Notes: a model not told the origin generated them from the letters alone. Shown: positions 1 through 64,000, counted from the first letter of the stretch. The stretch is DNA of 64,000 bases from Anaerolineae bacterium (GCA_041479245.1 JBGOXS010000001.1:77647-141646), one strand, 5' to 3'. Translations and numbers: made by a program.

Positions 1-159
1 AAAATTAAACTCAAACTCATCCCGCAGCGCCTGGCTCACTTGCACAATCTTATCGGGCTCACAGATCAGGGTCGGCGGGTAGTTCATTAATTCCGATTCC
101 CGCAGACCATAACGGTCTTTCAACGCTTTTAATGTGGTTTTGAGGTGTTCTTCAGACAT
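1..159 (-). CDS. nuoC: NADH-quinone oxidoreductase subunit C, N-terminal part only (gene continues past window start)
   Basis: Not in the ORF track because it is truncated by the window edge. The reverse strand from the ATG at 157-159 reads MSEEHLKTTLKALKDRYGLRESELMNYPPTLICEPDKIVQVSQALRDEFEFNF. It lies 15 nt downstream of nuoB, in the canonical nuoA-B-C order. Confidence 0.6.
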   Translation of the reverse strand, partial: MSEEHLKTTLKALKDRYGLRESELMNYPPTLICEPDKIVQVSQALRDEFEFNF

Positions 160-174
160 TTCACATATCCGTGG

Positions 175-678
175 CTAAATCCAGGTATTGAGTTTCTCGT
201 GGCGAACTTTGTCTTGCAAAGTAATGATCCCATGGATCAGGGCTTCTGGGCGGGGCGGACATCCAGCTACATACACATCCACAGGTACAACCTCGTCCAC
301 CCCCTGAAGCAAGGCATAATTATTGAATACTCCACTGCATGAAGCACAGTCACCCATCGAGATAACCCATTTTGGGTCGGGCAGCTGGTCGTATAGACGG
401 CGAAGGACAGGCGCCATTTTTCGCGAAACACGTCCTGCAACAATCATCAGGTCTGACTGACGTGGGCTGGCGCGCATCAGCTCCATACCAAAGCGGCTCA
501 TATCATTATGAGCTGCTTGAGCGCTCATCATCTCGATGGCGCAGCAGGCTAAACCGAAAAGCATCGGCCACATGGCATTGGTGCGTGCCCAATTGACCAC
601 TTGTTCCAGGCCAACGGTGACGACACCCATGTTGCCGGTTTTTTGTTCTATTCCCATTCTAGTGCTCCCGTCTTCCAA
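175..678 (-). CDS. nuoB: NADH-quinone oxidoreductase subunit B
   Basis: Motifs [19 protein letters not shown] and GCPPRPE (cluster N2 cysteines). The likely true start is MGIEQK at 657, which overlaps the nuoA end by 10 nt. Confidence 0.95.
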
Positions 679-1019
679 GCATACACAAGGCCTACCAGTA
701 AAATGACAATAAAGATAATCATTTCAATGAGTGCAAATACCCCGGCCTGTTGCTGGACGAATTGTTTGAGCACTACTGCCCACGGGATGATGAAGATGAT
801 TTCGATGTCGAAGAGAATAAATAGCACTGCCACGAGATAAAAGCGCACCGGTACCCGGCGTGTGCCCGGTCCGATTGGATTCATACCTGATTCGTATGGC
901 ATTGACTTGCGTGCTGATGTACGCCTGGGGCCAAACAAATGACCGAGGGCAACAATAAAAAATCCGAAGACCACGGCCAAGATGACAATGACAGCAATAG
1001 GGATATATGGTGCTAGCAT
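648..1019 (-). CDS. nuoA: NADH-quinone oxidoreductase subunit A
   Basis: 123-aa three-TM protein with PYESG and the [18 protein letters not shown] signature typical of NuoA/ND3. It sits immediately upstream of nuoB. Confidence 0.92.
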
Positions 1020-1186
1020 TTTGCCTCAGCAGTCAGTAAGTTTTTATGCCTAGTAACAGTCAGGTTATAACTACTACCAAAGTTAGCTCTCCACAATGGG
1101 AATATCCAATGAATCTTAGCGATATAACCCATCCTGACAAGATTTCACCTGATTCTGAACTCGTGAAGTTTATCATATGCATACTT

Positions 1187-1224
1187 CGGTGTCAATTTAC
1201 GTTTCTAATATGTGATTAACACCG
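1187..1224. promoter_or_regulatory. 10-bp inverted repeat (CGGTGTCAAT-N18-ATTAACACCG, 1 mismatch) in the rpoD-nuoA intergenic region
   Basis: Read directly from the sequence. It lies about 170 nt upstream of the nuoA start on the minus strand. No U-tract follows on either strand, so it looks more like an operator or RNA hairpin than a terminator. Confidence 0.3.
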
Positions 1225-1334
1225 AAAATTCACAAATGGAACGCCATGAGAGCATCTAGAAATCCACCCGCATGGCTGCCTTGGCGCTGCACAGCGAGAT
1301 GCTGTAGAAATAAATTGGTTAAATATTGTCTGAA

Positions 1335-3026
1335 TTAGATTAAAAAATCGCGCAGGTGCCGGCTGCGGGTAGGGTGACGTAGCTTGCGCAGAGCCTTGGC
1401 TTCAATTTGGCGGATGCGCTCGCGCGTGACGTTGAATGCCTGGCCTACTTCCTCCAGGGTATGGTCCTTGCCATCTAGCAGGCCAAAGCGCATCTCCAAG
1501 ACTTCCCTTTCGCGTGGTGAAAGTACTGCCAGGGCATTTTTGACCTGCTCGCGCAACATCTCGCGCGCCGCCGCGTCCATCGGCTCCTGGGCTTCTTCAT
1601 CCTCAATAAAATCCCCCAGCATACTGTTATCTTCGCTGCCCACCGGGCTTTCCAATGAGACGGGTTCTTCAGCAGCGCGCAGCACCTGCACCACCTTGGA
1701 AGCTGCCTGTGCCCAACGCATGTGCACATCGTGGGGTAAGATGCTGGCATCACCTTTGGCGTGCTGGATCACCAGTTTATCCTTCGGGTCCACAAAGTCA
1801 GCCTCCAGCGCTAATTCATCGGGGGTAGGAGACCGTCCCAGGGTTTGGGTGAGCTGGCGCTGGACCTGCATCAGTCGGTTGAAAGTTTCAAAGATGTGTA
1901 CCGGGATGCGGATCGTGCGTGCCTGGTCAGCAATCGAGCGGCTGATCGACTGACGGATCCACCAGGTGGCATAGGTGCTAAATTTATAACCACGTGAGGG
2001 GTCAAACTTTGAGACTGCCCTCAGCAATCCCAGGTTTCCTTCCTGGATCAAGTCGAGGAACGAGCTCCCGCGCCCGAGGTAGCGTTTAGCCACGCTCACC
2101 ACCAGCCGCAAGTTGGAACGGATCAAAATTTGCCTCGATTCCTGGGCACGATACTGGACGTCCTCAAGCATGGATCTTAAGCGGTCTTCATCCGGTAGCT
2201 TGACGCTTTCTTCTTCCACACTTTCATCATCTGAGTGCTGATTTTTCTTCGTTTTCTTTTTTACATCTTCATCGTCTGTCTGCTCACGATCAACTGCAAT
2301 CAACGCAGGCATTTTGTGCCTTTGGGAGTAAAAAATTTCAATCGCCTTGGCGGTCTCTTCAGGTAAAAGGTAAAAACAAATGAATACAATCAGCGCATTC
2401 CTGGCTACCTGATCCCATAAATGGTCAACTCCCCAGCGTCCGTTGTCCAAGTATGCCCGCAGGTAGGAGGGAGTGTCGCTTTCCCAGGTTTGCCTTAGAG
2501 TGCGAGCTTCCACGCGAATCGAGGACAGATCCGGGCTGTCATAACCCAGGCGATGAGTATCTTCCACCAAGCGCCGCCAGGCAACCCCAAGCTCATCCGA
2601 CGTGGCGAGATAGATACTGGTGGAATAATACTGGCCTCGGCGCGCAATGGGGTGATCACGGTTAATCACATCTACCCGGCGGGCTGCCTCGATGCGCGTC
2701 GCTAGCCAGAACTCGTAATCAACACTCAGCAGCTCGATTTCGCCAATTTCACGCAGATAAAGCCTGACCGGGTCTTCACTCAGCTCAGCCTCCAGGGTTG
2801 GGCTGAGCAGATCGAGCGGCTCGTCTTCCGCAATGCCACTCAATCCGTCGGCTTCACGCACGAGGAGGTCCTCATCCGGCTCATCGATGACCACATCGGA
2901 ATCGATCTCAGACAGTATTTCATCCACCTCCTCACCCGTCTGGGTGTGGAGTTCCTTCTCATCATCTTCGGATAGGTTCTCTACTGATGAGTCTTTTTCC
3001 TTAGTTCTTTTCCGTTGGCGAGCCAT
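1335..3026 (-). CDS. rpoD: RNA polymerase primary sigma factor (sigma-70 family) with acidic N-terminal extension
   Basis: [31 protein letters not shown] (region 2.3/2.4), the region 4.2 [33 protein letters not shown], and an acidic region 1.1. Confidence 0.95.
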
Positions 3027-3066
3027 TCCCCAATTATCCTCTAAATTGTCATTTTTGGCGAATCAT

Positions 3067-3126
3067 TGTATCCGTGATCGGATCTTTGTAGCCATGATCG
3101 GGTTTTTGTAGCTGTGATCGTTGATC
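3067..3126. repeat. Three tandem 20-bp repeats (TGTAkCyrTGATCGkk...) in the rpoD 5' leader/promoter region
   Basis: The three units are tgtatccgtgatcggatctt, tgtagccatgatcgggtttt and tgtagctgtgatcgttgatc. The last unit extends into a perfect palindrome GTGATC-gtt-GATCAC (3113-3127). The array lies 41-100 nt upstream of the rpoD ATG. Confidence 0.7.
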
Positions 3127-3234
3127 ACGGCCTATGCGGTTCTGGCCGGAGTGCCTTTGTCTGGGCGAATCGCGACTCGCCCAGTCAATATATTCGATCC
3201 TTTTACGGGTAATTTTCTGGAATGCGACCCACCC

Positions 3235-3879
3235 TCACTTTGCTGGTCGCCACATAAACCAGGTGGGTAATCCAATGATTGCTTTCTCGTGGGTGACTTG
3301 GAATCCAAATCGCTGATAATAAACGGTATTAACTGGATTGGCATTTTCCAGGTAACACCCCGACCCTTCAGCATCAGCTCTATCACACAAATGCTTCAAA
3401 ATCGCTGAACCCACGCCCATCCCCTGGTATTCGAGTTCCACACCAATATATTCCAGGTAATAATGCGGTTCGGATGGATGCATTTTGTCCACTTCATTCA
3501 GCCACTTAATCCAACCACCTATATCATAAAAACCGTTCCCCCATATCGATTTCAACAGCAGCCTCCATTGAACAAACGCCGGTAAGGGGTATGCCCCAGG
3601 GGGATAGATCACTGCTGCCCCCAAGATTTTATTACCAGCGTTCGCCTGAACGGGACTGCCTCTCAGCACACATTCCATCACTTCAGCGGTGAAATCAACC
3701 ATCAGGGCTTTGATCCGCCTGTCCACTGAGAAATCATGATATACAGCCACTGAAACCGGCTCGTAGACGAATGCCCGGCTAAGCACCTGCGCTGCCTGTC
3801 GATAGGTATGCTGCGTGGTCGGCTGGATTTCAATGGGCATGACCATATTGGATGGAGCCTCCTTAGATGTTGTGGTCAT
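3235..3879 (-). CDS. GNAT-family N-acetyltransferase
   Basis: C-terminal acetyl-CoA motif A (YQGMGVGSAILKHL) followed by YLENANPVNTVYYQRFGF. It lies between dnaG and rpoD on the same strand. Confidence 0.8.
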   Translation of the reverse strand: MTTTSKEAPSNMVMPIEIQPTTQHTYRQAAQVLSRAFVYEPVSVAVYHDFSVDRRIKALMVDFTAEVMECVLRGSPVQANAGNKILGAAVIYPPGAYPLPAFVQWRLLLKSIWGNGFYDIGGWIKWLNEVDKMHPSEPHYYLEYIGVELEYQGMGVGSAILKHLCDRADAEGSGCYLENANPVNTVYYQRFGFQVTHEKAIIGLPTWFMWRPAK

Positions 3880-3900
3880 GAATCCATTACCGAGTTTTTT

Positions 3901-5802
3901 TTACCTGGAACTCATAAACCGTTTCTGTGCCTGGTGAATGCTCCGGAGAGACCGAGTGCATTTTGCAATGCCTTCTTCGTTCTCCCTGGTGCGGGGTTCT
4001 CCCGTCTGTACCGCTTCGTCCATCTGGTAGCGCAACTGGTTCATGATCTCATTCACCTGGCGCCGGCGGATTTCCAACAAGGCGCGCATAACATCGTCGC
4101 GCACCCGATCTTCCTTCGGGTCAAGTTTATCGGTCCGCTCCAACAACGTGTCTACAATTTCCATCAACGGAAGCGAGAGTCTGTTTAGCACATAATTCAT
4201 CGGCTCCGTTTGGTCCTGGGTCAATGATTCTTTCACCAGCCCAAAGATCGCTTGAAACTCAGCACGTTCAAAATCCAGTCGCGATAAGTTGGTAAGATGA
4301 TCTTTATTCAATTCCCGATCGATATAGAATACCATCTCGGGTCGGCGCACAAGGATGCCGAGGCAATGTGCCTCAAGCAAGGTATTCCCTGATTGAATGA
4401 CCAGTTCAGGCTTAAGTTCCGTCGCAATAGTTTGAACTGGCCTAGTCCGGCGACGCGTGGGGCGTGTGGTACTCTCACCTCGCACCAACAATCGTTCATC
4501 GACCTTGATCAGGCGCGCTAGCTGCTGCCGGTACGCTTCGCGTTCGATTGCATCAGGGACTTCATTGATTAATGGCATCACCTGACCGGCAATGTCAGAT
4601 TTAGTCTTGGGATCGTTCACATCCCGGCCTGCTGCCAGGGTTTCCATCACGTGGATCACTACCGGTTTGGCGTTCTCGAGGATGTGCTGCCATTCAGCCG
4701 GATCGCGCTTGACAACTTCATCCGGGTCCATCCCCTCGGGGAGCGTGGTGACGCGTATATCTGCCTGCAGACGTGACTCGTATGCCAACAAGCCGCGTGC
4801 ATCAAAGACCGGCTCAGACTCACGATCCATTGCCTGGCGTGCCACCTGCAAGCCACGCATGGTTGCCTTATCACCTGCCGTATCGGGGTCGAGCGCCAGG
4901 ACGAAACGCTTGGTAAGCCGTTTGAGCAAGCGCATCTGGTGCTCGGTTAGAGCCGTCCCCATGGGTGAGACGGTATTCGTGAAGCCAGCCTGATGCAGTC
5001 CGATCACGTCCAGGTACCCCTCAACGATCACCACTTGATCCAATGCCCGGATTGGGTTGCGGGCATGCTCTAAACCATACAGCAAAGCGCTCTTATCAAA
5101 TACCGGCGTCTGGGGAGAGTTCATGAATTTGGGGATATCGTTCGGGTCAAGGATGCGCCCGCCAAAACCTGCCATCCGCCCGCGTCCATCCCGGATAGGA
5201 AACATGATCCGGTGGCGGAATTTGTCGTAAACCGACCCATCCTCCCGCTCCGAGACCAATCCGGCTTCTAACAGCTGCGCTTCCGACCGCCCTTTGCCTC
5301 TGAAGTATTGGATGATCGCCCCGTGTGAATTGGGAGCGTATCCCAAAGCGAAGGTTTTAATGATTTCGTCACTTAACTCTCGCTTGTGTAAATACTCGAG
5401 CGCTTTTTGACCGTCAGGGGAATTACTCAGCTGATGATGGTAATAAATAGCAGCTTCTTCCAGCATAGCACGGATTTGGGCATGTTCCTCTTCGGCAACC
5501 AGGTCTTCCGGTGTTTGCGGTTTGAGCTGGACCCCCGCCTTATCCGCCAGGTATTTAAGCGCCTCCGGGAAATCCCAGCCCTGTTTCTTCATTGTGAAGC
5601 TGAAGATATCGCCGCCTTCATTGCACTGCCCAAAACAGCGCCAGGTGCCTGAGATAGGAAATACTACGAAAGAGGGTGTTCGTGTGTTGGTATGGAAGGG
5701 GCAGAAACCGGTGTAATTCTTACCGGAATGCTTGAGCTGTACAGACTCTGATACCAGGTCTACGATATCGATGCGCGCTTTGATTTCATCAATCGAGGAC
5801 AT
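3901..5802 (-). CDS. dnaG: DNA primase
   Basis: N-terminal zinc ribbon CPFHTNTRTPSFVV...RCFGQC, the TOPRIM segment VVIVEGYLDVIGLHQAG, and a DPD metal motif (ALDPDTAGDKA). Confidence 0.95.
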   Translation of the reverse strand: MSSIDEIKARIDIVDLVSESVQLKHSGKNYTGFCPFHTNTRTPSFVVFPISGTWRCFGQCNEGGDIFSFTMKKQGWDFPEALKYLADKAGVQLKPQTPEDLVAEEEHAQIRAMLEEAAIYYHHQLSNSPDGQKALEYLHKRELSDEIIKTFALGYAPNSHGAIIQYFRGKGRSEAQLLEAGLVSEREDGSVYDKFRHRIMFPIRDGRGRMAGFGGRILDPNDIPKFMNSPQTPVFDKSALLYGLEHARNPIRALDQVVIVEGYLDVIGLHQAGFTNTVSPMGTALTEHQMRLLKRLTKRFVLALDPDTAGDKATMRGLQVARQAMDRESEPVFDARGLLAYESRLQADIRVTTLPEGMDPDEVVKRDPAEWQHILENAKPVVIHVMETLAAGRDVNDPKTKSDIAGQVMPLINEVPDAIEREAYRQQLARLIKVDERLLVRGESTTRPTRRRTRPVQTIATELKPELVIQSGNTLLEAHCLGILVRRPEMVFYIDRELNKDHLTNLSRLDFERAEFQAIFGLVKESLTQDQTEPMNYVLNRLSLPLMEIVDTLLERTDKLDPKEDRVRDDVMRALLEIRRRQVNEIMNQLRYQMDEAVQTGEPRTRENEEGIAKCTRSLRSIHQAQKRFMSSR

Positions 5803-5926
5803 AGGCTTCTCTCATCGGGTATGAAGCTGAATAAGCTCGGTTAGATTATACCAGCCGCAAATGGCGGGTTTCGGGCGGAACATATGTAAACTGCATCTGC
5901 ACAATTGAAATCTTCGCCAACTACCC

Positions 5927-5954
5927 TTGACGATAAATAATAATTATGTATAAT
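5927..5954 (+). promoter_or_regulatory. Sigma-70-type promoter for the ArsR-DUF2087 gene pair
   Basis: TTGACG (5927-5932), a 16-nt spacer, then TATAAT (5949-5954) preceded by TG. It lies about 90 nt upstream of the 6042 start. Confidence 0.6.
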
Positions 5955-5982
5955 TAATTCGATACTTATCTAATTAATTCGA
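5951..5982. promoter_or_regulatory. Candidate operator: direct repeat TAATTAATTCGA x2, 20 bp centre to centre, each containing the palindrome AATTAATT
   Basis: Identical 12-mers at 5951-5962 and 5971-5982. The first overlaps the -10 hexamer. This geometry is typical of autoregulated wHTH repressors. Confidence 0.45.
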
Positions 5983-6041
5983 ACATATTAGATGATTGGA
6001 CGGCGTAATAAAGCGATAATACCGCCGAATAAAAGGACTTT

Positions 6042-6647
6042 ATGATAAACGCACTTTCTATACAGAACGACGAACAGTTATTAACCTTCTTCAAGGCTCT
6101 GGCAGATGCCAACCGGCTGAAGATCATAGGATTGCTCTCCCAGCAGCCATACTCGGTTGAACAGCTCGCAGCTCTGCTAAACTTAAGGCCACCCACTGTC
6201 TCGCACCATCTGAAACTACTTTCGGAAGCCGGGCTGGTGAGTGCACGGGCGGAAAGCTATTACAACGTATATCAGCTCGAATCAGGTGCATTGGAGCAAA
6301 TCGCCACCAGCCTGCTTGCTCAGGATAAACTGCCGAAAATGGCATCTGATGTGGATATGGAAGCCTACGACAAAATGGTTCTGCGCAACGTTATGCTGCC
6401 AGATGGTAGATTAAAAGTCATCCCAGCCCAACGTAAAAAACGCGAAGTAGTGCTCAGGCACATCCTCAAAGAATTTCAGCTCGGTATCCGCTACACTGAG
6501 CAGCAAGTCAATGAGATCCTTACTCGTTTCCACAATGATACTGCCACTCTGAGGCGCGAGATGATCGTTTACAAGCTGATGGATCGGGCTGAAGGAGAAT
6601 ATTGGAAAATTGAGAATGAAATGGACGATGAAGGTAGAGAGAAATGA
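6042..6647 (+). CDS. ArsR-family wHTH transcriptional regulator with C-terminal DUF2087-like domain
   Basis: LADANRLKIIGLLSQQPYSVEQLAALLNLRPPTVSHHLKLLSEAGLV (ArsR HTH). The C-terminal half (DGRLKVIPAQRKKREVVLRHILKEF...YTEQQVNEIL) matches my recollection of DUF2087. Confidence 0.8.
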   Translation: MINALSIQNDEQLLTFFKALADANRLKIIGLLSQQPYSVEQLAALLNLRPPTVSHHLKLLSEAGLVSARAESYYNVYQLESGALEQIATSLLAQDKLPKMASDVDMEAYDKMVLRNVMLPDGRLKVIPAQRKKREVVLRHILKEFQLGIRYTEQQVNEILTRFHNDTATLRREMIVYKLMDRAEGEYWKIENEMDDEGREK

Positions 6648-7198
6648 ACACACTAAGGAACGATGATGAATTATCGAATTTCATGAAATCGCTCGCCGAT
6701 GCGGAACGTTTGAAAATCGCCGGGTTGCTGGGGGTTGAGGCGCTCACCGCAGACGAAGCGGCACAGCGCCTGGGGATGGAACCCGTTCAAGTGGCGCACC
6801 ATCTGGAGGTGCTCGTGGATACCGGGCTAGCGCATAAGGAAGGCAGCCTCTACCGGTTGGATAGCCAGGCGCTTGAAAAGCTCACCCGCAAGGTGCTGGC
6901 CCAATCTCGTCCGCCAGCGCTTGAATATGAGGGCGACGAATTCGAGGTCAAAACGCTGCGGGCGTATATTGCGCGGGATGGCACTCTAAAATCCATCCCT
7001 ACTCAACAGAAGAAGCTCTTGGTCATCTTGAAACAACTGGTCAAAGACTTCGAGCCGGGAATGAAGTATCCCGAAGCCCAAGTCAATAAGACGCTCGGGA
7101 GATATCATGAAGATTACGCCGCCCTGCGACGATACATGGTGGATAACGGTTTGCTACAGCGTGAGAAAGGCGTCTACTGGCGAACTGCAGGTCAGTGA
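6644..7198 (+). CDS. Second ArsR-like/DUF2087 regulator (tandem paralog)
   Basis: Same two-domain layout (LADAERLKIAGLL...VAHHLEVLVDTGL, then DGTLKSIPTQQKKLLVILKQLVKDF). Its start overlaps the upstream stop (ATGA), which suggests translational coupling. Confidence 0.75.
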   Translation: MNTLRNDDELSNFMKSLADAERLKIAGLLGVEALTADEAAQRLGMEPVQVAHHLEVLVDTGLAHKEGSLYRLDSQALEKLTRKVLAQSRPPALEYEGDEFEVKTLRAYIARDGTLKSIPTQQKKLLVILKQLVKDFEPGMKYPEAQVNKTLGRYHEDYAALRRYMVDNGLLQREKGVYWRTAGQ

Positions 7199-7221
7199 TA
7201 AATCATTCCAACGAACCGAAT

Positions 7222-7259
7222 AAATGCCGCATAGCTAAAGTGTGCGGCATTTTTATTTT
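7222..7259 (+). terminator. Rho-independent terminator after the ArsR pair
   Basis: Perfect 9-bp stem aatgccgca/tgcggcatt with an 11-nt loop, followed by tttatttt. Confidence 0.75.
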
Positions 7260-7415
7260 ACCGTCATAAAATGTCAATGGTTAAAGGTTTAGCTTAGCTC
7301 CAGCTAATATAAAACTCGGTCAGATTAAGTGAGTGGGATTATCTCATCAACCCGTAATGTGTGGCGAATGCATCATTATCATCGTACAGATGATATCCAT
7401 ATAAGATGTACACCA

Positions 7416-8087
7416 TCACTCTGTCTTCGCCAACCGGGTCAAGAATAAGCCGTGAATGGCCCCCACTACCATTCCAGTCAATAACAAAATGACGCCCATA
7501 CACAGAATAATAGATGAAAGATTTCCTAACTTCTGGATAGCATCGATGCCCCAAAAGATGATTGGCATTCCTACCATCCAGGCAAGCATGTTCGCAGGAA
7601 TCCAAATGGATGCTCCTTGCACTTTGCCGCGCATCGTGATCCATTGTGGAAAGGACAACACCGCCCCACCTACCGCACCCAACCCAGCTGCGAGCAACAG
7701 AACCAACCATTGGCCGGGTTCGGCTATAGTTGCCTGGCTTGTAGAGGTCTGCTCACCCAGGCTCATCAGGGTGGAAGGTAAGTAACCCAACACATAAGCA
7801 ACTAATGCTCCAACCAGGGTAGCCAACCACCAGGCTCTTTGCTTTATCACAGGGAACCAGGGATGCATCGCCTGCCACTGTGCCAAGCCGACCACGGTGG
7901 CTTCGATAGCCCCACTGGCAACCGCTACCAGGAAGATTAAAAGGATTCCGGCCACGCTGTGTTGATTTCCCAGTCTGGATATCACTGCCACCCCCACCGC
8001 AAATGTCAGCCCCAGACCGAACATCTCTCCCAGACCATTTGCTGCCACCCAACGTAGCCATAAAGTAGTCGAGAATTTTGAATTCAT
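7416..8087 (-). CDS. Integral membrane protein, unknown function (about 6 TM)
   Basis: 223 aa and hydrophobic throughout. Its start overlaps the stop of the upstream DUF711 gene by 4 nt. Confidence 0.6.
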   Translation of the reverse strand: MNSKFSTTLWLRWVAANGLGEMFGLGLTFAVGVAVISRLGNQHSVAGILLIFLVAVASGAIEATVVGLAQWQAMHPWFPVIKQRAWWLATLVGALVAYVLGYLPSTLMSLGEQTSTSQATIAEPGQWLVLLLAAGLGAVGGAVLSFPQWITMRGKVQGASIWIPANMLAWMVGMPIIFWGIDAIQKLGNLSSIILCMGVILLLTGMVVGAIHGLFLTRLAKTE

Positions 8088-9343
8088 CTGGGGGATCTCC
8101 TGCGCAGGCTGAACGCTTCATCACCGGCAAGGAAACCATAAAGTGGGGAGGCTGAAATGGGCAGCACGCGGCTGTTAGCAAAATATGCCCAATCGAACCC
8201 GGTTAGGTCACCTTCTTTTTTACCAGGTATAGGCATCAGGCGGGCGGTGAGCGGCTTCCCCAACCGTAAGGATAAACTCGCCAGGTCGAGTAGGACGGCG
8301 GATATGCTCTCGGCGCTGGTGTCCCCAGGCAGCGGCACACAGTCCAACCCGGTTCCGCAGACACATGAATACAACAGCAAGTCCTTTACCCCCAGGCTGC
8401 CTTCTTCTGCACGCCTGGCAAGGGTAGCATCCTCCAAAATGGGGAGCAGTAAACCGCTGAACCCTGCGCGCAAAAAATCAGCCTGGTCCATTGTATCTGC
8501 CAAAATGGCTGCTGCAGTTAGCGAACCGTGTTCACCCAGACGGGGTACTCCTAATCGTTCCAGCGCGGTTCCCAAAGATTGCTCCTGAGAAGGGTATGGA
8601 GCCAGCGAAAAATCGATACCGCCGAATTTAACCTTTGATAGCCTTTCCACTTGACTAGCGATAGCGGTCAGGGCTTGCGCATGCGTCTCCATCGACTGCA
8701 CCAGGTTGATTCGCGCTTCTTCTAAGCTGCCAGATTGGATGAACGCATTCACCGCCAGGTCTGCTGCTTCGGTGGCTAAAGCAAATGTCGGCTCGCCACC
8801 TGTGTGATAAGCTGCCGGAAAGAAGGGTGAGCCTGGCGGTACGTTCGCCAGGGCAGCAAAGCGTAGATTACCGAACCCATCTGCAGATATGCTGCTGGCA
8901 CGCTGGATGACATCGGCGCATTTGCGCACAGCAGGCAATGAGATCCTACCATCTGGGGTAGTCATCGAACCTGAGAAGAAGGCATTCTCCGTGGATGCGA
9001 GGGCGTCTGGGATGGCTGTATAGTCCTCCAGTTGGTCTGGGAGGGCGTGGCCGAGTGAAATATAGGCGTAACCCTCCGCGCCAGCCGTTTCCTCGAGCTC
9101 ATGCCCGAGTTGTGATAACTTTCCCAGTTTTTGGCCTGCCATAAGCTGGGGGAAAGGAACGGTCGCAAGGCGGGCAGTTTGTACCTTATATCCCGTGTCT
9201 TCATATGCCGGTCTGGCGATTCGCAAGAATTCGCCGGCTAACTTCAATTTCTGGGTATCCAATGGAAAAGATGGGTCAAGAAAATACGTGATCGAACGTA
9301 GTTTCATGGGGAGGATTCTATCAGGGTTGAGGGACGCGGACAA
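8084..9343 (-). CDS. DUF711/UPF0210-family protein (PFL-like fold)
   Basis: The C-terminal half (FGGIDFSLAPYP...HGSLTAAAILADT...GFSGLLLPILED...CVCGTGLDCVPLPGDT...LTARLMPIPGKKEGD) aligns with remembered UPF0210 sequences. Position 9343 is a TTG; the first ATG (MKLRSITYF) is at 9307. Confidence 0.7.
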   Translation of the reverse strand: MSASLNPDRILPMKLRSITYFLDPSFPLDTQKLKLAGEFLRIARPAYEDTGYKVQTARLATVPFPQLMAGQKLGKLSQLGHELEETAGAEGYAYISLGHALPDQLEDYTAIPDALASTENAFFSGSMTTPDGRISLPAVRKCADVIQRASSISADGFGNLRFAALANVPPGSPFFPAAYHTGGEPTFALATEAADLAVNAFIQSGSLEEARINLVQSMETHAQALTAIASQVERLSKVKFGGIDFSLAPYPSQEQSLGTALERLGVPRLGEHGSLTAAAILADTMDQADFLRAGFSGLLLPILEDATLARRAEEGSLGVKDLLLYSCVCGTGLDCVPLPGDTSAESISAVLLDLASLSLRLGKPLTARLMPIPGKKEGDLTGFDWAYFANSRVLPISASPLYGFLAGDEAFSLRRRSPR

Positions 9344-9364
9344 GTTTTCCAGACTGACTAATCA

Positions 9365-9397
9365 TAAAAAAGACAGGCTTCTTATTAGCAGCCTGTT
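9365..9397 (-). terminator. Rho-independent terminator (minus strand) downstream of the kinase-like gene
   Basis: 7-bp stem acaggct/agcctgt. The minus strand reads ...aacaggctgctaataagaagcctgtcttttttat (U-tract). Confidence 0.5.
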
Positions 9398-9530
9398 CCA
9401 AAAAATGAATGTGCCCCTCCGTATGTTTGCATACGATGCACTGAATTTAGATTGTGGTTATATTACCTCCGTAAGCTCTCCACTTTCCTTGTGAGCAGCA
9501 GCCCAATTCTATCAATTCTCGATGAATCCA

Positions 9531-10880
9531 TTAAATCTTATCCAGCAGCCGGTATGCTTCGCCTGCCATGACTGATTCGAATGGCTGCGGGGTGATCGCT
9601 GGGTAGGCGCCTTGCAGCACATAGTCATAGTCTCGGTTCAACTGCTCACCCAGGCGCACCAGTTTGGCCAGACCCACCCGGAAAGCCGCCGAGGCAGTGT
9701 ACCCGAATCTAACCAGCTGGGTATCGATACGGCAGCCACTGTCCTGTAAGCCGTTAATATAGCTGGTAAATAACGTCTCTGAGATGTCATTTAGTCTGTA
9801 ACTTTTTAGATTCAAGTACGTGCCGTATACCAGCTGACCGAGGTCATCTCCCAGCGGCTCGATGCCTGCCAAAGACCAGTCCATCGCCACGGTTTGCTCA
9901 AGTTTTCGCTGCGAATGGTGAGAGATGAAATTCGCCGGGTTCGTATCGCCATGACAGATCGTTTTAGGCAGTTGGTCAAGCCGGGCGAGGAAGCGCTCGT
10001 GATCATAGAGCATACTTCTGAAGCTATCCAGCTCAGGGTTGGGGAACTGCTGCCAAACCTGCGGATGATCCCAAGGAAAATCCTGCCAGGCGATCGAATC
10101 CAACCATTGACGAGAACGCTGCCTGCTGAGCCACGGGAATGACGGCAGCTCACGCCGGGAAATGTAAATGCCGTTCAAACGTCCCAGGTGCCGGGCAGCG
10201 AGGGCATAACGATGCAAAGGCCAGCTGCCTGAATAGGTGTCATTGATATCTTCCAACCACATCCCGGCGATGCTGCCGGGCATCTCGACAGCATCATAAC
10301 AGTGCGGTGCACAGATGCCCTCTGGCAGACCATCGAGCCAGCCTGATTGGTAAATCAGCAGCTCTCGCTTCCAATAGTTCCAGTGGCTTGGGTTATCCCC
10401 CTCGCTGTAATTCATCAAGCCCAGGTTGGACGGGGACTGGATGACCTTAAGGATGACTGACCAATCCAGCCATTCACCTCGGTCTACACCCACCCCCTCG
10501 AAGCGATACAGACCCAGGCTGACGGGGTTGCCTGTTTTGCCATCCAGGTTGCGTGACCGCCAGCCCTGGATCTGGAAATTATTGCGGTTTAATGCCTGGC
10601 GCACCACTGACGACAGTCTGGATTTATTGATTGAGCGCAGGGCTGCCGGTATATCGTTCTCCAGGGCAAAACAACCGTGATAGTCTAAACACACCCGCAG
10701 GGTATCGTGTCCCTCCATTACATTGCCAGCTAAATTGATTTGAGTTGGGGTTTTTAAGTATCTGGGAGAAGAATGTTGAGTGCTCGGACTGGTTTGCCTC
10801 GTGCCCTCCCTGCCGTAGTACGACAGATAACCTGGGGTTGTCGTAGTCGACCGGTGAAAGTTGGTTTTGTAGGTGTCCAT
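9531..10880 (-). CDS. Phosphotransferase (APH/choline-kinase-like) family protein
   Basis: Brenner-type catalytic motif CHGDTNPANFI and a downstream DW..AG segment. 449 aa. Confidence 0.7.
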   Translation of the reverse strand: MDTYKTNFHRSTTTTPGYLSYYGREGTRQTSPSTQHSSPRYLKTPTQINLAGNVMEGHDTLRVCLDYHGCFALENDIPAALRSINKSRLSSVVRQALNRNNFQIQGWRSRNLDGKTGNPVSLGLYRFEGVGVDRGEWLDWSVILKVIQSPSNLGLMNYSEGDNPSHWNYWKRELLIYQSGWLDGLPEGICAPHCYDAVEMPGSIAGMWLEDINDTYSGSWPLHRYALAARHLGRLNGIYISRRELPSFPWLSRQRSRQWLDSIAWQDFPWDHPQVWQQFPNPELDSFRSMLYDHERFLARLDQLPKTICHGDTNPANFISHHSQRKLEQTVAMDWSLAGIEPLGDDLGQLVYGTYLNLKSYRLNDISETLFTSYINGLQDSGCRIDTQLVRFGYTASAAFRVGLAKLVRLGEQLNRDYDYVLQGAYPAITPQPFESVMAGEAYRLLDKI

Positions 10881-11130
10881 GCACGTTATTCCCTTCTATT
10901 GCGATGAAGAAATATAAGCTTCCCAAATGGTTATCAGCCAAATCTCGTATCTCCAAAAAAGATGAAAGGAAGATTAAGGTTATTTTAGAGTTTTATTTGA
11001 TCAATGCCATTTGAAATAATTGGGATTAATTGGTAGGGCTCCAATTGTAGGCTGACTACATTGTATAGAGCAGGACATGGTATTCATTCCTTGCCTAATG
11101 AAAAACTGCCCTGCCCGGCTAATAAATCAT

Positions 11131-11170
11131 CAAAAACAAATAGACAGGCTCCCGAGTGGCAGCCTGTCTA
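11131..11170 (-). terminator. Rho-independent terminator (minus strand) after the multicopper oxidase gene
   Basis: Perfect 10-bp stem tagacaggct/agcctgtcta with a 10-nt loop, followed on the minus strand by tttgttttt. Confidence 0.65.
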
Positions 11171-11207
11171 AGATGATTATCCCCTGCTTATCTATTGAGG
11201 ATATTTG

Positions 11208-13505
11208 TTAGTAATCCACTCCTTGGACGATTTCCCGGGTCACATCTGGCTGTGGATCGATCATATCCGGACGCATCATCTCATTGTCCTCATGATCGAC
11301 GATGTGGCAGTGCCAGACGTATCCACCACCCAGCGCAGCTGGGTCAAATGGCAGGGCAGCATCTTCTGGCAAGGTATCCGCAGCGACTTCCTGAAGAGCA
11401 AAGCGCACAATGAAGCGCGTTACTTGGCGCGGGAGCACCATTACTGTATCCTTCCAGCCTATTTCCTGAGGTTTGGGTGGCTGGATTTCTCCCCTGAGGA
11501 AGTCTGTGACGTCAGGGTTGCCACCTATTTTGCCATTAATTGGGATGTTGTAAGGCAATGGGGGACCAAATGCAGGGACGAAGTTGCCTTGAGTTACATC
11601 TGTTTTCTGCGTGTAATCGTATCCTCCCGGGAACGCTGCTGAGTAGTTCGTCGACATGTACAGATCAGCGTTAAAATCTTGCCGGTTCATAAGCTGGAAT
11701 TGGACCAGGTGGGTGTGGATTGGATGAGCATCCGCCGTCAGGTTGACGATCTCCCAAAGCTCTGTCTGACCTTCTTTTGGAAATTCGGATATAAAGTTCC
11801 CGTCTAAATCTGTAGGCCAGCTTTCATCGATGGGTTCCATTGTATACATCTCCCCTTCGTCACCAGGCTCGGTACCAGTGATCCGCATTCCATCCCATTT
11901 GGTATTGTTGACCAGGATTTCTATTGGCCCACCCTCGTAAGTCACTTCCAAACCAGTGACCGGGTCGATAGTAATCCGCGATACATCAATTGCAATCTCA
12001 TTGAGGGTGAGCTGGCGGGTTTTATCAATATTAACAACAGGCACACCGGCCACTGGATCGACCAGACGCACCATAGGTTTCTGGCGAACCTTCGCACCAG
12101 GTAAAGCTGGGTTAAAACTGGTATCAGTCATCGGCTTCCCATAGGCATTGAGCTGCATGATCCGATCGGTAGCACCAGGAATTAAGGGATCCCCATTAGG
12201 ATAAGGAGATAATGCTGCATTCCCGAGCAACCAATGTCCAGAATATTTCTGACCATTAGGGCCTCTCATACCTTTCTGAAAACCAGCAAAATCGATAATA
12301 ACCATATACCGTTCACCTGGCATCATGAGAAATGTTGAACTGGCTGGTGAAGCCGGTGGATCGAGCCTAACTGGTTTATCTAAATAGCCACCATCCGTCG
12401 CAATAATCCAGAAGGGTGGACCCGGATTACCAGAAGTAGGATCTACCAGGTACATACCATACGAACGGGCGTTCGACCCATTCACAAATATGAACGTGTA
12501 ACGTTTGGGCAGAAGATCTATGTACGGCCAGGTTTTACCATTGACGCAAATTGTGTCCCCAAGGAACTCAGGCACCCAGTATGGGTGCTCAGGGTTCGGT
12601 GACTCCAGGTTTCCGCCTGCGCTGTCTGCTGGGAAGAACAGTTGCCCATTCGTATCGAACATGCGGTCCTGGATCACCAGGGGTACGAGTGGAGGTAAGT
12701 TTTGCGGATCATTTGCCGAGTCTGTAATCAGGTAAGCACCTGCCAGACCCATGTATACATTCAAACGAGTAGCGCCCAGGGTGTGGTCATGGAACCAGAT
12801 GGGTGAACCTTCCTGGTAATTGGGGTAGCGGTAAATGCAGTAGTTTTGAGGTTGATCCCCCTGCGTCCAACCCTTGGAATAAAATCCTTTTCCGATATAG
12901 TGCCCATCGCTGGTGAACCAGGAATCAGGCCCACCATCCAGCACCGGTGGCACGTAACCACCATGCAGGTGCGGGCAGGCCGGTATGGGTCCATTATAGT
13001 TTTCAGCACCTTCCTGGTCTGGATCAGGTGGCTGCGCCATATGGTTCCACATACTAGCTCCCCCGTGCAACGGGTCAGCCCAGTGCAGGGTCTGATCGGT
13101 CGAGTATTTATATGCCAGTGCATGAGTAGACTGAGAATTACCCAGATTGTTGACGAATTTTATCTCGGTTGGCTGTTTTCGGGTCGCTACAATTACCGGA
13201 CCAAGATAGCTGGCTCGGCTGGTCTGACCCGGTTTCAGGTAGCCCCATACCCAGGTTTTCGGGTAATGCTTGGGGAGTATTTGGGTTTGAAACTCAGTCA
13301 TTCGCAGCTCAATTTGCCCGGGTCCAGCAGCAATTGTGTCTAAGCTTGGTAATGTGTCAACAAACTGCGGTATGGTTGTTGAGTCTAACGGAGTTTGGGG
13401 AGATTGATCGGCCCTGGCAACTTTAAAGAAGTTCCTACGGGTCGCAACGTAGGTTGCCGCTCCCCCTGCGATTGATAATTTTAAGAAATTACGTCTTGAT
13501 AGCAT
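11208..13505 (-). CDS. Tat-exported multicopper oxidase (CotA/bilirubin-oxidase-like)
   Basis: Twin-arginine signal MLSRRNFLKLSIAGGAA. The four copper-ligand motifs are HLHGG, WFHDHTLG, HPIHTHLVQF and WHCHIVDHEDNEMM. Confidence 0.9.
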   Translation of the reverse strand: MLSRRNFLKLSIAGGAATYVATRRNFFKVARADQSPQTPLDSTTIPQFVDTLPSLDTIAAGPGQIELRMTEFQTQILPKHYPKTWVWGYLKPGQTSRASYLGPVIVATRKQPTEIKFVNNLGNSQSTHALAYKYSTDQTLHWADPLHGGASMWNHMAQPPDPDQEGAENYNGPIPACPHLHGGYVPPVLDGGPDSWFTSDGHYIGKGFYSKGWTQGDQPQNYCIYRYPNYQEGSPIWFHDHTLGATRLNVYMGLAGAYLITDSANDPQNLPPLVPLVIQDRMFDTNGQLFFPADSAGGNLESPNPEHPYWVPEFLGDTICVNGKTWPYIDLLPKRYTFIFVNGSNARSYGMYLVDPTSGNPGPPFWIIATDGGYLDKPVRLDPPASPASSTFLMMPGERYMVIIDFAGFQKGMRGPNGQKYSGHWLLGNAALSPYPNGDPLIPGATDRIMQLNAYGKPMTDTSFNPALPGAKVRQKPMVRLVDPVAGVPVVNIDKTRQLTLNEIAIDVSRITIDPVTGLEVTYEGGPIEILVNNTKWDGMRITGTEPGDEGEMYTMEPIDESWPTDLDGNFISEFPKEGQTELWEIVNLTADAHPIHTHLVQFQLMNRQDFNADLYMSTNYSAAFPGGYDYTQKTDVTQGNFVPAFGPPLPYNIPINGKIGGNPDVTDFLRGEIQPPKPQEIGWKDTVMVLPRQVTRFIVRFALQEVAADTLPEDAALPFDPAALGGGYVWHCHIVDHEDNEMMRPDMIDPQPDVTREIVQGVDY

Positions 13506-13744
13506 TTTTTCCTCCTGAAATACAAAATGACTGTTTAATAAAACAGATGGGATAATTCGACTTGGGTTTATGCGAACCCCTGTTTACCTCCTCACTCAAA
13601 ATAATTTGCATTACTACTGCTTATATTTTATTAAATATTAACTTTATATAAATTGGAATTAATTTGCGTTAATTTGTACTACACCAATTATTTGTATTAT
13701 TTGTGAGGTTATAAACTATCCCACCGCTTCCTCGGATGGTCACA

Positions 13745-13780
13745 TAGAAATAAAAAAGGCAAGCCTGTCATGGCCTGCCT
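13745..13780 (-). terminator. Probable rho-independent terminator (minus strand) after the GAF-PP2C gene
   Basis: Imperfect stem aggcaagcc/ggcctgcct, followed on the minus strand by ttttttatttc. Confidence 0.5.
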
Positions 13781-13902
13781 TCATAATATATTTCATCGGG
13801 CGTAACAATATCGAAGACTATCTCAAGATCAACACACTCCCATCGCACAACATTTGGAATCGAGCTCGTTTGTCTGCTACGGATGCTAAATCCAAGAAAA
13901 AC

Positions 13903-15810
13903 CTACCCCACCTTACGTCTTATTGCCAGTAAGGTGATATCGTCGATCTGCATCGTGCCAGCTGCATATACCTTCAGCCGGCTTTGCACCTCATCCAACA
14001 GGGCTGATAAGCCCTGATCTCCTGTAAACAGCGGGACCAATTCCTCAATGTCGAAGTACTCGCCGGCGGGGTTAACCGTATCGGTCAAACCATCCGTGTG
14101 GGCAAACAGCATTTCGCCGGGTTCAACCCTCACTTCGCCGACCGTATATTTTGTTCCGACGGCTAATCCAACGGCTGGACCTGTGAGAGTGAGTTTTTCT
14201 TTTACCTTTCCCTGCTCGATCACGACAGGCGGCAAGTGACCACCATTAATATATTTCAACACTCCCGAGTTTGTATCGAGGATTCCAAAAAAGATCGTAC
14301 AGAACATATTCGTTCCGCCATGCGTTTCGGCGATGTAATTATTAGTCAGCGAGATCGCATTTTCAATCCGCCTGGCCGGGTCGATCGTACTTGCATACTC
14401 GGCGTTGGTGAAGAAATCGATATTCGATACAGCCCGGATCAGGCTGCGGAACAATGTCATGAATAATGCAGCCCCCAGCCCTTTATCACAAACATCTGCG
14501 ATCACCAGCCCGATTTTCCCATCGGTTAGCTCGAAGACGTCATAAAAGTCACCGGTGACCTCGCGCGCCGATTTGAGTGATGCCGCAATCTCCCAACCCT
14601 TAGGCTGAGGCAGCGTTTCAGGCAGGAACCCTGCCTGGATTTCCCTGCCGATCTCAAACTCACGCTCCAGGGCTTTGCGATATAATGCCTCCCGTTCCCA
14701 CAGTTGGGCATTTTCAACCGCAATGCTCATCGCGTTGGCCAGTGTTTTCAGCAGCCGTATGTCTGTGGAATTGAAAGCGTATTCACTTTCCATATCCTTC
14801 AAAACAATCGCCCCGTGCAAGGCATCCCCCATCATGATCGGCACGTATAATGCCGACTTAGGAAGTCCCTTGCCGGACGAATAGACATTTTGATACCTGA
14901 CCACTGCCTCTTCCATGTTCTCATCAATCAACAGGGGTTGTGGGTTCTGGATCAAAAAGCCCATAAAACCCTTCCCACCCACATTATATGGGGGCTGCGC
15001 AATTTGCTCACCACTTTCAACCTGGAATGGCGCCGAAAGCTGGTCGGTCTCGTGGTCATAAACCAAGATTGCCAGGTCAGCCGGCTGGAAGTATTCCTCA
15101 AGCTTCTCACCCACAAGTGCATATATGGTATCCAGGTCCAGCTTTTGTGCCAGCCCTTCCTGCACACTGTTGATGATGTGCAATTCGGTGGCGCGCTGTT
15201 CCGTCTCATTCAACAGTCGTTGGGTTTCATCAAACAAGTGGGCATTTTCGAGGGCGACACTCATCGAAGCCGCCAGGGTTTGCAACAGCCTGACGTCTGA
15301 TTCGTCAAACGCATTCTCACGATCCAAGTTCTGCAAGCTCAGAATCCCAGTCACCTGGTCGCCTACGATCATAGGGACTCCAAGCCAGGACTTGGGCGTG
15401 ATGGTGCCGGGAATGGTATGCTGACCAAACCGCGCAGCCAGTTTGGCCACATTCGTGTTCACCAGGACAGGCTGCCGTGTTTGCACAATCTGAGTACGAA
15501 ACCCACGGATTGGGTAACGCCCGGGTGCGAAGATGTGCTCGCCGCGCTCGATGGCATAGCGGTGTTCGATCGTTTCTGTCTGCGGGTCATAGGTGGAGAT
15601 CATCACTACTTGCAAATCGAAGATATCGCGGATTTTGTCCCCCACCAAGTTATAAATTGCCTGGACGTCCAGGCGAGAAGCCAACGCCTGCTGGACGCTG
15701 TTGATGAGCGCTAATTCAGCCTCACGCTCCACCAGCTCTTGGTGGATGATTTCGCTTTCTTGGGATAATGAGGCCTGATTCGTCATCGTCACATTTCCTA
15801 TGATCGCCAT
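13903..15810 (-). CDS. GAF-GAF-PP2C (SpoIIE-type) serine phosphatase
   Basis: Two GAF-like repeats, each ending ...ALENAHLFDE / AVENAQLWER. The C-terminal PP2C/SpoIIE block contains GDFYDV, VIADVCDKGLGAALFM, INGGHLPP and HTDGLTD. Confidence 0.85.
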   Translation of the reverse strand: MAIIGNVTMTNQASLSQESEIIHQELVEREAELALINSVQQALASRLDVQAIYNLVGDKIRDIFDLQVVMISTYDPQTETIEHRYAIERGEHIFAPGRYPIRGFRTQIVQTRQPVLVNTNVAKLAARFGQHTIPGTITPKSWLGVPMIVGDQVTGILSLQNLDRENAFDESDVRLLQTLAASMSVALENAHLFDETQRLLNETEQRATELHIINSVQEGLAQKLDLDTIYALVGEKLEEYFQPADLAILVYDHETDQLSAPFQVESGEQIAQPPYNVGGKGFMGFLIQNPQPLLIDENMEEAVVRYQNVYSSGKGLPKSALYVPIMMGDALHGAIVLKDMESEYAFNSTDIRLLKTLANAMSIAVENAQLWEREALYRKALEREFEIGREIQAGFLPETLPQPKGWEIAASLKSAREVTGDFYDVFELTDGKIGLVIADVCDKGLGAALFMTLFRSLIRAVSNIDFFTNAEYASTIDPARRIENAISLTNNYIAETHGGTNMFCTIFFGILDTNSGVLKYINGGHLPPVVIEQGKVKEKLTLTGPAVGLAVGTKYTVGEVRVEPGEMLFAHTDGLTDTVNPAGEYFDIEELVPLFTGDQGLSALLDEVQSRLKVYAAGTMQIDDITLLAIRRKVG

Positions 15811-16162
15811 ACTGATCTGTCATTGAACTCCAGTCAGTTATCCGGTACTATGTCGGGTATGGCTGGAATTTGGGTTGCGTTTTTTTGCGGCTGCCATTGC
15901 AGTAGAACTTGATTATCCCATGCTTCGGCTGATTGAAGCCAGGCTATCAGATCATGGGATGTATTAAGCCGCCACAACATTACCATTGATAAATCTACCA
16001 AACCTGCAATCATGGATCCGGCATTCAATAAAGACGCAATCGCAATCAGTAGGCGCCATTGTCAAATATCAGTCTGTTACAGTAAAGCTTATCAGCCAGT
16101 CTGTAGGATATGCGGACCAGTCTATGTCGGCTGGAGTTATAACCTCCCGTACCAGAACGTGT

Positions 16163-16507
16163 CTATTCCATTCTAGGTGGTTTCGGTCGCCGTGTATTGT
16201 CCTCGATGTCCATCAACACATAAACTGCTTCAGAAGCCAGCATTAATACAATCCATAGAAACCCGCTTAATACAAAAGGAACTAAAAAGGGTGGTAAGGC
16301 AAAAGCAAATTGCTCGATCGCGAGATGGTTATGGAATATATAATACGCAAAATAGACAATGATCGCCCCGCAAACTACGAATAGAACGAGGAATAACCAG
16401 GATATCCATTCTGCAATCTGCGCCAGCCGCATTAGTGTCTTCTGGTCATGATAGGTATCAGGCTCTGGTACAGGAACTTCGCTTGTTTCGGTCATCTGCT
16501 CAGTCAT
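16163..16507 (-). CDS. Small membrane protein (3 predicted TM), unknown function
   Basis: A 114-aa ORF in an AT-rich context. Hydrophobic segments include WISWLFLVLFVVCGAIIVYFAYYIF and ALPPFLVPFVLSGFLWIVLMLA. An RBS-like ggaggatc lies upstream. Confidence 0.55.
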   Translation of the reverse strand: MTEQMTETSEVPVPEPDTYHDQKTLMRLAQIAEWISWLFLVLFVVCGAIIVYFAYYIFHNHLAIEQFAFALPPFLVPFVLSGFLWIVLMLASEAVYVLMDIEDNTRRPKPPRME

Positions 16508-16994
16508 TTTAGATCCTCCTTGTAGATATGACCATGCTCGAACTTGGAATTCATCCTAATTAATTTAGAACGAACTTCACATGTTACCTTTCATAATTTT
16601 TAATTGATGATTGGTTTCATCCACATAGATTATAACGGGATTTAATGAATGCACCGTGATATCTCCTGGTCAATGAGATGAAAACCCACTTTCGATCGAA
16701 TGGTTATGCCCTCAATGAGCTCTGTGTGTAATTATCAGGAGGTTCGCCCAAACTGAGTTATGAACCAATGCTACCTCATCGAATTCAATTTGCATAATTA
16801 ATGCGTTCAAAATTTGACAATATCTTTACCGCCAGCCGTGTGTTACTGTGTCTCAAGCTTAGATGTTGTAGAGCATGTTCATTGAGCCTGGTGGCTTATC
16901 ATTTTCCCGATCAATAAGTGGCAGGATAGCGTAAAATTCAGTAGAATCAATTTGTCGTCCCTATTTATATACTACTTAATTCTTCGGAGGTTCT

Positions 16995-17768
16995 ATGGCT
17001 GTCAACTGGGATGAAGTACAGAAGGTCCTGTCTCCGGTAAAGGATTATGAAGATTTATGCCATCGGTTCCAGGTATCCTTCTCGTTTCCATTCGTGAACG
17101 CAAAATTCAACTTTACGATGCTTCACTTAATCGATTACACCAATAAGTTACTGCTGGGCGATTCACGCGGCCGTTACAAAGAATATAATTCCAGGTTGGT
17201 CGACGTAATCACAAGGCTAGATCAAGCCGGTGTGCAGAATGTGCTGGAATTAACGGAAAAAACAGCAGACCGCGAAAAGCTGGAGAGTTTTGTTGATCAA
17301 TCTCAGCTATCTGCCCCTGATATCATTTTGGTTTTGAAATACCTGGTCTACTGGCTTATCCCTGGTGAGAAATATCTAAGCGGGTTGGTGCGAGCTGACC
17401 CCGAAATCCTTGAAGCGATCAAAGTATTGCGGGAATTAAAGGTTCGGACCAATCTGGAGTTGTTGGAGAAGGGGATCACGGTTATGGGGCGTAATTCACT
17501 GGTTAAAGCCAGCGGGTTGCCACCAGCTATGATCACTCATCTGGTCAACCGGGCAGATTTCTCCCGCCTGCCCTGGGCTAGCAAAGCTACGATTTCGAAT
17601 TTCATCGGTGCGGGTTACAGCAGCCTGTCGCAGTTGGCTAACGCTAACCCTGATCAGCTTTACAAAGATTTCATGCGTTATGGCCAGTCCATTGGGAAAA
17701 ACTTGAAGCTAGGTAATGAGATCGAGAATTGTTACCGCATCGCCAGGATTGTACCAGTACTCCTCTAA
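16995..17768 (+). CDS. Hypothetical protein (possibly DUF4332/helix-hairpin-helix-like C-terminus)
   Basis: 257-aa ORF with RBS cggaggttctATG. The C-terminal GAGYSSLSQLANANPDQLYKDF segment resembles HhH-type motifs. The family assignment is from memory only. Confidence 0.4.
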   Translation: MAVNWDEVQKVLSPVKDYEDLCHRFQVSFSFPFVNAKFNFTMLHLIDYTNKLLLGDSRGRYKEYNSRLVDVITRLDQAGVQNVLELTEKTADREKLESFVDQSQLSAPDIILVLKYLVYWLIPGEKYLSGLVRADPEILEAIKVLRELKVRTNLELLEKGITVMGRNSLVKASGLPPAMITHLVNRADFSRLPWASKATISNFIGAGYSSLSQLANANPDQLYKDFMRYGQSIGKNLKLGNEIENCYRIARIVPVLL

Positions 17769-18026
17769 GAAGAGTGATCCCCGCATCTAATCACTGTGCC
17801 CATAAAAACCTCATAGGATCTGTGGAACTAGATTCGCTTGGAGCCAGCGAAGCGAAGGAGCAGCTCTGTTATTTCCGTGCGTCGATCAATGGATGCACCA
17901 GGGTATTTTAACCTAATAAGGTCGAATAGGCATACAATTATGGGGGTTTGAATGAACATATTTTATGATGCAGGATTCTTATAAACGTAAAACGATGTTG
18001 AATTAACCACTTTCAAGGGAGGAAGC

Positions 18027-18458
18027 ATGAATAAATCAGAACGCCATGTCAAAGGACTGGGAGAAGTATCAATTCGCGTGAACAACTTGGATTTGATGCA
18101 TAAGTTTTACGAAGAAGTAATCGGGCTCGAAGTGCTGTCGCGGGGAGAGAGTCATGTGTTCTTCAAAATCGCTGAAGGGTATGGAGGTCATTCCCAGAAC
18201 CTAGCCCTCTTTAGTGCGGATAACCGCATGTTCCTTGAAAACAAATCACTAAAAATAAATTCAGCTCAATCCACGCTCCATCACGTTGCTCTCAATATCG
18301 CGCTTGAAGATTTCGATGCCGAGAAAAGGCGCCTCGAGGATTTAGGAATAAAGGTGAATGCGACTATACATGAGTGGTTACATGTTCACTCAATGTATTT
18401 TTCTGATCCAGAGGGCAATCTGCTGGAGTTTGTCTGTTACGATGCTGATGTGAAATAA
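18027..18458 (+). CDS. VOC/glyoxalase-family protein
   Basis: 143 aa with LGEVSIRVNNLDLMHKFYEEVIGLEV, HHVALNI and YFSDPEGNLLEF, the typical paired beta-alpha-beta-beta-beta modules. RBS gggaggaagcATG. Confidence 0.8.
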   Translation: MNKSERHVKGLGEVSIRVNNLDLMHKFYEEVIGLEVLSRGESHVFFKIAEGYGGHSQNLALFSADNRMFLENKSLKINSAQSTLHHVALNIALEDFDAEKRRLEDLGIKVNATIHEWLHVHSMYFSDPEGNLLEFVCYDADVK

Positions 18459-18631
18459 TAATATTGTGGCTTAAACTCAATGATCACCGCCTGGCGCAGG
18501 AAGCAATAGAGCAGAATCCTTGATCCAACCTTAGCGTTTGGATGGGAAGTGAAGGTGATAAAATAAGGGCGATTGGTAATATTTTTAGGAATCGCCTTGA
18601 AGCTTGTTGATGGTCAGGTGGGAAGTGGAAT

Positions 18632-21541
18632 ATGTCAAATTCGGTTTTTGTCGGTCGCGAGGCTGAACTACACAAGCTAAAAACCTTTCTGGATAATGCA
18701 ACCCTCGGAAAGACTCAGATCGTATTTATTGCAGGAGAAGCCGGGGCGGGGAAATCATCCCTGGTCACCGAATTCATCCGTCGCGAGGAAGAAGCCGACC
18801 CAAAACTAATCACCTCGATGGGTGAGTGCAACGCGCAGACTGGTATAAGCGACCCATATCTCCCCTTCCGCCAGGTACTTACCGCTTTAACTACCGGGAA
18901 TGAACAAGAAAAGACCTCCAAAGAAATAGCCGAGCAAAAAAAGCTGGACCGCTGGAAGGATTTTGTGCAGGTATCAACGAGAACACTCATTATGCTCGGG
19001 CCTGACCTGGTCGGTATTTTTGTACCCGGAGCCCAGATCATTGGAAAAATTGGAATGGCGGTTGGGCTCAGTAGCAACCTGTCAACGAAACTGTCCGAGC
19101 GGATTGGAAAAAAAACGGATAAAGAAAGCCCAAAAGTCGACCCCGCCCTCGACCAGGAAAAGATCTTTGAACAATACGCCACGGTGCTGGAGGTCCTTTC
19201 TAAAGATCGCACCCTGATTCTAATCCTGGATGACCTGCAGTGGGCAGATAGTGGATCACTAAACCTGTTGTTTCACCTTGCGCGTCAGTTAAAAGACAGT
19301 CGCCTCCTGCTGGTGGGTACTTATCGACCCGACGATGTAGCGCTCGGTCGCGATAGCGGGAGACATCCCCTGGAGTCTATCCTCAACGAGCTCAAACGTT
19401 ATAACGGCGATATAGTATTGGACCTATCGCAAACTGAGGCCAGAGAGGGGCGCACTTTTGTGGATGCACTGGTGGACTCGGAGCCGAATCACCTCGATCG
19501 TGACTTTCGAGATGAGTTGTTCGCCCATACTGGCGGTCACCCGCTCTTCACTGTGGAGTTGATACGAAACTTGCAGGAACGAGGCAACCTTGTCAAAGAT
19601 GCGCAGGACAATTGGATTCTCGGTAGTAGTTTGAACTGGAAGAGTCTGCCTGCGCGCATTGATGGAGTGATTGGTGAGCGCATCGCCCGTCTGCCCGCCG
19701 AGCTACGCGAGACGTTGACCATTGGAAGTGTCATCGGGGAGGAATTTTCTGCGCAAGTAGTGGCTCGCGTTCAAAAGATAAGTGAACACGAATTGGTCAG
19801 GACCCTCTCGAGAGAGCTAGAGAAGTGCTATCTGCTTGTCGTCGAACAGGGTGAAATAAAGATTGGCAAACTATATTTATCCCAATACCGATTTTCCCAT
19901 TTTTTAATCCAACAATACTTATATGATGAGCTTGGTGCTGGCGAAAGGCGCATCCTTCATAGCGAAATTGCTGACACTCTTGAGACCTTGTATGGTGATC
20001 AGACTAATGATATCGCCTTGCAGCTAGCCCACCATTTTGAAGCCGGTGGGAATGCTGAGAAGGCAATCAGTTATCTGCTCATTACTGGTGATAGTGCCTT
20101 TCAGGCTTATGCGTACAACGAAGCGATTGGTGCTTATACACGCGCCCTCGAGCTTGGCGAGCAAGCTGCTATCGCTGCAGATCAGCTCAAGCATATATAT
20201 CTCCGCCGTGGACGGGCGCTCGAATTAAGCAACCAATATGAATTGGCAATCCAAAACTACAATGGAATGGTCGCTTACGCCAGCAAACACAACGATCAAT
20301 CCATGGAATTGGCCGCGAAAGTTGCTGCCAGCACATTACTCTCAATTCCTACTCCGGTGGCTGATGGGATCGAAGGTCGGAGATTGTCTGAAGAAACCTT
20401 GGATCTCGCCCGCGAGTTGGGGGACCGCGCTTCTGAAGCAAGAGTGCTTTGGAATTTGCAATTGGTGAACTTATTACAAAATAAAACCACTGAGGCAATC
20501 GAGTGTGGTGAAGCATCGCTTTCCATCGCCCGTGAATTGAACCTGCGCGAGCAGATGGCTTACGTGCTAAGCGACCTGAGTTGGGCTTACAACATCTCCT
20601 GTCAGTATGAGGAAGCAGACAGAAGGATGGAAGAAGGAACCCGCTTATGGCGAGAATTGGGCAATATGCCCATGTTGTCCAATAATCTAAACCTTTCATT
20701 GTTCCAACTTTTTTGGACCGGGAAAAACGAAAACGTTCTAAGCGTTGCGGAGGAAAGCTACCAGATAAGTTCCTCGATCAAGGAAGTCTGGAATCGAGCC
20801 TCAGCCCGAAATTTTCAGGGCGTGATCTGGCTGGATTATGGGGAGATTGACAGGGCATTGGCAGCGTTAGAGGAGAGTGTCCAGCTCGCCGCCCATGGCA
20901 ATCTCGTTTATGAAATCTGGTACCGCGCCATCCTTTGCCAGGCATATGCTGAGCTTGGAGATACGGGTACGGGTATGGATTTATATCGGACGCATCGCGT
21001 TTCCAATGCCGATGTGCCCCATACACCAGCGCGAACCGGGACCCTGATATCCTATGCATTGTTTGAGCTGGCGAGCAACCAGCTGGATGCGGCCGCAACC
21101 ACCCTTACTGAATGTTTACCCGATGCACCTCCCTGGGAATGTTTTCTTCTCCTAGCTAAATGCAGGCTGGCTTTGGCTCAATCTGACATTCCCGCAGGGA
21201 TTGCTCTGGCAGATTCAGCCTTGGAGCTTTCCCAGGAATGTAAGCTGGGGCGTTATCTGCCGGAAGCACTTTTATTGAAGGGGAAGCTCCTTTTCCTGCA
21301 AAGTGACTTTCAAGGGGCAAAGATTACTCTCGAGCAGGCTCGCACCGCAGTGAAAAGCCTCGGGTCGCGCCGTTTGCTGTGGCAAATTATCGCCAGCCTC
21401 GCTGAGCTCGAATCCGAGAAAGAGCTGTCGCTTGGGTTAAAAGCAGAAGCCCGCGAAATCGTGGATTACATTGCCAATCACATCACACCCGTAAACCTTA
21501 GGGAGTCGTTCCTGCACTCCGTTGAGAAGGCTGGGTTGTAA
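18632..21541 (+). CDS. AAA_16-type STAND NTPase with C-terminal TPR array (no recognisable effector or DNA-binding domain)
   Basis: FVGREAEL...IVFIAGEAGAGKSSLV (Walker A), LILILDDLQWAD (Walker B), then about 500 aa of TPR-like helical repeats. Confidence 0.8.
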   Translation: MSNSVFVGREAELHKLKTFLDNATLGKTQIVFIAGEAGAGKSSLVTEFIRREEEADPKLITSMGECNAQTGISDPYLPFRQVLTALTTGNEQEKTSKEIAEQKKLDRWKDFVQVSTRTLIMLGPDLVGIFVPGAQIIGKIGMAVGLSSNLSTKLSERIGKKTDKESPKVDPALDQEKIFEQYATVLEVLSKDRTLILILDDLQWADSGSLNLLFHLARQLKDSRLLLVGTYRPDDVALGRDSGRHPLESILNELKRYNGDIVLDLSQTEAREGRTFVDALVDSEPNHLDRDFRDELFAHTGGHPLFTVELIRNLQERGNLVKDAQDNWILGSSLNWKSLPARIDGVIGERIARLPAELRETLTIGSVIGEEFSAQVVARVQKISEHELVRTLSRELEKCYLLVVEQGEIKIGKLYLSQYRFSHFLIQQYLYDELGAGERRILHSEIADTLETLYGDQTNDIALQLAHHFEAGGNAEKAISYLLITGDSAFQAYAYNEAIGAYTRALELGEQAAIAADQLKHIYLRRGRALELSNQYELAIQNYNGMVAYASKHNDQSMELAAKVAASTLLSIPTPVADGIEGRRLSEETLDLARELGDRASEARVLWNLQLVNLLQNKTTEAIECGEASLSIARELNLREQMAYVLSDLSWAYNISCQYEEADRRMEEGTRLWRELGNMPMLSNNLNLSLFQLFWTGKNENVLSVAEESYQISSSIKEVWNRASARNFQGVIWLDYGEIDRALAALEESVQLAAHGNLVYEIWYRAILCQAYAELGDTGTGMDLYRTHRVSNADVPHTPARTGTLISYALFELASNQLDAAATTLTECLPDAPPWECFLLLAKCRLALAQSDIPAGIALADSALELSQECKLGRYLPEALLLKGKLLFLQSDFQGAKITLEQARTAVKSLGSRRLLWQIIASLAELESEKELSLGLKAEAREIVDYIANHITPVNLRESFLHSVEKAGL

Positions 21542-21859
21542 ATTTCAGATAAATAACCAGGTGATAAAAGACAGAATGTTGCAGAATTCCCAAGAAGATT
21601 CTTGCCACTGACCGGATTTAACAATTCGATAAATACGAATTTTTGAATGCCCGACAAGAATTAGAATTGACATTACGAATCAGGCTCAAGCGCAGAGTGA
21701 TGCGTCACCGGGGATCTTAACAATCAAAGATGTTTCCAAATTGGTTGGTATTCAGAACAAATTAGGAGAATCAAGCACGCTGCTAGTTAACTGCCGAAAT
21801 ATGTTGGCTGCACAAAATTGTGATTATGATTATACTTGTGGGACGAATAGGAGGTAGCA

Positions 21860-22333
21860 ATGAGTGATTTCTTTGGAAAACTTAAAAGCGGTGCTGGAAA
21901 GGTGGCGTTTGAAGCCGATAAAATGAGTCGGGTGAGCAGGGCGAATGGCGAGTTGGAAAAGATAAAAAGCCTGATCCAGGCACAATATAATAAACTCGGC
22001 CAATTGTATTACACCCAGCGGGGAACCGTGGGCGTAACAGGCTCAGCATACGATGAAATTTGCCAGGAAATTGAGAACCTGGAGCACCAGGTCGAATCCA
22101 AGAACCAAGAAATCCAGCGCATCAATGCAGATGTTTATACACCACAGGTGGCTCAACCCGCAGCCCAGCCGGTTTCAGCGCCAGCGCAGTCTACATCCGC
22201 ACCCATCCCGACACCATCCACATCCCAATCTGGGTCAGTGGTCGCTGCAGCTACGACCAAATTCTGCTCGAACTGCGGAACAGAAATGCCGGTGGCGACC
22301 AAGTTCTGCCCGAACTGCGGTACCAAGGTGTAG
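21860..22333 (+). CDS. Zinc-ribbon protein with N-terminal coiled coil and Pro/Ala/Ser-rich linker
   Basis: C-terminal KFCSNCGTEMPVATKFCPNCGTKV. RBS aggaggtagcaATG. Confidence 0.7.
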   Translation: MSDFFGKLKSGAGKVAFEADKMSRVSRANGELEKIKSLIQAQYNKLGQLYYTQRGTVGVTGSAYDEICQEIENLEHQVESKNQEIQRINADVYTPQVAQPAAQPVSAPAQSTSAPIPTPSTSQSGSVVAAATTKFCSNCGTEMPVATKFCPNCGTKV

Positions 22334-22426
22334 ATAAGAATAGACTAGCAATATTGTTGTCTGTCATGCCTGAAGATAATCTTGATCAATTAATTTCGTG
22401 TATCCTAAAAATCACAATAATAATAA

Positions 22427-22524
22427 GGGTTCATCAAATAACTGATATCCCGTTCCACCCGCTCGCACGGAGTTCGCTTTTTGTGGTGAGGGTCGGAACA
22501 TTAGCGGTTTGATGAACCTTTTTT
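22427..22524 (+). terminator. Unusually long (~90 nt) nested hairpin ending in a U6 tract; a terminator or small structured RNA
   Basis: Outer stem gggttcatcaaa (22427-22438) pairs with tttgatgaacc (22508-18), 11 bp. An inner imperfect stem is gttccaccc.../...gggtcggaac. It is followed by tttttt (22519-24). Confidence 0.45.
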
Positions 22525-22714
22525 AATTGGAAGTAGCTGAGGAGGGGAGGTAACCATTACAACAAACACTGAATAAGATAATATAACTAATCAGCATATT
22601 GATGGTATCAGGTCAGGTACGGGTAAGACGTTTACAGCTCAAGTATATAGTGATGAACTGGAGTGACATTGTAAGAATAAGTAGAATGAATGAAGGGGTA
22701 ATATCGACAATTCG

Positions 22715-23392
22715 ATGTTTACCGATGAAAAGGATAATGGAAAGATGAGTACGTTTGAACAATTATCCAGGAACAAAGGAACCGTCTCCAGTTCACTTGG
22801 AAAAACACTTGCCCATGAAGTGTTAGATGGGAAAGATGCCAACATTCTGTTCGAGTGTATTGACCTGGCCTCCTTTGACGTGACCAACCCTAATGCCAAG
22901 CAAATTCGTGCTGGCGCGGCGAAAGTCATCGAAATCGTCGCCGAAAAACAACCCGAACAAGTGGCTCCTCATTTGGAGAAGTTGCTTCCAGCCCTTTCCG
23001 TGTCAGAACCACAAACGCGCTGGATGATCATCCGTGTCATGGGGTTTTGCGCCGGATTAAACAAACCGGTGGCACAAAAAGCAATCACTTATGCCGAAAA
23101 ATATATCAATGCCAAAGAAGGGCTGGTTATAGCGAGCTCAGCTGATTTGTTTTTAGGCGATTTTGGTGCTATCTCAAAGGAGGATACTCAAAGGGTTTTC
23201 CCAATATTGAAGCGATCGATGGAAACAGCTATAGCCAACGAACAGGACTGGCTATTGGAATCGCTTTTCAAGGTGTTTCCCAATTTAGATAGCGATGATC
23301 AAGAAAAAGTGTTGAAATTTGCTGAGCACTGGCAGGCTTCATCTCGAAAAAACACTCAGCAAAGGGCAAGGAAGATATTGCGGTTGAAATAA
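22715..23392 (+). CDS. Hypothetical helical-repeat (HEAT/ARM-like) protein
   Basis: 225-aa ORF. The more plausible start is MSTFEQ at 22745. I recognised no catalytic motif. Confidence 0.4.
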   Translation: MFTDEKDNGKMSTFEQLSRNKGTVSSSLGKTLAHEVLDGKDANILFECIDLASFDVTNPNAKQIRAGAAKVIEIVAEKQPEQVAPHLEKLLPALSVSEPQTRWMIIRVMGFCAGLNKPVAQKAITYAEKYINAKEGLVIASSADLFLGDFGAISKEDTQRVFPILKRSMETAIANEQDWLLESLFKVFPNLDSDDQEKVLKFAEHWQASSRKNTQQRARKILRLK

Positions 23393-23468
23393 TGGACAGA
23401 AAGCGCCAAACTTCTGCCTACCGCGTAGGCTAGAATGATTATTCCATTCACGCAAGGAGGAAAATCCA

Positions 23469-23876
23469 GTGATTATTTACATTATCATCAGCATTATCAG
23501 CGGTATCTTATTTGCAATTATAGACGCGGTGATTAACGCCAATCCCTTAGGGCAGAGGCTATACAAGGTCTACGCTCCAATCGCAAAAACATCGCTCAAT
23601 CCACTGGTCGGCACCCTGATCGACCTTGGTTTTGGATTCGTCATGGCGGGAATATTTCTACTCCTTTACGCCAGCCTGCCGGGCGAGATTGGGCTAATCA
23701 AAGGCTTGAGCTTCGCCACCATGGCGTGGTTTTTCCGCGTGGTGATGTACGCGGCATCTCAATGGATGATGTTCATTGTCCCAGTTCGAACTCTGCTCTA
23801 TACCCTCACCGCTGGCCTTGGAGAGATGCTCGTTCTGGGAGTGCTTTATGGGTTGACATTGCACCCGTCGATCTAA
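23469..23876 (+). CDS. Small integral membrane protein (4 TM)
   Basis: 135 aa, GTG start preceded by aaggaggaaaatcca. Hydrophobic throughout. Confidence 0.6.
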   Translation: MIIYIIISIISGILFAIIDAVINANPLGQRLYKVYAPIAKTSLNPLVGTLIDLGFGFVMAGIFLLLYASLPGEIGLIKGLSFATMAWFFRVVMYAASQWMMFIVPVRTLLYTLTAGLGEMLVLGVLYGLTLHPSI

Positions 23877-24076
23877 GCTTCAGATTACGTATTCAATTTT
23901 TCCTCTATAGATAATAAGATTAACCTTTTCTCTCTCCAATTGATCATTTTGACTTTGCGGCGAAAGCATTTTCAATCTCCATACGCGCGCTATCCTTCGC
24001 GGCTATTATGATAAAGAAACACTAATATTACTAGTTTTATCTTTATTGTTATAATTGCTTCAGCGGAGGAAGACGA

Positions 24077-25672
24077 ATGAGAAGCTCACAGATTCAACTT
24101 AGAGACCTGTGGCGCAAGCTTGTGCTTATCGGATTATTTATAGCACTCCTTGCGATTGGCTTTGTACCGATCACACAGTCCTTTGCTTCCCTCCTTGCAA
24201 CCAAATCTTATTTCCTGCCGATTATCGACAGGTTCAATTCGTATGATTGGCTTCAATTTGATGGTGATGCTTCTCATAGCGGCAGCAATACTTATGAAAC
24301 AAGAATATCCATAAATAGTGTCAATCAGCTGCAGTTGTTATTCCAGGTGACTCTCCCGGGTGTCGCTGATAGTTCACCATTGTATCTCTCCAATGTAACC
24401 ACAGCCGCAGGCGTCCGCGATCTTATTTTCGTGACCACTCGCGATGGATATATCACCGCGCTGGATGCTCAAACTGGAGCACTTGTATGGTCTAAACAAT
24501 CCGGACCTGACGGATGTTTGATCAATAATAATCACGCCCGTAATGAAGCCTGTTACACTACTTCTTCTCCAGCGATCGATCCAAACCGGAAATATGTCTA
24601 TAGCTACGGCCTGGATGGCTATGTGCATAAATATATGGTCGGGGATGGGACAGAAATGATAACCGGAGGTTGGCCTGAATTAACCACCTTGAAGGGTTAC
24701 GACGAAAAAGGATCCTCTGCGTTAAGCATTGCCACATCCGCAAATGGGACCAGTTTTTTATATGTCGCTCATGCAGGCTATCCTGGAGACTTGGGTAACT
24801 ATCAGGGGCACATTACGGCGATAAATTTAACCGACGGTTCTCAAAAGGTGTTCAACACCCTGTGCAGTAACCAGGTGGTGCACTTTGTAGATTCCCGCAT
24901 CAGTCAGGGTCCTGATTGTAATCCTGTTACTACATCTGCGATTTGGGCACGTCCCGGTGTGACCTATGATCCATATCTTAACCGGATTCTTATGACAACC
25001 GGCAATGGCAACTTTCAGCCCACCAATTTTATGTGGGGAGATACGGTATTGAGCCTTAATCTTGATGGAAGTGGATCAGGCGGTAATCCTCTGGACAGCT
25101 ATACTCCAGCCAACTACCAATCCTTACAAGATACTGATGCTGATCTCGGCAGTACTGCTCCTGCGATCCTACCTCTCGCCAATGGAAAATATCCCCATCT
25201 TGGGGTTCAGGGTGGCAAAGATGGGGTGCTCAGGCTGATTAACCTCGACCAGCTAAGCGGGCAAGCTGGTGTTGGTCATATTGGAGGCGAAGTATTTTCA
25301 ATGACTGTGCCAATGGGGGGGCCAATCCTAACCCAGCCTGCTGTATGGATAAACCCTACGGATCAAAGCGCCTGGGTATTTGTCTCAGACTTCGCTGGCT
25401 CAACTGGCCTGCAATTGAGCATTAGCCCGACTGGCGATCCAAGTTTAGTGGAAAAATGGACCAGTGGTTGGGGCAGCTCACCTCTTGTCGCTAATGGGGT
25501 GGTGTTCATCGCCCGCAGCGGGATGATCACTGCTCTCAATGCGATAGATGGTAGTCAATTATGGTCTGACAACCGCATTGGCGCAATCCATTGGGAAAGC
25601 CCAATCGTAGCCAACGGCAAGCTATTCATCTCCGACCAGAATGGAAAGATAACTGCATATATGCTGCCTTAA
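24077..25672 (+). CDS. Secreted/anchored PQQ-like (BamB-type) beta-propeller repeat protein
   Basis: N-terminal TM/signal segment. Recurrent G.v.ALDa.tG...W repeats include GYITALDAQTGALVWS, MITALNAIDGSQLWS and GKITAY. Confidence 0.7.
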   Translation: MRSSQIQLRDLWRKLVLIGLFIALLAIGFVPITQSFASLLATKSYFLPIIDRFNSYDWLQFDGDASHSGSNTYETRISINSVNQLQLLFQVTLPGVADSSPLYLSNVTTAAGVRDLIFVTTRDGYITALDAQTGALVWSKQSGPDGCLINNNHARNEACYTTSSPAIDPNRKYVYSYGLDGYVHKYMVGDGTEMITGGWPELTTLKGYDEKGSSALSIATSANGTSFLYVAHAGYPGDLGNYQGHITAINLTDGSQKVFNTLCSNQVVHFVDSRISQGPDCNPVTTSAIWARPGVTYDPYLNRILMTTGNGNFQPTNFMWGDTVLSLNLDGSGSGGNPLDSYTPANYQSLQDTDADLGSTAPAILPLANGKYPHLGVQGGKDGVLRLINLDQLSGQAGVGHIGGEVFSMTVPMGGPILTQPAVWINPTDQSAWVFVSDFAGSTGLQLSISPTGDPSLVEKWTSGWGSSPLVANGVVFIARSGMITALNAIDGSQLWSDNRIGAIHWESPIVANGKLFISDQNGKITAYMLP

Positions 25673-25788
25673 GCTTCGATTGGATTCATCGAGCATATCT
25701 CCAACTTTTACCATTTACACAATTCTGAAACTTTCTAGATGATCTAATTCTTGTTGACTTTTCAGCCGATACGTCCTAAACTTATCCC

Positions 25789-27366
25789 ATGCTCGCACGT
25801 GTCTTCTCCTGCGCGGTTATCGGTTTGGAAGGTGTGGTGGTTGAAGTGGAAGTGGACATCGGCCTGGGTCTGCCCGGCATGACCATCGTTGGTCTGCCTG
25901 ACACAGCTGTCCAGGAAAGCCGTGAGCGCGTACAAGCTGCCGTCAAGAACGCCGGCATCGAGTTCCCCCGTAAAAGGATCATTGTCAATTTAGCCCCTGC
26001 CTCCGTGCGCAAGGAAGGACCGGCATATGACCTGCCCATCGCCCTGGGAGTCTTGGTAATGATGGGACGCCTACCGCAAGCTGCCTGCGACGAGGCACTT
26101 GTGGTGGGAGAGCTTTCGCTGGATGGTAGTGTGCGCCATTCCCGGGGTGTGCTCCCTATGACTGTTGTCGCCCGCCAGCAGGGCTTCAAGCGTATTTTCG
26201 TCCCTCAATCGGATGCCGCCGAGGCCGCCCTGATACCTGACCTGGAGGTCATCCCGGTCACCACCCTTTCGGAGCTTTACGGGCATCTATCTGGCAACCA
26301 CCGCATCCCTCCTCAGGAGCCAATCAAGCCTGATGAACTACCCGTTCACACCCAGACCGACTTCCAGGAGATCAAGGGGCAGGAGCATGTCAAGCGTGCC
26401 TTTGAAGTGGCGGCTGCCGGTGGCCACAATCTTTTAATGGTCGGACCTCCGGGTGCGGGCAAAACCTTGCTGGCACGCGCCATGCCAGGCATCCTGCCCC
26501 GCCTCACTATTGAGGAGGCCTTGGATGTCACCCGCATTTACTCGGTTGCAGACCAGCTGCCTTCTGATGTGCCTCTCATCCGCAACCGCCCGTTCCGTTC
26601 CCCGCACCACACCATCAGCCATGCCGGTCTGGTGGGTGGCGGCAACTGGCCTCACCCGGGCGAGATCTCACTTGCTCACCGCGGCGTGCTCTTCCTGGAT
26701 GAGCTGCCCGAGTTCGGTCCGCGCGTGCTCGAAGTGATGCGACAGCCGATCGAAGATAAAATCGTCACCATCAGCCGTGCGCAGGGATCGCTCACCTTCC
26801 CCGCCAACTTTCAGTTGGTGGGTGCCATGAATCCGTGTCCATGCGGCTATTTTGGTGACCTGGTCAAAGCGTGCACCTGTTCGCCCGGCATCGTCACCAA
26901 GTACCAGAAGCGCATCTCCGGTCCCTTGCTCGACCGGATTGATATCCATATCGAAGTGCCCAGGGTGGAGTATGACAAGCTGAGCGACCAGCGCCTGGGT
27001 GAGCCCTCAGCGGCCATCCAGAAAAGGGTTGAAGCCGCACGCCAGCGGCAGCGGGAACGTTTCAGTGCTGCGAATCAGCCAGATGATGGAAACCAAGCTG
27101 AACCTGCTCCCTTTGATATAAATGGCTCGGTGGTCCGGTGCAATGCCGATATGCGACCGGCAGAGGTGCGCCAGTTCTGTGATCTGGATGACACCAGCCG
27201 CACGCTGATCCGCTCTGCCATGAGCCAGCTGCAACTTTCAGCGAGAGCGTATCACCGCATCCTCAAGCTGGCGCGTACCATCGCCGACCTGGCTGGGAGT
27301 GAAGCTATTCAGCCCGCTCACCTTGCGGAGGCATTGCAATACCGCCCGAGGATGTTAGAGGTTTGA
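25789..27366 (+). CDS. comM: Mg-chelatase-like ATPase ComM/YifB
   Basis: The N-terminus MLARVFSCAVIGLEGVVVEVEVD is typical of YifB. Walker A is MVGPPGAGKT, and GVLFLDELPEF and the C-terminal SARAYHRILKLARTIADL are present. Confidence 0.92.
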   Translation: MLARVFSCAVIGLEGVVVEVEVDIGLGLPGMTIVGLPDTAVQESRERVQAAVKNAGIEFPRKRIIVNLAPASVRKEGPAYDLPIALGVLVMMGRLPQAACDEALVVGELSLDGSVRHSRGVLPMTVVARQQGFKRIFVPQSDAAEAALIPDLEVIPVTTLSELYGHLSGNHRIPPQEPIKPDELPVHTQTDFQEIKGQEHVKRAFEVAAAGGHNLLMVGPPGAGKTLLARAMPGILPRLTIEEALDVTRIYSVADQLPSDVPLIRNRPFRSPHHTISHAGLVGGGNWPHPGEISLAHRGVLFLDELPEFGPRVLEVMRQPIEDKIVTISRAQGSLTFPANFQLVGAMNPCPCGYFGDLVKACTCSPGIVTKYQKRISGPLLDRIDIHIEVPRVEYDKLSDQRLGEPSAAIQKRVEAARQRQRERFSAANQPDDGNQAEPAPFDINGSVVRCNADMRPAEVRQFCDLDDTSRTLIRSAMSQLQLSARAYHRILKLARTIADLAGSEAIQPAHLAEALQYRPRMLEV

Positions 27367-27684
27367 AGCAACAGCAGCGTAAATCATTGTCAGTGGTGAA
27401 TCGATTTACTAAGACATTAGGCTGAAACTAGTAAATACACCTTTCTTGGCGTGTCAGAGAATATAATACTATCGTTTGTGGCGCTTACCGATACCGCAAC
27501 CTTGATTTGAGGATTGGTATGATGATAGATTTGTGATACTGATCCTTGAATTACTATTTTCTACTTCTATAACTTAGACAGGATCTCAGCAGGGTCTGAG
27601 AAGTGTATAGAAGTTTAGGAATAGATACTCTTGCACGACAGTTAGGAATATTCAAAATACAACTAAGCACAAAGGAGTTTATTA

Positions 27685-28272
27685 ATGGAAAGGAAACAGA
27701 CAGCAAAAAAAGTGATTGAAGCAGTAGAGCTGGAAGGTGAGAGAGATCAGCTCACGAAAAATATAATAGCAACTCTACATCGAGTCAGAGAACAACTGGC
27801 AGAGCTTGAGGATATACGAGAGAATCTATTGCTAGTGTATAAGGTGCGATCTGTAGATATCTTTGGTGACTTTACAAGTTCAATAGAGTTTTTGTTCACA
27901 CAAACAGCACAAATGGGTGAAGCCAGATCTGCCTTTGGACTATCACCAAGGAAGACTAGGCAGGAGATGCTGGTCAGCTCTGCTGAGAGAGCTCTTTATG
28001 TCCAAAGAGAAATACTTCAATCTCTCAAAGATCGAGAAGGTAAGACCTACTCGAAAGACGAAATCATCAATCAACCAGATTATGATACTGTCCAGATAGC
28101 TGAAGAGAGAGTAAAGAAAGCAGAGATCCACCTTGTAATCGCTAAAACTGAGCTGGATCAGTACTATTCAGACCTGGAAGCAGATCTAGTAGCCAAGAGA
28201 GCAAAGCTGAGAGATGAGAGGGTTAGCCGGGCTGCTAGCATCAAGTCAATGCAGGAGAAAGCTCATGAATGA
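27685..28272 (+). CDS. Hypothetical coiled-coil protein (orphan, AT-rich context)
   Basis: A 195-aa ORF in a low-GC patch, where stop codons are frequent so the ORF is unlikely to arise by chance. RBS aaaggagtttattaATG. No motif recognised. Confidence 0.5.
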   Translation: MERKQTAKKVIEAVELEGERDQLTKNIIATLHRVREQLAELEDIRENLLLVYKVRSVDIFGDFTSSIEFLFTQTAQMGEARSAFGLSPRKTRQEMLVSSAERALYVQREILQSLKDREGKTYSKDEIINQPDYDTVQIAEERVKKAEIHLVIAKTELDQYYSDLEADLVAKRAKLRDERVSRAASIKSMQEKAHE

Positions 28273-28468
28273 GCGTACCAAGGCAGTTGGAGAGCTCCAA
28301 GTAGGTTCCTGGCGCTCATGAAGATTACTAGTTAAGTGGTGAGAACTAGTGGTATCTCTATAAACCAGGGATTACAGACATCTAGGTGAGGGGATAAGAT
28401 GGCTGCATTGAATAAAATAAGCAATTCTTCGTTGTAAAATAACCAGGCTCACGAAAGGATTCAATACC

Positions 28469-28805
28469 TTGATTTATACAGAAATGACGCTAAAAGCAAT
28501 GAGGATTGCCTAGGAGGCACACAAAGATCAAGTGGATAAAGGCTGTATTCTATATATATACCACCCGATTCTTATTGCCGAACAAATGGATACCGCAGGA
28601 GCAATCATCATTAGCATTGCTCCATGATGTTGTTGAAGACACCGGTTGGACATTAGAGGATTTAGCGCAACAGGGATTTTCAAATGATATTATCAAAGCG
28701 TTGAAGTTGCTTACTCATGATCACGAAACAGCTTATTTATATTACATTTGGAATATTGCTCTTTCAAACAATATCGCGGCTGGATTCCCTCCCTTTGACA
28801 TATAA
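28469..28805 (+). pseudogene. Degraded HD-domain (RelA/SpoT-hydrolase-like, LHDVVEDT type) gene
   Basis: N-terminus L-IYTEMTLKAMRIA, then an in-frame TAG at 28511-13 where AxEAH is expected, then EAHKDQVDKG. YHPILIAEQMD is readable only after a frameshift in the (TA)n run at 28551-60. A second shift is needed to reach LLHDVVEDTGWTLEDL. The 3' part of the domain is missing. Confidence 0.7.
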
Positions 28806-28874
28806 GGCTCGGTGCTCCGGTGCAATGCCGATATGCGCCCGGCAGAGGTGTGCTCCCCATGACCATCATCGCCT
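28806..28874 (+). other. Two juxtaposed comM-derived fragments
   Basis: 28806-28853 matches comM 27124-27171 at 45/48 nt. 28848-28874 matches comM 26146-26172 at 22/27 nt (GVLPMTVVA versus GVLPMTIIA). The two alignments share the junction GGTGTG. Confidence 0.7.
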
Positions 28875-29453
28875 TTTAGTAGCTCCCGTTTCCCTAACTT
28901 GGTCACCCAGCGTTGTCTCCTCCGGATTGGAAAGCATACATATCAACGATCCAGTAAACCACGCTATCCAGTAAAATAGATAATCATTTCATTAGTTCGA
29001 TAAGTTGACTGCCAACCATGAATGTGCTATTATTACGAGTAGACCAGCGCGAATTAGATCGCATCCAATACAAATACGCCACTATATTTGATAGCAGGCG
29101 ACTGTTCTGGAAAGAAATCTATGATTGCCCAGTTCGCTGCCCCTGATACGGTAGCCTCTGACTTTCGTGAATTTGCTTAGGTGTCAGGACTTCTCGGTTC
29201 AGGCGAAAAGGAGGTGGTCCACAGGGGATTACCAGTCTGTATGGAACTATGATTCCATTCGGAAGATTATCACTAGTAATGACATAAGGAATAGTTTACG
29301 CATTGGTACGGATGTAATTTACCTCTATAGGCAATCCGCTTTGTCATTGCTATAACGAAAAGTTAAACCCCTCGTGAGGTGGGGGTGTAAAGTCATGGGT
29401 TTGCTCAAGCAGATCGCATGACTGTCAAAATTTATATCTGGCGATATATGCAG

Positions 29454-29468
29454 CATAAGGAGGTGTTG
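29454..29468 (+). promoter_or_regulatory. Upstream Shine-Dalgarno-like box (cATAAGGAGGTGttg), 81 nt before the protease start codon
   Basis: 10-nt complementarity to a canonical 16S 3' end, with no usable start codon at SD spacing. The gene has its own separate SD (gaggagga) at the ATG. Confidence 0.4.
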
Positions 29469-29545
29469 TTTTTTATCTGATTTGAAATCCACAGATAAGG
29501 AAATTCAAGTAAGTACTATTAAAACCAAACGAGGAGGATAATTTT

Positions 29546-32500
29546 ATGAAACGCACAATTCTATATGCCTTGATGGCGTTGTTGATGATTTTATCAAGCG
29601 CTTCAGCGGCTTTTGCGCAGGATGGCGGACCAGATCGAATGGCTGGTCGCGAGCTGCCTGCTAAAGTTGAACAGCTCAAGTTAGATACCCCGATTGAGAT
29701 AAATGATTTCTCCGCCAATGTTCTTGATAGCTCTTTGGTTGGAGTTGAAGGTCCGAATAAGGTGATAATCCAACTATCAGCTGATTCAGGAGCGGTTGCC
29801 TACGAAAAAGGCAAGGACGAGGCAAAAGCCAAGAACGTCGCTAAGGTTCAACAAGATGCATTCCTCAAAGATGTAAAAAATGTTGATTCGAATGCGCGCC
29901 TGCTTGGCCGGGTTCAGTTGGTGTTGAACGCCGTCTTTGTTGAAGTGGACGCCTCCGTACTACCACAACTGGCTCAGGACTCGAGAGTAGTGCGTATTGC
30001 ACCCGTGGCGAATTACGAAATCACTCTTTCCGAGACTGTGCCTTACATTGGTGCTACAGCCGTGCAAGCACAGGGTTTTACTGGGAAAGGGATTAAGGTG
30101 GCTGTGCTGGATAGTGGCATCGACTACACCCATATTGCGTTGGGTGGTTCAGGTAATCCAGCTGACTTTGCAAATAATAACCCAGACATCATCGAACCGG
30201 GCACCTTCCCCACCACCAAGGTAGTGGGCGGATATGACTTTGTGGGTAGCAATTGGCCAAATGTAACCCCGGAAGCTCCCGATCCTGATCCCCTCGACAA
30301 GGGCACTGGTGCTGGTCATGGTACTCACGTGGCTCACATCATCGGCGGTGTTGGCGGAGTTGCCCCAGGTGTAAGCCTTTTTGCAGTCAAGGTTTGTTCC
30401 TCAGTTTCAACATCCTGCTCTGGCATTGCCCTGATCCAGGGCATGGAGTTCGCTGCGGACCCCAATGGTGATGGAAAAGTCAAGGACCGGGTCGACCTCA
30501 TCAATATGTCGCTGGGTTCCGACTATGGCCAGCCTTTTGATGACGATCTCTCACTCGCTGTAAATAATGCCACCAAGTTTGGTATCCTGACCGTAGCTTC
30601 TGCTGGAAACGGTAGCGATAAACCTTATGTAGCCGGCACGCCTGCATCAGCCGTAACAGCTCTTTCTGTTGCGCAAACGAGCGTTCCTAGCGCCTTCCTG
30701 CCACTGATGCAGGTAACTGCTCCAGCCTCGATCGCTGGAAACTACCCGGCAGTCTTCCAGCCTTGGTCAGCACCGCTTACGGCGGTTGTCGAAGCACCAC
30801 TTCAATATGGCAATGGCACGGGTGGTAATAATAATGGATGTGCAGCTTTTACAGCAGGCTCACTGGCAGGGAAAATTGTCCTGGTTAATCGTGGCGCCTG
30901 CAATTTCACATTGAAGATCAAGAACATCGCTGATGCTGGCGGTTTGATTGGGATCATTGGTCTCGTCGCCCCCGGCGATCCATTTGAAGGCGGGGACGGT
31001 GGCGATCGCCCGATTAACATTCCGGGTTATATGATCAGTCAGACTAACGCCAACAAGTTAATGAGCGGACTGCCGAACACAGTTGTCAGATTTGATCCGG
31101 CTATTGGTATCCCCCTGGTTAAAACCGTTGTGGGCAGTTCCTCACGCGGCCCTCAGCATGAAGATACCACCCTGATCAAACCTGAGATCGGGGCGCCTGG
31201 TGCATCAGTCTCGGCGATCTTCGGCACGGGTACAGGCGAAGGCCCCTTTGGTGGCACCTCTGGTGCCGCGCCCATGGTGACTGGCTCCGCTGCCTTGTTG
31301 CTCGAGGGGTTCGGCGGGACCAAGACCACCGGTAATGGTGCTGCTTCCGGAAAGGCAATTGGTCATGGCCTGACCCCGCTCGAGGTGAAAGCGCTATTGA
31401 TGAATAATGCTGAAACGAATATCATCAATGACACATTGACCGGTGCGCTGACTCCAATCACCCGCATCGGTGGTGGTGAAGTGAGGGTTGACCGGGCACT
31501 GGCAGCTCCAATAGTTGCCTGGGATAAAGATGTGCCGACCGGTGCCCTGGGATTCGGCTTCGTGGATGTCGCCGACGGTGTGGTCACCCTCACCAAGACA
31601 GTGGTAATCCGTAATCTCGACAACAATAAGCACACCTATTCGGTAACACCCACCTTCCGCTTCGCTGACGATGTAGCCAACGGGGCAGTGAAGGTGAACG
31701 CACCTTCAACGGTTGTGGTCAAATCCGGAATAGGTAAGGATACACAGTTCGTTGTAACGCTGACCATCGATGGCGCAAAGCTGCGCGGGAATTACATGAA
31801 CTCAGGCAGTAACGGTGCTAATCCAGCTGCATTAACCCTCAATGAATATGATGGTTACCTGCTCTTGGACGATGGACAACACCCGATTCATCTCGCCTGG
31901 CATGTGTTACCGCGTAAAGATGCACGGGTAGTGCCCGATACAACCTCCTTTGTTCCGGGCTCATTCCCACAGGTGATCGGTTTGAATAATACCGGTGTGG
32001 GTCATGCGCAGGACGACGCGTATGCGTTGCTGGCAGTCAGCCCCAATATACCCCAGGGCGCTCAAGGAGCCCAATCCCCTACCCCCGATATCCGCGCTGT
32101 GGGGATTAATACCTTCCCAGTAGCAGCGGGAGATTGCTCTGACAATCCCTCCTTCATATGGGCATTTGCCATCAACACCTGGGAACGCCAGCAGCATCTC
32201 CTACCCGTGAGTCACCAGGTATGGCTGGATACGAACCGGGACGGAACGGACGACTATGTGGTGCTCAATCGCGATGCTTCAGGACTGAATACCATCACCG
32301 ATGGTCGCCAATTGGCATGGGTGGTAAATCTTGCTGACAACTCTGCATCTGCTTTATTCTATGCCGAGCACTCGATGAATACCGGCAATACCGTTCTCTA
32401 CATTTGCGGTGAGCAGGTTGGCCTGACAGGCACAGATATGCTGGTTACCAATGTCAATATGCATGTGTATACGCAAGATTGGTACTATGGTGGACCCGGC

Positions 32501-32734
32501 GATACTGTCGAGGGGTTGACTGTCACTCCGCTGGGTGAACAGCATTTCGGTATACCCCATGATGTTCCGGGCAACACTAACGATTCAGCCGGACTGGCTA
32601 TATACGATTTTGGTCCGTTCCCTGGCAATACATCTGAACTTGGTCTGATGCTAGTCACCAATGGTGACCGAACTCCCGGAGCCCGCGGTGGCGCGACACA
32701 GGATACTGAAGCGCTCCTGTTCACCGTACCTTAG
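29546..32734 (+). CDS. Secreted subtilisin-like serine protease (peptidase S8) with inserted PA domain
   Basis: Signal peptide MKRTILYALMALLMILSSASAAFAQ. Catalytic motifs are VAVLDSGIDYTH (Asp), GHGTHVAHIIGG (His), NMSLG (Asn) and GTSGAAPMVTGSAALL (Ser). The PA-like insert is GSLAGKIVLVNRGACNF. Confidence 0.92.
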   Translation: MKRTILYALMALLMILSSASAAFAQDGGPDRMAGRELPAKVEQLKLDTPIEINDFSANVLDSSLVGVEGPNKVIIQLSADSGAVAYEKGKDEAKAKNVAKVQQDAFLKDVKNVDSNARLLGRVQLVLNAVFVEVDASVLPQLAQDSRVVRIAPVANYEITLSETVPYIGATAVQAQGFTGKGIKVAVLDSGIDYTHIALGGSGNPADFANNNPDIIEPGTFPTTKVVGGYDFVGSNWPNVTPEAPDPDPLDKGTGAGHGTHVAHIIGGVGGVAPGVSLFAVKVCSSVSTSCSGIALIQGMEFAADPNGDGKVKDRVDLINMSLGSDYGQPFDDDLSLAVNNATKFGILTVASAGNGSDKPYVAGTPASAVTALSVAQTSVPSAFLPLMQVTAPASIAGNYPAVFQPWSAPLTAVVEAPLQYGNGTGGNNNGCAAFTAGSLAGKIVLVNRGACNFTLKIKNIADAGGLIGIIGLVAPGDPFEGGDGGDRPINIPGYMISQTNANKLMSGLPNTVVRFDPAIGIPLVKTVVGSSSRGPQHEDTTLIKPEIGAPGASVSAIFGTGTGEGPFGGTSGAAPMVTGSAALLLEGFGGTKTTGNGAASGKAIGHGLTPLEVKALLMNNAETNIINDTLTGALTPITRIGGGEVRVDRALAAPIVAWDKDVPTGALGFGFVDVADGVVTLTKTVVIRNLDNNKHTYSVTPTFRFADDVANGAVKVNAPSTVVVKSGIGKDTQFVVTLTIDGAKLRGNYMNSGSNGANPAALTLNEYDGYLLLDDGQHPIHLAWHVLPRKDARVVPDTTSFVPGSFPQVIGLNNTGVGHAQDDAYALLAVSPNIPQGAQGAQSPTPDIRAVGINTFPVAAGDCSDNPSFIWAFAINTWERQQHLLPVSHQVWLDTNRDGTDDYVVLNRDASGLNTITDGRQLAWVVNLADNSASALFYAEHSMNTGNTVLYICGEQVGLTGTDMLVTNVNMHVYTQDWYYGGPGDTVEGLTVTPLGEQHFGIPHDVPGNTNDSAGLAIYDFGPFPGNTSELGLMLVTNGDRTPGARGGATQDTEALLFTVP

Positions 32735-32810
32735 CATCTGATCATTTTTACAACATCGGTTTCCGAATACCTGTCGCTATGTGACAGGGACAAGGGCTAA
32801 TGTAACATGC

Positions 32811-32846
32811 AGCGGAACACCCATCTGGGTGTTCCGCTCTTTTTTC
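32811..32846 (+). terminator. Rho-independent terminator after the S8/PA protease gene
   Basis: Perfect 12-bp stem agcggaacaccc/gggtgttccgct with a 4-nt loop, followed by cttttttc. Confidence 0.85.
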
Positions 32847-32914
32847 AATCTGCGCCCCTCTGTTGATACATAAATAAACTGATCAACACGAGGAGAAACC
32901 ATATCGGATGATGG

Positions 32915-33436
32915 TCAGGAATTCGGTGTGGCTGGAGCAGGTATGCTGGGTAAACCGCTCTCACACAAGAAAAAGTATCCGCTTTCTGCCGCGTGGTAAT
33001 CGTATTTCTGTCCACCAATTTCCAACTTCACCCGGTAACCGGGCACCAATGCCATAGTGTACATCTTTCCCGGTTGGGGGCATCCCAATGAGCCATCATT
33101 CCAAATGATTGCCTGTGCCTGGGTCACTGAGATTTTCTCCGAGTTGACTCCAGTTCGCTTTGAGAGATCCTGTAGGATAGAATCAAGCAGTTTTGTCGGC
33201 ACCTCGCCGGTCACGGGTGTAATAGCTTGGGTTGGGGGAACACGCTCTGGGGTTTTTGTCATGCTTTCACCGATTCTATCAGGTGTATTCATCGCCTGGG
33301 TTTGCGAGGCAGGTATTCGTGTGACAGTCGGGCTCGAGTTAAGTTCCAAAGGAGCTTCAGCATTAATTGGATTAGGCTGGCAGCCTATACATGCAATCAC
33401 TCCCAGTAAAGTGATCAGACTTACGAGAATTCGCAT
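32915..33436 (-). CDS. Lipoprotein, unknown function
   Basis: Lipobox LLGVIACIGC, a Pro/Thr-rich linker, then a C-terminal globular part with two Cys residues. Confidence 0.6.
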   Translation of the reverse strand: MRILVSLITLLGVIACIGCQPNPINAEAPLELNSSPTVTRIPASQTQAMNTPDRIGESMTKTPERVPPTQAITPVTGEVPTKLLDSILQDLSKRTGVNSEKISVTQAQAIIWNDGSLGCPQPGKMYTMALVPGYRVKLEIGGQKYDYHAAESGYFFLCESGLPSIPAPATPNS

Positions 33437-33583
33437 GAGTACCTCTTTTACACCTGTTGGTCTTTAGACGAAAAATCTCTCTAATAGGTTCCTTGAATTC
33501 CCACACAATGACTTCTTTTTCCATCGTTTTGTATTTATATCATAGAGGTAACAAATATCCAATTTTATAATTGGGTGGTCTGC

Positions 33584-33679
33584 TTATCTAGTGTTGATGA
33601 CGCAAGGTAGGGGCAAAATAGTCAGTAGTTCCTTAACCGTCCAAGTATGACCGGTCAGATTGGCAGCCATCGCAGGTGT
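33584..33679 (-). mobile_element. Remnant of an IS transposase C-terminus (31 codons, preceded by a stop)
   Basis: The minus strand reads TPAMAANLTGHTWTVKELLTILPLPCVINTR*. I recognise the TPAMAAGLTDHVW..ELL tail as the C-terminus of some IS transposases, but I cannot assign the family from memory. An upstream in-frame TGA means no intact gene. Confidence 0.4.
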
Positions 33680-33830
33680 TCACCATAACTATAGTTGTGG
33701 CTCCAAATTTTTTACGGGTAAACGCATGCCTCCATATGGGTGCAAATGAGTGTAATAACTGTCTTATCAAGATGCGAATACCAGAAATATGGTCATTAAC
33801 GCATACCCCTGAGGGTGCTATGGTATCCTT

Positions 33831-34295
33831 GTCAGACCTGCTAATGTTCGACCAATTTCGTCACCAAGTACCTGATGCGCAGTCCGGGTTCTCTTTTTGA
33901 CCTGACATTTATCCATGTCAAAATGCCGAGAATAATAAAAAGATAAGCTTTACGACCAGTGTCTGCTGCGCTTTCGCCAACCACCAATAACAGCCTAAAG
34001 CGGCCCACTATCTTCGACCATAGGCGCGCGGTGACTACCAGTGTCTGGCTGATTCAAAATCTCAGTTCAAATGCCGGGATAACTTCTTGGTTTTTCACCC
34101 CACAACTTACATCTACGGCATTTCGCTCCCTAGATAAGTTTTACTATCGAAGTATTTGAACCAATTCAAGGCATAAAGGGTCATGGTGTGTTTCTGAACG
34201 GCTTCTATATCCGGGTATTTCCCATCACCCCAACCAAGCCATTCTTCAGAAGCCCGGACGCCAATACACGAGACAATATGCTCGCCGCCCACCTG
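33831..34295. repeat. Direct repeat copy 1 (~465 bp, roughly 80% identical by eye to 40252-40718)
   Basis: Aligned by eye, for example gaccaatttcg...cagtccgggttctc...gtcaaaatgccgag...ggctgattcaaaatctcagttcaaat...cttacatctacggcatttc...gtatttgaaccaattcaaggcataaag...gtgtgtttctgaacggcttctatatccgggtattt...ccccaaccaagccattc. Confidence 0.85.
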
Positions 34296-34406
34296 GCAGG
34301 ACCATTTCGGCCCGACCCAGGATATCGGCAGTAAGTTCAGTTGAGAACCTATCAAGGTTCTTGCTGTAATGGCTTTGAGGTTTGGGTCATTAACTCTACC
34401 CTTCAT
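34113..34406 (-). pseudogene. Chimeric/degenerate paralog of the 97-aa protein at 40536-40829
   Basis: The C-terminal ~55 aa are near-identical to the 40.5 kb copy (ASEEWLGWG..KYPDIEAVQKHTMTLYALNWFKYFDSKTYLG.EMP). The N-terminal ~40 aa are unrelated, because the DNA homology ends near 34295. Confidence 0.5.
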
Positions 34407-34620
34407 CAGCTGGCGTCCTTGACCTTCACCTGAACAATTAACTTGATTACAGACACAGATCTAAACCATAATCATCACCGAATTGCTCTGGACAGCACCA
34501 GTCATTTCTAAGTCGTACTTATACTGTCACCATGGCGACTGACTGTTCCATAATCCAGATATGAGCATTGGATAATTTAGTTACTGGTGGTGAAAATGAC
34601 GAAATTACATCGGGAAAATG

Positions 34621-34649
34621 TTGTATTGAAAAAGTTATTCTTGTATAAT
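34621..34649 (+). promoter_or_regulatory. Sigma-70-type promoter for the giant S8-Kelch-PKD gene
   Basis: TTGTAT (34621-26), a 17-nt spacer, then TATAAT (34644-49) with an upstream TG. Confidence 0.5.
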
Positions 34650-34747
34650 CCAGCTAGGGTTGGGGGAATCAGAAATGACTTGTTTAATCGAAGACTTATT
34701 GGTTGTAACCAAGTAAAAACAAAGCTTGAACTTAGCCGGATTCGAAA

Positions 34748-37700
34748 ATGGAGGAGATCATGCACAACCAAAGAAGCTTCTTAAACCGTATCTTTTCAAT
34801 AATCCTTACCATGAGTATGCTGATCACTTTCAGTACTCCACAGCTCGCAACAGCTTTAGATGGAGATCCACCAGTGATTGTCATCGACGGTGGACAGCCG
34901 ATTGTCGAAACCACGATGGATCCCCTGACCAAAATTGAATCGCAGTTGCTGGATGAAATAGACGCTAACGGTCAGACGGATTTCTTTGTCACAGTCAGCA
35001 ATAAGACTGACCTAAGCCCCGCTAGCCTGCTTGATAGTAAGGAAGCCAAAGGTCAATTCGTTTTAGCTTCCCTTGAAGAAAGTACCCGCACCAACCAGGC
35101 GGACATCACTAAACTCCTGGCGCAGGCCGGGGTTGAATTCGAAAGTTATTACATCGTCAACCAGGTGCTGGTGCGGGGAGGTAGTCGGAGCCTTGCGCTG
35201 GAGCTGGCCTCGCTCCCCAGTGTGGAGCGACTATCCGCCAACCATACATTTCAAATTGACCCTTTGGAAATGAGCGCTGCTGAAGGCGAGCAGGTGCAAG
35301 GTGTGGGTACCAACGTGGCATTCATCAAGGCCGATCAGGTATGGGCTATGGGTTATACGGGAACTGGCATCGTTCTAGCCAGTCAGCTGACCGGCATTCA
35401 ATGGAATCATCCTGCTCTGATTAACCATTACCGAGGCTGGAATGGCTCCACGGCTAACCATAACTATAACTGGTGGGATGCCACCGGCACCTATCCCAAT
35501 GTGCCCAATGATGGCCATGGTCTCGGAACCCACACTACCGGCACCATGGTGGGCGATGATGGCGGAGGCAACCAAATAGGGGTGGCTCCTGGTGCAAAAA
35601 CGATCCACTGTAAGAGCATAAACGACAACGGCACAGCCAGTGAAGCCAATATACTCACCTGCTTCCAGTGGTTCCTTGCTCCTTGGGACCTGAACCATCT
35701 CAACCCCGATCCGGCTATGACCCCGGATGTGGTCGACAACTCATGGGGCATATCAGGCGGTGATAATCCGAACTTTATTAGCGCGATTAATTCCCTTCAG
35801 GCTGCTGGAATCATGGTGATAGGCAGATCGGGAAACGCTGGACCCACCTGCCAGACACTGGACTCACCGGGCGATTATGATAACATTCTAACCACCGGAG
35901 CAGTAGATTCAGGGGGAGCTTTTCCTGGAACGATCAGTAATTTTAGCAGCAGAGGGCCCTCCGATATTTATCCGGCATCCTTCATACCAGACGTGATGGC
36001 GCCTGGCAATACTATCCGCTCCAGTTTGTTGGGTGGCACATACGGTAATATGACAGGTACCAGCACGGCCGTGCCGCACGTCGCGGGGCTGATAGCTCTC
36101 GTTTGGCAAGCTGCCCCCAGCTTGAAGGGAGATATCCCTAAAACGATCGCTGCCATCAAATCTCATTCCGTTCCACTGACTGGTCAGGCAGGTTCGAATT
36201 GCGGCGGTAATTACACCACAGGCCCCAACAACGATTGGGGAGTGGGAACGATTGATGCCAAAGCCATCGTTGATTCCGTCGCCGAAGGTATGATCAACGG
36301 CACCGTGACCGCCTCAGGAAGCGGCGCACCGCTCGCAGATGTCACGATCTCCGCAGGCGATTTCCACACCACTACGGCTGCTGATGGTACTTTTTCGTTG
36401 AGCGTGACCAACGGAACCTATACGGTTAATGCCCAGAAGGGCGGTTGGGTTCCCCAAACCAGGACTGGGATCGTTGTTGCCGTAGGCACCACTACTACCC
36501 TCAATTTTTCCCTCAGCCTTGCTGGTCAAGCAACCGTAAACGGTGTCGTACGGGATGGTACTCCGGGAGGGCATACCTATCCGCTATACGTCAAGATCAC
36601 CTTCACCACATTCGGCCTGCCTGTAGTAACAGCCTTCACCAATCCGTTCACTGGGGCTTACAGTGTCAACTTGTTGCGGGATATACCTTATACTGCTACC
36701 ATTATCCCAACCCTACCTGGATACACAACTGCGCTGGTTGATTTTATCGCTACTTCCAACCCATTCACCCAGAATTTTACATTGCAGGCTGATTTAACGG
36801 TTTGTGATGCACCAGGTTATTCGAATAACAAAGTTTTCTTTGAAAACTTCGATTTAGTGACCGCTCCAGCTTTGCCACCCAACTGGTCGGTGGCTATTGT
36901 TACTGGTCCAACTGCCAACTGGAGAACTGTAACCAACTCATCTCATCCTCTTAATATTCAGCCAATCAGCAACCCGAATATGGTGATCTTTAATTCCTAT
37001 TCGGCGGGTGTTGGAGAAAAGGCACTGCTCTACAGGAACACTTCCACCAGCCTGACCAGCCTCTCGGCTGCCTTCGTCTCATTCTGGATGTACCAAGATA
37101 CCGGATATTCTTCTAGCCAGGATACGGTCCAGGTGGCTATTTCAACCAATGGCTCGACCTTCTATCTCACGGGTCCTGTCTTCCAGCGCTACTCTAGCAC
37201 ACCGGGGTGGGTCTATCACCAGGTGGATATCAGCTCATACGCCGGTCTCGGAAAGCCCTCAGTATATATCGGTCTGTTTGGCACAAGTGCATATGGGAAT
37301 GATATCCATATCGACGATATATCTATCAACTCAACTTGCCAGAGATTAAATGGCGGGTTGGTGTCCGGATTCGTGAGTAGCTCACCAAGTGGCAAGCCGA
37401 TCATCAGCGCGTTGGTTGCCAGCGTAGCCCGTCCAGCGGAACAGGCTTATAGCTTGGGTAGAGGTGAAGACGCTTCTTTGTCAGATGGTTTTTACCAGCT
37501 CTACTCCACCGTTGCCGGGCCTCAGAACTTCACAGCGACGGCTATCCGGCATCAATGGGCTGAACAAACCGTGAACGTGGTGGATGATAGCGTGACCCGG
37601 CTAGATCTGGCCCCAACCTCCGCCTGGATAACCGCCAGTCCGAATCCGGTAATCCTTGTTATTACGCGAAATACCTCGACCAATATCAATCTCATCCTGT

Positions 37701-39931
37701 CGAATACGGGTCCCATTCCGTCCAACTTTACCATCCAACCAGCTGCCAGCGCTCTCACCTCTGGTTCAACGTCGTCAGACTCCTTCCCTTACACTGAAGA
37801 GCCATCAAATAATCCAACGGATACTCAGAGTGTAACAGGCATCGAGAAGGCACCTGACGCCAACCCGCTAGAAAATATTCCGAACCTTATCGAGAGTGAT
37901 GGAATCTTGACCATTGAGATAGCCCCCGACGCCGACCTGCTCGAAAACAATTCGGTCCCAATAGAGGGTGATGGTATCTTGGGTGGGTCACCGCGCATGT
38001 ATGCTGTAACGACTCCCTTCCCTGGCACCGCGGGCTACCGCTTTGCCACCGCTTCATGCGATGGTGAGACATTTTACGTGATCGGTGGACAAACCGGCAG
38101 CACGTCGGTCAACGAAGTATGGTTTTATACCCCGGACGGCAACACTTGGACCGCCAAAGCGCCTTTGCCCGCGGCTTCAGCGAATATGCGCGCCGCTTGT
38201 ATCGACGGCAAGATATACGCGGTTGGTGGCTATAGCAGTGGGATCTGGAATAACAATTTCCAGATCTATGACACCCTGATGAATAGCTGGACCATCACCA
38301 CCCAACCATTTACTGGCGCACCGATGGTCGTCGCTTATAATGGCCTTCTGTACGCCATGGGTGGTGCGTCTGGATCCGGCCCAAGCAGCGAAGCCCGAGT
38401 GTACAATCCGGGCTCCGGGCTCTGGTCACCGCTGGCCAATCTACCCACCGCTGCTGACTATTCGGGGGCTGTGGTCTATAAGAATTTAATTTTTATCATC
38501 GGCGGCAGCGGTACAGCTGATGTCCAGGTATACAACCCGGCTGGCAACTCATGGGATAACACCGGGCCTGATCTGCCCGGCCCGCGTATGGACCCTGTTG
38601 TGGGTTGGTATGGCGACCAGATCTACCTGCTGAATGGCGGCGGTAACGGCAGTTACTGGATACCCTATCCAGAAGGATATACGTTGAATGCCTCTACATG
38701 GCCTGCAAGCAGCTGGACGATGATCAGCCCTACAGTGCCCAACCCGAGAGTAGCTCCCGCTTCGGTCTGCGCTGGTAATCGTCTGTGGAATGTGGGAGGA
38801 ACAGTAAATTCGATTGAAGAACGCATCACCCAATATTATGATGCCGGGTTAATGTGCAACCGCACTTACCCGGCCGTGCCGTGGTTGACCGCAGCTCCCC
38901 AGAGCGGTTCTGTGCTCCAGGTCGGGTCAACAGCTGTGAACCTTGGCTTTAATGCCAGCATCGCACCTTACAACAATCCAGACGTCTACCATGCTGTCCT
39001 CAAGCTTAACTCAGACGAACCTAATGTGATCCCAGACATTCCGGTCACCATGATAACTGTCCAGACCAGCATGGCTGTTAGTGTATCGCCCCAGTTTTCC
39101 ACCAAACAGGTCCACCCCGGCAAGTATGCGTCTTACGACTACACAGTCACAAATACCAGTGGGGTAACTGACGACTTCGTCGTTAGCGCTCTGGGTATCT
39201 CTCCGGGTTGGACTGCAGTGATCTATCCTGCCAGCTATACCAACCTGCCCAATAATGGATTAGCTAATTTTAATATCAAGCTGTATGCACCCGCTGCAGC
39301 AAAAGAAGGTGATGAAGGAGTCGTTACTCTGAAAGTGCATGTACATGACAATTCCAACCAGGCTGCTTCGTTCTCAACGATTGGCACCGTCATAATCACA
39401 CCAGCCTCTGCCGATTTCTCAGGCAGCCCGACCTCCGGTCCGTTTCCGCTGACGGTAGCTTTCACCAACCTCTCCACGGGTGACTTTAATACCTGTTTAT
39501 GGAACTTTGGCGATGGCCAGACCAGCAATCAATGCAACTCGGTCAATCATGTTTACCAATCCAAGGGTGTTTATACCGTCTCCCTAACAGTGAATGGCGC
39601 GGGTGGAAGTGATATTGAAACCAAGACCGGCTATATCACGGTCTATACACCAGTCGCAGCTGATTTCTCTGCCAACCCGACCTCCGGTCCGCTTCCGCTG
39701 ACGGTAGCCTTCACCAACCTCTCCACCGGCGACTTCGATACCTGTTCATGGAACTTTGGCGATAACCAGACCAGCAATCTCTGCAGCCCACCCAATCATG
39801 TTTACCAATCCATGGGTGTATATAATGTTACCCTAACAATCAATGGCGGTGGTGGTAGTGATACTGAGACCAAAACTGGTTATATCACGGTGGAAAAGAC
39901 AAGAATTTTCTTACCAGCAGTATTACGATAA
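34748..39931 (+). CDS. Giant secreted multidomain protein: I9-like propeptide, S8 subtilase-like domain with a degenerate active site, CarboxypepD_reg-like Ig domains, Kelch beta-propeller, two PKD domains
   Basis: Signal-like N-terminus. The probable start is the ATG at 34760 (MHNQRS), after ggaggag. The S8 block contains NDGHGLGTHTTGT, NSWG and GTSTAVPHVAG, but the Asp motif reads GIVLASQLTGIQWNHPAL. Kelch-like repeats include YVIGG, IYAVGG, LYAMGG and IFIIGG. Tandem PKD domains contain WNFGDGQTS and WNFGDNQTS. Confidence 0.85.
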   Translation: MEEIMHNQRSFLNRIFSIILTMSMLITFSTPQLATALDGDPPVIVIDGGQPIVETTMDPLTKIESQLLDEIDANGQTDFFVTVSNKTDLSPASLLDSKEAKGQFVLASLEESTRTNQADITKLLAQAGVEFESYYIVNQVLVRGGSRSLALELASLPSVERLSANHTFQIDPLEMSAAEGEQVQGVGTNVAFIKADQVWAMGYTGTGIVLASQLTGIQWNHPALINHYRGWNGSTANHNYNWWDATGTYPNVPNDGHGLGTHTTGTMVGDDGGGNQIGVAPGAKTIHCKSINDNGTASEANILTCFQWFLAPWDLNHLNPDPAMTPDVVDNSWGISGGDNPNFISAINSLQAAGIMVIGRSGNAGPTCQTLDSPGDYDNILTTGAVDSGGAFPGTISNFSSRGPSDIYPASFIPDVMAPGNTIRSSLLGGTYGNMTGTSTAVPHVAGLIALVWQAAPSLKGDIPKTIAAIKSHSVPLTGQAGSNCGGNYTTGPNNDWGVGTIDAKAIVDSVAEGMINGTVTASGSGAPLADVTISAGDFHTTTAADGTFSLSVTNGTYTVNAQKGGWVPQTRTGIVVAVGTTTTLNFSLSLAGQATVNGVVRDGTPGGHTYPLYVKITFTTFGLPVVTAFTNPFTGAYSVNLLRDIPYTATIIPTLPGYTTALVDFIATSNPFTQNFTLQADLTVCDAPGYSNNKVFFENFDLVTAPALPPNWSVAIVTGPTANWRTVTNSSHPLNIQPISNPNMVIFNSYSAGVGEKALLYRNTSTSLTSLSAAFVSFWMYQDTGYSSSQDTVQVAISTNGSTFYLTGPVFQRYSSTPGWVYHQVDISSYAGLGKPSVYIGLFGTSAYGNDIHIDDISINSTCQRLNGGLVSGFVSSSPSGKPIISALVASVARPAEQAYSLGRGEDASLSDGFYQLYSTVAGPQNFTATAIRHQWAEQTVNVVDDSVTRLDLAPTSAWITASPNPVILVITRNTSTNINLILSNTGPIPSNFTIQPAASALTSGSTSSDSFPYTEEPSNNPTDTQSVTGIEKAPDANPLENIPNLIESDGILTIEIAPDADLLENNSVPIEGDGILGGSPRMYAVTTPFPGTAGYRFATASCDGETFYVIGGQTGSTSVNEVWFYTPDGNTWTAKAPLPAASANMRAACIDGKIYAVGGYSSGIWNNNFQIYDTLMNSWTITTQPFTGAPMVVAYNGLLYAMGGASGSGPSSEARVYNPGSGLWSPLANLPTAADYSGAVVYKNLIFIIGGSGTADVQVYNPAGNSWDNTGPDLPGPRMDPVVGWYGDQIYLLNGGGNGSYWIPYPEGYTLNASTWPASSWTMISPTVPNPRVAPASVCAGNRLWNVGGTVNSIEERITQYYDAGLMCNRTYPAVPWLTAAPQSGSVLQVGSTAVNLGFNASIAPYNNPDVYHAVLKLNSDEPNVIPDIPVTMITVQTSMAVSVSPQFSTKQVHPGKYASYDYTVTNTSGVTDDFVVSALGISPGWTAVIYPASYTNLPNNGLANFNIKLYAPAAAKEGDEGVVTLKVHVHDNSNQAASFSTIGTVIITPASADFSGSPTSGPFPLTVAFTNLSTGDFNTCLWNFGDGQTSNQCNSVNHVYQSKGVYTVSLTVNGAGGSDIETKTGYITVYTPVAADFSANPTSGPLPLTVAFTNLSTGDFDTCSWNFGDNQTSNLCSPPNHVYQSMGVYNVTLTINGGGGSDTETKTGYITVEKTRIFLPAVLR
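39410..39900. repeat. Tandem 249-bp intragenic repeat encoding the two PKD domains (~85% nt identity by eye)
   Basis: Unit 1 starts gccgatttctcaggcagcccgacctccggtccg at 39410. Unit 2 starts gctgatttctctgccaacccgacctccggtccg at 39659. Confidence 0.85.
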
Positions 39932-40111
39932 GAGAATATCGGAAAGTGTGCAAATCATCGCTGTGGGATCATAGACATATGTATCTATCCCGGAGGGGAT
40001 CATGTGACGAACGATACAAATGAGAACTCTTATAATCTCCATCCCTCCGGTTAATGGGGAATAGCGCTTTCAAGATAGGAAGCTCCCTATTGGGAGCTCG
40101 GTAAATAAATA

Positions 40112-40150
40112 ACAAACCGCCTCTGCATTTATAAGAGGCGGTTTGTTTAC
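40112..40150 (+). terminator. Rho-independent terminator after the giant gene
   Basis: Perfect 13-bp stem acaaaccgcctct/agaggcggtttgt. A second small hairpin agctccc-tatt-gggagct lies just upstream at 40081-98. Confidence 0.7.
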
Positions 40151-40156
40151 GAAGAT

Positions 40157-40321
40157 ATGATTTTCCTTGATGCTACTGTCAGTTTCGAGAAATTTCCACC
40201 CGCCGTTATATTGAACTACACGCCTGCCCCGTTAGCTAAACTGGCGACCTGGTCTGACCTGCTTATGTTCGACCAATTTCGCAGCCAAGTAGCCGAAGCG
40301 CAGTCCGGGTTCTCATTTTGA
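40157..40321 (+). CDS. Possible 54-aa protein (MIFLDATVSFEKFPPAVILNYTPAPLAKLATWSDLLMFDQFRSQVAEAQSGFSF)
   Basis: Below the ORF-track cutoff. Its last 22 codons are conserved in repeat copy 1 (33835-33900), with 4 of 7 changed codons differing only synonymously at the third position. That suggests past coding constraint. The RBS is weak. Confidence 0.3.
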   Translation: MIFLDATVSFEKFPPAVILNYTPAPLAKLATWSDLLMFDQFRSQVAEAQSGFSF

Positions 40322-40718
40322 TCGGACATATATCCAAGTCAAAATGCCGAGAATGATAAAAACGATAAGGTTAGCGACCAGCGTTTGCTGAACTTTTTCT
40401 AACCATCTAGAAAAGACTTAAGCAGCCCACCAACTTCATCTGTAAGCGCGCCTTCACGATCAGAATGTGGCTGATTCAAAATCTCAGTTCAAATACTGGG
40501 AGCTACTTCTTGGTATTTCACATCGCAACTTACATCTACGGCATTTCAGTTCCAAGATAGGTCTTACTATCAAAGTATTTGAACCAATTCAAGGCATAAA
40601 GAGTCATTGTGTGTTTCTGAACGGCTTCTATATCCGGGTATTTCTCTACACCCCAACCAAGCCATTCCTCAGAAGCCCAGACTGAGGCACACATGATGAG
40701 ATGCTCAGCACCCACCTG
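40252..40718. repeat. Direct repeat copy 2 (partner of 33831-34295)
   Basis: See copy 1. The offset is 6421-6423 bp. This copy carries the intact versions of both flanking small ORFs. Confidence 0.85.
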
Positions 40719-40829
40719 TTTCAAGGATTCTTCGTTCTTCGCCTCGAGTTTATGTTGCTCTTCCTCGGTAAGCTCATACCAGGGCTCTTTGTATTTCAAG
40801 AAAAAGACCTTATAAATCGGTTGTGCCAT
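40536..40829 (-). CDS. Small (97 aa) cytoplasmic protein of unknown function
   Basis: MAQPIYKVFFLKYKEPWYELTEEEQHKLEAKNEES... RBS gaggaggatattttcaATG on the minus strand. The composition is reminiscent of small alpha+beta (Dabb/darcynin-like) proteins, but I cannot assign a family. Confidence 0.6.
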   Translation of the reverse strand: MAQPIYKVFFLKYKEPWYELTEEEQHKLEAKNEESLKQVGAEHLIMCASVWASEEWLGWGVEKYPDIEAVQKHTMTLYALNWFKYFDSKTYLGTEMP

Positions 40830-41277
40830 TGAAAATATCCTCCTCTGAAATGATTTTCGCCTGTACTATGGCAATTATGAGAAAGCCCTCCACCAGGTTT
40901 ATGGAGTGCCCTTATGTTCCCCACCCTGGCAGAGTTAGCTGCTGCGTCAATAACACCTCACTGTTATGAGAGTAGGAAACCAGTTACCTTAGAATACATG
41001 AATTAGGATAAGAAGTCAAGCACATCTGTTTTTGGGCAAAAGGGAAGTAGAAGGAATAACACCTACCTTTCTCTAATAAATTTGATGAATAGAATTACCA
41101 CTCCCACATAATCGAGTAATGTCATCGCTCAATTAGGTCTGGCAGCTCTTAATAAAAAAATGCAGTGAGCACATACAACCATTTTTCCAAATACTCAGCG
41201 AATCAGGTTATATCTGGTGAGCATTATCAATAGATTCCCAATGGGGTTTTTAGGTAAAGAGAACGGGGAAAAATCAA

Positions 41278-41679
41278 TTATTGTCGGTAATATTTGTACA
41301 ATCCAATGAATGCCAGTATGGATGCTATTCCGCTGGGGAAAGGCCGGATCCACGATAGCCCATGAATATTACCGAAAAAAGAGAAAAAGATCGGAATCAA
41401 AAATTCGTGGGATAAGGCCAAGAGACTGGCAATGAATAGATTCCTCGCCATTTGCGATCTCCAGGAAACGGCAATTGCTCCGATTGCGGAGATTATCAAA
41501 AAGGCGCTCACGCAAAGCAAGCTATCAGAAATCTCAGAAAATAAGAGTGCACTTTCAGTTGATCCAAGAATTCCTTTCAAAGAATTTGCATAAACCATAT
41601 CAAGCAAAATTCCACCCAAATAGACGGCAGTTAGCCAGGCGTATAGTCCAACAATTAAGAACCGAAACCGCTCATTCAC
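41278..41679 (-). CDS. Small integral membrane protein (4 TM)
   Basis: 133 aa and hydrophobic, in an AT-rich context. Confidence 0.55.
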   Translation of the reverse strand: MNERFRFLIVGLYAWLTAVYLGGILLDMVYANSLKGILGSTESALLFSEISDSLLCVSAFLIISAIGAIAVSWRSQMARNLFIASLLALSHEFLIPIFFSFFGNIHGLSWIRPFPSGIASILAFIGLYKYYRQ

Positions 41680-42006
41680 ACCTATATTCTACCAAATGGG
41701 ATTATGGATGTTACAACTTGAGAAGGCTTGGATAAAATAATGGGATAGAGCTAACTAATCCAATGGAATAGTTTTCTTTTGTCCAGGTTCGTCTTTTCTC
41801 TCTAAAAGCATACAACAGCCGTTGTATTGTGCGATACACCTGCCCTTGATGCTCGCAAGGTTCCGTAATAAAACCGAGCCCATTTTTTCCTCATTGAATC
41901 CACTGGGGTTGCTCATGAATAATAGAATCAGACCATCTTTAGCGCAATATTTGTAGGAGAGCGTAATTTTTTACTGTAAATCAATCCCAAAATGGAGTGA
42001 TTTAAG

Positions 42007-42035
42007 TTGACTAGAGCGAAAATCAAAACTATAAT
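42007..42035 (+). promoter_or_regulatory. Consensus sigma-70 promoter of the 1199-aa nucleotidase gene
   Basis: TTGACT (42007-12), a 17-nt spacer, then TATAAT (42030-35). It is preceded by GGAGTGATTT. About 200 nt of leader follow. Confidence 0.7.
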
Positions 42036-42125
42036 AAAGTCACGATCTCAACCCAAGAAGTTATTTCACGAATAGAATAAACCTACTGTGAAATTACCAA
42101 TCATTTTCCGCCCGCGATGGTAAAA

Positions 42126-42151
42126 AAGGAAGGAGGTGCCGCGGTTTTTTT
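42126..42151 (+). promoter_or_regulatory. Upstream SD-like box (AAGGAAGGAGGTG) plus U-tract inside the nucleotidase leader
   Basis: aggaggtg at 42131-38 lies 106 nt before the ATG and is followed by ccgcggttttttt. The gene has its own SD (gaggagga) next to the start. Confidence 0.4.
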
Positions 42152-42243
42152 AGAGTAAAAATTCCTGATTAGAATGTGTCAATAAATTAAAATGAGAATT
42201 AAATAATCCATGTAATGGAACAAACTTTAGAGGAGGATGCTCC

Positions 42244-45200
42244 ATGAGGAAAAAAGGATTTGTTACGTTTTTGACATTCATTTTATTAGTAGCATTCATC
42301 GTTCCGTCTGGGGTGTTGGGTGCTACACAGGGGCAAGATGCTGCAGGTACAGATTCAACAATAACATTCACGATTTTACACACCAATGACTTCCATGGTC
42401 AACTGGAAGCAAACAATGCCGATCCTACGAAAGCCAGCAATCCTGGCATGGCACGCACCGCCAAAGTAATCAATACTATTCGGGCGGATAAAGGTGCTGC
42501 CAATGTTCTGCTTGTGGATGCAGGCGATGAAATGCAAGGCAGCTTGCTTTCCAACCTGCAACAAGGCGCTCCAACGATTGCTACATTCAGCGCAATGCTT
42601 TACGACGTCGCCACTTTTGGCAACCACGAGTTCGATTGGGGACAGAGTACATTGAGTACCCGAACTTCTGAAGCCAGTTATCCCTATGTTTCTGCGAATA
42701 TCGTTGTGAATGATACAGCGAACTGTGCTACAGCAGGCTGGACGTCTCCAGCATTTGTCACGGGTGGCCCTTATCAGGTGGTGACCGTTGGTACAGCACC
42801 TAATACCGTTAGAGTTGCCTTCATTGGTGTAACCACGACCGAAACCCCCATCATTACTCTCGCCAGTAACACTGATGGTCTATGCTTCAAAGACCCGGCT
42901 GATTCGATTTTGCACTATTATGACTCCGTTAAAGCAATTTCGGACGTAATTGTTGTATTGAGCCATATTGGTTATACAGACGGTGGTTATGGCTATGGAA
43001 TTCCAGTATACGGTGACCAGACTCTGGCCACAAAATTGAATACTGCTGGAAAACCTGTAAACCTGATCATTGGGGGCCACAGCCACACCAACCTGACTGC
43101 AGCTACAACTGTTGGTACAACCAAAGTCGTACAGGCTTATTACAACGGCCGCAATGTCGGTCAGGCTGATTTTTCGTTCGACACAACCACTCAAGCTGTA
43201 ACAGTTGATTGGAGTGTAATTTCTTGGAAAATCCCACCCACGGGATCCACCACCCCCTTCGGTTGGAAGAAATATTCTGGCACTCCCCCAACCCCGGTTG
43301 ATTTTCTTGATGCAACTAAAGATACTGCCATCGATACGCTCATTACTAACTTTGCCAATGATCCCACCTATCTGACGCTGATCAACACGCCCATCGGTTA
43401 CTCAGCTGTTGATCTACCCCGTCTTGGTGGCACTGTTGATAACATGATGGGCACCTTCGTTGACGATGCCATCTACAAGTATCTGAACACTGATACCGAG
43501 CCCATTAACGACGTTGATATCTTCTTCAACAACGCTGGGGGTATCCGCACTGACTGGTGTTTGAGTGGTACTGCATGGACAACCACCGGATGTACTACTG
43601 GTTTGCACGCACCCACGTTGCTGACCTACGGCAACATGTTCACCATCCTGCCGTTCGGTAATCAGACCATCGTAGGCGATATGACTGGTGCACAAATCCT
43701 CGAAGTGCTAAACAAAGGTCCACAGGTGTCAAACGGTGTGATCCAGCCGGCAGGCATTAAATATAAATATTTTGCGTACAAGGACGCAGTTAACCCACCT
43801 GGATCAGCTTCTTCGCCCTACCTTTACGCCTGGGGTGCCTTCGATTACTGCGTCGTCAATAAATCCAACTCCAGTCAATGCGATCCGTTGGACTTGAATA
43901 AGACTTACCGTGTAGGTACCAATGAGTTCCTGGCACCGGCGGGAGGTGATGGATATGGCGGCTTCAAGTACATGACCAATATCTCCTACTGGGGTGATAT
44001 GCTCAATGCCGTCGATAACTACGTATCAGCTCATTATGGAACCCCTGCAACTGCTTACGCTGGTCCCACCGGTGATGGTTCGCTCGACGGACGCATCACC
44101 CGCGATGGGAATGATACCAGTGGCAGCATCGTCCCCCTCACCATATTGCATCACAACGACTCGCATGGCAACCTGACTAAGGGAACTTTCGTCGGTTATA
44201 CCCAGTTAGCTACGTTGATTAACCAGGAACGCCTTCACAACCCGACTCGCACTCTGCTGCTCGATGGTGGCGACCAAATCCAAGGCGATGCGATGATGTA
44301 TTACTTCAAATCGTCCTACTCCGGTTTTGCTGCCGATGGCACTCCGCTGCCACCCACCGAGGTAACCAACCCGATGATCGCTGCCATGAACTCAATGAAC
44401 TACGATGCCATGACCCTGGGCAACCATGAATTCAATTATGGCAGTGCAGTCTTCGACGGCATCTTCAAACAGGCGCAATTTCCACTGCTGGGTGCCAATG
44501 TATCAGACGCGGGAGCATATGGCTTAGCCACAGTAGGTCCTGGTGGGGAGGGTGTTCTACCCTCGATATCGAAGACCCTCGATGGCATTAAGATCGCCAT
44601 CCTTGGCATCACCAATCACCGCGTACCTAATTATGAGCTCCCCAGCAATATCGTTGGCCTGACTTTCAGTAACCCAATCACAACTGCCGCAGCAGATATA
44701 CCTTCTCTGCGGGCGAATAACGACGTGGTGATCGCTTTAACCCATATCGGCTTTACCACCAACCCCAAGAGCGTCGAAGTAGACAATAACGTAGACACCA
44801 ACCTGGCAGCTGACGTTGCGGGTATTGATGCCATCATCGGCGCCCACAGCCACACCAACCCAGCCAGCCCGGAGACTCCATACAAGCAATTACCAGCCTA
44901 TGTTAGTAGCCCGACTAATACACCGGTGATCATCAATCAGGCTTATCGTTACAACAACACCTTGGGTGAGGTCATATTAGGGGTACGCTCCAAGGCGGGT
45001 GGGGGTTTTGAAGTAGTCAGTCAAGCCGGCCAATATATATCAGTAACCATGAGCACTCCTGAAGATCCAGCTATGAAAGCCTTACTACAGCCCTATGTTG
45101 ACACAATCGCCGCATATAACAACACTGTTGTCGGCCAGACCACCGTACCCATTGACACAATGCTGGCTTTCACCCAAGAGACGAATGGTGCCAACCTGCA

Positions 45201-45843
45201 AGCAGACGCTTCTGTTTGGGAGCTGGCAAATAAAGGCATTACTGATGTTGACTTCCACCTCTCTGGGGCGATGACCAATAAATTGATGGCTGCTGGCGCA
45301 ACTCCTGCCAATCCATATACTTTAAAGATCTCAGATATGTTTGCCGGCATGCCCTACGAGAACAGCCTGGTTGTCATAAGCATGAATGGGCCTCAGCTTA
45401 AAGCAGTGCTGGAACGTGCTTACAGGAACTACTACTACTATAAGTATGTCACCGGCTATGGTGGCTATTCCTACTATACCACCTGCATGATTGACATAAA
45501 CTCAATCGGTGGAATTAGTTATATGGATACCTATCCTGCCTTGCCGAATGGCAATAATGTAAAGTATTTGATAATTAAGAACAAACATGTAGACTTCAAT
45601 GACTGGAGAACGTACTACAATGTCTCCACTGTGAACTACCTGGCAGCAGGGTCCTGTAACTTCAACGATAATGGTGTCAGCTTGTGGCCACTCAGCCAGA
45701 TAGTGCACGACACACAGTATTATGTCCGCGATGCAGTGATTGACTATATCAAATATAAGGGCATCGTGTCGCCTGCCATCGAAGGCCGGTTGTTTTTCTA
45801 TACGACTTTCTACCCATTATTCTTCCCATTAGTAGGGAGGTAA
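42244..45843 (+). CDS. Secreted tandem-duplicated 5'-nucleotidase/2',3'-cyclic phosphodiesterase-type enzyme (two metallophosphatase + 5'-NT_C modules)
   Basis: Signal-like N-terminus. Module 1 has ILHTNDFHGQLE, DAGDEMQGS, GNHEFDWG and GGHSH. Module 2 has ILHHNDSHGNL, DGGDQIQGD, GNHEFNYG and GAHSH. The protein ends in FYPLFFPLVGR. Confidence 0.88.
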   Translation: MRKKGFVTFLTFILLVAFIVPSGVLGATQGQDAAGTDSTITFTILHTNDFHGQLEANNADPTKASNPGMARTAKVINTIRADKGAANVLLVDAGDEMQGSLLSNLQQGAPTIATFSAMLYDVATFGNHEFDWGQSTLSTRTSEASYPYVSANIVVNDTANCATAGWTSPAFVTGGPYQVVTVGTAPNTVRVAFIGVTTTETPIITLASNTDGLCFKDPADSILHYYDSVKAISDVIVVLSHIGYTDGGYGYGIPVYGDQTLATKLNTAGKPVNLIIGGHSHTNLTAATTVGTTKVVQAYYNGRNVGQADFSFDTTTQAVTVDWSVISWKIPPTGSTTPFGWKKYSGTPPTPVDFLDATKDTAIDTLITNFANDPTYLTLINTPIGYSAVDLPRLGGTVDNMMGTFVDDAIYKYLNTDTEPINDVDIFFNNAGGIRTDWCLSGTAWTTTGCTTGLHAPTLLTYGNMFTILPFGNQTIVGDMTGAQILEVLNKGPQVSNGVIQPAGIKYKYFAYKDAVNPPGSASSPYLYAWGAFDYCVVNKSNSSQCDPLDLNKTYRVGTNEFLAPAGGDGYGGFKYMTNISYWGDMLNAVDNYVSAHYGTPATAYAGPTGDGSLDGRITRDGNDTSGSIVPLTILHHNDSHGNLTKGTFVGYTQLATLINQERLHNPTRTLLLDGGDQIQGDAMMYYFKSSYSGFAADGTPLPPTEVTNPMIAAMNSMNYDAMTLGNHEFNYGSAVFDGIFKQAQFPLLGANVSDAGAYGLATVGPGGEGVLPSISKTLDGIKIAILGITNHRVPNYELPSNIVGLTFSNPITTAAADIPSLRANNDVVIALTHIGFTTNPKSVEVDNNVDTNLAADVAGIDAIIGAHSHTNPASPETPYKQLPAYVSSPTNTPVIINQAYRYNNTLGEVILGVRSKAGGGFEVVSQAGQYISVTMSTPEDPAMKALLQPYVDTIAAYNNTVVGQTTVPIDTMLAFTQETNGANLQADASVWELANKGITDVDFHLSGAMTNKLMAAGATPANPYTLKISDMFAGMPYENSLVVISMNGPQLKAVLERAYRNYYYYKYVTGYGGYSYYTTCMIDINSIGGISYMDTYPALPNGNNVKYLIIKNKHVDFNDWRTYYNVSTVNYLAAGSCNFNDNGVSLWPLSQIVHDTQYYVRDAVIDYIKYKGIVSPAIEGRLFFYTTFYPLFFPLVGR

Positions 45844-45882
45844 GTAACAATAAATTGATTTGTGTCTAGGGTATGACCAAGG

Positions 45883-45918
45883 GCACCCGGACTTTTTGTC
45901 CGGGTGCTTATTTATTAT
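45883..45918 (+). terminator. Rho-independent terminator after the 1199-aa nucleotidase gene
   Basis: Perfect 10-bp stem gcacccggac/gtccgggtgc with loop ttttt, followed by ttatttattatt. Confidence 0.8.
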
Positions 45919-46004
45919 TGTTTACCTATCTGCCTGGTGGTTTGACAAATTTTTCGCTAAACGCCATAATTTCATAACTTAGGATTCCCGAGGAGTGATT
46001 TTCG

Positions 46005-46033
46005 TTGACTTGGTCAAAAATAGTTGCTATAAT
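46005..46033 (+). promoter_or_regulatory. Consensus sigma-70 promoter of the 1215-aa phosphodiesterase-nucleotidase gene
   Basis: TTGACT (46005-10), a 17-nt spacer, then TATAAT (46028-33). It is preceded by the same GGAGTGATTT element seen at 41994-42003. Confidence 0.7.
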
Positions 46034-46124
46034 GAAGGCATGGTCTAAATCGAGGTTAGATTACTTACCTCAGAATGGATCTACAGGGAGATCATTGATT
46101 ATTGCCAGCCATATCAGGTAATTA

Positions 46125-46137
46125 GAAAGGAGGTGTG
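46125..46137 (+). promoter_or_regulatory. Upstream SD-like box (GAAAGGAGGTGTG) inside the long leader
   Basis: aggaggtg at 46128-35 lies about 125 nt before the start codon and is followed by a small hairpin ggtg-tgttcg-cacc. A separate SD (gagaggagg) lies at the start. Confidence 0.4.
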
Positions 46138-46258
46138 TTCGCACCGGTTTATCTGTTCTAAGACGTCAGTAATGTCCCCTCTGTAGTCATGGAACGATGA
46201 ATCACAGGGGATTCCCTTTCGAACAATTTAATATTGCGTACAAATCAATGAGAGGAGG

Positions 46259-49200
46259 ATGTACGTGAAACGAATATTCTATTTAACCATGGCGTTGGTG
46301 TTATTGGTTGGTATCATGCCGGTCGCAAGTTTAAGCCAGGCTGGTACCGAAATAGACTCTAACCCAACTGCAATCTTTTATGCTGCCGATGGCATGCGCC
46401 CGGATTTGATGGAGCGCTATGCTGCTGAAGGCAGCATGCCCACCTATGCCAGTTTAATGGATCAAGGTGTGAAAGGCGACAACGGTTTGGTACAAGCTTT
46501 TCCACCCAACACCGGGGTCGGCTGGTACACACTGGCTACCGGTGCCTACCCAGGCGAAGCAGGCTCAACCAACAATACCTTCTTCCGCTCCGGTGATGCT
46601 TCGTTCAACAACTCCACATCTTCATTCACCAACGGCATATTGCAGGCGGATACGATCCAGCAAGCCGCCGAGCGGGCCGGCAAAGTGGTAGTCTCGGTCG
46701 AATGGTCTGGCTCGCGCAACCTGGTACCGGCCCTTAATGGCCCTGTGGTGGATTACCGCACTTTCTTCTCCAATCGCGGCATCCTGCTGAATTATGACCT
46801 TCCCGGACAGCCTGCAGGCGCCAATGCCTTCGGCGTCAAGTACGAGCGTGTTGTTCTCGCCCTCGCCGCCGGTTGGACGAACGTCCCAACATCCTACAGC
46901 CCTGCTCAAGAGCAACAGCTGGATGTCGTTCCCTACGCTGCCGGACCGGCGAACGGCAAGTACGACCTGTACATCTACGATTCAACGAACGACGCTACGA
47001 CGAACTACGATCATGTGCTGGTTGTTCCAAACACCGCTGTGAAGGTTGGGAGCGCGGCGGTCGCTGATCTAATCGTTGGCGCGTGGGCCGACATCAAGGT
47101 TCAGGTCCAGTCTCCCGCTGGTAAGACCGGCGGATTCTACTTGAAGGCGATGGAGATTGCCCCGGACCTCTCGAAATTCCGGATTTACTTCACCTCGATT
47201 GCTCGGGCAAATGCAACCTACAATGCACTGGGCACGGCAGGGTCTGTAGCCTTCGAGGAAACCCTTAATGCCACTTTCCCGAGCGCGACTGGAGGCGACT
47301 ATGCTCCGCAGGAATCTGGAATTATCGACGATGCAACCTATGTCGAACAGGGATTGATGTGGAAGAACGCTCAGTGGGCATACCTGGATTTCATCATCAA
47401 CTCACTAAATGTAAAGCCTGACTTGTTGATGCTGGGAACTGCGACCACCGACGAATTCCAACACCAGTTCCTCGCCCTCACCGGCCCTGCCGTTGTCAAC
47501 GGAGTGCCTAATACGCACTTTGACCCCGTAAAAGCTCCGACCTATGATGGCTACCTGCGCCAGGCATATTCGGAGGCCGATGCTACCCTCGCCTTGGCGC
47601 GCTCACTCATGGGTGGGAATCCCACCATTGTTGCGACCTCAGATCACGGGTTCGGTGCCCAATGGGAGGCAGTCCAGGCCGGGAAGGTTCTATCCGACGC
47701 GGGGCTGCAGTCTCCTGAAGTGAGCAGCAACTGCCGCGCCGCCTCCGGCGCTACAGCGGTCAACCTGGCGAAGGCCTGCTGGGCAGGCGGAACGGCTCAG
47801 ATCTATGTAAATACCTCCCTTCCAGCTGGCACAACTTATGAACAGGTAAGAACAGCTGTGGTCAACGCCTTCCAGGGCTTGACCGATCCTGCCAACCCTG
47901 GCGCCCAGGTGGTTCTGAAAATCATGATGAAGGAAGAGCTGCGCAATGTCGATGGTTCTGACTCGCTGCATCCGAATCGCAGTGGCGATGTGGTGGTCGT
48001 GCTCAAGCCGCCTTACCAGTTCGACGCGGCGACCAAGGGCCAGACCATCGCCTTCAGCCAGTTCTACGGTCAGCACGGTTACATGCCGGAAATGGTCGAC
48101 CTTGCCAACAATGTGAACATGCATGCCACCTTTGTCGCCGCGGGTCCAGGTATTCGCCATCAGGGAGCTATAACCGGTGTTCGTGCCGTGGATCTCGCCC
48201 CGACGCTCTCCTTCCTGTTGAAGATCCCTGGCCCGATCAACGCTCGCGGCAAGATCCTCTATAACTTACTGCCCAATCCAGGGCAGTACAAGGAAGCGGA
48301 CATTCTATATATAAGTGACTTCCATGGGCAGATCACCCCACTATCTCAGACTGCTGATACTGTGGGTCCATCCTTCGCTATCGGTGGGGCTGCGTATCTA
48401 AAACCGTGGTTTGATTTATACCGCGGAGAAGCCACTGGAGGCGGGAATTACAGCGTTATCACCCTATCAGGTGGAGATACTGTCGGTGCCTCGCCACCCA
48501 TCTCGAACTTCTTTGGCGACCTACCTTCCATCTTTGCAATGAATGATATGGGCCTCACTGCCGATACACTCGGAAACCATAGCTTCGACCGCGGTTCTGA
48601 ATACCTGCGTACAGTGCTTATCCCGGCTTCGAACTATCCTTACCTGGCGTCAAACGTCGTTTTCCAATCGAATGGCAAGCTACCGCCACAGTGGATGGCT
48701 TCTCAGGTATATAACTTTGAAGGCTTTAAGCTGGGCGTCATCGGCTATACTCTGCCCGAGCTGGCAACCTTGATCTTCCCGGGATATCTCGACCCGTTCA
48801 AGGTTTCCCCGCCTGTAGCAGCGATCAATGCGGAAGCTCAGAGGCTGCTCTCAAAAGGGAAGGTCAATGCCATTATCGCCGTTGGGCATATTGGCGCAGA
48901 TGGAACGGATATCCTGAATCCACTCCCCACCAGCCCTTTGCTCGTTCTGGCAGATCAGCTAGTGGGCGTAGATGCAGTCTTTGGTGGTCATACCCACAGC
49001 GAGTACATCACCTACCGTCCCGATGGCAAGCTGGTAACGGAAGCCCCCAATGCAGGACTGCGTTTTAACCGCATCCGGCTGGTCATCGACACGAATACCA
49101 AGCGGGTGATTTATAAGACTGCCGATTTCCACAAGCCGTGGGATATCGGTGTGACCGCCGATCCTACCATCCAGGCGATGATCGACCAGCTGAACGCAAA

Positions 49201-49906
49201 ACTTGCGCCCATCTTCAGCATCGTTATAGGCAACTCAACCAGGTATATCCCACGAAGTGACGCTTGCGGCCGAGCGGATGGCCGGTTATGTGAATCACTA
49301 ATCGGTGATGTAACCACTGACGCTCTTCGCAAGACCTACAACACCGATTTTGCCATCGAGAACTCAGGCGGACTGCGCGCGAACCTGACCTGCGATTCTG
49401 GCGCTACCTTCTGCCCGACATACACCCCTCCACCTTACCCCATCTCGCGGGGGCAGGTACTGGCAGTGCTTCCGTTCGGCAACGTCGTCTTCACCGTATC
49501 TATCAATGGTGCCGAGCTGAAGACATTCCTGGAGAACGGAGTCTCGCTGATGCCGAGCGCTCAAGGCAGGTTCCCCCAGGTCTCGGGTCTGTGCTTCACC
49601 TATGATATCTCCGCTCCAGCGGGCAGCCGAGTCTTGAGTGCAGTACGCCAGGCTGCGGATGGGTCCTGTACCGGTGCACCGGTCGACTTGACAGCTTCCT
49701 CCACCTACACGATCGCAGAGAATGACTTCATGGCAACAGGTGGTGATGGCTATCTGAACGTTTATGCGCGCGGTACCACTCAGAACATCATGGACCAGGT
49801 ATTAGCAGACTACATCACAGCGAATACCCCCATCAGCCCTTTAATCCAGGGACGCATCGTATGCACTACAAGTGGAGCTACTGCCTGCCCAGTAGTGACA
49901 CCATAA
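46259..49906 (+). CDS. Secreted fusion protein: N-terminal alkaline-phosphatase-superfamily nucleotide pyrophosphatase/phosphodiesterase (NPP-like) + C-terminal 5'-nucleotidase (metallophosphatase + 5'-NT_C)
   Basis: NPP-like motifs are [38 protein letters not shown] and GQHGYMPE. The 5'-NT part has [31 protein letters not shown] and GGHTH. The GTG at 46265 has better SD spacing than the ATG at 46259. Confidence 0.85.
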
Positions 49907-49926
49907 TATTGTCGGATTAGTTTACC

Positions 49927-49966
49927 AGAAGGTCAGGAGCATCGATGCTCTCCTGGCCTTCTTTAT
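49927..49966. terminator. Hairpin between convergent genes (possible bidirectional terminator)
   Basis: agaaggtcaggagc-atcgat-gctctcctggccttct (imperfect), followed by ttattttat on the plus strand. Confidence 0.5.
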
Positions 49967-49967
49967 T

Positions 49968-51176
49968 TTATGGAAATTGGCTGAATAAGTCACTCAAGTC
50001 GGTCGCATTCGCCGCATCCCCCAGGAGCGGGGTGAGACCGAAAATCTCTTCGACCGTGCGTAATGTGGAGCTGTGAGTATAGTGGATGCTGTTTGTATAT
50101 CCCCCGCCCTTGGCGAACGGGGAGAGCGCGATCATCCCGATCGGGTGATCCCCATTTTCTGACTCGTCCCAGATAATAAATATGGCCCCTCCCTGCTGGT
50201 AGGCTTGCGATCCCATGATTATTGGGATCTGCGTGGAAAGCCAGGTGTCTCCGTTTTTGACAGCATCGGTGGTCTGGCAACCGTCTGAGTCATGCATGTC
50301 GTTACACAGGTTTGGCGTAATGAAGTTATATTGCGCTTGAGTGTTACTCATCAAATCCGCCTGCAGCTCGCTGTATGGCCGTTCATGTGCAATACAGTAA
50401 GCCGAATTTGGATCGTTGCGATGGGTAACATCATCAAAGAAGACCATAGGATTATGTTTGGGGGCATATAATCCCTTTTCTGTTAGTGGGCATACCTTAC
50501 CGCTGATACCTTCCTGGTAAGCTTTCCACGAGAAACCGGCCTGCTCAAGATATGTCACCAGGTGATCTGTGGTGCTTTGATGGTTGCTTTGCGGATCGTC
50601 GTCACTTTGCACTCCGAAGGACGTGCCTGCTTCCAGCCACAAGTAATTCGGCTCGCTTGGATGGTTGCCCGGTGGGTTAAAGTACCGTAGTGCATAAGAA
50701 GCTTGAGGCAATAGCGTCTGGTTGATGTACGGAGCGGAGGGGTTATTCTGGATATCTGACCAATTATGGTTCTCCATCATGATGATGAAAACGGTCTTGA
50801 TCTTGCCGGGAGGCGTCACTCTTGCTGCGGCTGGGGTGGTCACAGCTGTCGGCGTAGCTATTGTAGGCTGGGCTGTACCTGATGCGGGCGAAACAGCGGT
50901 GGTTTGGCTTGAGTTTATATCAGGAGTCGCTGTATGGTGAGGTGTTCGCATCCGGGTAGGTGTCACTGAGGGAGCTTGAACTGTTTGCCGGGCTGTAGCA
51001 GTCAAAGTTAGAGCGGCATTATCTGGTGTTGGAGTGACAGACGGACTGTTGTTTGAAACACTCGCACAGCCAACCAGCAAATATAGTCCAATTCCCAGGA
51101 TGACCCATTTTACGGACTTCTTGAAGGTTCTAGTGGAAAACCGATTTTCGTTGTAAATGTTATTTCTCCTCCCCAA
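49968..51176 (-). CDS. Lipoprotein of the phosphoesterase family (PLC/AcpA-type acid phosphatase)
   Basis: Lipobox LLVGC, a Thr/Pro-rich linker, then KTVFIIMMENHNWSD (ENxxFD-type motif) and WDESEN. The annotated start at 51176 is a TTG. Confidence 0.75.
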   Translation of the reverse strand: MGRRNNIYNENRFSTRTFKKSVKWVILGIGLYLLVGCASVSNNSPSVTPTPDNAALTLTATARQTVQAPSVTPTRMRTPHHTATPDINSSQTTAVSPASGTAQPTIATPTAVTTPAAARVTPPGKIKTVFIIMMENHNWSDIQNNPSAPYINQTLLPQASYALRYFNPPGNHPSEPNYLWLEAGTSFGVQSDDDPQSNHQSTTDHLVTYLEQAGFSWKAYQEGISGKVCPLTEKGLYAPKHNPMVFFDDVTHRNDPNSAYCIAHERPYSELQADLMSNTQAQYNFITPNLCNDMHDSDGCQTTDAVKNGDTWLSTQIPIIMGSQAYQQGGAIFIIWDESENGDHPIGMIALSPFAKGGGYTNSIHYTHSSTLRTVEEIFGLTPLLGDAANATDLSDLFSQFP

Positions 51177-51434
51177 CAGTATCGAACTTAATCATTATAT
51201 GCTATCTGGAAGCCAGGCGATTGATCGAGGCATTAGGGTTTGCTTAATATACTCGAGTTTTTATGACTGAAACTTCTATATTTTCAAACTGAATAGTTTA
51301 TGGATACATCATCAAGCTTCTCGCTTAATGGATGGAAAGTCTTTCTTTGAACCGTTCGGTAATCCTGCTTATATTCACATTATTCAACTTTGAGTACTCA
51401 GGTCGGCACTGTTTCTCTAGAATTTGCTATTAAA

Positions 51435-51647
51435 TCAATATAGCACCATCGATGGGGTCGAACATGGTGAGACCGATTCTTTTTCTACCATTTTCTTTAC
51501 TTCATAGAACTCATCATCAGGTGAGTCAGGATTGCAATGCACATCTACATAATTCACAAATCTAATCTTAATAATTTCTGAACCTGCTCCCTTTATACTT
51601 ACACCGGAGAACAGAAGAGTATTCTCTTCGATTTGGAGGTTTAGCAT
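51435..51647 (-). CDS. Possible small protein (70 aa from MLNLQIEENT...)
   Basis: An 84-codon open frame in an approximately 38% GC stretch. The candidate ATG shares the palindrome CATG with the divergent htrA start (a 2-nt head-to-head overlap). No SD is present. Confidence 0.25.
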   Translation of the reverse strand: MLNLQIEENTLLFSGVSIKGAGSEIIKIRFVNYVDVHCNPDSPDDEFYEVKKMVEKESVSPCSTPSMVLY

Positions 51648-52791
51648 GACTTGGAAAAAGCTGCTCGGATTCATTCTCGTTATGATCATCCTTGGTGGCG
51701 CCGCCCTGTTCGGCGCTATAGCAGGCGGAATCGTCGTCTACCAGCTGATGAGCAAATCCCAACCATCCACCACAATAATACCTACACCGGTAGCAGTACA
51801 GGTGATTCCTGCTGCCAGCCAAACCCAAACCCTGGATGTGAACACCACCGATGTTGAAACCGCGGTGACCAAGGCCGTTCAAACTGTAGGACCTTCTGTG
51901 GTGACCATCGTTGGCACTATTCCCGGCCAGCAGACATTCTTCGGCTATACCAGTGATTCAACTTCCACCGGCAGCGGGGTATTTATATCTTCCGATGGCT
52001 ATATCCTTACCAATAATCACGTCATCGAAGGCACTCAGCAGCTTCAGGTTATCTTCGCCGATGGCAGCCAGCAGGATGCCACCCTGGTGGGCACAGATCA
52101 ATATTCAGATTTGGCGGTGCTCAAAATCACCGGAACTGTGCCCGCAGTAGCTCAATTAGGTAATTCTGATGCCTTAAACCCCGGCGAAACAGTTATCGCC
52201 ATCGGCTCACCGCTGGGTGACTTCAAGAACACCGTCACCGTAGGTGTGGTCAGTGCTACCGGCAGGTCGATAGACACCGGTAAGGGGTATACCATCGACG
52301 GTTTGATCCAGACTGATGCCGCTATCAACCAGGGCAACTCAGGTGGTCCGCTGGTCAACCTGGCGGGAGAAGTGATCGCCATCAATACTCTGATTATCCG
52401 CAATAGCAGCACCGGCACCGTTACTGAAGGGCTTGGTTTCGCCATCCCCATCAACACCGCCCGGGTTGTGTCTGAGCAGATCATCCAAAATGGTCACGTT
52501 TCCCGCCCCAACCTGGGCATTAGCTGGCAGCCCATCACGCCGCGTGTCGCTGCGGTTTACCGCCTGCCGGTCCAATACGGAGTCTATATCACCAATATTG
52601 CTGCCAATAGTCCCGCCAGCCAGGCCGGACTGCAGGTGGGGGATATCATTACCGCAATCGATAACACGACCCTGGATGAGACTCACGCCTACATCAACAC
52701 CCTGTTCCACTATTCCGCTGGCGATACAGTCACGCTTACCATTAACCGTAATGGCAGACCGATCCAGGTTCAGGCGACGTTGGGAGATTAA
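51646..52791 (+). CDS. htrA: HtrA/DegP-family serine protease (S1C) with N-terminal membrane anchor and one PDZ domain
   Basis: Catalytic triad contexts are TNNHVIEG (His), DLAVLKI (Asp) and GNSGGPLVN (Ser). A PDZ-like C-terminus contains GLQVGDIITAIDN. RBS ggaggtttagcATG. Confidence 0.92.
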   Translation: MTWKKLLGFILVMIILGGAALFGAIAGGIVVYQLMSKSQPSTTIIPTPVAVQVIPAASQTQTLDVNTTDVETAVTKAVQTVGPSVVTIVGTIPGQQTFFGYTSDSTSTGSGVFISSDGYILTNNHVIEGTQQLQVIFADGSQQDATLVGTDQYSDLAVLKITGTVPAVAQLGNSDALNPGETVIAIGSPLGDFKNTVTVGVVSATGRSIDTGKGYTIDGLIQTDAAINQGNSGGPLVNLAGEVIAINTLIIRNSSTGTVTEGLGFAIPINTARVVSEQIIQNGHVSRPNLGISWQPITPRVAAVYRLPVQYGVYITNIAANSPASQAGLQVGDIITAIDNTTLDETHAYINTLFHYSAGDTVTLTINRNGRPIQVQATLGD

Positions 52792-52824
52792 GGGCAATAA
52801 GGATTATTACTTGAGTTAAAGTAC

Positions 52825-52856
52825 GAGAAGGAGAAATAATATCCTTCTCTTTTTTA
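52825..52856 (+). terminator. Rho-independent terminator after htrA
   Basis: Stem gagaagga/tccttctc with a 9-nt loop, followed by tttttta. Confidence 0.75.
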
Positions 52857-52964
52857 TATATTCTTCTGATGTACAAGGATTCAAAATTTACCAAATCCAA
52901 ACCGTCTTATGCTATACTTGCGGACAGCGCACAATCCACAAGATAATACAGGAGGCAAAATTTT

Positions 52965-53354
52965 ATGACAGGTTATGTTGGCGATATTGAGAAACTGACT
53001 GAGAAGAATAATTATTTCCGCCAGGTGCTGTACACCGGCAAATATACCCAGCTGGTCGTCATGTGCCTGCAGCCGGGTGAGGAGATCGGCGACGAGGTCC
53101 ACCACACCGTCGACCAGTTCTTTCGCATTGAGGAAGGAGAAGCGAAATTCGTGTTCAATGAGAAGGAAGAGCACGTTGTCCATAGTGGTGACGCGGTCAT
53201 CGTCCCGGCTGGCACCTTCCACAATGTGATCAACACTTCATCCAAGGAGCGGCTCAAGCTTTATACCATCTATTCCCCACCCAATCACCCGGATGGAACC
53301 ATTCACAAGACCAAAGCCGAGGCTGAAGCTGCTGAAGCTGCCCACCATCATTAA
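52965..53354 (+). CDS. Cupin-domain protein
   Basis: 129 aa with GEEIGDEVHHTVDQFFRIEEGEAKF...GDAVIVPAGTFHNVIN, the two-motif cupin signature. RBS caggaggc. Confidence 0.8.
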   Translation: MTGYVGDIEKLTEKNNYFRQVLYTGKYTQLVVMCLQPGEEIGDEVHHTVDQFFRIEEGEAKFVFNEKEEHVVHSGDAVIVPAGTFHNVINTSSKERLKLYTIYSPPNHPDGTIHKTKAEAEAAEAAHHH

Positions 53355-53379
53355 TTATTTACTCTAATTGTTCCACCCG

Positions 53380-53415
53380 CCTCCCGCAGCTTCAGTTGCT
53401 GCGGGAGGTTAATAT
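53380..53415 (+). terminator. Probable terminator after the cupin gene
   Basis: Perfect 11-bp stem cctcccgcagc/gctgcgggagg with a 7-nt loop. The T-tract is weak (ttaatatt). Confidence 0.55.
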
Positions 53416-53444
53416 TCCCAAACAACTTTATTGAGGAGAGTTCC

Positions 53445-54875
53445 ATGCATCGTGGATATGTCATCATTATTTTTCTGCTTCTGAGCTCCCTGGCTTGCGG
53501 TTTCTTTGGCACAGCCACTCAAACTCCACAGGTCATTAATTCTCCTGTTCCACAGAGCACATCTTCTCCGATTCCCCAGGTTACCACCACCCCGAAACCA
53601 GGCACTACCCAGGCTCCGGTTGCCCCGGGTACAGCTACATCCACTTCAGCACCGACCAAGACTCCCTACCCCACGTCTGTGCTGGATACATCCCTCACCA
53701 ACGAGATCAACCTGATCCAATCCCAGGTGATAAAGGAACGCGGCCTGCAGCTTAACCATCCGGTGCCGGTGGTGCTGCTTTCTCCCGATGAGCTGCACCA
53801 AAATACGATCAACGATTATCAGTCAGGTTACAATGATCAACAAGCTGCCGATGATGTGATCGAGCAATCAACCATTGGCCTAATAGAGCCCGGTTTTGAC
53901 TTGCGAGGATTCATGATCGAACTGCTCAGTGAGGAGGTTGCAGGTTATTATGATAATGAAACAAAGGAGATGTTCATCGTCCAGGGGCAGGGGTTCCAGG
54001 GACCGGAGCGCCTGACCTATTCGCACGAGTTCACGCATGCTCTTCAGGACCAGAACTACGATATCCAAAATGGGCTTAACTTTAACGATAATTCCTGTAA
54101 AGTGGATACCGAACGTTGCGCTGCTATTCAAGCGTTAATAGAAGGAGACGCCACACTATCTCAGACGTTTTGGTACCAGAATTACGCCACAAATCTGGAT
54201 CAAAAGCAAATTATTGACTTTTACGATTCTTTTAAAAGCCCGGTCTTAGACAGTGCACCGGCATACCTGAAGGAGGATTTCGTCTTTCCTTATAACCAGG
54301 GCGCGACGTTCGTCCAGGATATCTATAATCAGGGCGGCTGGCCAGCTGTGGACGCGGTTTACCAGAATCCACCGGTTTCCACCGAACAAATCTTGCATCC
54401 CAATCTCTACACCTACGACGAGCCCATCCCGGTGACTTTACCCGACCTGACCAACTCCTTGGGGGAGGGTTGGCGAGAGTCTACGCGCAACCAAATGGGT
54501 GAATGGTCTACCTACCTGATCTTGGCGCGCGGAGTTAATGAAAAGGCTCGCCTGGATGACAACACCGCCCAGTCTGCCGCGGCAGGTTGGGGTGGTGATA
54601 ATTACGTCGTACTCCACAACGATGCCACAGGTCAGACAGCCTTCGTGATGGAGAGCGTTTGGGATACCTCCAACGACGCAGCCGAGTTCGCTTTTGCTTT
54701 CGAGAAATATGCCGATGCCCGCTATGGGGTAACCTCTACCAAGCAGGGCAATACCTCCACCTGGACCTATGATGTTGGCGTAACCACCTTATATCTTTCG
54801 GGAGATACCACGATTTGGATCACCGCCCCCGATCCAGCATCGATCCAGACGCTTACTGGTTTAGTCCAGCCCTAG
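53445..54875 (+). CDS. Lipoprotein with HExxH motif (putative secreted zinc metallopeptidase)
   Basis: Lipobox LLSSLACG, a Pro/Thr/Gln-rich linker, and YSHEFTHALQDQ (HExxH). No further family assignment was possible by eye. Confidence 0.55.
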   Translation: MHRGYVIIIFLLLSSLACGFFGTATQTPQVINSPVPQSTSSPIPQVTTTPKPGTTQAPVAPGTATSTSAPTKTPYPTSVLDTSLTNEINLIQSQVIKERGLQLNHPVPVVLLSPDELHQNTINDYQSGYNDQQAADDVIEQSTIGLIEPGFDLRGFMIELLSEEVAGYYDNETKEMFIVQGQGFQGPERLTYSHEFTHALQDQNYDIQNGLNFNDNSCKVDTERCAAIQALIEGDATLSQTFWYQNYATNLDQKQIIDFYDSFKSPVLDSAPAYLKEDFVFPYNQGATFVQDIYNQGGWPAVDAVYQNPPVSTEQILHPNLYTYDEPIPVTLPDLTNSLGEGWRESTRNQMGEWSTYLILARGVNEKARLDDNTAQSAAAGWGGDNYVVLHNDATGQTAFVMESVWDTSNDAAEFAFAFEKYADARYGVTSTKQGNTSTWTYDVGVTTLYLSGDTTIWITAPDPASIQTLTGLVQP

Positions 54876-54880
54876 TATTA

Positions 54881-56485
54881 TTATTTCATATAGTCTGACC
54901 ACCGGTCAAGCCAGCGTCTTTCTACCAGGCGGGTATCTTCCTCAGACATCCGCCTGGTTGCTTCTTCGAATGAGATTGAGTTGCCCATCACCGGCTGTGA
55001 ATAATTTTCTCCCTCATAATTGATCAGCGACTCATTCGAGCGCATCTCCATGCTGCCCTGAGTATAAAACAGGCAGGTTGCACGGTCTCCTTTCTCAAGC
55101 TGCAGCTCATCCCCGATCGACTTAAACGCGATGGCATGTGGTCCGTTGAATTTCATCGCGTCTGCAGCGCAAAATAGAGCGATGCCTCCGTATGGCATCT
55201 CCAGCTTGCGGTGTCTGCCTGCCACCACTACTCCTCCCCGCATTACTGACCCTAGGTCTGTGATGGTCGTATCGACCAGCAGCGAATCGCGGATATCCGC
55301 TCCTGTGGCGATAGAGCTGCGTACAATAATATTCCCTCTGCGGTCGCGTTCATGCGGCAGCTGGAACAGCTCTCGCAGGGTTATACCTTGCTCCGAATCC
55401 GTGGTCATAGCTTCCAATGAGCGCCTCAAGCTGAGGTGCAGCCCCCAATCCATCCAGAACGGTTGGCCGAAATCCAGAACCTTGATCATCGGCTGCCTAC
55501 CGTGCCGCTTGTGGAAAAGGGTCCGCATTTCTTCGATTTTATGGTAAAAATTCGGCAGGCGCATCTCCAGCTCACGGATCCCGTTTTTACCGATCTGCTG
55601 TTCAAAGGCTGCTTCTGCGCTCCACTCTGCTTCGCTCCGGCAGGCTAATGCAATCCAGGTATACGGGTCCCAATCCACCCACTTACCTTCTGCGGGAACC
55701 TCCTCCTTAAAGACCTCTTCAGCCACTTCCATCAAGCGGTAGCTGATCCCCAGACTGCCAAGGTTGACACCGATCAGCCTGTCCTGCCCACGGCCTGCTA
55801 ACCTCTTTCGCAGTCCATCCAGTGCTTGCCTGGTGAACTGGTAGGTCATTTGGTAGGTACGAGCGTCGAACTCCACCCACTCCTTCTCACGTGCCAGGTC
55901 TTCGGTGGGCTCCGTCTGCCACACAAAACGGATCCCATCGACGTCCTCGTAACTGGTAGCACCGTCGGCCCAGATTTTCCCCGGGATGACTGCCTCATCT
56001 CCCCATTTGATCACCATGCCGCGGAAGCCATTGGTTTCCAAGTGGTGCAGCCACAGCGTGGCAGACATGGAAGCTGCATCCACCGTACAAAGGAATACCT
56101 CTCCATTGGAGGCACACATCGGCGTCGGAAATGCTGGCTTTCGGTTCGTCAGCGCCTGTGTGAATGGGCTCAACCGCTTACCCTGCCCAAACACCATGTT
56201 CATCAAAATCACCGGCGGTTTTGCCTTACCCTGCAGGGCTTGCTGTATCGCCAGCCAGGCATTGACGCTGCCCAAGAAATTGCCCTTCCGGGATGTCTCC
56301 TGGCTGGAGATGATCATCGTATCCCCATCAGCCCTGAATACATCCTGGGCTGTCTTCTGCAGTCTGTCTTGCCAGTAATCCCGGTCTGCTGTGCTACCCG
56401 AGACCACGCTGACTACTCTGGGTCCCTGGTTTGTCTCAATGATGTCGCGGTACTTGCGGATATTGGTTTGCCACATCTCAGACAT
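54881..56485 (-). CDS. Hypothetical cytoplasmic protein (possibly fucokinase-N-terminal-like sugar-nucleotidyltransferase with a beta-helix C-terminus)
   Basis: 534-aa ORF. The N-terminus RVVSVVSGSTADRDYWQDRL...SRKGNFLGSVNAWLAIQQAL loosely resembles the start of fucokinase/FKP-type proteins as I remember them. This is a weak call. Confidence 0.35.
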   Translation of the reverse strand: MSEMWQTNIRKYRDIIETNQGPRVVSVVSGSTADRDYWQDRLQKTAQDVFRADGDTMIISSQETSRKGNFLGSVNAWLAIQQALQGKAKPPVILMNMVFGQGKRLSPFTQALTNRKPAFPTPMCASNGEVFLCTVDAASMSATLWLHHLETNGFRGMVIKWGDEAVIPGKIWADGATSYEDVDGIRFVWQTEPTEDLAREKEWVEFDARTYQMTYQFTRQALDGLRKRLAGRGQDRLIGVNLGSLGISYRLMEVAEEVFKEEVPAEGKWVDWDPYTWIALACRSEAEWSAEAAFEQQIGKNGIRELEMRLPNFYHKIEEMRTLFHKRHGRQPMIKVLDFGQPFWMDWGLHLSLRRSLEAMTTDSEQGITLRELFQLPHERDRRGNIIVRSSIATGADIRDSLLVDTTITDLGSVMRGGVVVAGRHRKLEMPYGGIALFCAADAMKFNGPHAIAFKSIGDELQLEKGDRATCLFYTQGSMEMRSNESLINYEGENYSQPVMGNSISFEEATRRMSEEDTRLVERRWLDRWSDYMK

Positions 56486-56714
56486 TTTTTCTTTCCCTCT
56501 CCCTACGTTAAAAATGCCTGATAATTATAACCCCCATAAGTTCAGCTTTTTACGAGAAAATATTGGTAAATAATTAATCTTCCTAAGTTGCGTAAAGTCT
56601 ATCATCTTTCTGGCAGAAGGCTTCTTCCAATCGTGCTGTTTATTGATTGGAAGCTATGACCAATTGTCATGTTAAGCACCCGCCATATCCTGTCCTTCTG
56701 CAGGTTGAATAACT

Positions 56715-57494
56715 TCAAGCTTTCTTCCCCGTGACTGAAAATAATTCATCTTCCGCAGAGGCTGGATGGAGGGTGAACCCTTTATAGATGAAAATATCCA
56801 CGAGCCCCGCATTCATATAGAGATCACGGGCTTGTTGTTGAGTATATTCCCTGGTGGCAGAAGAACGTTTGTGGTGCTCCTCAGCAATGATGACTTCGTC
56901 CTTCAGTAATTCAAACCGGTCTTCGGTATGCTCTAATTGGGTTTCCGGGTCATACCGGCTACGAGTCCAGCGTTTAATCAGTACCCCGTCATCAGGTCGT
57001 ACTTTTTCTCCGTTGAGGTGCCAGGAGCTTAAGAGCGGTTCACCACGCCTCCAAAGCAGCATGAAAGGCATCACCAGGCTTCCACCGGGTAGCAAGTGTG
57101 CACGCAGATTCAAGATCGCTTTGTTCGCATCCTCAGGGTCCAATACCAGCTGGAAGCTGCTGGATGGGACGATGATCGTCCGGTAGCATCGTGGCAAATG
57201 CATGGAGACCACGTCGCTCTCAAACACTATCGGCTTAAGCTGCATCGAATCAGCTTTCTGGCGGCACAAATCAAGCATTTCAGGGGATATATCCACCCCA
57301 TCCACATCTACAACCTGAGAGAGGTAATCCAGCAACAGTCTTCCAGTCCCGCAGCCCACGTCGAGCGCAGGCTGACCTGATTCACGGATCATCTCCAGGT
57401 AAAAGACACGGTCCTCCCAGCCCGAGGTATCGCCGCGTAGGAGATCCCATGTGTGCGCCAACATTCCATGATACTCATACTTCGGTTCTGCCAT
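56715..57494 (-). CDS. Class I SAM-dependent methyltransferase
   Basis: Motif I ALDVGCGTGRLLLDYL, a post-I acidic residue (VDGVDIS), and LLPGGSLVM. Its start overlaps the ecfT stop region by 20 nt. Confidence 0.85.
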   Translation of the reverse strand: MAEPKYEYHGMLAHTWDLLRGDTSGWEDRVFYLEMIRESGQPALDVGCGTGRLLLDYLSQVVDVDGVDISPEMLDLCRQKADSMQLKPIVFESDVVSMHLPRCYRTIIVPSSSFQLVLDPEDANKAILNLRAHLLPGGSLVMPFMLLWRRGEPLLSSWHLNGEKVRPDDGVLIKRWTRSRYDPETQLEHTEDRFELLKDEVIIAEEHHKRSSATREYTQQQARDLYMNAGLVDIFIYKGFTLHPASAEDELFSVTGKKA

Positions 57495-58560
57495 GGGACG
57501 CCCTCCTGCGTGCTTTCAAATCAAGCTTTTCATGGGTTGATTTAAAATGCGCAAATACCCCAGGCAGCAGCAATCCAAGCATCGCCATCCCAAGCAGCGG
57601 GCTGAAAGGGGGCAAGCTGAGAGTTGGGTAAGGATCATAGAATAAGGTCTGATTAATCGGCTCCAGCATAGGGAGAATACAAATAGCCATTACAACCAGC
57701 GATACCAGCATGTTCAGCCAGTCCTGCCAACCCCACCCTGGGCTGTGATATGACGTGCGCGGTGATTCTCTCCCCAGGAACCACAATCCCCCAAAAATCA
57801 ATAGTGCTCCTGAGACGATTATAGCCAATCCATACACACCCGCGCCACCCAGCTGTGCAATCCATCCAATCGCCAGCAGAACCAGCCCGATGATTAAGAA
57901 AATCCGGGGGGTAATTCCGCCGCGCTGTTCGCCAGGTCTCGTGCTGGCAAACCCACGCGCCGTCATAGCTTCAGCCAGCTGCATGGCGTGTTCGAGCCCG
58001 CCCACCAACAAGGGCATCCATAGCGGCAGCCAATCCCGCAGCGTCCGCATTTGGTGACCCCGTATACCCTGCGCTTCGCGGATTTGTCTGAATTGGCGTA
58101 AGGTGGTAGGCAGGTAGGTGACTGCAATCGACGTCACCACTGCCAGGGGGAAGAACGCTTGTGGGATCAGGCTGATCAGTTCACGTACGGTGAGTGCCAG
58201 GTTCAGCACCATGAAGCTCGCCAGTATACCGGTAAGTACCAGCCCATTCGTAAATCCATACACCATGGCTTCCATCGTCACTGGTCCGCTTAGAAGCGGC
58301 AACTTGCCTGGGATAGTGAACAGCACCGTCTGGCCATAGTGCGAGGTCAGGGCATTGAACGCCGTGGATAACAGAAGGATCCATGCAGCCAATTTCCATA
58401 ACGAATATGGGCTGACCGTCTCCGCTCCTGACTGCCGCAGGCTCATTCCAACAAAGATCACGCACATCAGGATGAGCAGCAGGTACAGCGGGTTACGTGT
58501 GATCGAAAGGATCACGATCGTTGCAATCAACCAGCTTACCCACGCCCAGGGTTGTTTCAT
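57475..58560 (-). CDS. ecfT: ECF transporter transmembrane (T) component, CbiQ/EcfT family
   Basis: Multi-TM protein with the coupling-helix Ala-Arg-Gly motif (LAEAMTARGF) and REAQGIRG. It overlaps the upstream S-component gene by 4 nt. Confidence 0.8.
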   Translation of the reverse strand: MKQPWAWVSWLIATIVILSITRNPLYLLLILMCVIFVGMSLRQSGAETVSPYSLWKLAAWILLLSTAFNALTSHYGQTVLFTIPGKLPLLSGPVTMEAMVYGFTNGLVLTGILASFMVLNLALTVRELISLIPQAFFPLAVVTSIAVTYLPTTLRQFRQIREAQGIRGHQMRTLRDWLPLWMPLLVGGLEHAMQLAEAMTARGFASTRPGEQRGGITPRIFLIIGLVLLAIGWIAQLGGAGVYGLAIIVSGALLIFGGLWFLGRESPRTSYHSPGWGWQDWLNMLVSLVVMAICILPMLEPINQTLFYDPYPTLSLPPFSPLLGMAMLGLLLPGVFAHFKSTHEKLDLKARRRASHGRTEV

Positions 58561-59429
58561 GGGATCAATTTATCTCCCTGCCTGACTGTAACCGCGCTTG
58601 TCTCGGGTGTGTATGTGAACTCGAAACGATGGCGGAATCGGCGTAATGCGCGTAATGCCGGTGCCCCAAGCGCCAATAACAACAGCACGTTCCCAAAGGC
58701 AGCTACTGCATCCCATACCAGTGAGGTGACCAGGTAGAAAGCCAGGTAGTGACGCACGGTCGCCAGGAATCCCATCCCGGCAGCATAAGATTGACTTTGC
58801 GGTCCAGCGATGAACGGCCACTGCCACAGATTCATAATCCCGCCATATAAGAAGCCCCACAGCAATCCAAAACCAGCCAGCAGGTAGATTTCCATCCGAT
58901 TGCTTAAGAAGGATCCCTGCGCTCTCCTTGCCGATAACGCGGTGACCAATGGCCGTAGGATGATGACACTCATACCCACCCAACCGGCAGTGAACATCTG
59001 GGCCGGCAGCCATGGTCCCACACCTCCTGTCACCAGCGCTGATACCAGCAAGGTGAGAGCACCCATCAGAAATCCCGCTCTGCCGCCGAAAACGTACCCC
59101 ACCAGGATGATCAAGAAAAAGATGGGAGTAAATCCACCCGGTCCCGGAATAGCCGTCTCGATAAATCGCAGAGCAGAGTTGATCGCCACCAAAATCCCCA
59201 GCAGAGCGACTAGCTTGGTGTTTACCATCTGTCCCTGGGCTTCGAACAACAGTGCCACCAGGCACAAGCCTAGCAAGAATGTCATCATCAGCGGCATCTC
59301 GCCTGTTCGCATCATACCAAATCCCGTCTGCCGTAGGATGACCGGCAGAAAGAATGGATATAGCAGAACCAGCATCCCTGAGATTGTGGCGGTGAGATAA
59401 ATCGCCAGGCTGAACAAACGGGATTTCAT
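58557..59429 (-). CDS. Polytopic membrane protein, probable ECF substrate-capture (S) component
   Basis: 290 aa with 7-8 hydrophobic segments. Placed between the transcobalamin-like gene and ecfT in one tightly packed operon. The assignment rests on context rather than on a motif. Confidence 0.55.
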   Translation of the reverse strand: MKSRLFSLAIYLTATISGMLVLLYPFFLPVILRQTGFGMMRTGEMPLMMTFLLGLCLVALLFEAQGQMVNTKLVALLGILVAINSALRFIETAIPGPGGFTPIFFLIILVGYVFGGRAGFLMGALTLLVSALVTGGVGPWLPAQMFTAGWVGMSVIILRPLVTALSARRAQGSFLSNRMEIYLLAGFGLLWGFLYGGIMNLWQWPFIAGPQSQSYAAGMGFLATVRHYLAFYLVTSLVWDAVAAFGNVLLLLALGAPALRALRRFRHRFEFTYTPETSAVTVRQGDKLIP

Positions 59430-59474
59430 TGGACGCTTAGTCCTCTAGACCGGCAGACATCGGGTAAATCGCCA

Positions 59475-61070
59475 TCATTTCCTGCGCGAGCGGAACAGGT
59501 AGATGATCAGCACACCCAGTACCAGCAGGATTGAAGCATACACTATATAACTGCCCGGTGTATTTCGCGATCCTGCAGGCACTGGTGTTGCGATTGGAGG
59601 TAGTGTGGCTGAGGCGATCGTCGCTACCGCGGTGGGCTCCGGAGTGCCTGTTGGAGGGGCTGAAGTTTGAGTTGAAGTGGGCAGAACGATCGCCATGCCC
59701 TCGCAGGTGTTCTGGAAAGTGATCAATGCCGGCGGATTTCCCGTCCCCCAGCTCCAGGCATTCACGGCGCCATCCGTCACCTTGGCCTGGTCGGCACCCG
59801 TCACGGAATACTCCCAACCGTTCGCACCCATTTGCCAGTACGACCAGTAATTCGGCATACTGCCAAAGCAGTCGCTGGATGGGCTGCCCACCCCATCAAT
59901 TTTACACACCGCTGTCCCCTTGTTAGGGTCAGTCGCGGTTTGAATCGCCAGATCTGAGCGCTCAAGCAGCTGCAGTCCGGTTAGTGCGCTATCGGTAAAG
60001 CTCACGCAGGTGGTGAAATAGCTGTCCTCCCCGTAATAGATCACCAGTCCGGCTTGATGGTTGGCTGACGGGTTTGCCAGGTTGGTAAGTGGGATTCCCA
60101 CAAGCCCAATAATTGCTTCGGCGGTGCTGTAAGCGTTGGCGTAGGTACCACCGATTGATCCATCCGGCTTCTGCAAGCTCATCAGTGCATCCAATGGGTT
60201 GGCTAGCTTCGTGTTCCAGCTTTGACCACGGATATCTTCTCCTGCGGAGATCAATGCTTCCAGGATCCATCCGGTTGAATCGGCATTGAGTGGGTCGGTA
60301 TCCCAGGAAGGCTTCCAGCCACCGCTGGGTGCCTGCGTGTCATGAAAATATTGGATCGCTCTCTTGATGACTTCACCCTGATTGGTCACATTCCCGCTTG
60401 CCATCAGGGCGCTTACTGCCAGAGCAGTCGTATCTGGGTCACCTGCTCCCCAGCTGCCATCGCTAGCTTGGGATTGGATCATGTAATTGACCGCGGATTC
60501 AGGTACTTTACGACCATCGATGCCAAGCCCCAGAGTAGCCCATGCCTGGCTCAGGTCGCTGGCAGCGCCGCTGCTGAATTCTGACTTGGCTGTGGTGCTA
60601 TAGGCGCCAGTATCAGGGTGGAAACTCGTTTCCAGCTCTCCTGCCAGATTCATCCCTCCGAAACCTGAGGCATCTTCGCCCGCAAGCTTGACTGCCGCAA
60701 TAAGCAGGCCCGCCCGACCAGGGAATAATGTGCCCGTTGTATCATGGGTGAACGTGATTGCCTGTGCTGCCAGGTAATCCAGCATTGAGTTACCCGCTGA
60801 GGAAGCCATTTCACGCGGCGATTTCCCCGCTGCGTTGAATGCGATCACGCTTCTGGCGGTCATGTCGGGGTCGGATACACCGCTGAAACCATTCATGCCC
60901 CCATCTGGCTGTTGCTGGGTCTGAAGGTAAGTAATCCCTGATTCAATCACAGCCGCCTGATTTGGGACGGCCTTGGCTTGTGCTGTGCCATATTGGAATA
61001 AGAGTAGCAATCCTATGACCAAAAATAGACCACTGGAAAATGAAATAAACACTGCGATCTTTTTTCTCAT
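59475..61070 (-). CDS. Membrane-anchored transcobalamin-like protein: prenyltransferase/alpha-alpha-toroid repeats + DUF4430 (transcobalamin-like C-terminal) domain + C-terminal TM anchor
   Basis: N-terminal signal/TM. The QxxDGGW-type repeats are LQTQQQPDGGMNGF, QSQASDGSWG, HDTQAPSGGWKP and LQKPDGSIGG. The DUF4430-like block is CKIDGVGSPSSDCFGSMPNYWSYWQMGANGWEYSVTGADQAKVTDGAVNAWSWG. A Pro/Thr linker and the TM anchor IVYASILLVLGVLIIYLFRSRRK follow. Confidence 0.7.
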   Translation of the reverse strand: MRKKIAVFISFSSGLFLVIGLLLLFQYGTAQAKAVPNQAAVIESGITYLQTQQQPDGGMNGFSGVSDPDMTARSVIAFNAAGKSPREMASSAGNSMLDYLAAQAITFTHDTTGTLFPGRAGLLIAAVKLAGEDASGFGGMNLAGELETSFHPDTGAYSTTAKSEFSSGAASDLSQAWATLGLGIDGRKVPESAVNYMIQSQASDGSWGAGDPDTTALAVSALMASGNVTNQGEVIKRAIQYFHDTQAPSGGWKPSWDTDPLNADSTGWILEALISAGEDIRGQSWNTKLANPLDALMSLQKPDGSIGGTYANAYSTAEAIIGLVGIPLTNLANPSANHQAGLVIYYGEDSYFTTCVSFTDSALTGLQLLERSDLAIQTATDPNKGTAVCKIDGVGSPSSDCFGSMPNYWSYWQMGANGWEYSVTGADQAKVTDGAVNAWSWGTGNPPALITFQNTCEGMAIVLPTSTQTSAPPTGTPEPTAVATIASATLPPIATPVPAGSRNTPGSYIVYASILLVLGVLIIYLFRSRRK

Positions 61071-61100
61071 AATGTACTCCTGATTCGACCTTAAAATTAT

Positions 61101-61134
61101 AAAAACAAAACCCCTGTCGCTTTTTGGACAGGGG
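61101..61134 (-). terminator. Intrinsic terminator forming the putative riboswitch expression platform
   Basis: The minus strand reads cccctgtc-caaaaagc-gacagggg-ttttgttttt, about 30 nt upstream of the RBS (ggagtacattATG) of the 59475-61070 gene. Confidence 0.75.
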
Positions 61135-61139
61135 TGAAA

Positions 61140-61346
61140 ATCATGCGGGCGGGGATAAGCATGCGTTCACATCTCCTATGAGCGAGGCGGTGGTGAACCC
61201 AACTTGGGCGGGCGACCTGGCTGGGGAATAGATCCCTTACAGTTGCGCTACAGCGCCGGACTATGTACCAACTTCAATTACCGGCTTCGCCTTTAAGCCA
61301 TCCCATCCGGGGGATATGGCACTCAAGCTGGAAAATATTCAATTGT
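61140..61346 (-). promoter_or_regulatory. Candidate cobalamin (B12) riboswitch aptamer
   Basis: The minus strand contains AAAGGCGAAGCCGGTAA...TCCGGCGCTGTAGCGCAACTGTAAGGG (compare the consensus GGGAAnnnGGTGnAAnnCC...CCGCnACTGTAA). It also contains the B12-box-like AGCCAGGTCGCCCGCC (plus 61207-22). It lies between a promoter and a terminator upstream of a B12-binding-type gene. Confidence 0.65.
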
Positions 61347-61352
61347 GAACAT

Positions 61353-61381
61353 ATTTTATACCGCTAAGATAGTTGCGTCAA
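61353..61381 (-). promoter_or_regulatory. Sigma-70-type promoter driving the riboswitch operon
   Basis: On the minus strand: TTGACG (plus 61376-81), a 17-nt spacer, then TAAAAT (plus 61353-58). Confidence 0.55.
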
Positions 61382-61459
61382 GCTGTTATTACTTATTTAT
61401 AGGAATAACAATCGTCCAATATAATCCTGCGTTGTTTTACCATAAAGCGCGATACCTTT

Positions 61460-62035
61460 CTATGACTTGTGCGTATGTTTCTTACTCACCAGGTCAGCAG
61501 CGGCGAAACCTGCCGATAACGCCGACTTATTCATCTCTTCGGTACCTTTCGGAGCCCGCGCTGCTACCGCCTGGGTGATCGCCTGCCGTGAAACGACGTC
61601 GGTGAGTCCCACCAGCACCCCTAGGGCAACTACATTCGCCGTTATGCTTTTACCGCTGCTCTCTTGTGCTAATCGTGTGATCGGCACCTTGATCGCCCGG
61701 CTGGATGGCACCCTACCCACTCTTTCCTGATCCACGATCAACAAGCCGTCCTTCTTCAGGTTACCGGCATATTTATCGCAGGCTTCCTGGCTCATCGCCA
61801 CCAATACATCCGCAACGATCACCTCCGGGTGGTCGATCTCACCCTGTGAAATCACCACCTCGGCTTTACTGGCTCCACCACGAGCCTCTGGTCCATAGCT
61901 CTGGGTTTGGGTGGCATTCTTGTTATCATAGATTGCCGCTGCTTCTGCCAGGATAATGCCTGCAAGGATCATCCCTTGACCGCCCTCACCCGCTAGCCTG
62001 ATTTCCATCCGATTACCGTTCTTCTTGGTCGCCAT
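61460..62035 (-). CDS. 2-oxoacid:ferredoxin oxidoreductase gamma subunit
   Basis: MEIRLAGEGGQGMILAGIILAEAA... is the typical POR/KOR gamma N-terminus. It follows the beta subunit. Confidence 0.88.
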   Translation of the reverse strand: MATKKNGNRMEIRLAGEGGQGMILAGIILAEAAAIYDNKNATQTQSYGPEARGGASKAEVVISQGEIDHPEVIVADVLVAMSQEACDKYAGNLKKDGLLIVDQERVGRVPSSRAIKVPITRLAQESSGKSITANVVALGVLVGLTDVVSRQAITQAVAARAPKGTEEMNKSALSAGFAAADLVSKKHTHKS

Positions 62036-62052
62036 TGATCGTCTCCTTCGGG

Positions 62053-62901
62053 CTATACCGGTTTGGGAGCCTGGGCTGCCTGTACTCTTTGGATTAACTC
62101 TTCATACTGTTCGGTGTATTCCGGCTTTTCGATGTCGTGCATAACCCCGCGCACAATTTTCGTTTCACGCTCTTCAGGAGACAATTTCTCGGCCGCACTG
62201 GCAGTGACGCTGTTTTCCTTCAGCTGACGCATCATATCTACCGTGGAGCCGAGTTTGTTCATCCTGCCGAAAGTCGTCGGGCAGTAGCTCACTGCTTCCA
62301 CCAGGCTGAAGCCATTCTTGCGAATTGCCTGTTCAATGAACCGGTCTAGCTCGACCGCATGATAGACCGTGCTGCGCGCCACATACGTTGCCCCGGCCGC
62401 TTTTGCTAGCTCGCAAATAGGCATAGGGGGTTCAATATTGCCATAAGGTGCCGTCGCAGCCTTTGCGCCGATGGGTGTTGTTGGGCTGTACTGCCCTCCC
62501 GTCATCCCATAGATGTTATTGTTGACAACAATGGCTGTGATACCAATATTCCGCCGGGCGGCATGGATAAAATGATTGCCGCCAATGGCCATGGCATCCC
62601 CATCCCCCATAATGGTGATCACTTTCATCTTCGGTTTGGCGATTTTTAGCCCCGTTGCGAACGCCAACGCCCGGCCATGTGTGGTGTGGATGGTGTTGAA
62701 ATCCATATACACCGGCATGCGACCGGTGCAACCAATCCCCGAAACTAACGCTACATCATCCTTATCCAGCCCGATTCGGTCTATCGCTCTGATCAAAGCC
62801 CCCATCACGATGCCTATCCCACATCCGGCGCACCACACATTGGGGAACTTCTTGGTGGGTCGTAAGTACATATATTCGGTATGTTCAGCTTGTGTCGTCA
62901 T
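62053..62901 (-). CDS. 2-oxoacid:ferredoxin oxidoreductase beta subunit (TPP-binding)
   Basis: WCAGCGIGIV, SGIGCTGR and the TPP motif IMGDGDAMAIGGNHFIHAARRN. Confidence 0.9.
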   Translation of the reverse strand: MTTQAEHTEYMYLRPTKKFPNVWCAGCGIGIVMGALIRAIDRIGLDKDDVALVSGIGCTGRMPVYMDFNTIHTTHGRALAFATGLKIAKPKMKVITIMGDGDAMAIGGNHFIHAARRNIGITAIVVNNNIYGMTGGQYSPTTPIGAKAATAPYGNIEPPMPICELAKAAGATYVARSTVYHAVELDRFIEQAIRKNGFSLVEAVSYCPTTFGRMNKLGSTVDMMRQLKENSVTASAAEKLSPEERETKIVRGVMHDIEKPEYTEQYEELIQRVQAAQAPKPV

Positions 62902-62903
62902 AG

Positions 62904-64000
62904 TTACCTGTCTTCAATTGCTTCGAGGATCATTTGGGGTGTGACCATCTCACCGTTGGCTCGATTTACCCTTACCACCTTATTTCGCCCGGCAACCCGT
63001 TCCACCTCCAGGGCTATCTGACCCAGGTTCATTTCAGGGACGATAATCCGTTTGGCGGTTTTTGCCACCCGGCTGATCTCATCTTCAGCAAATGGCCATA
63101 AGGTCAGCAAGGTGACCATCCCGACCTTGGTGCGCCGCTGGCGTGCCATCTTGACCGCGTGACGTGCGCTGCGTGCCGATGCACCATAAGTGACTACGAC
63201 AGTCTTGTCATTTTCAGAACAATCCTCTTCAACCATAATGATCTCGTTTAGATTTCGCTCGATCTTGCGGTGCACCCGCTCGATCCAGGGATCAATCTCA
63301 TCCAGGCGTGTAGTTGGATAACCCAATACATCATGGAACAAGGCAGTGATATGGTAGCGGTATCCCTCGCCAAAATTCGCCATGGGTGGCACATCGCTCA
63401 ACGAATCACCATAGGGCTTGTACCATTCGGGTGGCACATCCGTCGCAATACGCTCCACTCGCTCAACCGTATCGAAATCTGGCAGCTCGATCTTCTCACG
63501 CATGTGTCCGATCACCTCATCGGTTAACAATATCACGGGTGTGCGGTATTTCTCAGAAAAATTAAAGGCCTTCACCGTCAGGTCAAACGACTGGCTGACC
63601 GACACCGGGCAGAGGACAATAATCGGATGGTCACCATGTGTGCCCCAGCGTGATTGCATTACGTCACCCTGCGAAGCGCTGGTAGGTTGCCCGGTGCTGG
63701 GTCCCAGACGTTGTACATCCACAACCACCACAGGCACCTCGGTCATGGCAGCATAACCGATATGCTCCTGCATCAGCGAAAATCCCGGGCCTGAAGTTGC
63801 CGTAAGCGATTTTAAACCCCCCACCGATGCGCCGATACAAGCCGCCAAGCTGGCAATCTCATCTTCCATCTGGATGAACTTCCCACCCACCTTGGGTAGT
63901 TCTCTAGATAACATCTCTGCAATTTCTGTGGAAGGGGTAATGGGGTAGCCAGCATAGAATTTACATCCCGCCGCAATCGCTCCCCACCCAACCGCTTCAT
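62904..64000 (-). CDS. 2-oxoacid:ferredoxin oxidoreductase alpha subunit (5' end outside window)
   Basis: The frame stays open past the track's Met at 63914. Upstream codons read ...EAVGWGAIAAGCKFYAGYPITPSTEIAEMLSRELPKVGGKFIQMEDEIASL, a classic KorA/PorA N-terminal region. Confidence 0.9.
   Translation of the reverse strand, partial: EAVGWGAIAAGCKFYAGYPITPSTEIAEMLSRELPKVGGKFIQMEDEIASLAACIGASVGGLKSLTATSGPGFSLMQEHIGYAAMTEVPVVVVDVQRLGPSTGQPTSASQGDVMQSRWGTHGDHPIIVLCPVSVSQSFDLTVKAFNFSEKYRTPVILLTDEVIGHMREKIELPDFDTVERVERIATDVPPEWYKPYGDSLSDVPPMANFGEGYRYHITALFHDVLGYPTTRLDEIDPWIERVHRKIERNLNEIIMVEEDCSENDKTVVVTYGASARSARHAVKMARQRRTKVGMVTLLTLWPFAEDEISRVAKTAKRIIVPEMNLGQIALEVERVAGRNKVVRVNRANGEMVTPQMILEAIEDR

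Follow-up and report, generated by a model that had tools for sequence, protein, structure and literature searches.

A cobalamin riboswitch-led operon of an Anaerolineales bacterium with a transcobalamin-like protein, an ECF S-T pair and an optional methyltransferase

Surface proteins that combine an alpha/alpha toroid with an SLBB domain and are encoded in CbiQ/CbiO operons were predicted to be B12 scavengers by Burroughs, Balaji, Iyer, and Aravind in 2007 (PMC1796856). The only homologous system studied experimentally, Lsa1836-1840 of Lactobacillus sakei, imports heme and was not tied to B12 (bioRxiv 10.1101/864751). ECF-CbrT of Lactobacillus delbrueckii is a proven ECF-type B12 transporter, encoded in the cluster nrdJ-cbrS-cbrT-pduO (PMC5997447), and BtuM is a solitary, S-component-like B12 transporter that is active without ECF ATPases (PMC6072759).

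Here, we analyzed a four-gene operon in a 64-kb stretch of DNA from an Anaerolineae bacterium (the window) and compared it across about 40 loci. The operon is probably a corrinoid (vitamin B12 family) scavenging system of an Anaerolineales (Chloroflexota) bacterium that is off in the presence of B12, with the ATPase likeliest supplied in trans and the methyltransferase dispensable. An earlier note on this DNA knew of no characterised equivalent and thereby missed both the 2007 prediction (PMC1796856) and the tested L. sakei system (bioRxiv 10.1101/864751). The architecture itself was thus foreseen, but in this lineage the locus no longer encodes the ATPase of the transporter and often has an optional methyltransferase instead.

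Gene order and leader of the operon

The operon lies on the minus strand at 56715-61381 and consists of a promoter, a cobalamin riboswitch, a terminator and four packed genes, listed here in the direction of transcription:

61353-61381, minus strand: sigma-70-like promoter, TTGACG-17-TAAAAT
61190-61341, minus strand: cobalamin riboswitch aptamer (Rfam RF00174, clan CL00101)
61100-61135, minus strand: intrinsic terminator of the expression platform, 9-bp stem ACCCCTGTC/GACAGGGGT and T-run
61077-61081, minus strand: ribosome-binding site AGGAG, read from the sequence, 6 nt 5' of the ATG of protein 1
59475-61070, minus strand: protein 1 gene, 531 aa
58557-59429, minus strand: ECF S component gene, 290 aa
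57475-58560, minus strand: EcfT/CbiQ T component gene, 361 aa
56715-57494, minus strand: SAM methyltransferase gene, 259 aa

Protein 1 and the S component are separated by 45 nt, the S and T genes overlap by 4 nt, and the T and methyltransferase genes overlap by 20 nt, which agrees with the tight or overlapping packing, and the 20-nt overlap at the methyltransferase start, described before. The other sequence features of the earlier note were also found where it had placed them, except for a DUF4430 sequence match and the length of the leader, which was given as ~200 nt and is nearer 275 nt. The promoter is present as described and fits at 10/12 consensus positions; it is a consensus match only, of a grade that is common by chance (6 sites observed versus 4.9 expected from shuffles).

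The aptamer scored 46.6 bits on the full RF00174 model (positions 1-189; E 1.6e-8), where the gathering threshold is 31.5, and the match contains GCAACUGUAAGGG and the B12 box AGCCAGGUCGCCCGCC. A riboswitch of the cobalamin clan was found upstream of the operon in all 13 related loci tested, and 18 of the 34 pairs carry double compensatory changes. The riboswitch first proposed from its sequence hallmarks is therefore backed by a significant family match as well as by covariation. Downstream, the terminator stem at 61135-61110 comprises 9 bp with 6 GC pairs and is followed on its 3' side by the T-run TTTTGTTTTT. This terminator, also claimed before, is conserved, with the hairpin and T-run kept in the leaders of 23 of 26 relatives; one (L017) shows compensatory stem changes, and three others (L027, L028, L031) have different stems. 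Folding of the leader by minimum free energy was not significant (z-score -0.59) and defined no antiterminator. We propose that under cobalamin sufficiency the aptamer binds cobalamin and the downstream terminator would halt transcription, while under B12 scarcity the operon would be transcribed.

Protein 1 and its S and T partners

Protein 1 is proposed to be a membrane-anchored, transcobalamin-like, putative corrinoid capture protein, based on its predicted structure. From the N terminus, its parts are as follows:

60975-61070, minus strand: Sec-type signal peptide, aa 1-32, with RKK, a hydrophobic core and AQA (helix of residues 2-28 in the model)
60075-60965, minus strand: alpha/alpha toroid of prenyltransferase/terpene-cyclase-like repeats, aa 36-332 (Pfam SQHop_cyclase_C)
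59691-60065, minus strand: transcobalamin-beta-like SLBB (beta-grasp) domain of the SCO2322 type, aa 336-460, from the isolated-domain model
59478-59690, minus strand: Pro/Thr-rich linker and C-terminal transmembrane (TM) helix with RSRRK tail, aa 461-531, from sequence and model

The signal peptide is predicted to be cleaved. The toroid matched SQHop_cyclase_C over four stretches (E 2.3e-10) and, partially, the NCBIfam family SCO2321_fam (NF053823; 58.7 bits versus a cutoff of 300); in the AlphaFold2 (AF2) model it forms 12 helices with pLDDT mostly >90, and its Foldseek matches to terpene cyclases span about 300-370 columns. Four cysteines of the beta domain (Cys355/389/401/456) are invariant. 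The tether by a C-terminal TM helix, as noted earlier, is apparent in both sequence and model, where residues 465-507 (pLDDT <50) precede a helix at 505-530. A total of 270 homologues were found, chiefly in Anaerolineales MAGs, and the protein is under purifying selection (dN/dS 0.09-0.21).

The model of full-length protein 1 (pLDDT 79.9) places the alpha/alpha toroid ahead of a beta-grasp SLBB domain that bears a hairpin insert, and its best 14 Foldseek matches in the PDB were all transcobalamin (TC) or intrinsic factor (IF) (E 4e-11 to 9e-9, 425-457 columns). For the isolated beta domain (pLDDT 78.6), the best 19 matches were all beta domains of TC, haptocorrin or IF, or 3U7Z, a DUF4430 structure (TM-score 0.72-0.77), and the list fell off sharply beyond rank 19. 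The beta domain of human TC (5NP4/5NO0) was matched over 108 columns with a TM-score of 0.72-0.73 and an rmsd of 2.6 A. The predicted orientation of the two domains to each other is unlike that of TC (global rmsd about 22 A).

The likeness to transcobalamin, which the earlier note had based on a toroid joined to a DUF4430 domain, therefore holds at the fold level only. Neither PF14478 (DUF4430) nor PF01122 (Cobalamin_bind) matched protein 1 at E<=10. Among 23 homologues of the beta domain, DUF4430 matched only two (best E 0.17); PF01122 was seen once, in L036, below its cutoff (E 0.0096), and a beta-domain profile gave no match among PDB sequences. We thus rejected the DUF4430 assignment in favor of the SCO2322 type (PF28005/NF040672), to which DUF4430 is a structural relative. 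SCO2322_fam (NF040672) matched protein 1 with E 4.2e-5, at 24 bits versus a cutoff of 85. PF28005 was weak or present in many homologues and was not recorded for protein 1's nearest cluster. By sequence, protein 1 is a distant relative of the SCO2321/SCO2322 families and no equivalog of them.

The S-like component and EcfT named earlier were both recovered above their Pfam cutoffs. The S component matched PF12822 (E 2e-8; 34.9 bits, cutoff 30.7) and showed no sequence match to PDB chains, including CbrT complexes. In relatives it always adjoins protein 1 and T, at 44-88% identity, and its dN/dS is 0.07-0.13. The T component matched PF02361 (CbiQ; E 9.3e-12; 45.5 bits, cutoff 25) as well as EcfT chains in the PDB (E 6e-4). 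Its C-terminal membrane extension of ~155 aa (aa 207-361) is family specific and common to relatives with and without an ATPase. Two Arg-Gly motifs mark its coupling helices:

57949-58083, minus strand: EcfT coupling-helix motifs IREAQGIRG (aa 160-168) and LAEAMTARGF (aa 195-204)

In ECF transporters, such motifs dock EcfA/A'. Both are invariant or nearly so in 17 T proteins, including those of the ATPase-less clade.

In the mechanism we propose, protein 1 would be exported and held outside the cytoplasmic membrane by its C-terminal helix and flexible Pro/Thr stalk, where it would trap a corrinoid between toroid and beta-grasp domain in the manner of transcobalamin. From there, the corrinoid would go to the membrane-embedded S component, which would dock on EcfT, topple and free the ligand inside the cell. 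Binding at the interface of toroid and beta domain is proposed by analogy. The crevice there could in principle take other macrocycles, and sequence similarity to cobalamin-binding families was not detectable, so that heme or another tetrapyrrole was considered as the ligand. This has a precedent in the homologous split system of L. sakei, where a mutant lacking lsa1836-1840 was impaired in taking up heme and recovered on complementation (bioRxiv 10.1101/864751). The genomic context argues against it: the cobalamin-clan riboswitch precedes every one of the tested loci, a PduO-type cob(I)alamin adenosyltransferase is encoded after the ATPase-bearing operon in L043 and L045, CobS lies near the operon in three relatives (L043, L027, L028), and in the window's clade none of the genes or regulators next to the operon is related to iron or heme. 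We therefore regard a heme-type ligand as very improbable and a corrinoid as the probable one.

ATPase loss and the methyltransferase slot

The whole 64-kb window contains no ABC ATPase, and none was found at the loci of about 20 species from its Anaerolineales clade; the two ABC ATPase domains that mark an ECF transporter are thus found neither at the clade's loci nor in the window. In deeper Chloroflexota relatives, the same riboswitch-led operon encodes a fused EcfA-A' directly after EcfT, and a fused double ABC ATPase was identified in the operons of eight relatives (L027, L028, L031, L032, L036, L043, L044, L045). Given this arrangement in the deeper relatives, one clade has secondarily lost the ATPase from the locus. 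The S/T pair without an ATPase, as described earlier, is accordingly correct for the locus and the window, but not as a design of the family.

Purifying selection nevertheless acts on the genes for protein 1, S and T in the ATPase-less clade (dN/dS 0.07-0.27). Judged by these values and the invariant EcfT coupling motifs, the uptake genes of the clade remain functional. Since the motifs by which EcfT couples to an ATPase are invariant, an ATPase provided in trans is the likeliest reading: in the wider family the fused EcfA-A' encoded right after EcfT would power the transport step, and in the window's clade an ATPase from elsewhere in the genome would serve the S-T pair. It is also conceivable that the S-T pair and the tethered capture protein import corrinoids without any ATPase, as a facilitator whose direction is set by high-affinity capture outside and trapping or adenosylation inside, like BtuM, itself a solitary S-component-like transporter, or a solitary BioY. 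The missing ATPase, the purifying selection on the three remaining uptake genes and the fact that B12 uptake by BtuM works without an ECF module (PMC6072759) are consistent with such import. Moreover, in a saturated search with +/-10 kb visible per genome, the matches listed for large contigs of the clade included no orthologue of the fused ATPase that had relocated. However, BtuM-type systems operate without any EcfT (PMC6072759), whereas the clade has kept EcfT with both docking motifs invariant, which is hard to explain without a bound ATPase. Import without an ATPase is thus rather improbable, and we favor the supply in trans.

The last gene encodes a class I SAM-dependent methyltransferase (Pfam Methyltransf_25, E 8.4e-16), here named type A. 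It reached the cutoff of no NCBIfam family (daptide MTase 66.8 versus 175; CpaM 44.4 versus 180; others, including UbiE/MenG and CbiT, lower). The CpaM and CbiT matches are generic, and just the class I SAM-binding fold is supported by the sequence. Besides the window, nine related loci carry type A intact in the same slot, and the 20-nt overlap with ecfT is common to the window, L037 and L041. In L033, frameshifted pieces span the full length; decayed remnants are present in L013, L017, L018, L020 and L022, and five close relatives have no trace. Overall, about half of the clade has the gene intact, and about 40% of close relatives lack it or carry it in decayed form. A second class I methyltransferase, unrelated to type A (type B; BLASTP E 0.47), fills the slot in L006 and L008. 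In L010 and L017 it is a neighbor of type A, and in L017 the intact type B adjoins the type-A remnant.

Since methyltransferases of two unrelated families can occupy the slot, their association with it is not random. We considered that the enzyme is a working partner that chemically modifies a precursor, the corrinoid taken up or its lower-ligand base, making the operon an uptake-plus-tailoring module. Translational coupling to ecfT through the shared overlap, conservation of type A in the window and nine relatives, and the improbability that two independent families came to occupy one slot by chance all point in this direction. Against it stand the five relatives without a trace and the decay of type A in L013, L017, L018, L020 and L022, with type B intact next to the remnant in L017. 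Furthermore, the methyltransferase has a dN/dS of 0.60 in the nearest pair (window and L037), compared with 0.10-0.27 for its neighbors, a 60%-identical homologue resides in an unrelated gene neighborhood, the operons of the ATPase-bearing relatives lack a methyltransferase, and the family matches are generic. A tailoring role is, on balance, unlikely; the methyltransferase is a co-transcribed, dispensable accessory outside the transport machinery. Its fixed membership in the ensemble, which the earlier note had made to depend on synteny, is thus partly refuted: the gene is optional and its constraint in the nearest pair is relaxed relative to its neighbors, although nine relatives share the slot and the association is non-random.

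Taken together, the clade may represent a class outside group I and group II that keeps a riboswitch-run S-T pair and a tethered receptor after ATPase loss and has recruited two methyltransferase families into the vacated slot, a generalization that we consider unlikely. If true, the clade would either import independently of ATP or let its own dedicated S and T draw on the ATPase of a different module, and the repeated recruitment would hint at methylation coupled to corrinoid acquisition, e.g., cofactor or lower-ligand tailoring.

Comparison with known systems

The systems predicted in 2007 (PMC1796856) share with the window a secreted or anchored toroid and a transcobalamin-type beta-grasp domain, the presence of a CbiQ-like membrane protein in the operon and scavenging of B12 or its precursors as the predicted function; stand-alone SLBB paralogues also occur in the relatives L028 and L031. 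The window protein differs in fusing both domains and in its C-terminal TM tether in place of a sortase motif, and its locus lacks the CbiO-like ATPase. Lsa1836-1840 of L. sakei likewise combines EcfS and EcfT with extracellular proteins resembling the alpha and beta domains of transcobalamin. There, these are separate proteins, whereas protein 1 is one chain, and a fused EcfA-A' is present, while the window operon has none at the locus. Also, the L. sakei paper mentions no B12 riboswitch (bioRxiv 10.1101/864751), in contrast to the riboswitch-led operon of the window.

Compared with the mammalian carriers transcobalamin, intrinsic factor and haptocorrin, protein 1 has the same order of an alpha6/alpha6-type toroid and a beta-grasp domain, and these carriers are its best structural matches. 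Identity is 10-15%, Cobalamin_bind and DUF4430 are unmatched, and, unlike the carriers, protein 1 is membrane anchored and differs in predicted domain orientation (rmsd about 22 A).

ECF-CbrT takes up cobalamin and cobinamide via its S component, and the window also encodes an ECF-type S component, with uptake predicted. The genomic linkage to a PduO adenosyltransferase in L043 and L045 parallels the ECF-CbrT cluster (PMC5997447). However, ECF-CbrT uses a shared group II EcfAA'T and has no described toroid/beta capture protein (PMC5997447), whereas in the window T is dedicated to the operon, A is missing, and the S component (290 aa) has no sequence similarity to CbrT complexes. With BtuM, finally, the locus shares a B12-related S-type membrane protein without ECF ATPases in the genome context seen; the organisms with BtuM also lack EcfT, whereas the window has kept it with intact coupling motifs.

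Operon layout, leader and neighbours

Four tightly packed genes follow a riboswitch-bearing leader in the region under study:

56715-61381, minus strand: operon with leader, whole region
61381-61353, minus strand: promoter-like site TTGACG-17-TAAAAT (10/12 positions match)
61341-61190, minus strand: cobalamin riboswitch (RF00174, 46.6 bits, gathering score 31.5, E 1.6e-8)
61135-61100, minus strand: 9-bp GC-rich hairpin and T-run, read in the leader
Between hairpin/T-run and first gene, minus strand: ribosome-binding site AGGAG
59475-61070, minus strand: gene for the transcobalamin-like protein 1 (531 aa)
58557-59429, minus strand: gene for the ECF S component, S (290 aa)
57475-58560, minus strand: ecfT, encoding the T component, T (361 aa)
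56715-57494, minus strand: gene for a SAM methyltransferase, here named type A (259 aa)

The first two genes lie 45 nt apart, the second and third overlap by 4 nt, and the third and fourth by 20 nt. The locus is probably an operon for corrinoid capture and uptake that B12 represses and that relies on an ATPase supplied in trans. B12 would repress the operon via riboswitch-driven termination in the leader, protein 1 would bind corrinoid and hand it to S, and an ATPase from elsewhere in the genome would serve the S-T pair. The confidences given to the rival explanations discussed below are not mutually exclusive.

The earlier note had described a promoter, riboswitch, terminator and packed genes, and all of these structural claims proved correct except the leader length, which is about 275 nt instead of ~200 nt. 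Promoter-like sites such as TTGACG-17-TAAAAT are no rarer than expected by chance. The RF00174 alignment, which scores above the gathering threshold, spans the full model, and the riboswitch has both its GCAACUGUAAGGG core and its B12 box (AGCCAGGUCGCCCGCC). For comparison, 45 related loci (L001 to L045) were collected and their gene content was tabulated. In each of the 13 loci tested, the homologous operon is directly preceded by a cobalamin-clan riboswitch (RF00174 in 12, RF01689 in 1); the protein 1 homologues of these loci show 33 to 78% identity. An alignment of 13 aptamers revealed compensatory double changes in 18 of 34 predicted pairs, clustering in the closing stem and one distal stem. 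Of 26 relatives, 23 have a hairpin with a T-run 46 to 89 nt before the start codon; its stem shows compensatory changes in L017 and is unrelated in sequence in L027, L028 and L031. The natural reading of these sequences is an OFF switch acting via transcription termination. Minimum free energy folding of the leader gave no significant z-score (-0.59) and defined no antiterminator.

The surroundings of the operon include the following genes:

61460-63914 and beyond, minus strand: 2-oxoacid:ferredoxin oxidoreductase genes (POR gamma, TPP-binding beta, alpha), immediately upstream of the riboswitch
54881-56485, minus strand: 534-aa gene, here named X534, on the operon strand 229 nt downstream of type A
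53445-54875, plus strand: gene for a 476-aa secreted protein with a Thr/Pro-rich N terminus, convergent with X534
29546-32734, 34748-39931, 42244-45843 and 46259-49906, plus strand: very large genes, presumably for secreted enzymes

The oxidoreductase genes upstream, together with X534 and a DUF8575 gene downstream, are hallmarks of the Anaerolineales group to which the window belongs (here, the clade); the former keep their position throughout the clade at 84 to 95% identity. X534 shows 68 to 85% identity across the clade with a dN/dS of about 0.10, but sequence searches of Pfam, NCBIfam and the PDB gave no match for it. No terminator-like site lies between it and the operon. X534 has the opposite orientation in L023 and is missing from L024, and is therefore probably a neighbour rather than a member of the operon. 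The 476-aa protein has no match in the Pfam version used, and its orthologues are recorded as DUF8575; an HEFTH motif suggests a zinc metalloprotease. The large genes encode two subtilases, of which one has 1727 aa and carries Kelch and PKD repeats, and a pair of ~1200-aa proteins whose C-terminal domains are of the 5'-nucleotidase type. In one of the pair these are combined with metallophosphatase domains, in the other with a phosphodiesterase domain. This cluster suggests that protein and nucleotides or phosphate are scavenged outside the cell.

A proposed transcobalamin-like capture protein

Pfam searches with protein 1 yielded only squalene-cyclase-type toroid repeats, and NCBIfam gave sub-threshold matches to the SCO2321 family (aa 211-311) and the SCO2322 family (aa 408-444). 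PF28005 (SCO2322) is present on many of its 270 homologues, and those with names are nearly all from MAGs of Anaerolineales or Anaerolineae. In an AlphaFold model based on 40 homologues (mean pLDDT 79.9), a signal-peptide-like N-terminal hydrophobic helix, preceded by RKK and followed by AQA, leads into a 12-helix toroid (aa 36-332) and an all-beta domain (aa 336-460). After these come a disordered stretch rich in Pro and Thr and a C-terminal helix (aa 505-530) ending in RSRRK, in agreement with the C-terminal transmembrane tether proposed earlier. All four cysteines of the protein belong to the beta domain, and their invariance is compatible with extracellular disulfides.

A Foldseek search of the PDB with full-length protein 1 returned transcobalamin (TC) or intrinsic factor (IF) as all of the best 14 matches (E 4e-11 to 9e-9). 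These alignments span 425 to 457 columns and thus cover both domains, whereas the lower-ranking terpene cyclases match the toroid only. The global rmsd of ~22 Å indicates that the predicted domain orientation is unlike that of ligand-bound TC. For the beta domain modelled alone (pLDDT 78.6), the best 19 PDB matches are all TC, haptocorrin or IF beta domains or 3U7Z, a DUF4430 protein of Ruminococcus gnavus, and match probability falls steeply at rank 20. Comparison with the isolated human TC beta domain gave a TM-score of 0.72 to 0.73 and an rmsd of 2.6 Å. A profile of the beta domain searched against PDB sequences found noise only, and Pfam searches at E ≤ 10 with protein 1, its C-terminal third and 23 domain homologues gave nothing meaningful for DUF4430. 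On the Foldseek results for the whole protein and the beta domain, the proposed transcobalamin look-alike therefore holds as a fold and architecture, but not as a Pfam assignment to DUF4430.

In the clade, protein 1 is fused and anchored. In deeper relatives, i.e., more distant Chloroflexota loci with an ATPase, the capture function is divided: a large protein carries the toroid, and two paralogous proteins each consist of a stand-alone beta domain of SCO2322 type; the toroid protein of L031 has 1210 aa and carries Big_1/invasin Ig-like domains. The split capture genes are located as follows:

L028: 12135-12791 and 12795-13922
L031: 13489-14229, 14246-15790 and 9836-13468

To our knowledge, corrinoid capture by monoderm and other non-proteobacterial bacteria is poorly characterised. 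The window offers a compact, expressible single-chain version under predicted B12-riboswitch control, which could settle the ligand question and is a good candidate for a first biochemical test of bacterial transcobalamin-like proteins.

Transporter pair, lost ATPase and methyltransferase slot

As claimed from the sequence, the operon encodes an S-like component and EcfT: S passes PF12822 (ECF S component family), and T passes PF02361 (CbiQ/EcfT) and matches crystallised EcfT chains. T also carries a C-terminal membrane extension of ~155 aa that is common to the whole family:

57478-57942, minus strand: EcfT C-terminal extension (aa 207-361), family-specific

The extension is hydrophobic, has a conserved Y-x-P-Y-P...P-x-F motif and is kept with or without an operon ATPase; it may contact the capture protein.

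In L027, L028, L031, L032, L036 and L043 to L045, the operon comprises one or more toroid proteins, one or two SCO2322-type proteins, S, T and, directly after T, an ATPase of 534 to 564 aa with two ABC_tran domains. No ATPase was found at the locus in any of about 20 clade species, nor any ABC ATPase in the 64-kb window, where two Walker-A ORFs turned out to encode STAND AAA_16-TPR and Mg-chelatase/ComM-like proteins. The S/T pair without an ATPase thus stands for the locus and the window, but because deeper relatives encode the fused ATPase, its absence is a derived loss and not family-wide. Among the best 120 (all ≥64% identical) of 7,998 homologues of the L028 ATPase, none matched a clade contig by length. 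X534 was considered as a degenerate ATPase and rejected despite its ATPase-like position and size: BLASTP against the L028 ATPase gave E 2.9, there is no Walker A or signature motif and no Pfam or PDB match, and the gene is inverted or absent in the two loci mentioned.

Values of dN/dS are 0.09 to 0.21 for protein 1, 0.07 to 0.13 for S and 0.13 to 0.27 for T, and by this measure the S-T pair is not decaying in the clade. Relatives that have an ATPase and relatives that lack one all keep the EcfT coupling motifs IREAQxxRG and LAEAMTARGF unchanged. Purifying selection and these invariant motifs indirectly suggest that, in the clade, EcfT still serves as a docking site for an ATPase encoded elsewhere. 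ATP-independent import would recall BtuM, an S-type protein that imports B12 without any ECF module (PMC6072759); given the retained coupling motifs, we regard it as improbable. Clade-wide loss of the cis ATPase with the EcfT motifs kept is a natural experiment on whether a T component can share an ATPase or do without one.

The methyltransferase start overlaps ecfT by 20 nt as first read, and the same overlap occurs in L037 (92% identical). Intact type A genes also occupy this slot in L041, L010, L011, L014, L015, L016 and L019; L033 has frameshifted pieces spanning the full length, and L013, L017, L018, L020 and L022 have truncated remnants. No trace was found in L001/L009, L002, L007, L012 or L021. 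Synteny with the operon, a check named in the earlier note, thus applies to many relatives, but in others the gene is a remnant or absent. Its dN/dS in the nearest pair is 0.60, versus 0.10 to 0.27 for its neighbours. A recent window-specific insertion was rejected on the basis of 62 to 72% identity in seven loci of a species-representative scan, the copies in L037 and L041, and the remnants, which show ancestral presence. Type A is not exclusive to the operon either, as L039 carries a 60% identical homologue in an unrelated neighbourhood. Genes in multiple frames (protein 1, T, X534) were observed in the long-read MAG loci L033 (throughout), L010, L018, L019, L022 and L023; these are probably assembly frameshifts, not pseudogenes, and gene fragmentation there was weighed with caution.

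A second class I SAM methyltransferase (Methyltransf_11, 261 aa), here named type B, shows no similarity to type A that BLASTP could detect (E 0.47):

L006: 8233-9018, in the same slot
L008: 13602-14387, in the same slot
L010: 13616-14389, between T and type A
L017: 13923-14684, after the type A remnant

No curated family identifies either type. At least one intact methyltransferase follows ecfT in 13 of 21 informative clade loci and none in 8, so the association is recurrent but dispensable. A working methylation step coupled to uptake would fit this recurrence and is compatible with a B12-repressed uptake operon; considering the dispensability and the high dN/dS of type A, we rate it as rather unlikely. 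The slot is nevertheless a lead to a further step in corrinoid handling and, like the ATPase loss, a specific, testable oddity.

Corrinoid link and relation to known systems

In deeper relatives, a PduO-type cob(I)alamin adenosyltransferase gene directly follows the ATPase operon (L043, L045), and CobS is encoded near the operon (L043, L027, L028):

L045: PduO, 9667-10230
L043: PduO, 9809-10378; CobS, 11924-12592
L027: CobS, 16311-16898
L028: CobS, 6600-7151

These neighbours tie the family to corrinoid salvage; neither gene was seen in the window or the examined flanks of the clade. The arrangement resembles the nrdJ-cbrS-cbrT-pduO cluster, which belongs to the proven B12 transporter ECF-CbrT (PMC5997447). 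Lsa1836-1840 of L. sakei is homologous to the window operon but split: it encodes S, T and a fused A-A', and its TC-alpha-like and TC-beta-like parts are separate proteins. This tested system imports heme (Verplaetse et al., bioRxiv 10.1101/864751). Heme as the ligand here, to be set against the cobalamin riboswitch and the PduO and CobS neighbours, appears highly improbable.

Among membrane systems of this type, our literature search found biochemical characterisation only for ECF-CbrT, a characterised ECF B12 importer (PMC5997447), and BtuM. It found no report testing B12 binding by a bacterial transcobalamin-like protein and, with subscription papers thinly covered, no paper on a Chloroflexota version, an ATPase-less arrangement or the methyltransferase slot. 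Most of the earlier note's interpretation holds, but the ensemble, for which it knew of no characterised equivalent, is a variant, specific to this lineage, of a system already predicted in 2007, when Burroughs et al. defined the SLBB superfamily (PMC1796856). They described bacterial proteins in which a transcobalamin-like SLBB domain is joined to an alpha/alpha toroid. Most of these are secreted or anchored, and often they have a paralogous SLBB protein as a companion and share their locus with CbiQ and CbiO; the authors proposed them as scavengers of B12 or its precursors (PMC1796856). The locus extends this known design and does not overturn current understanding.
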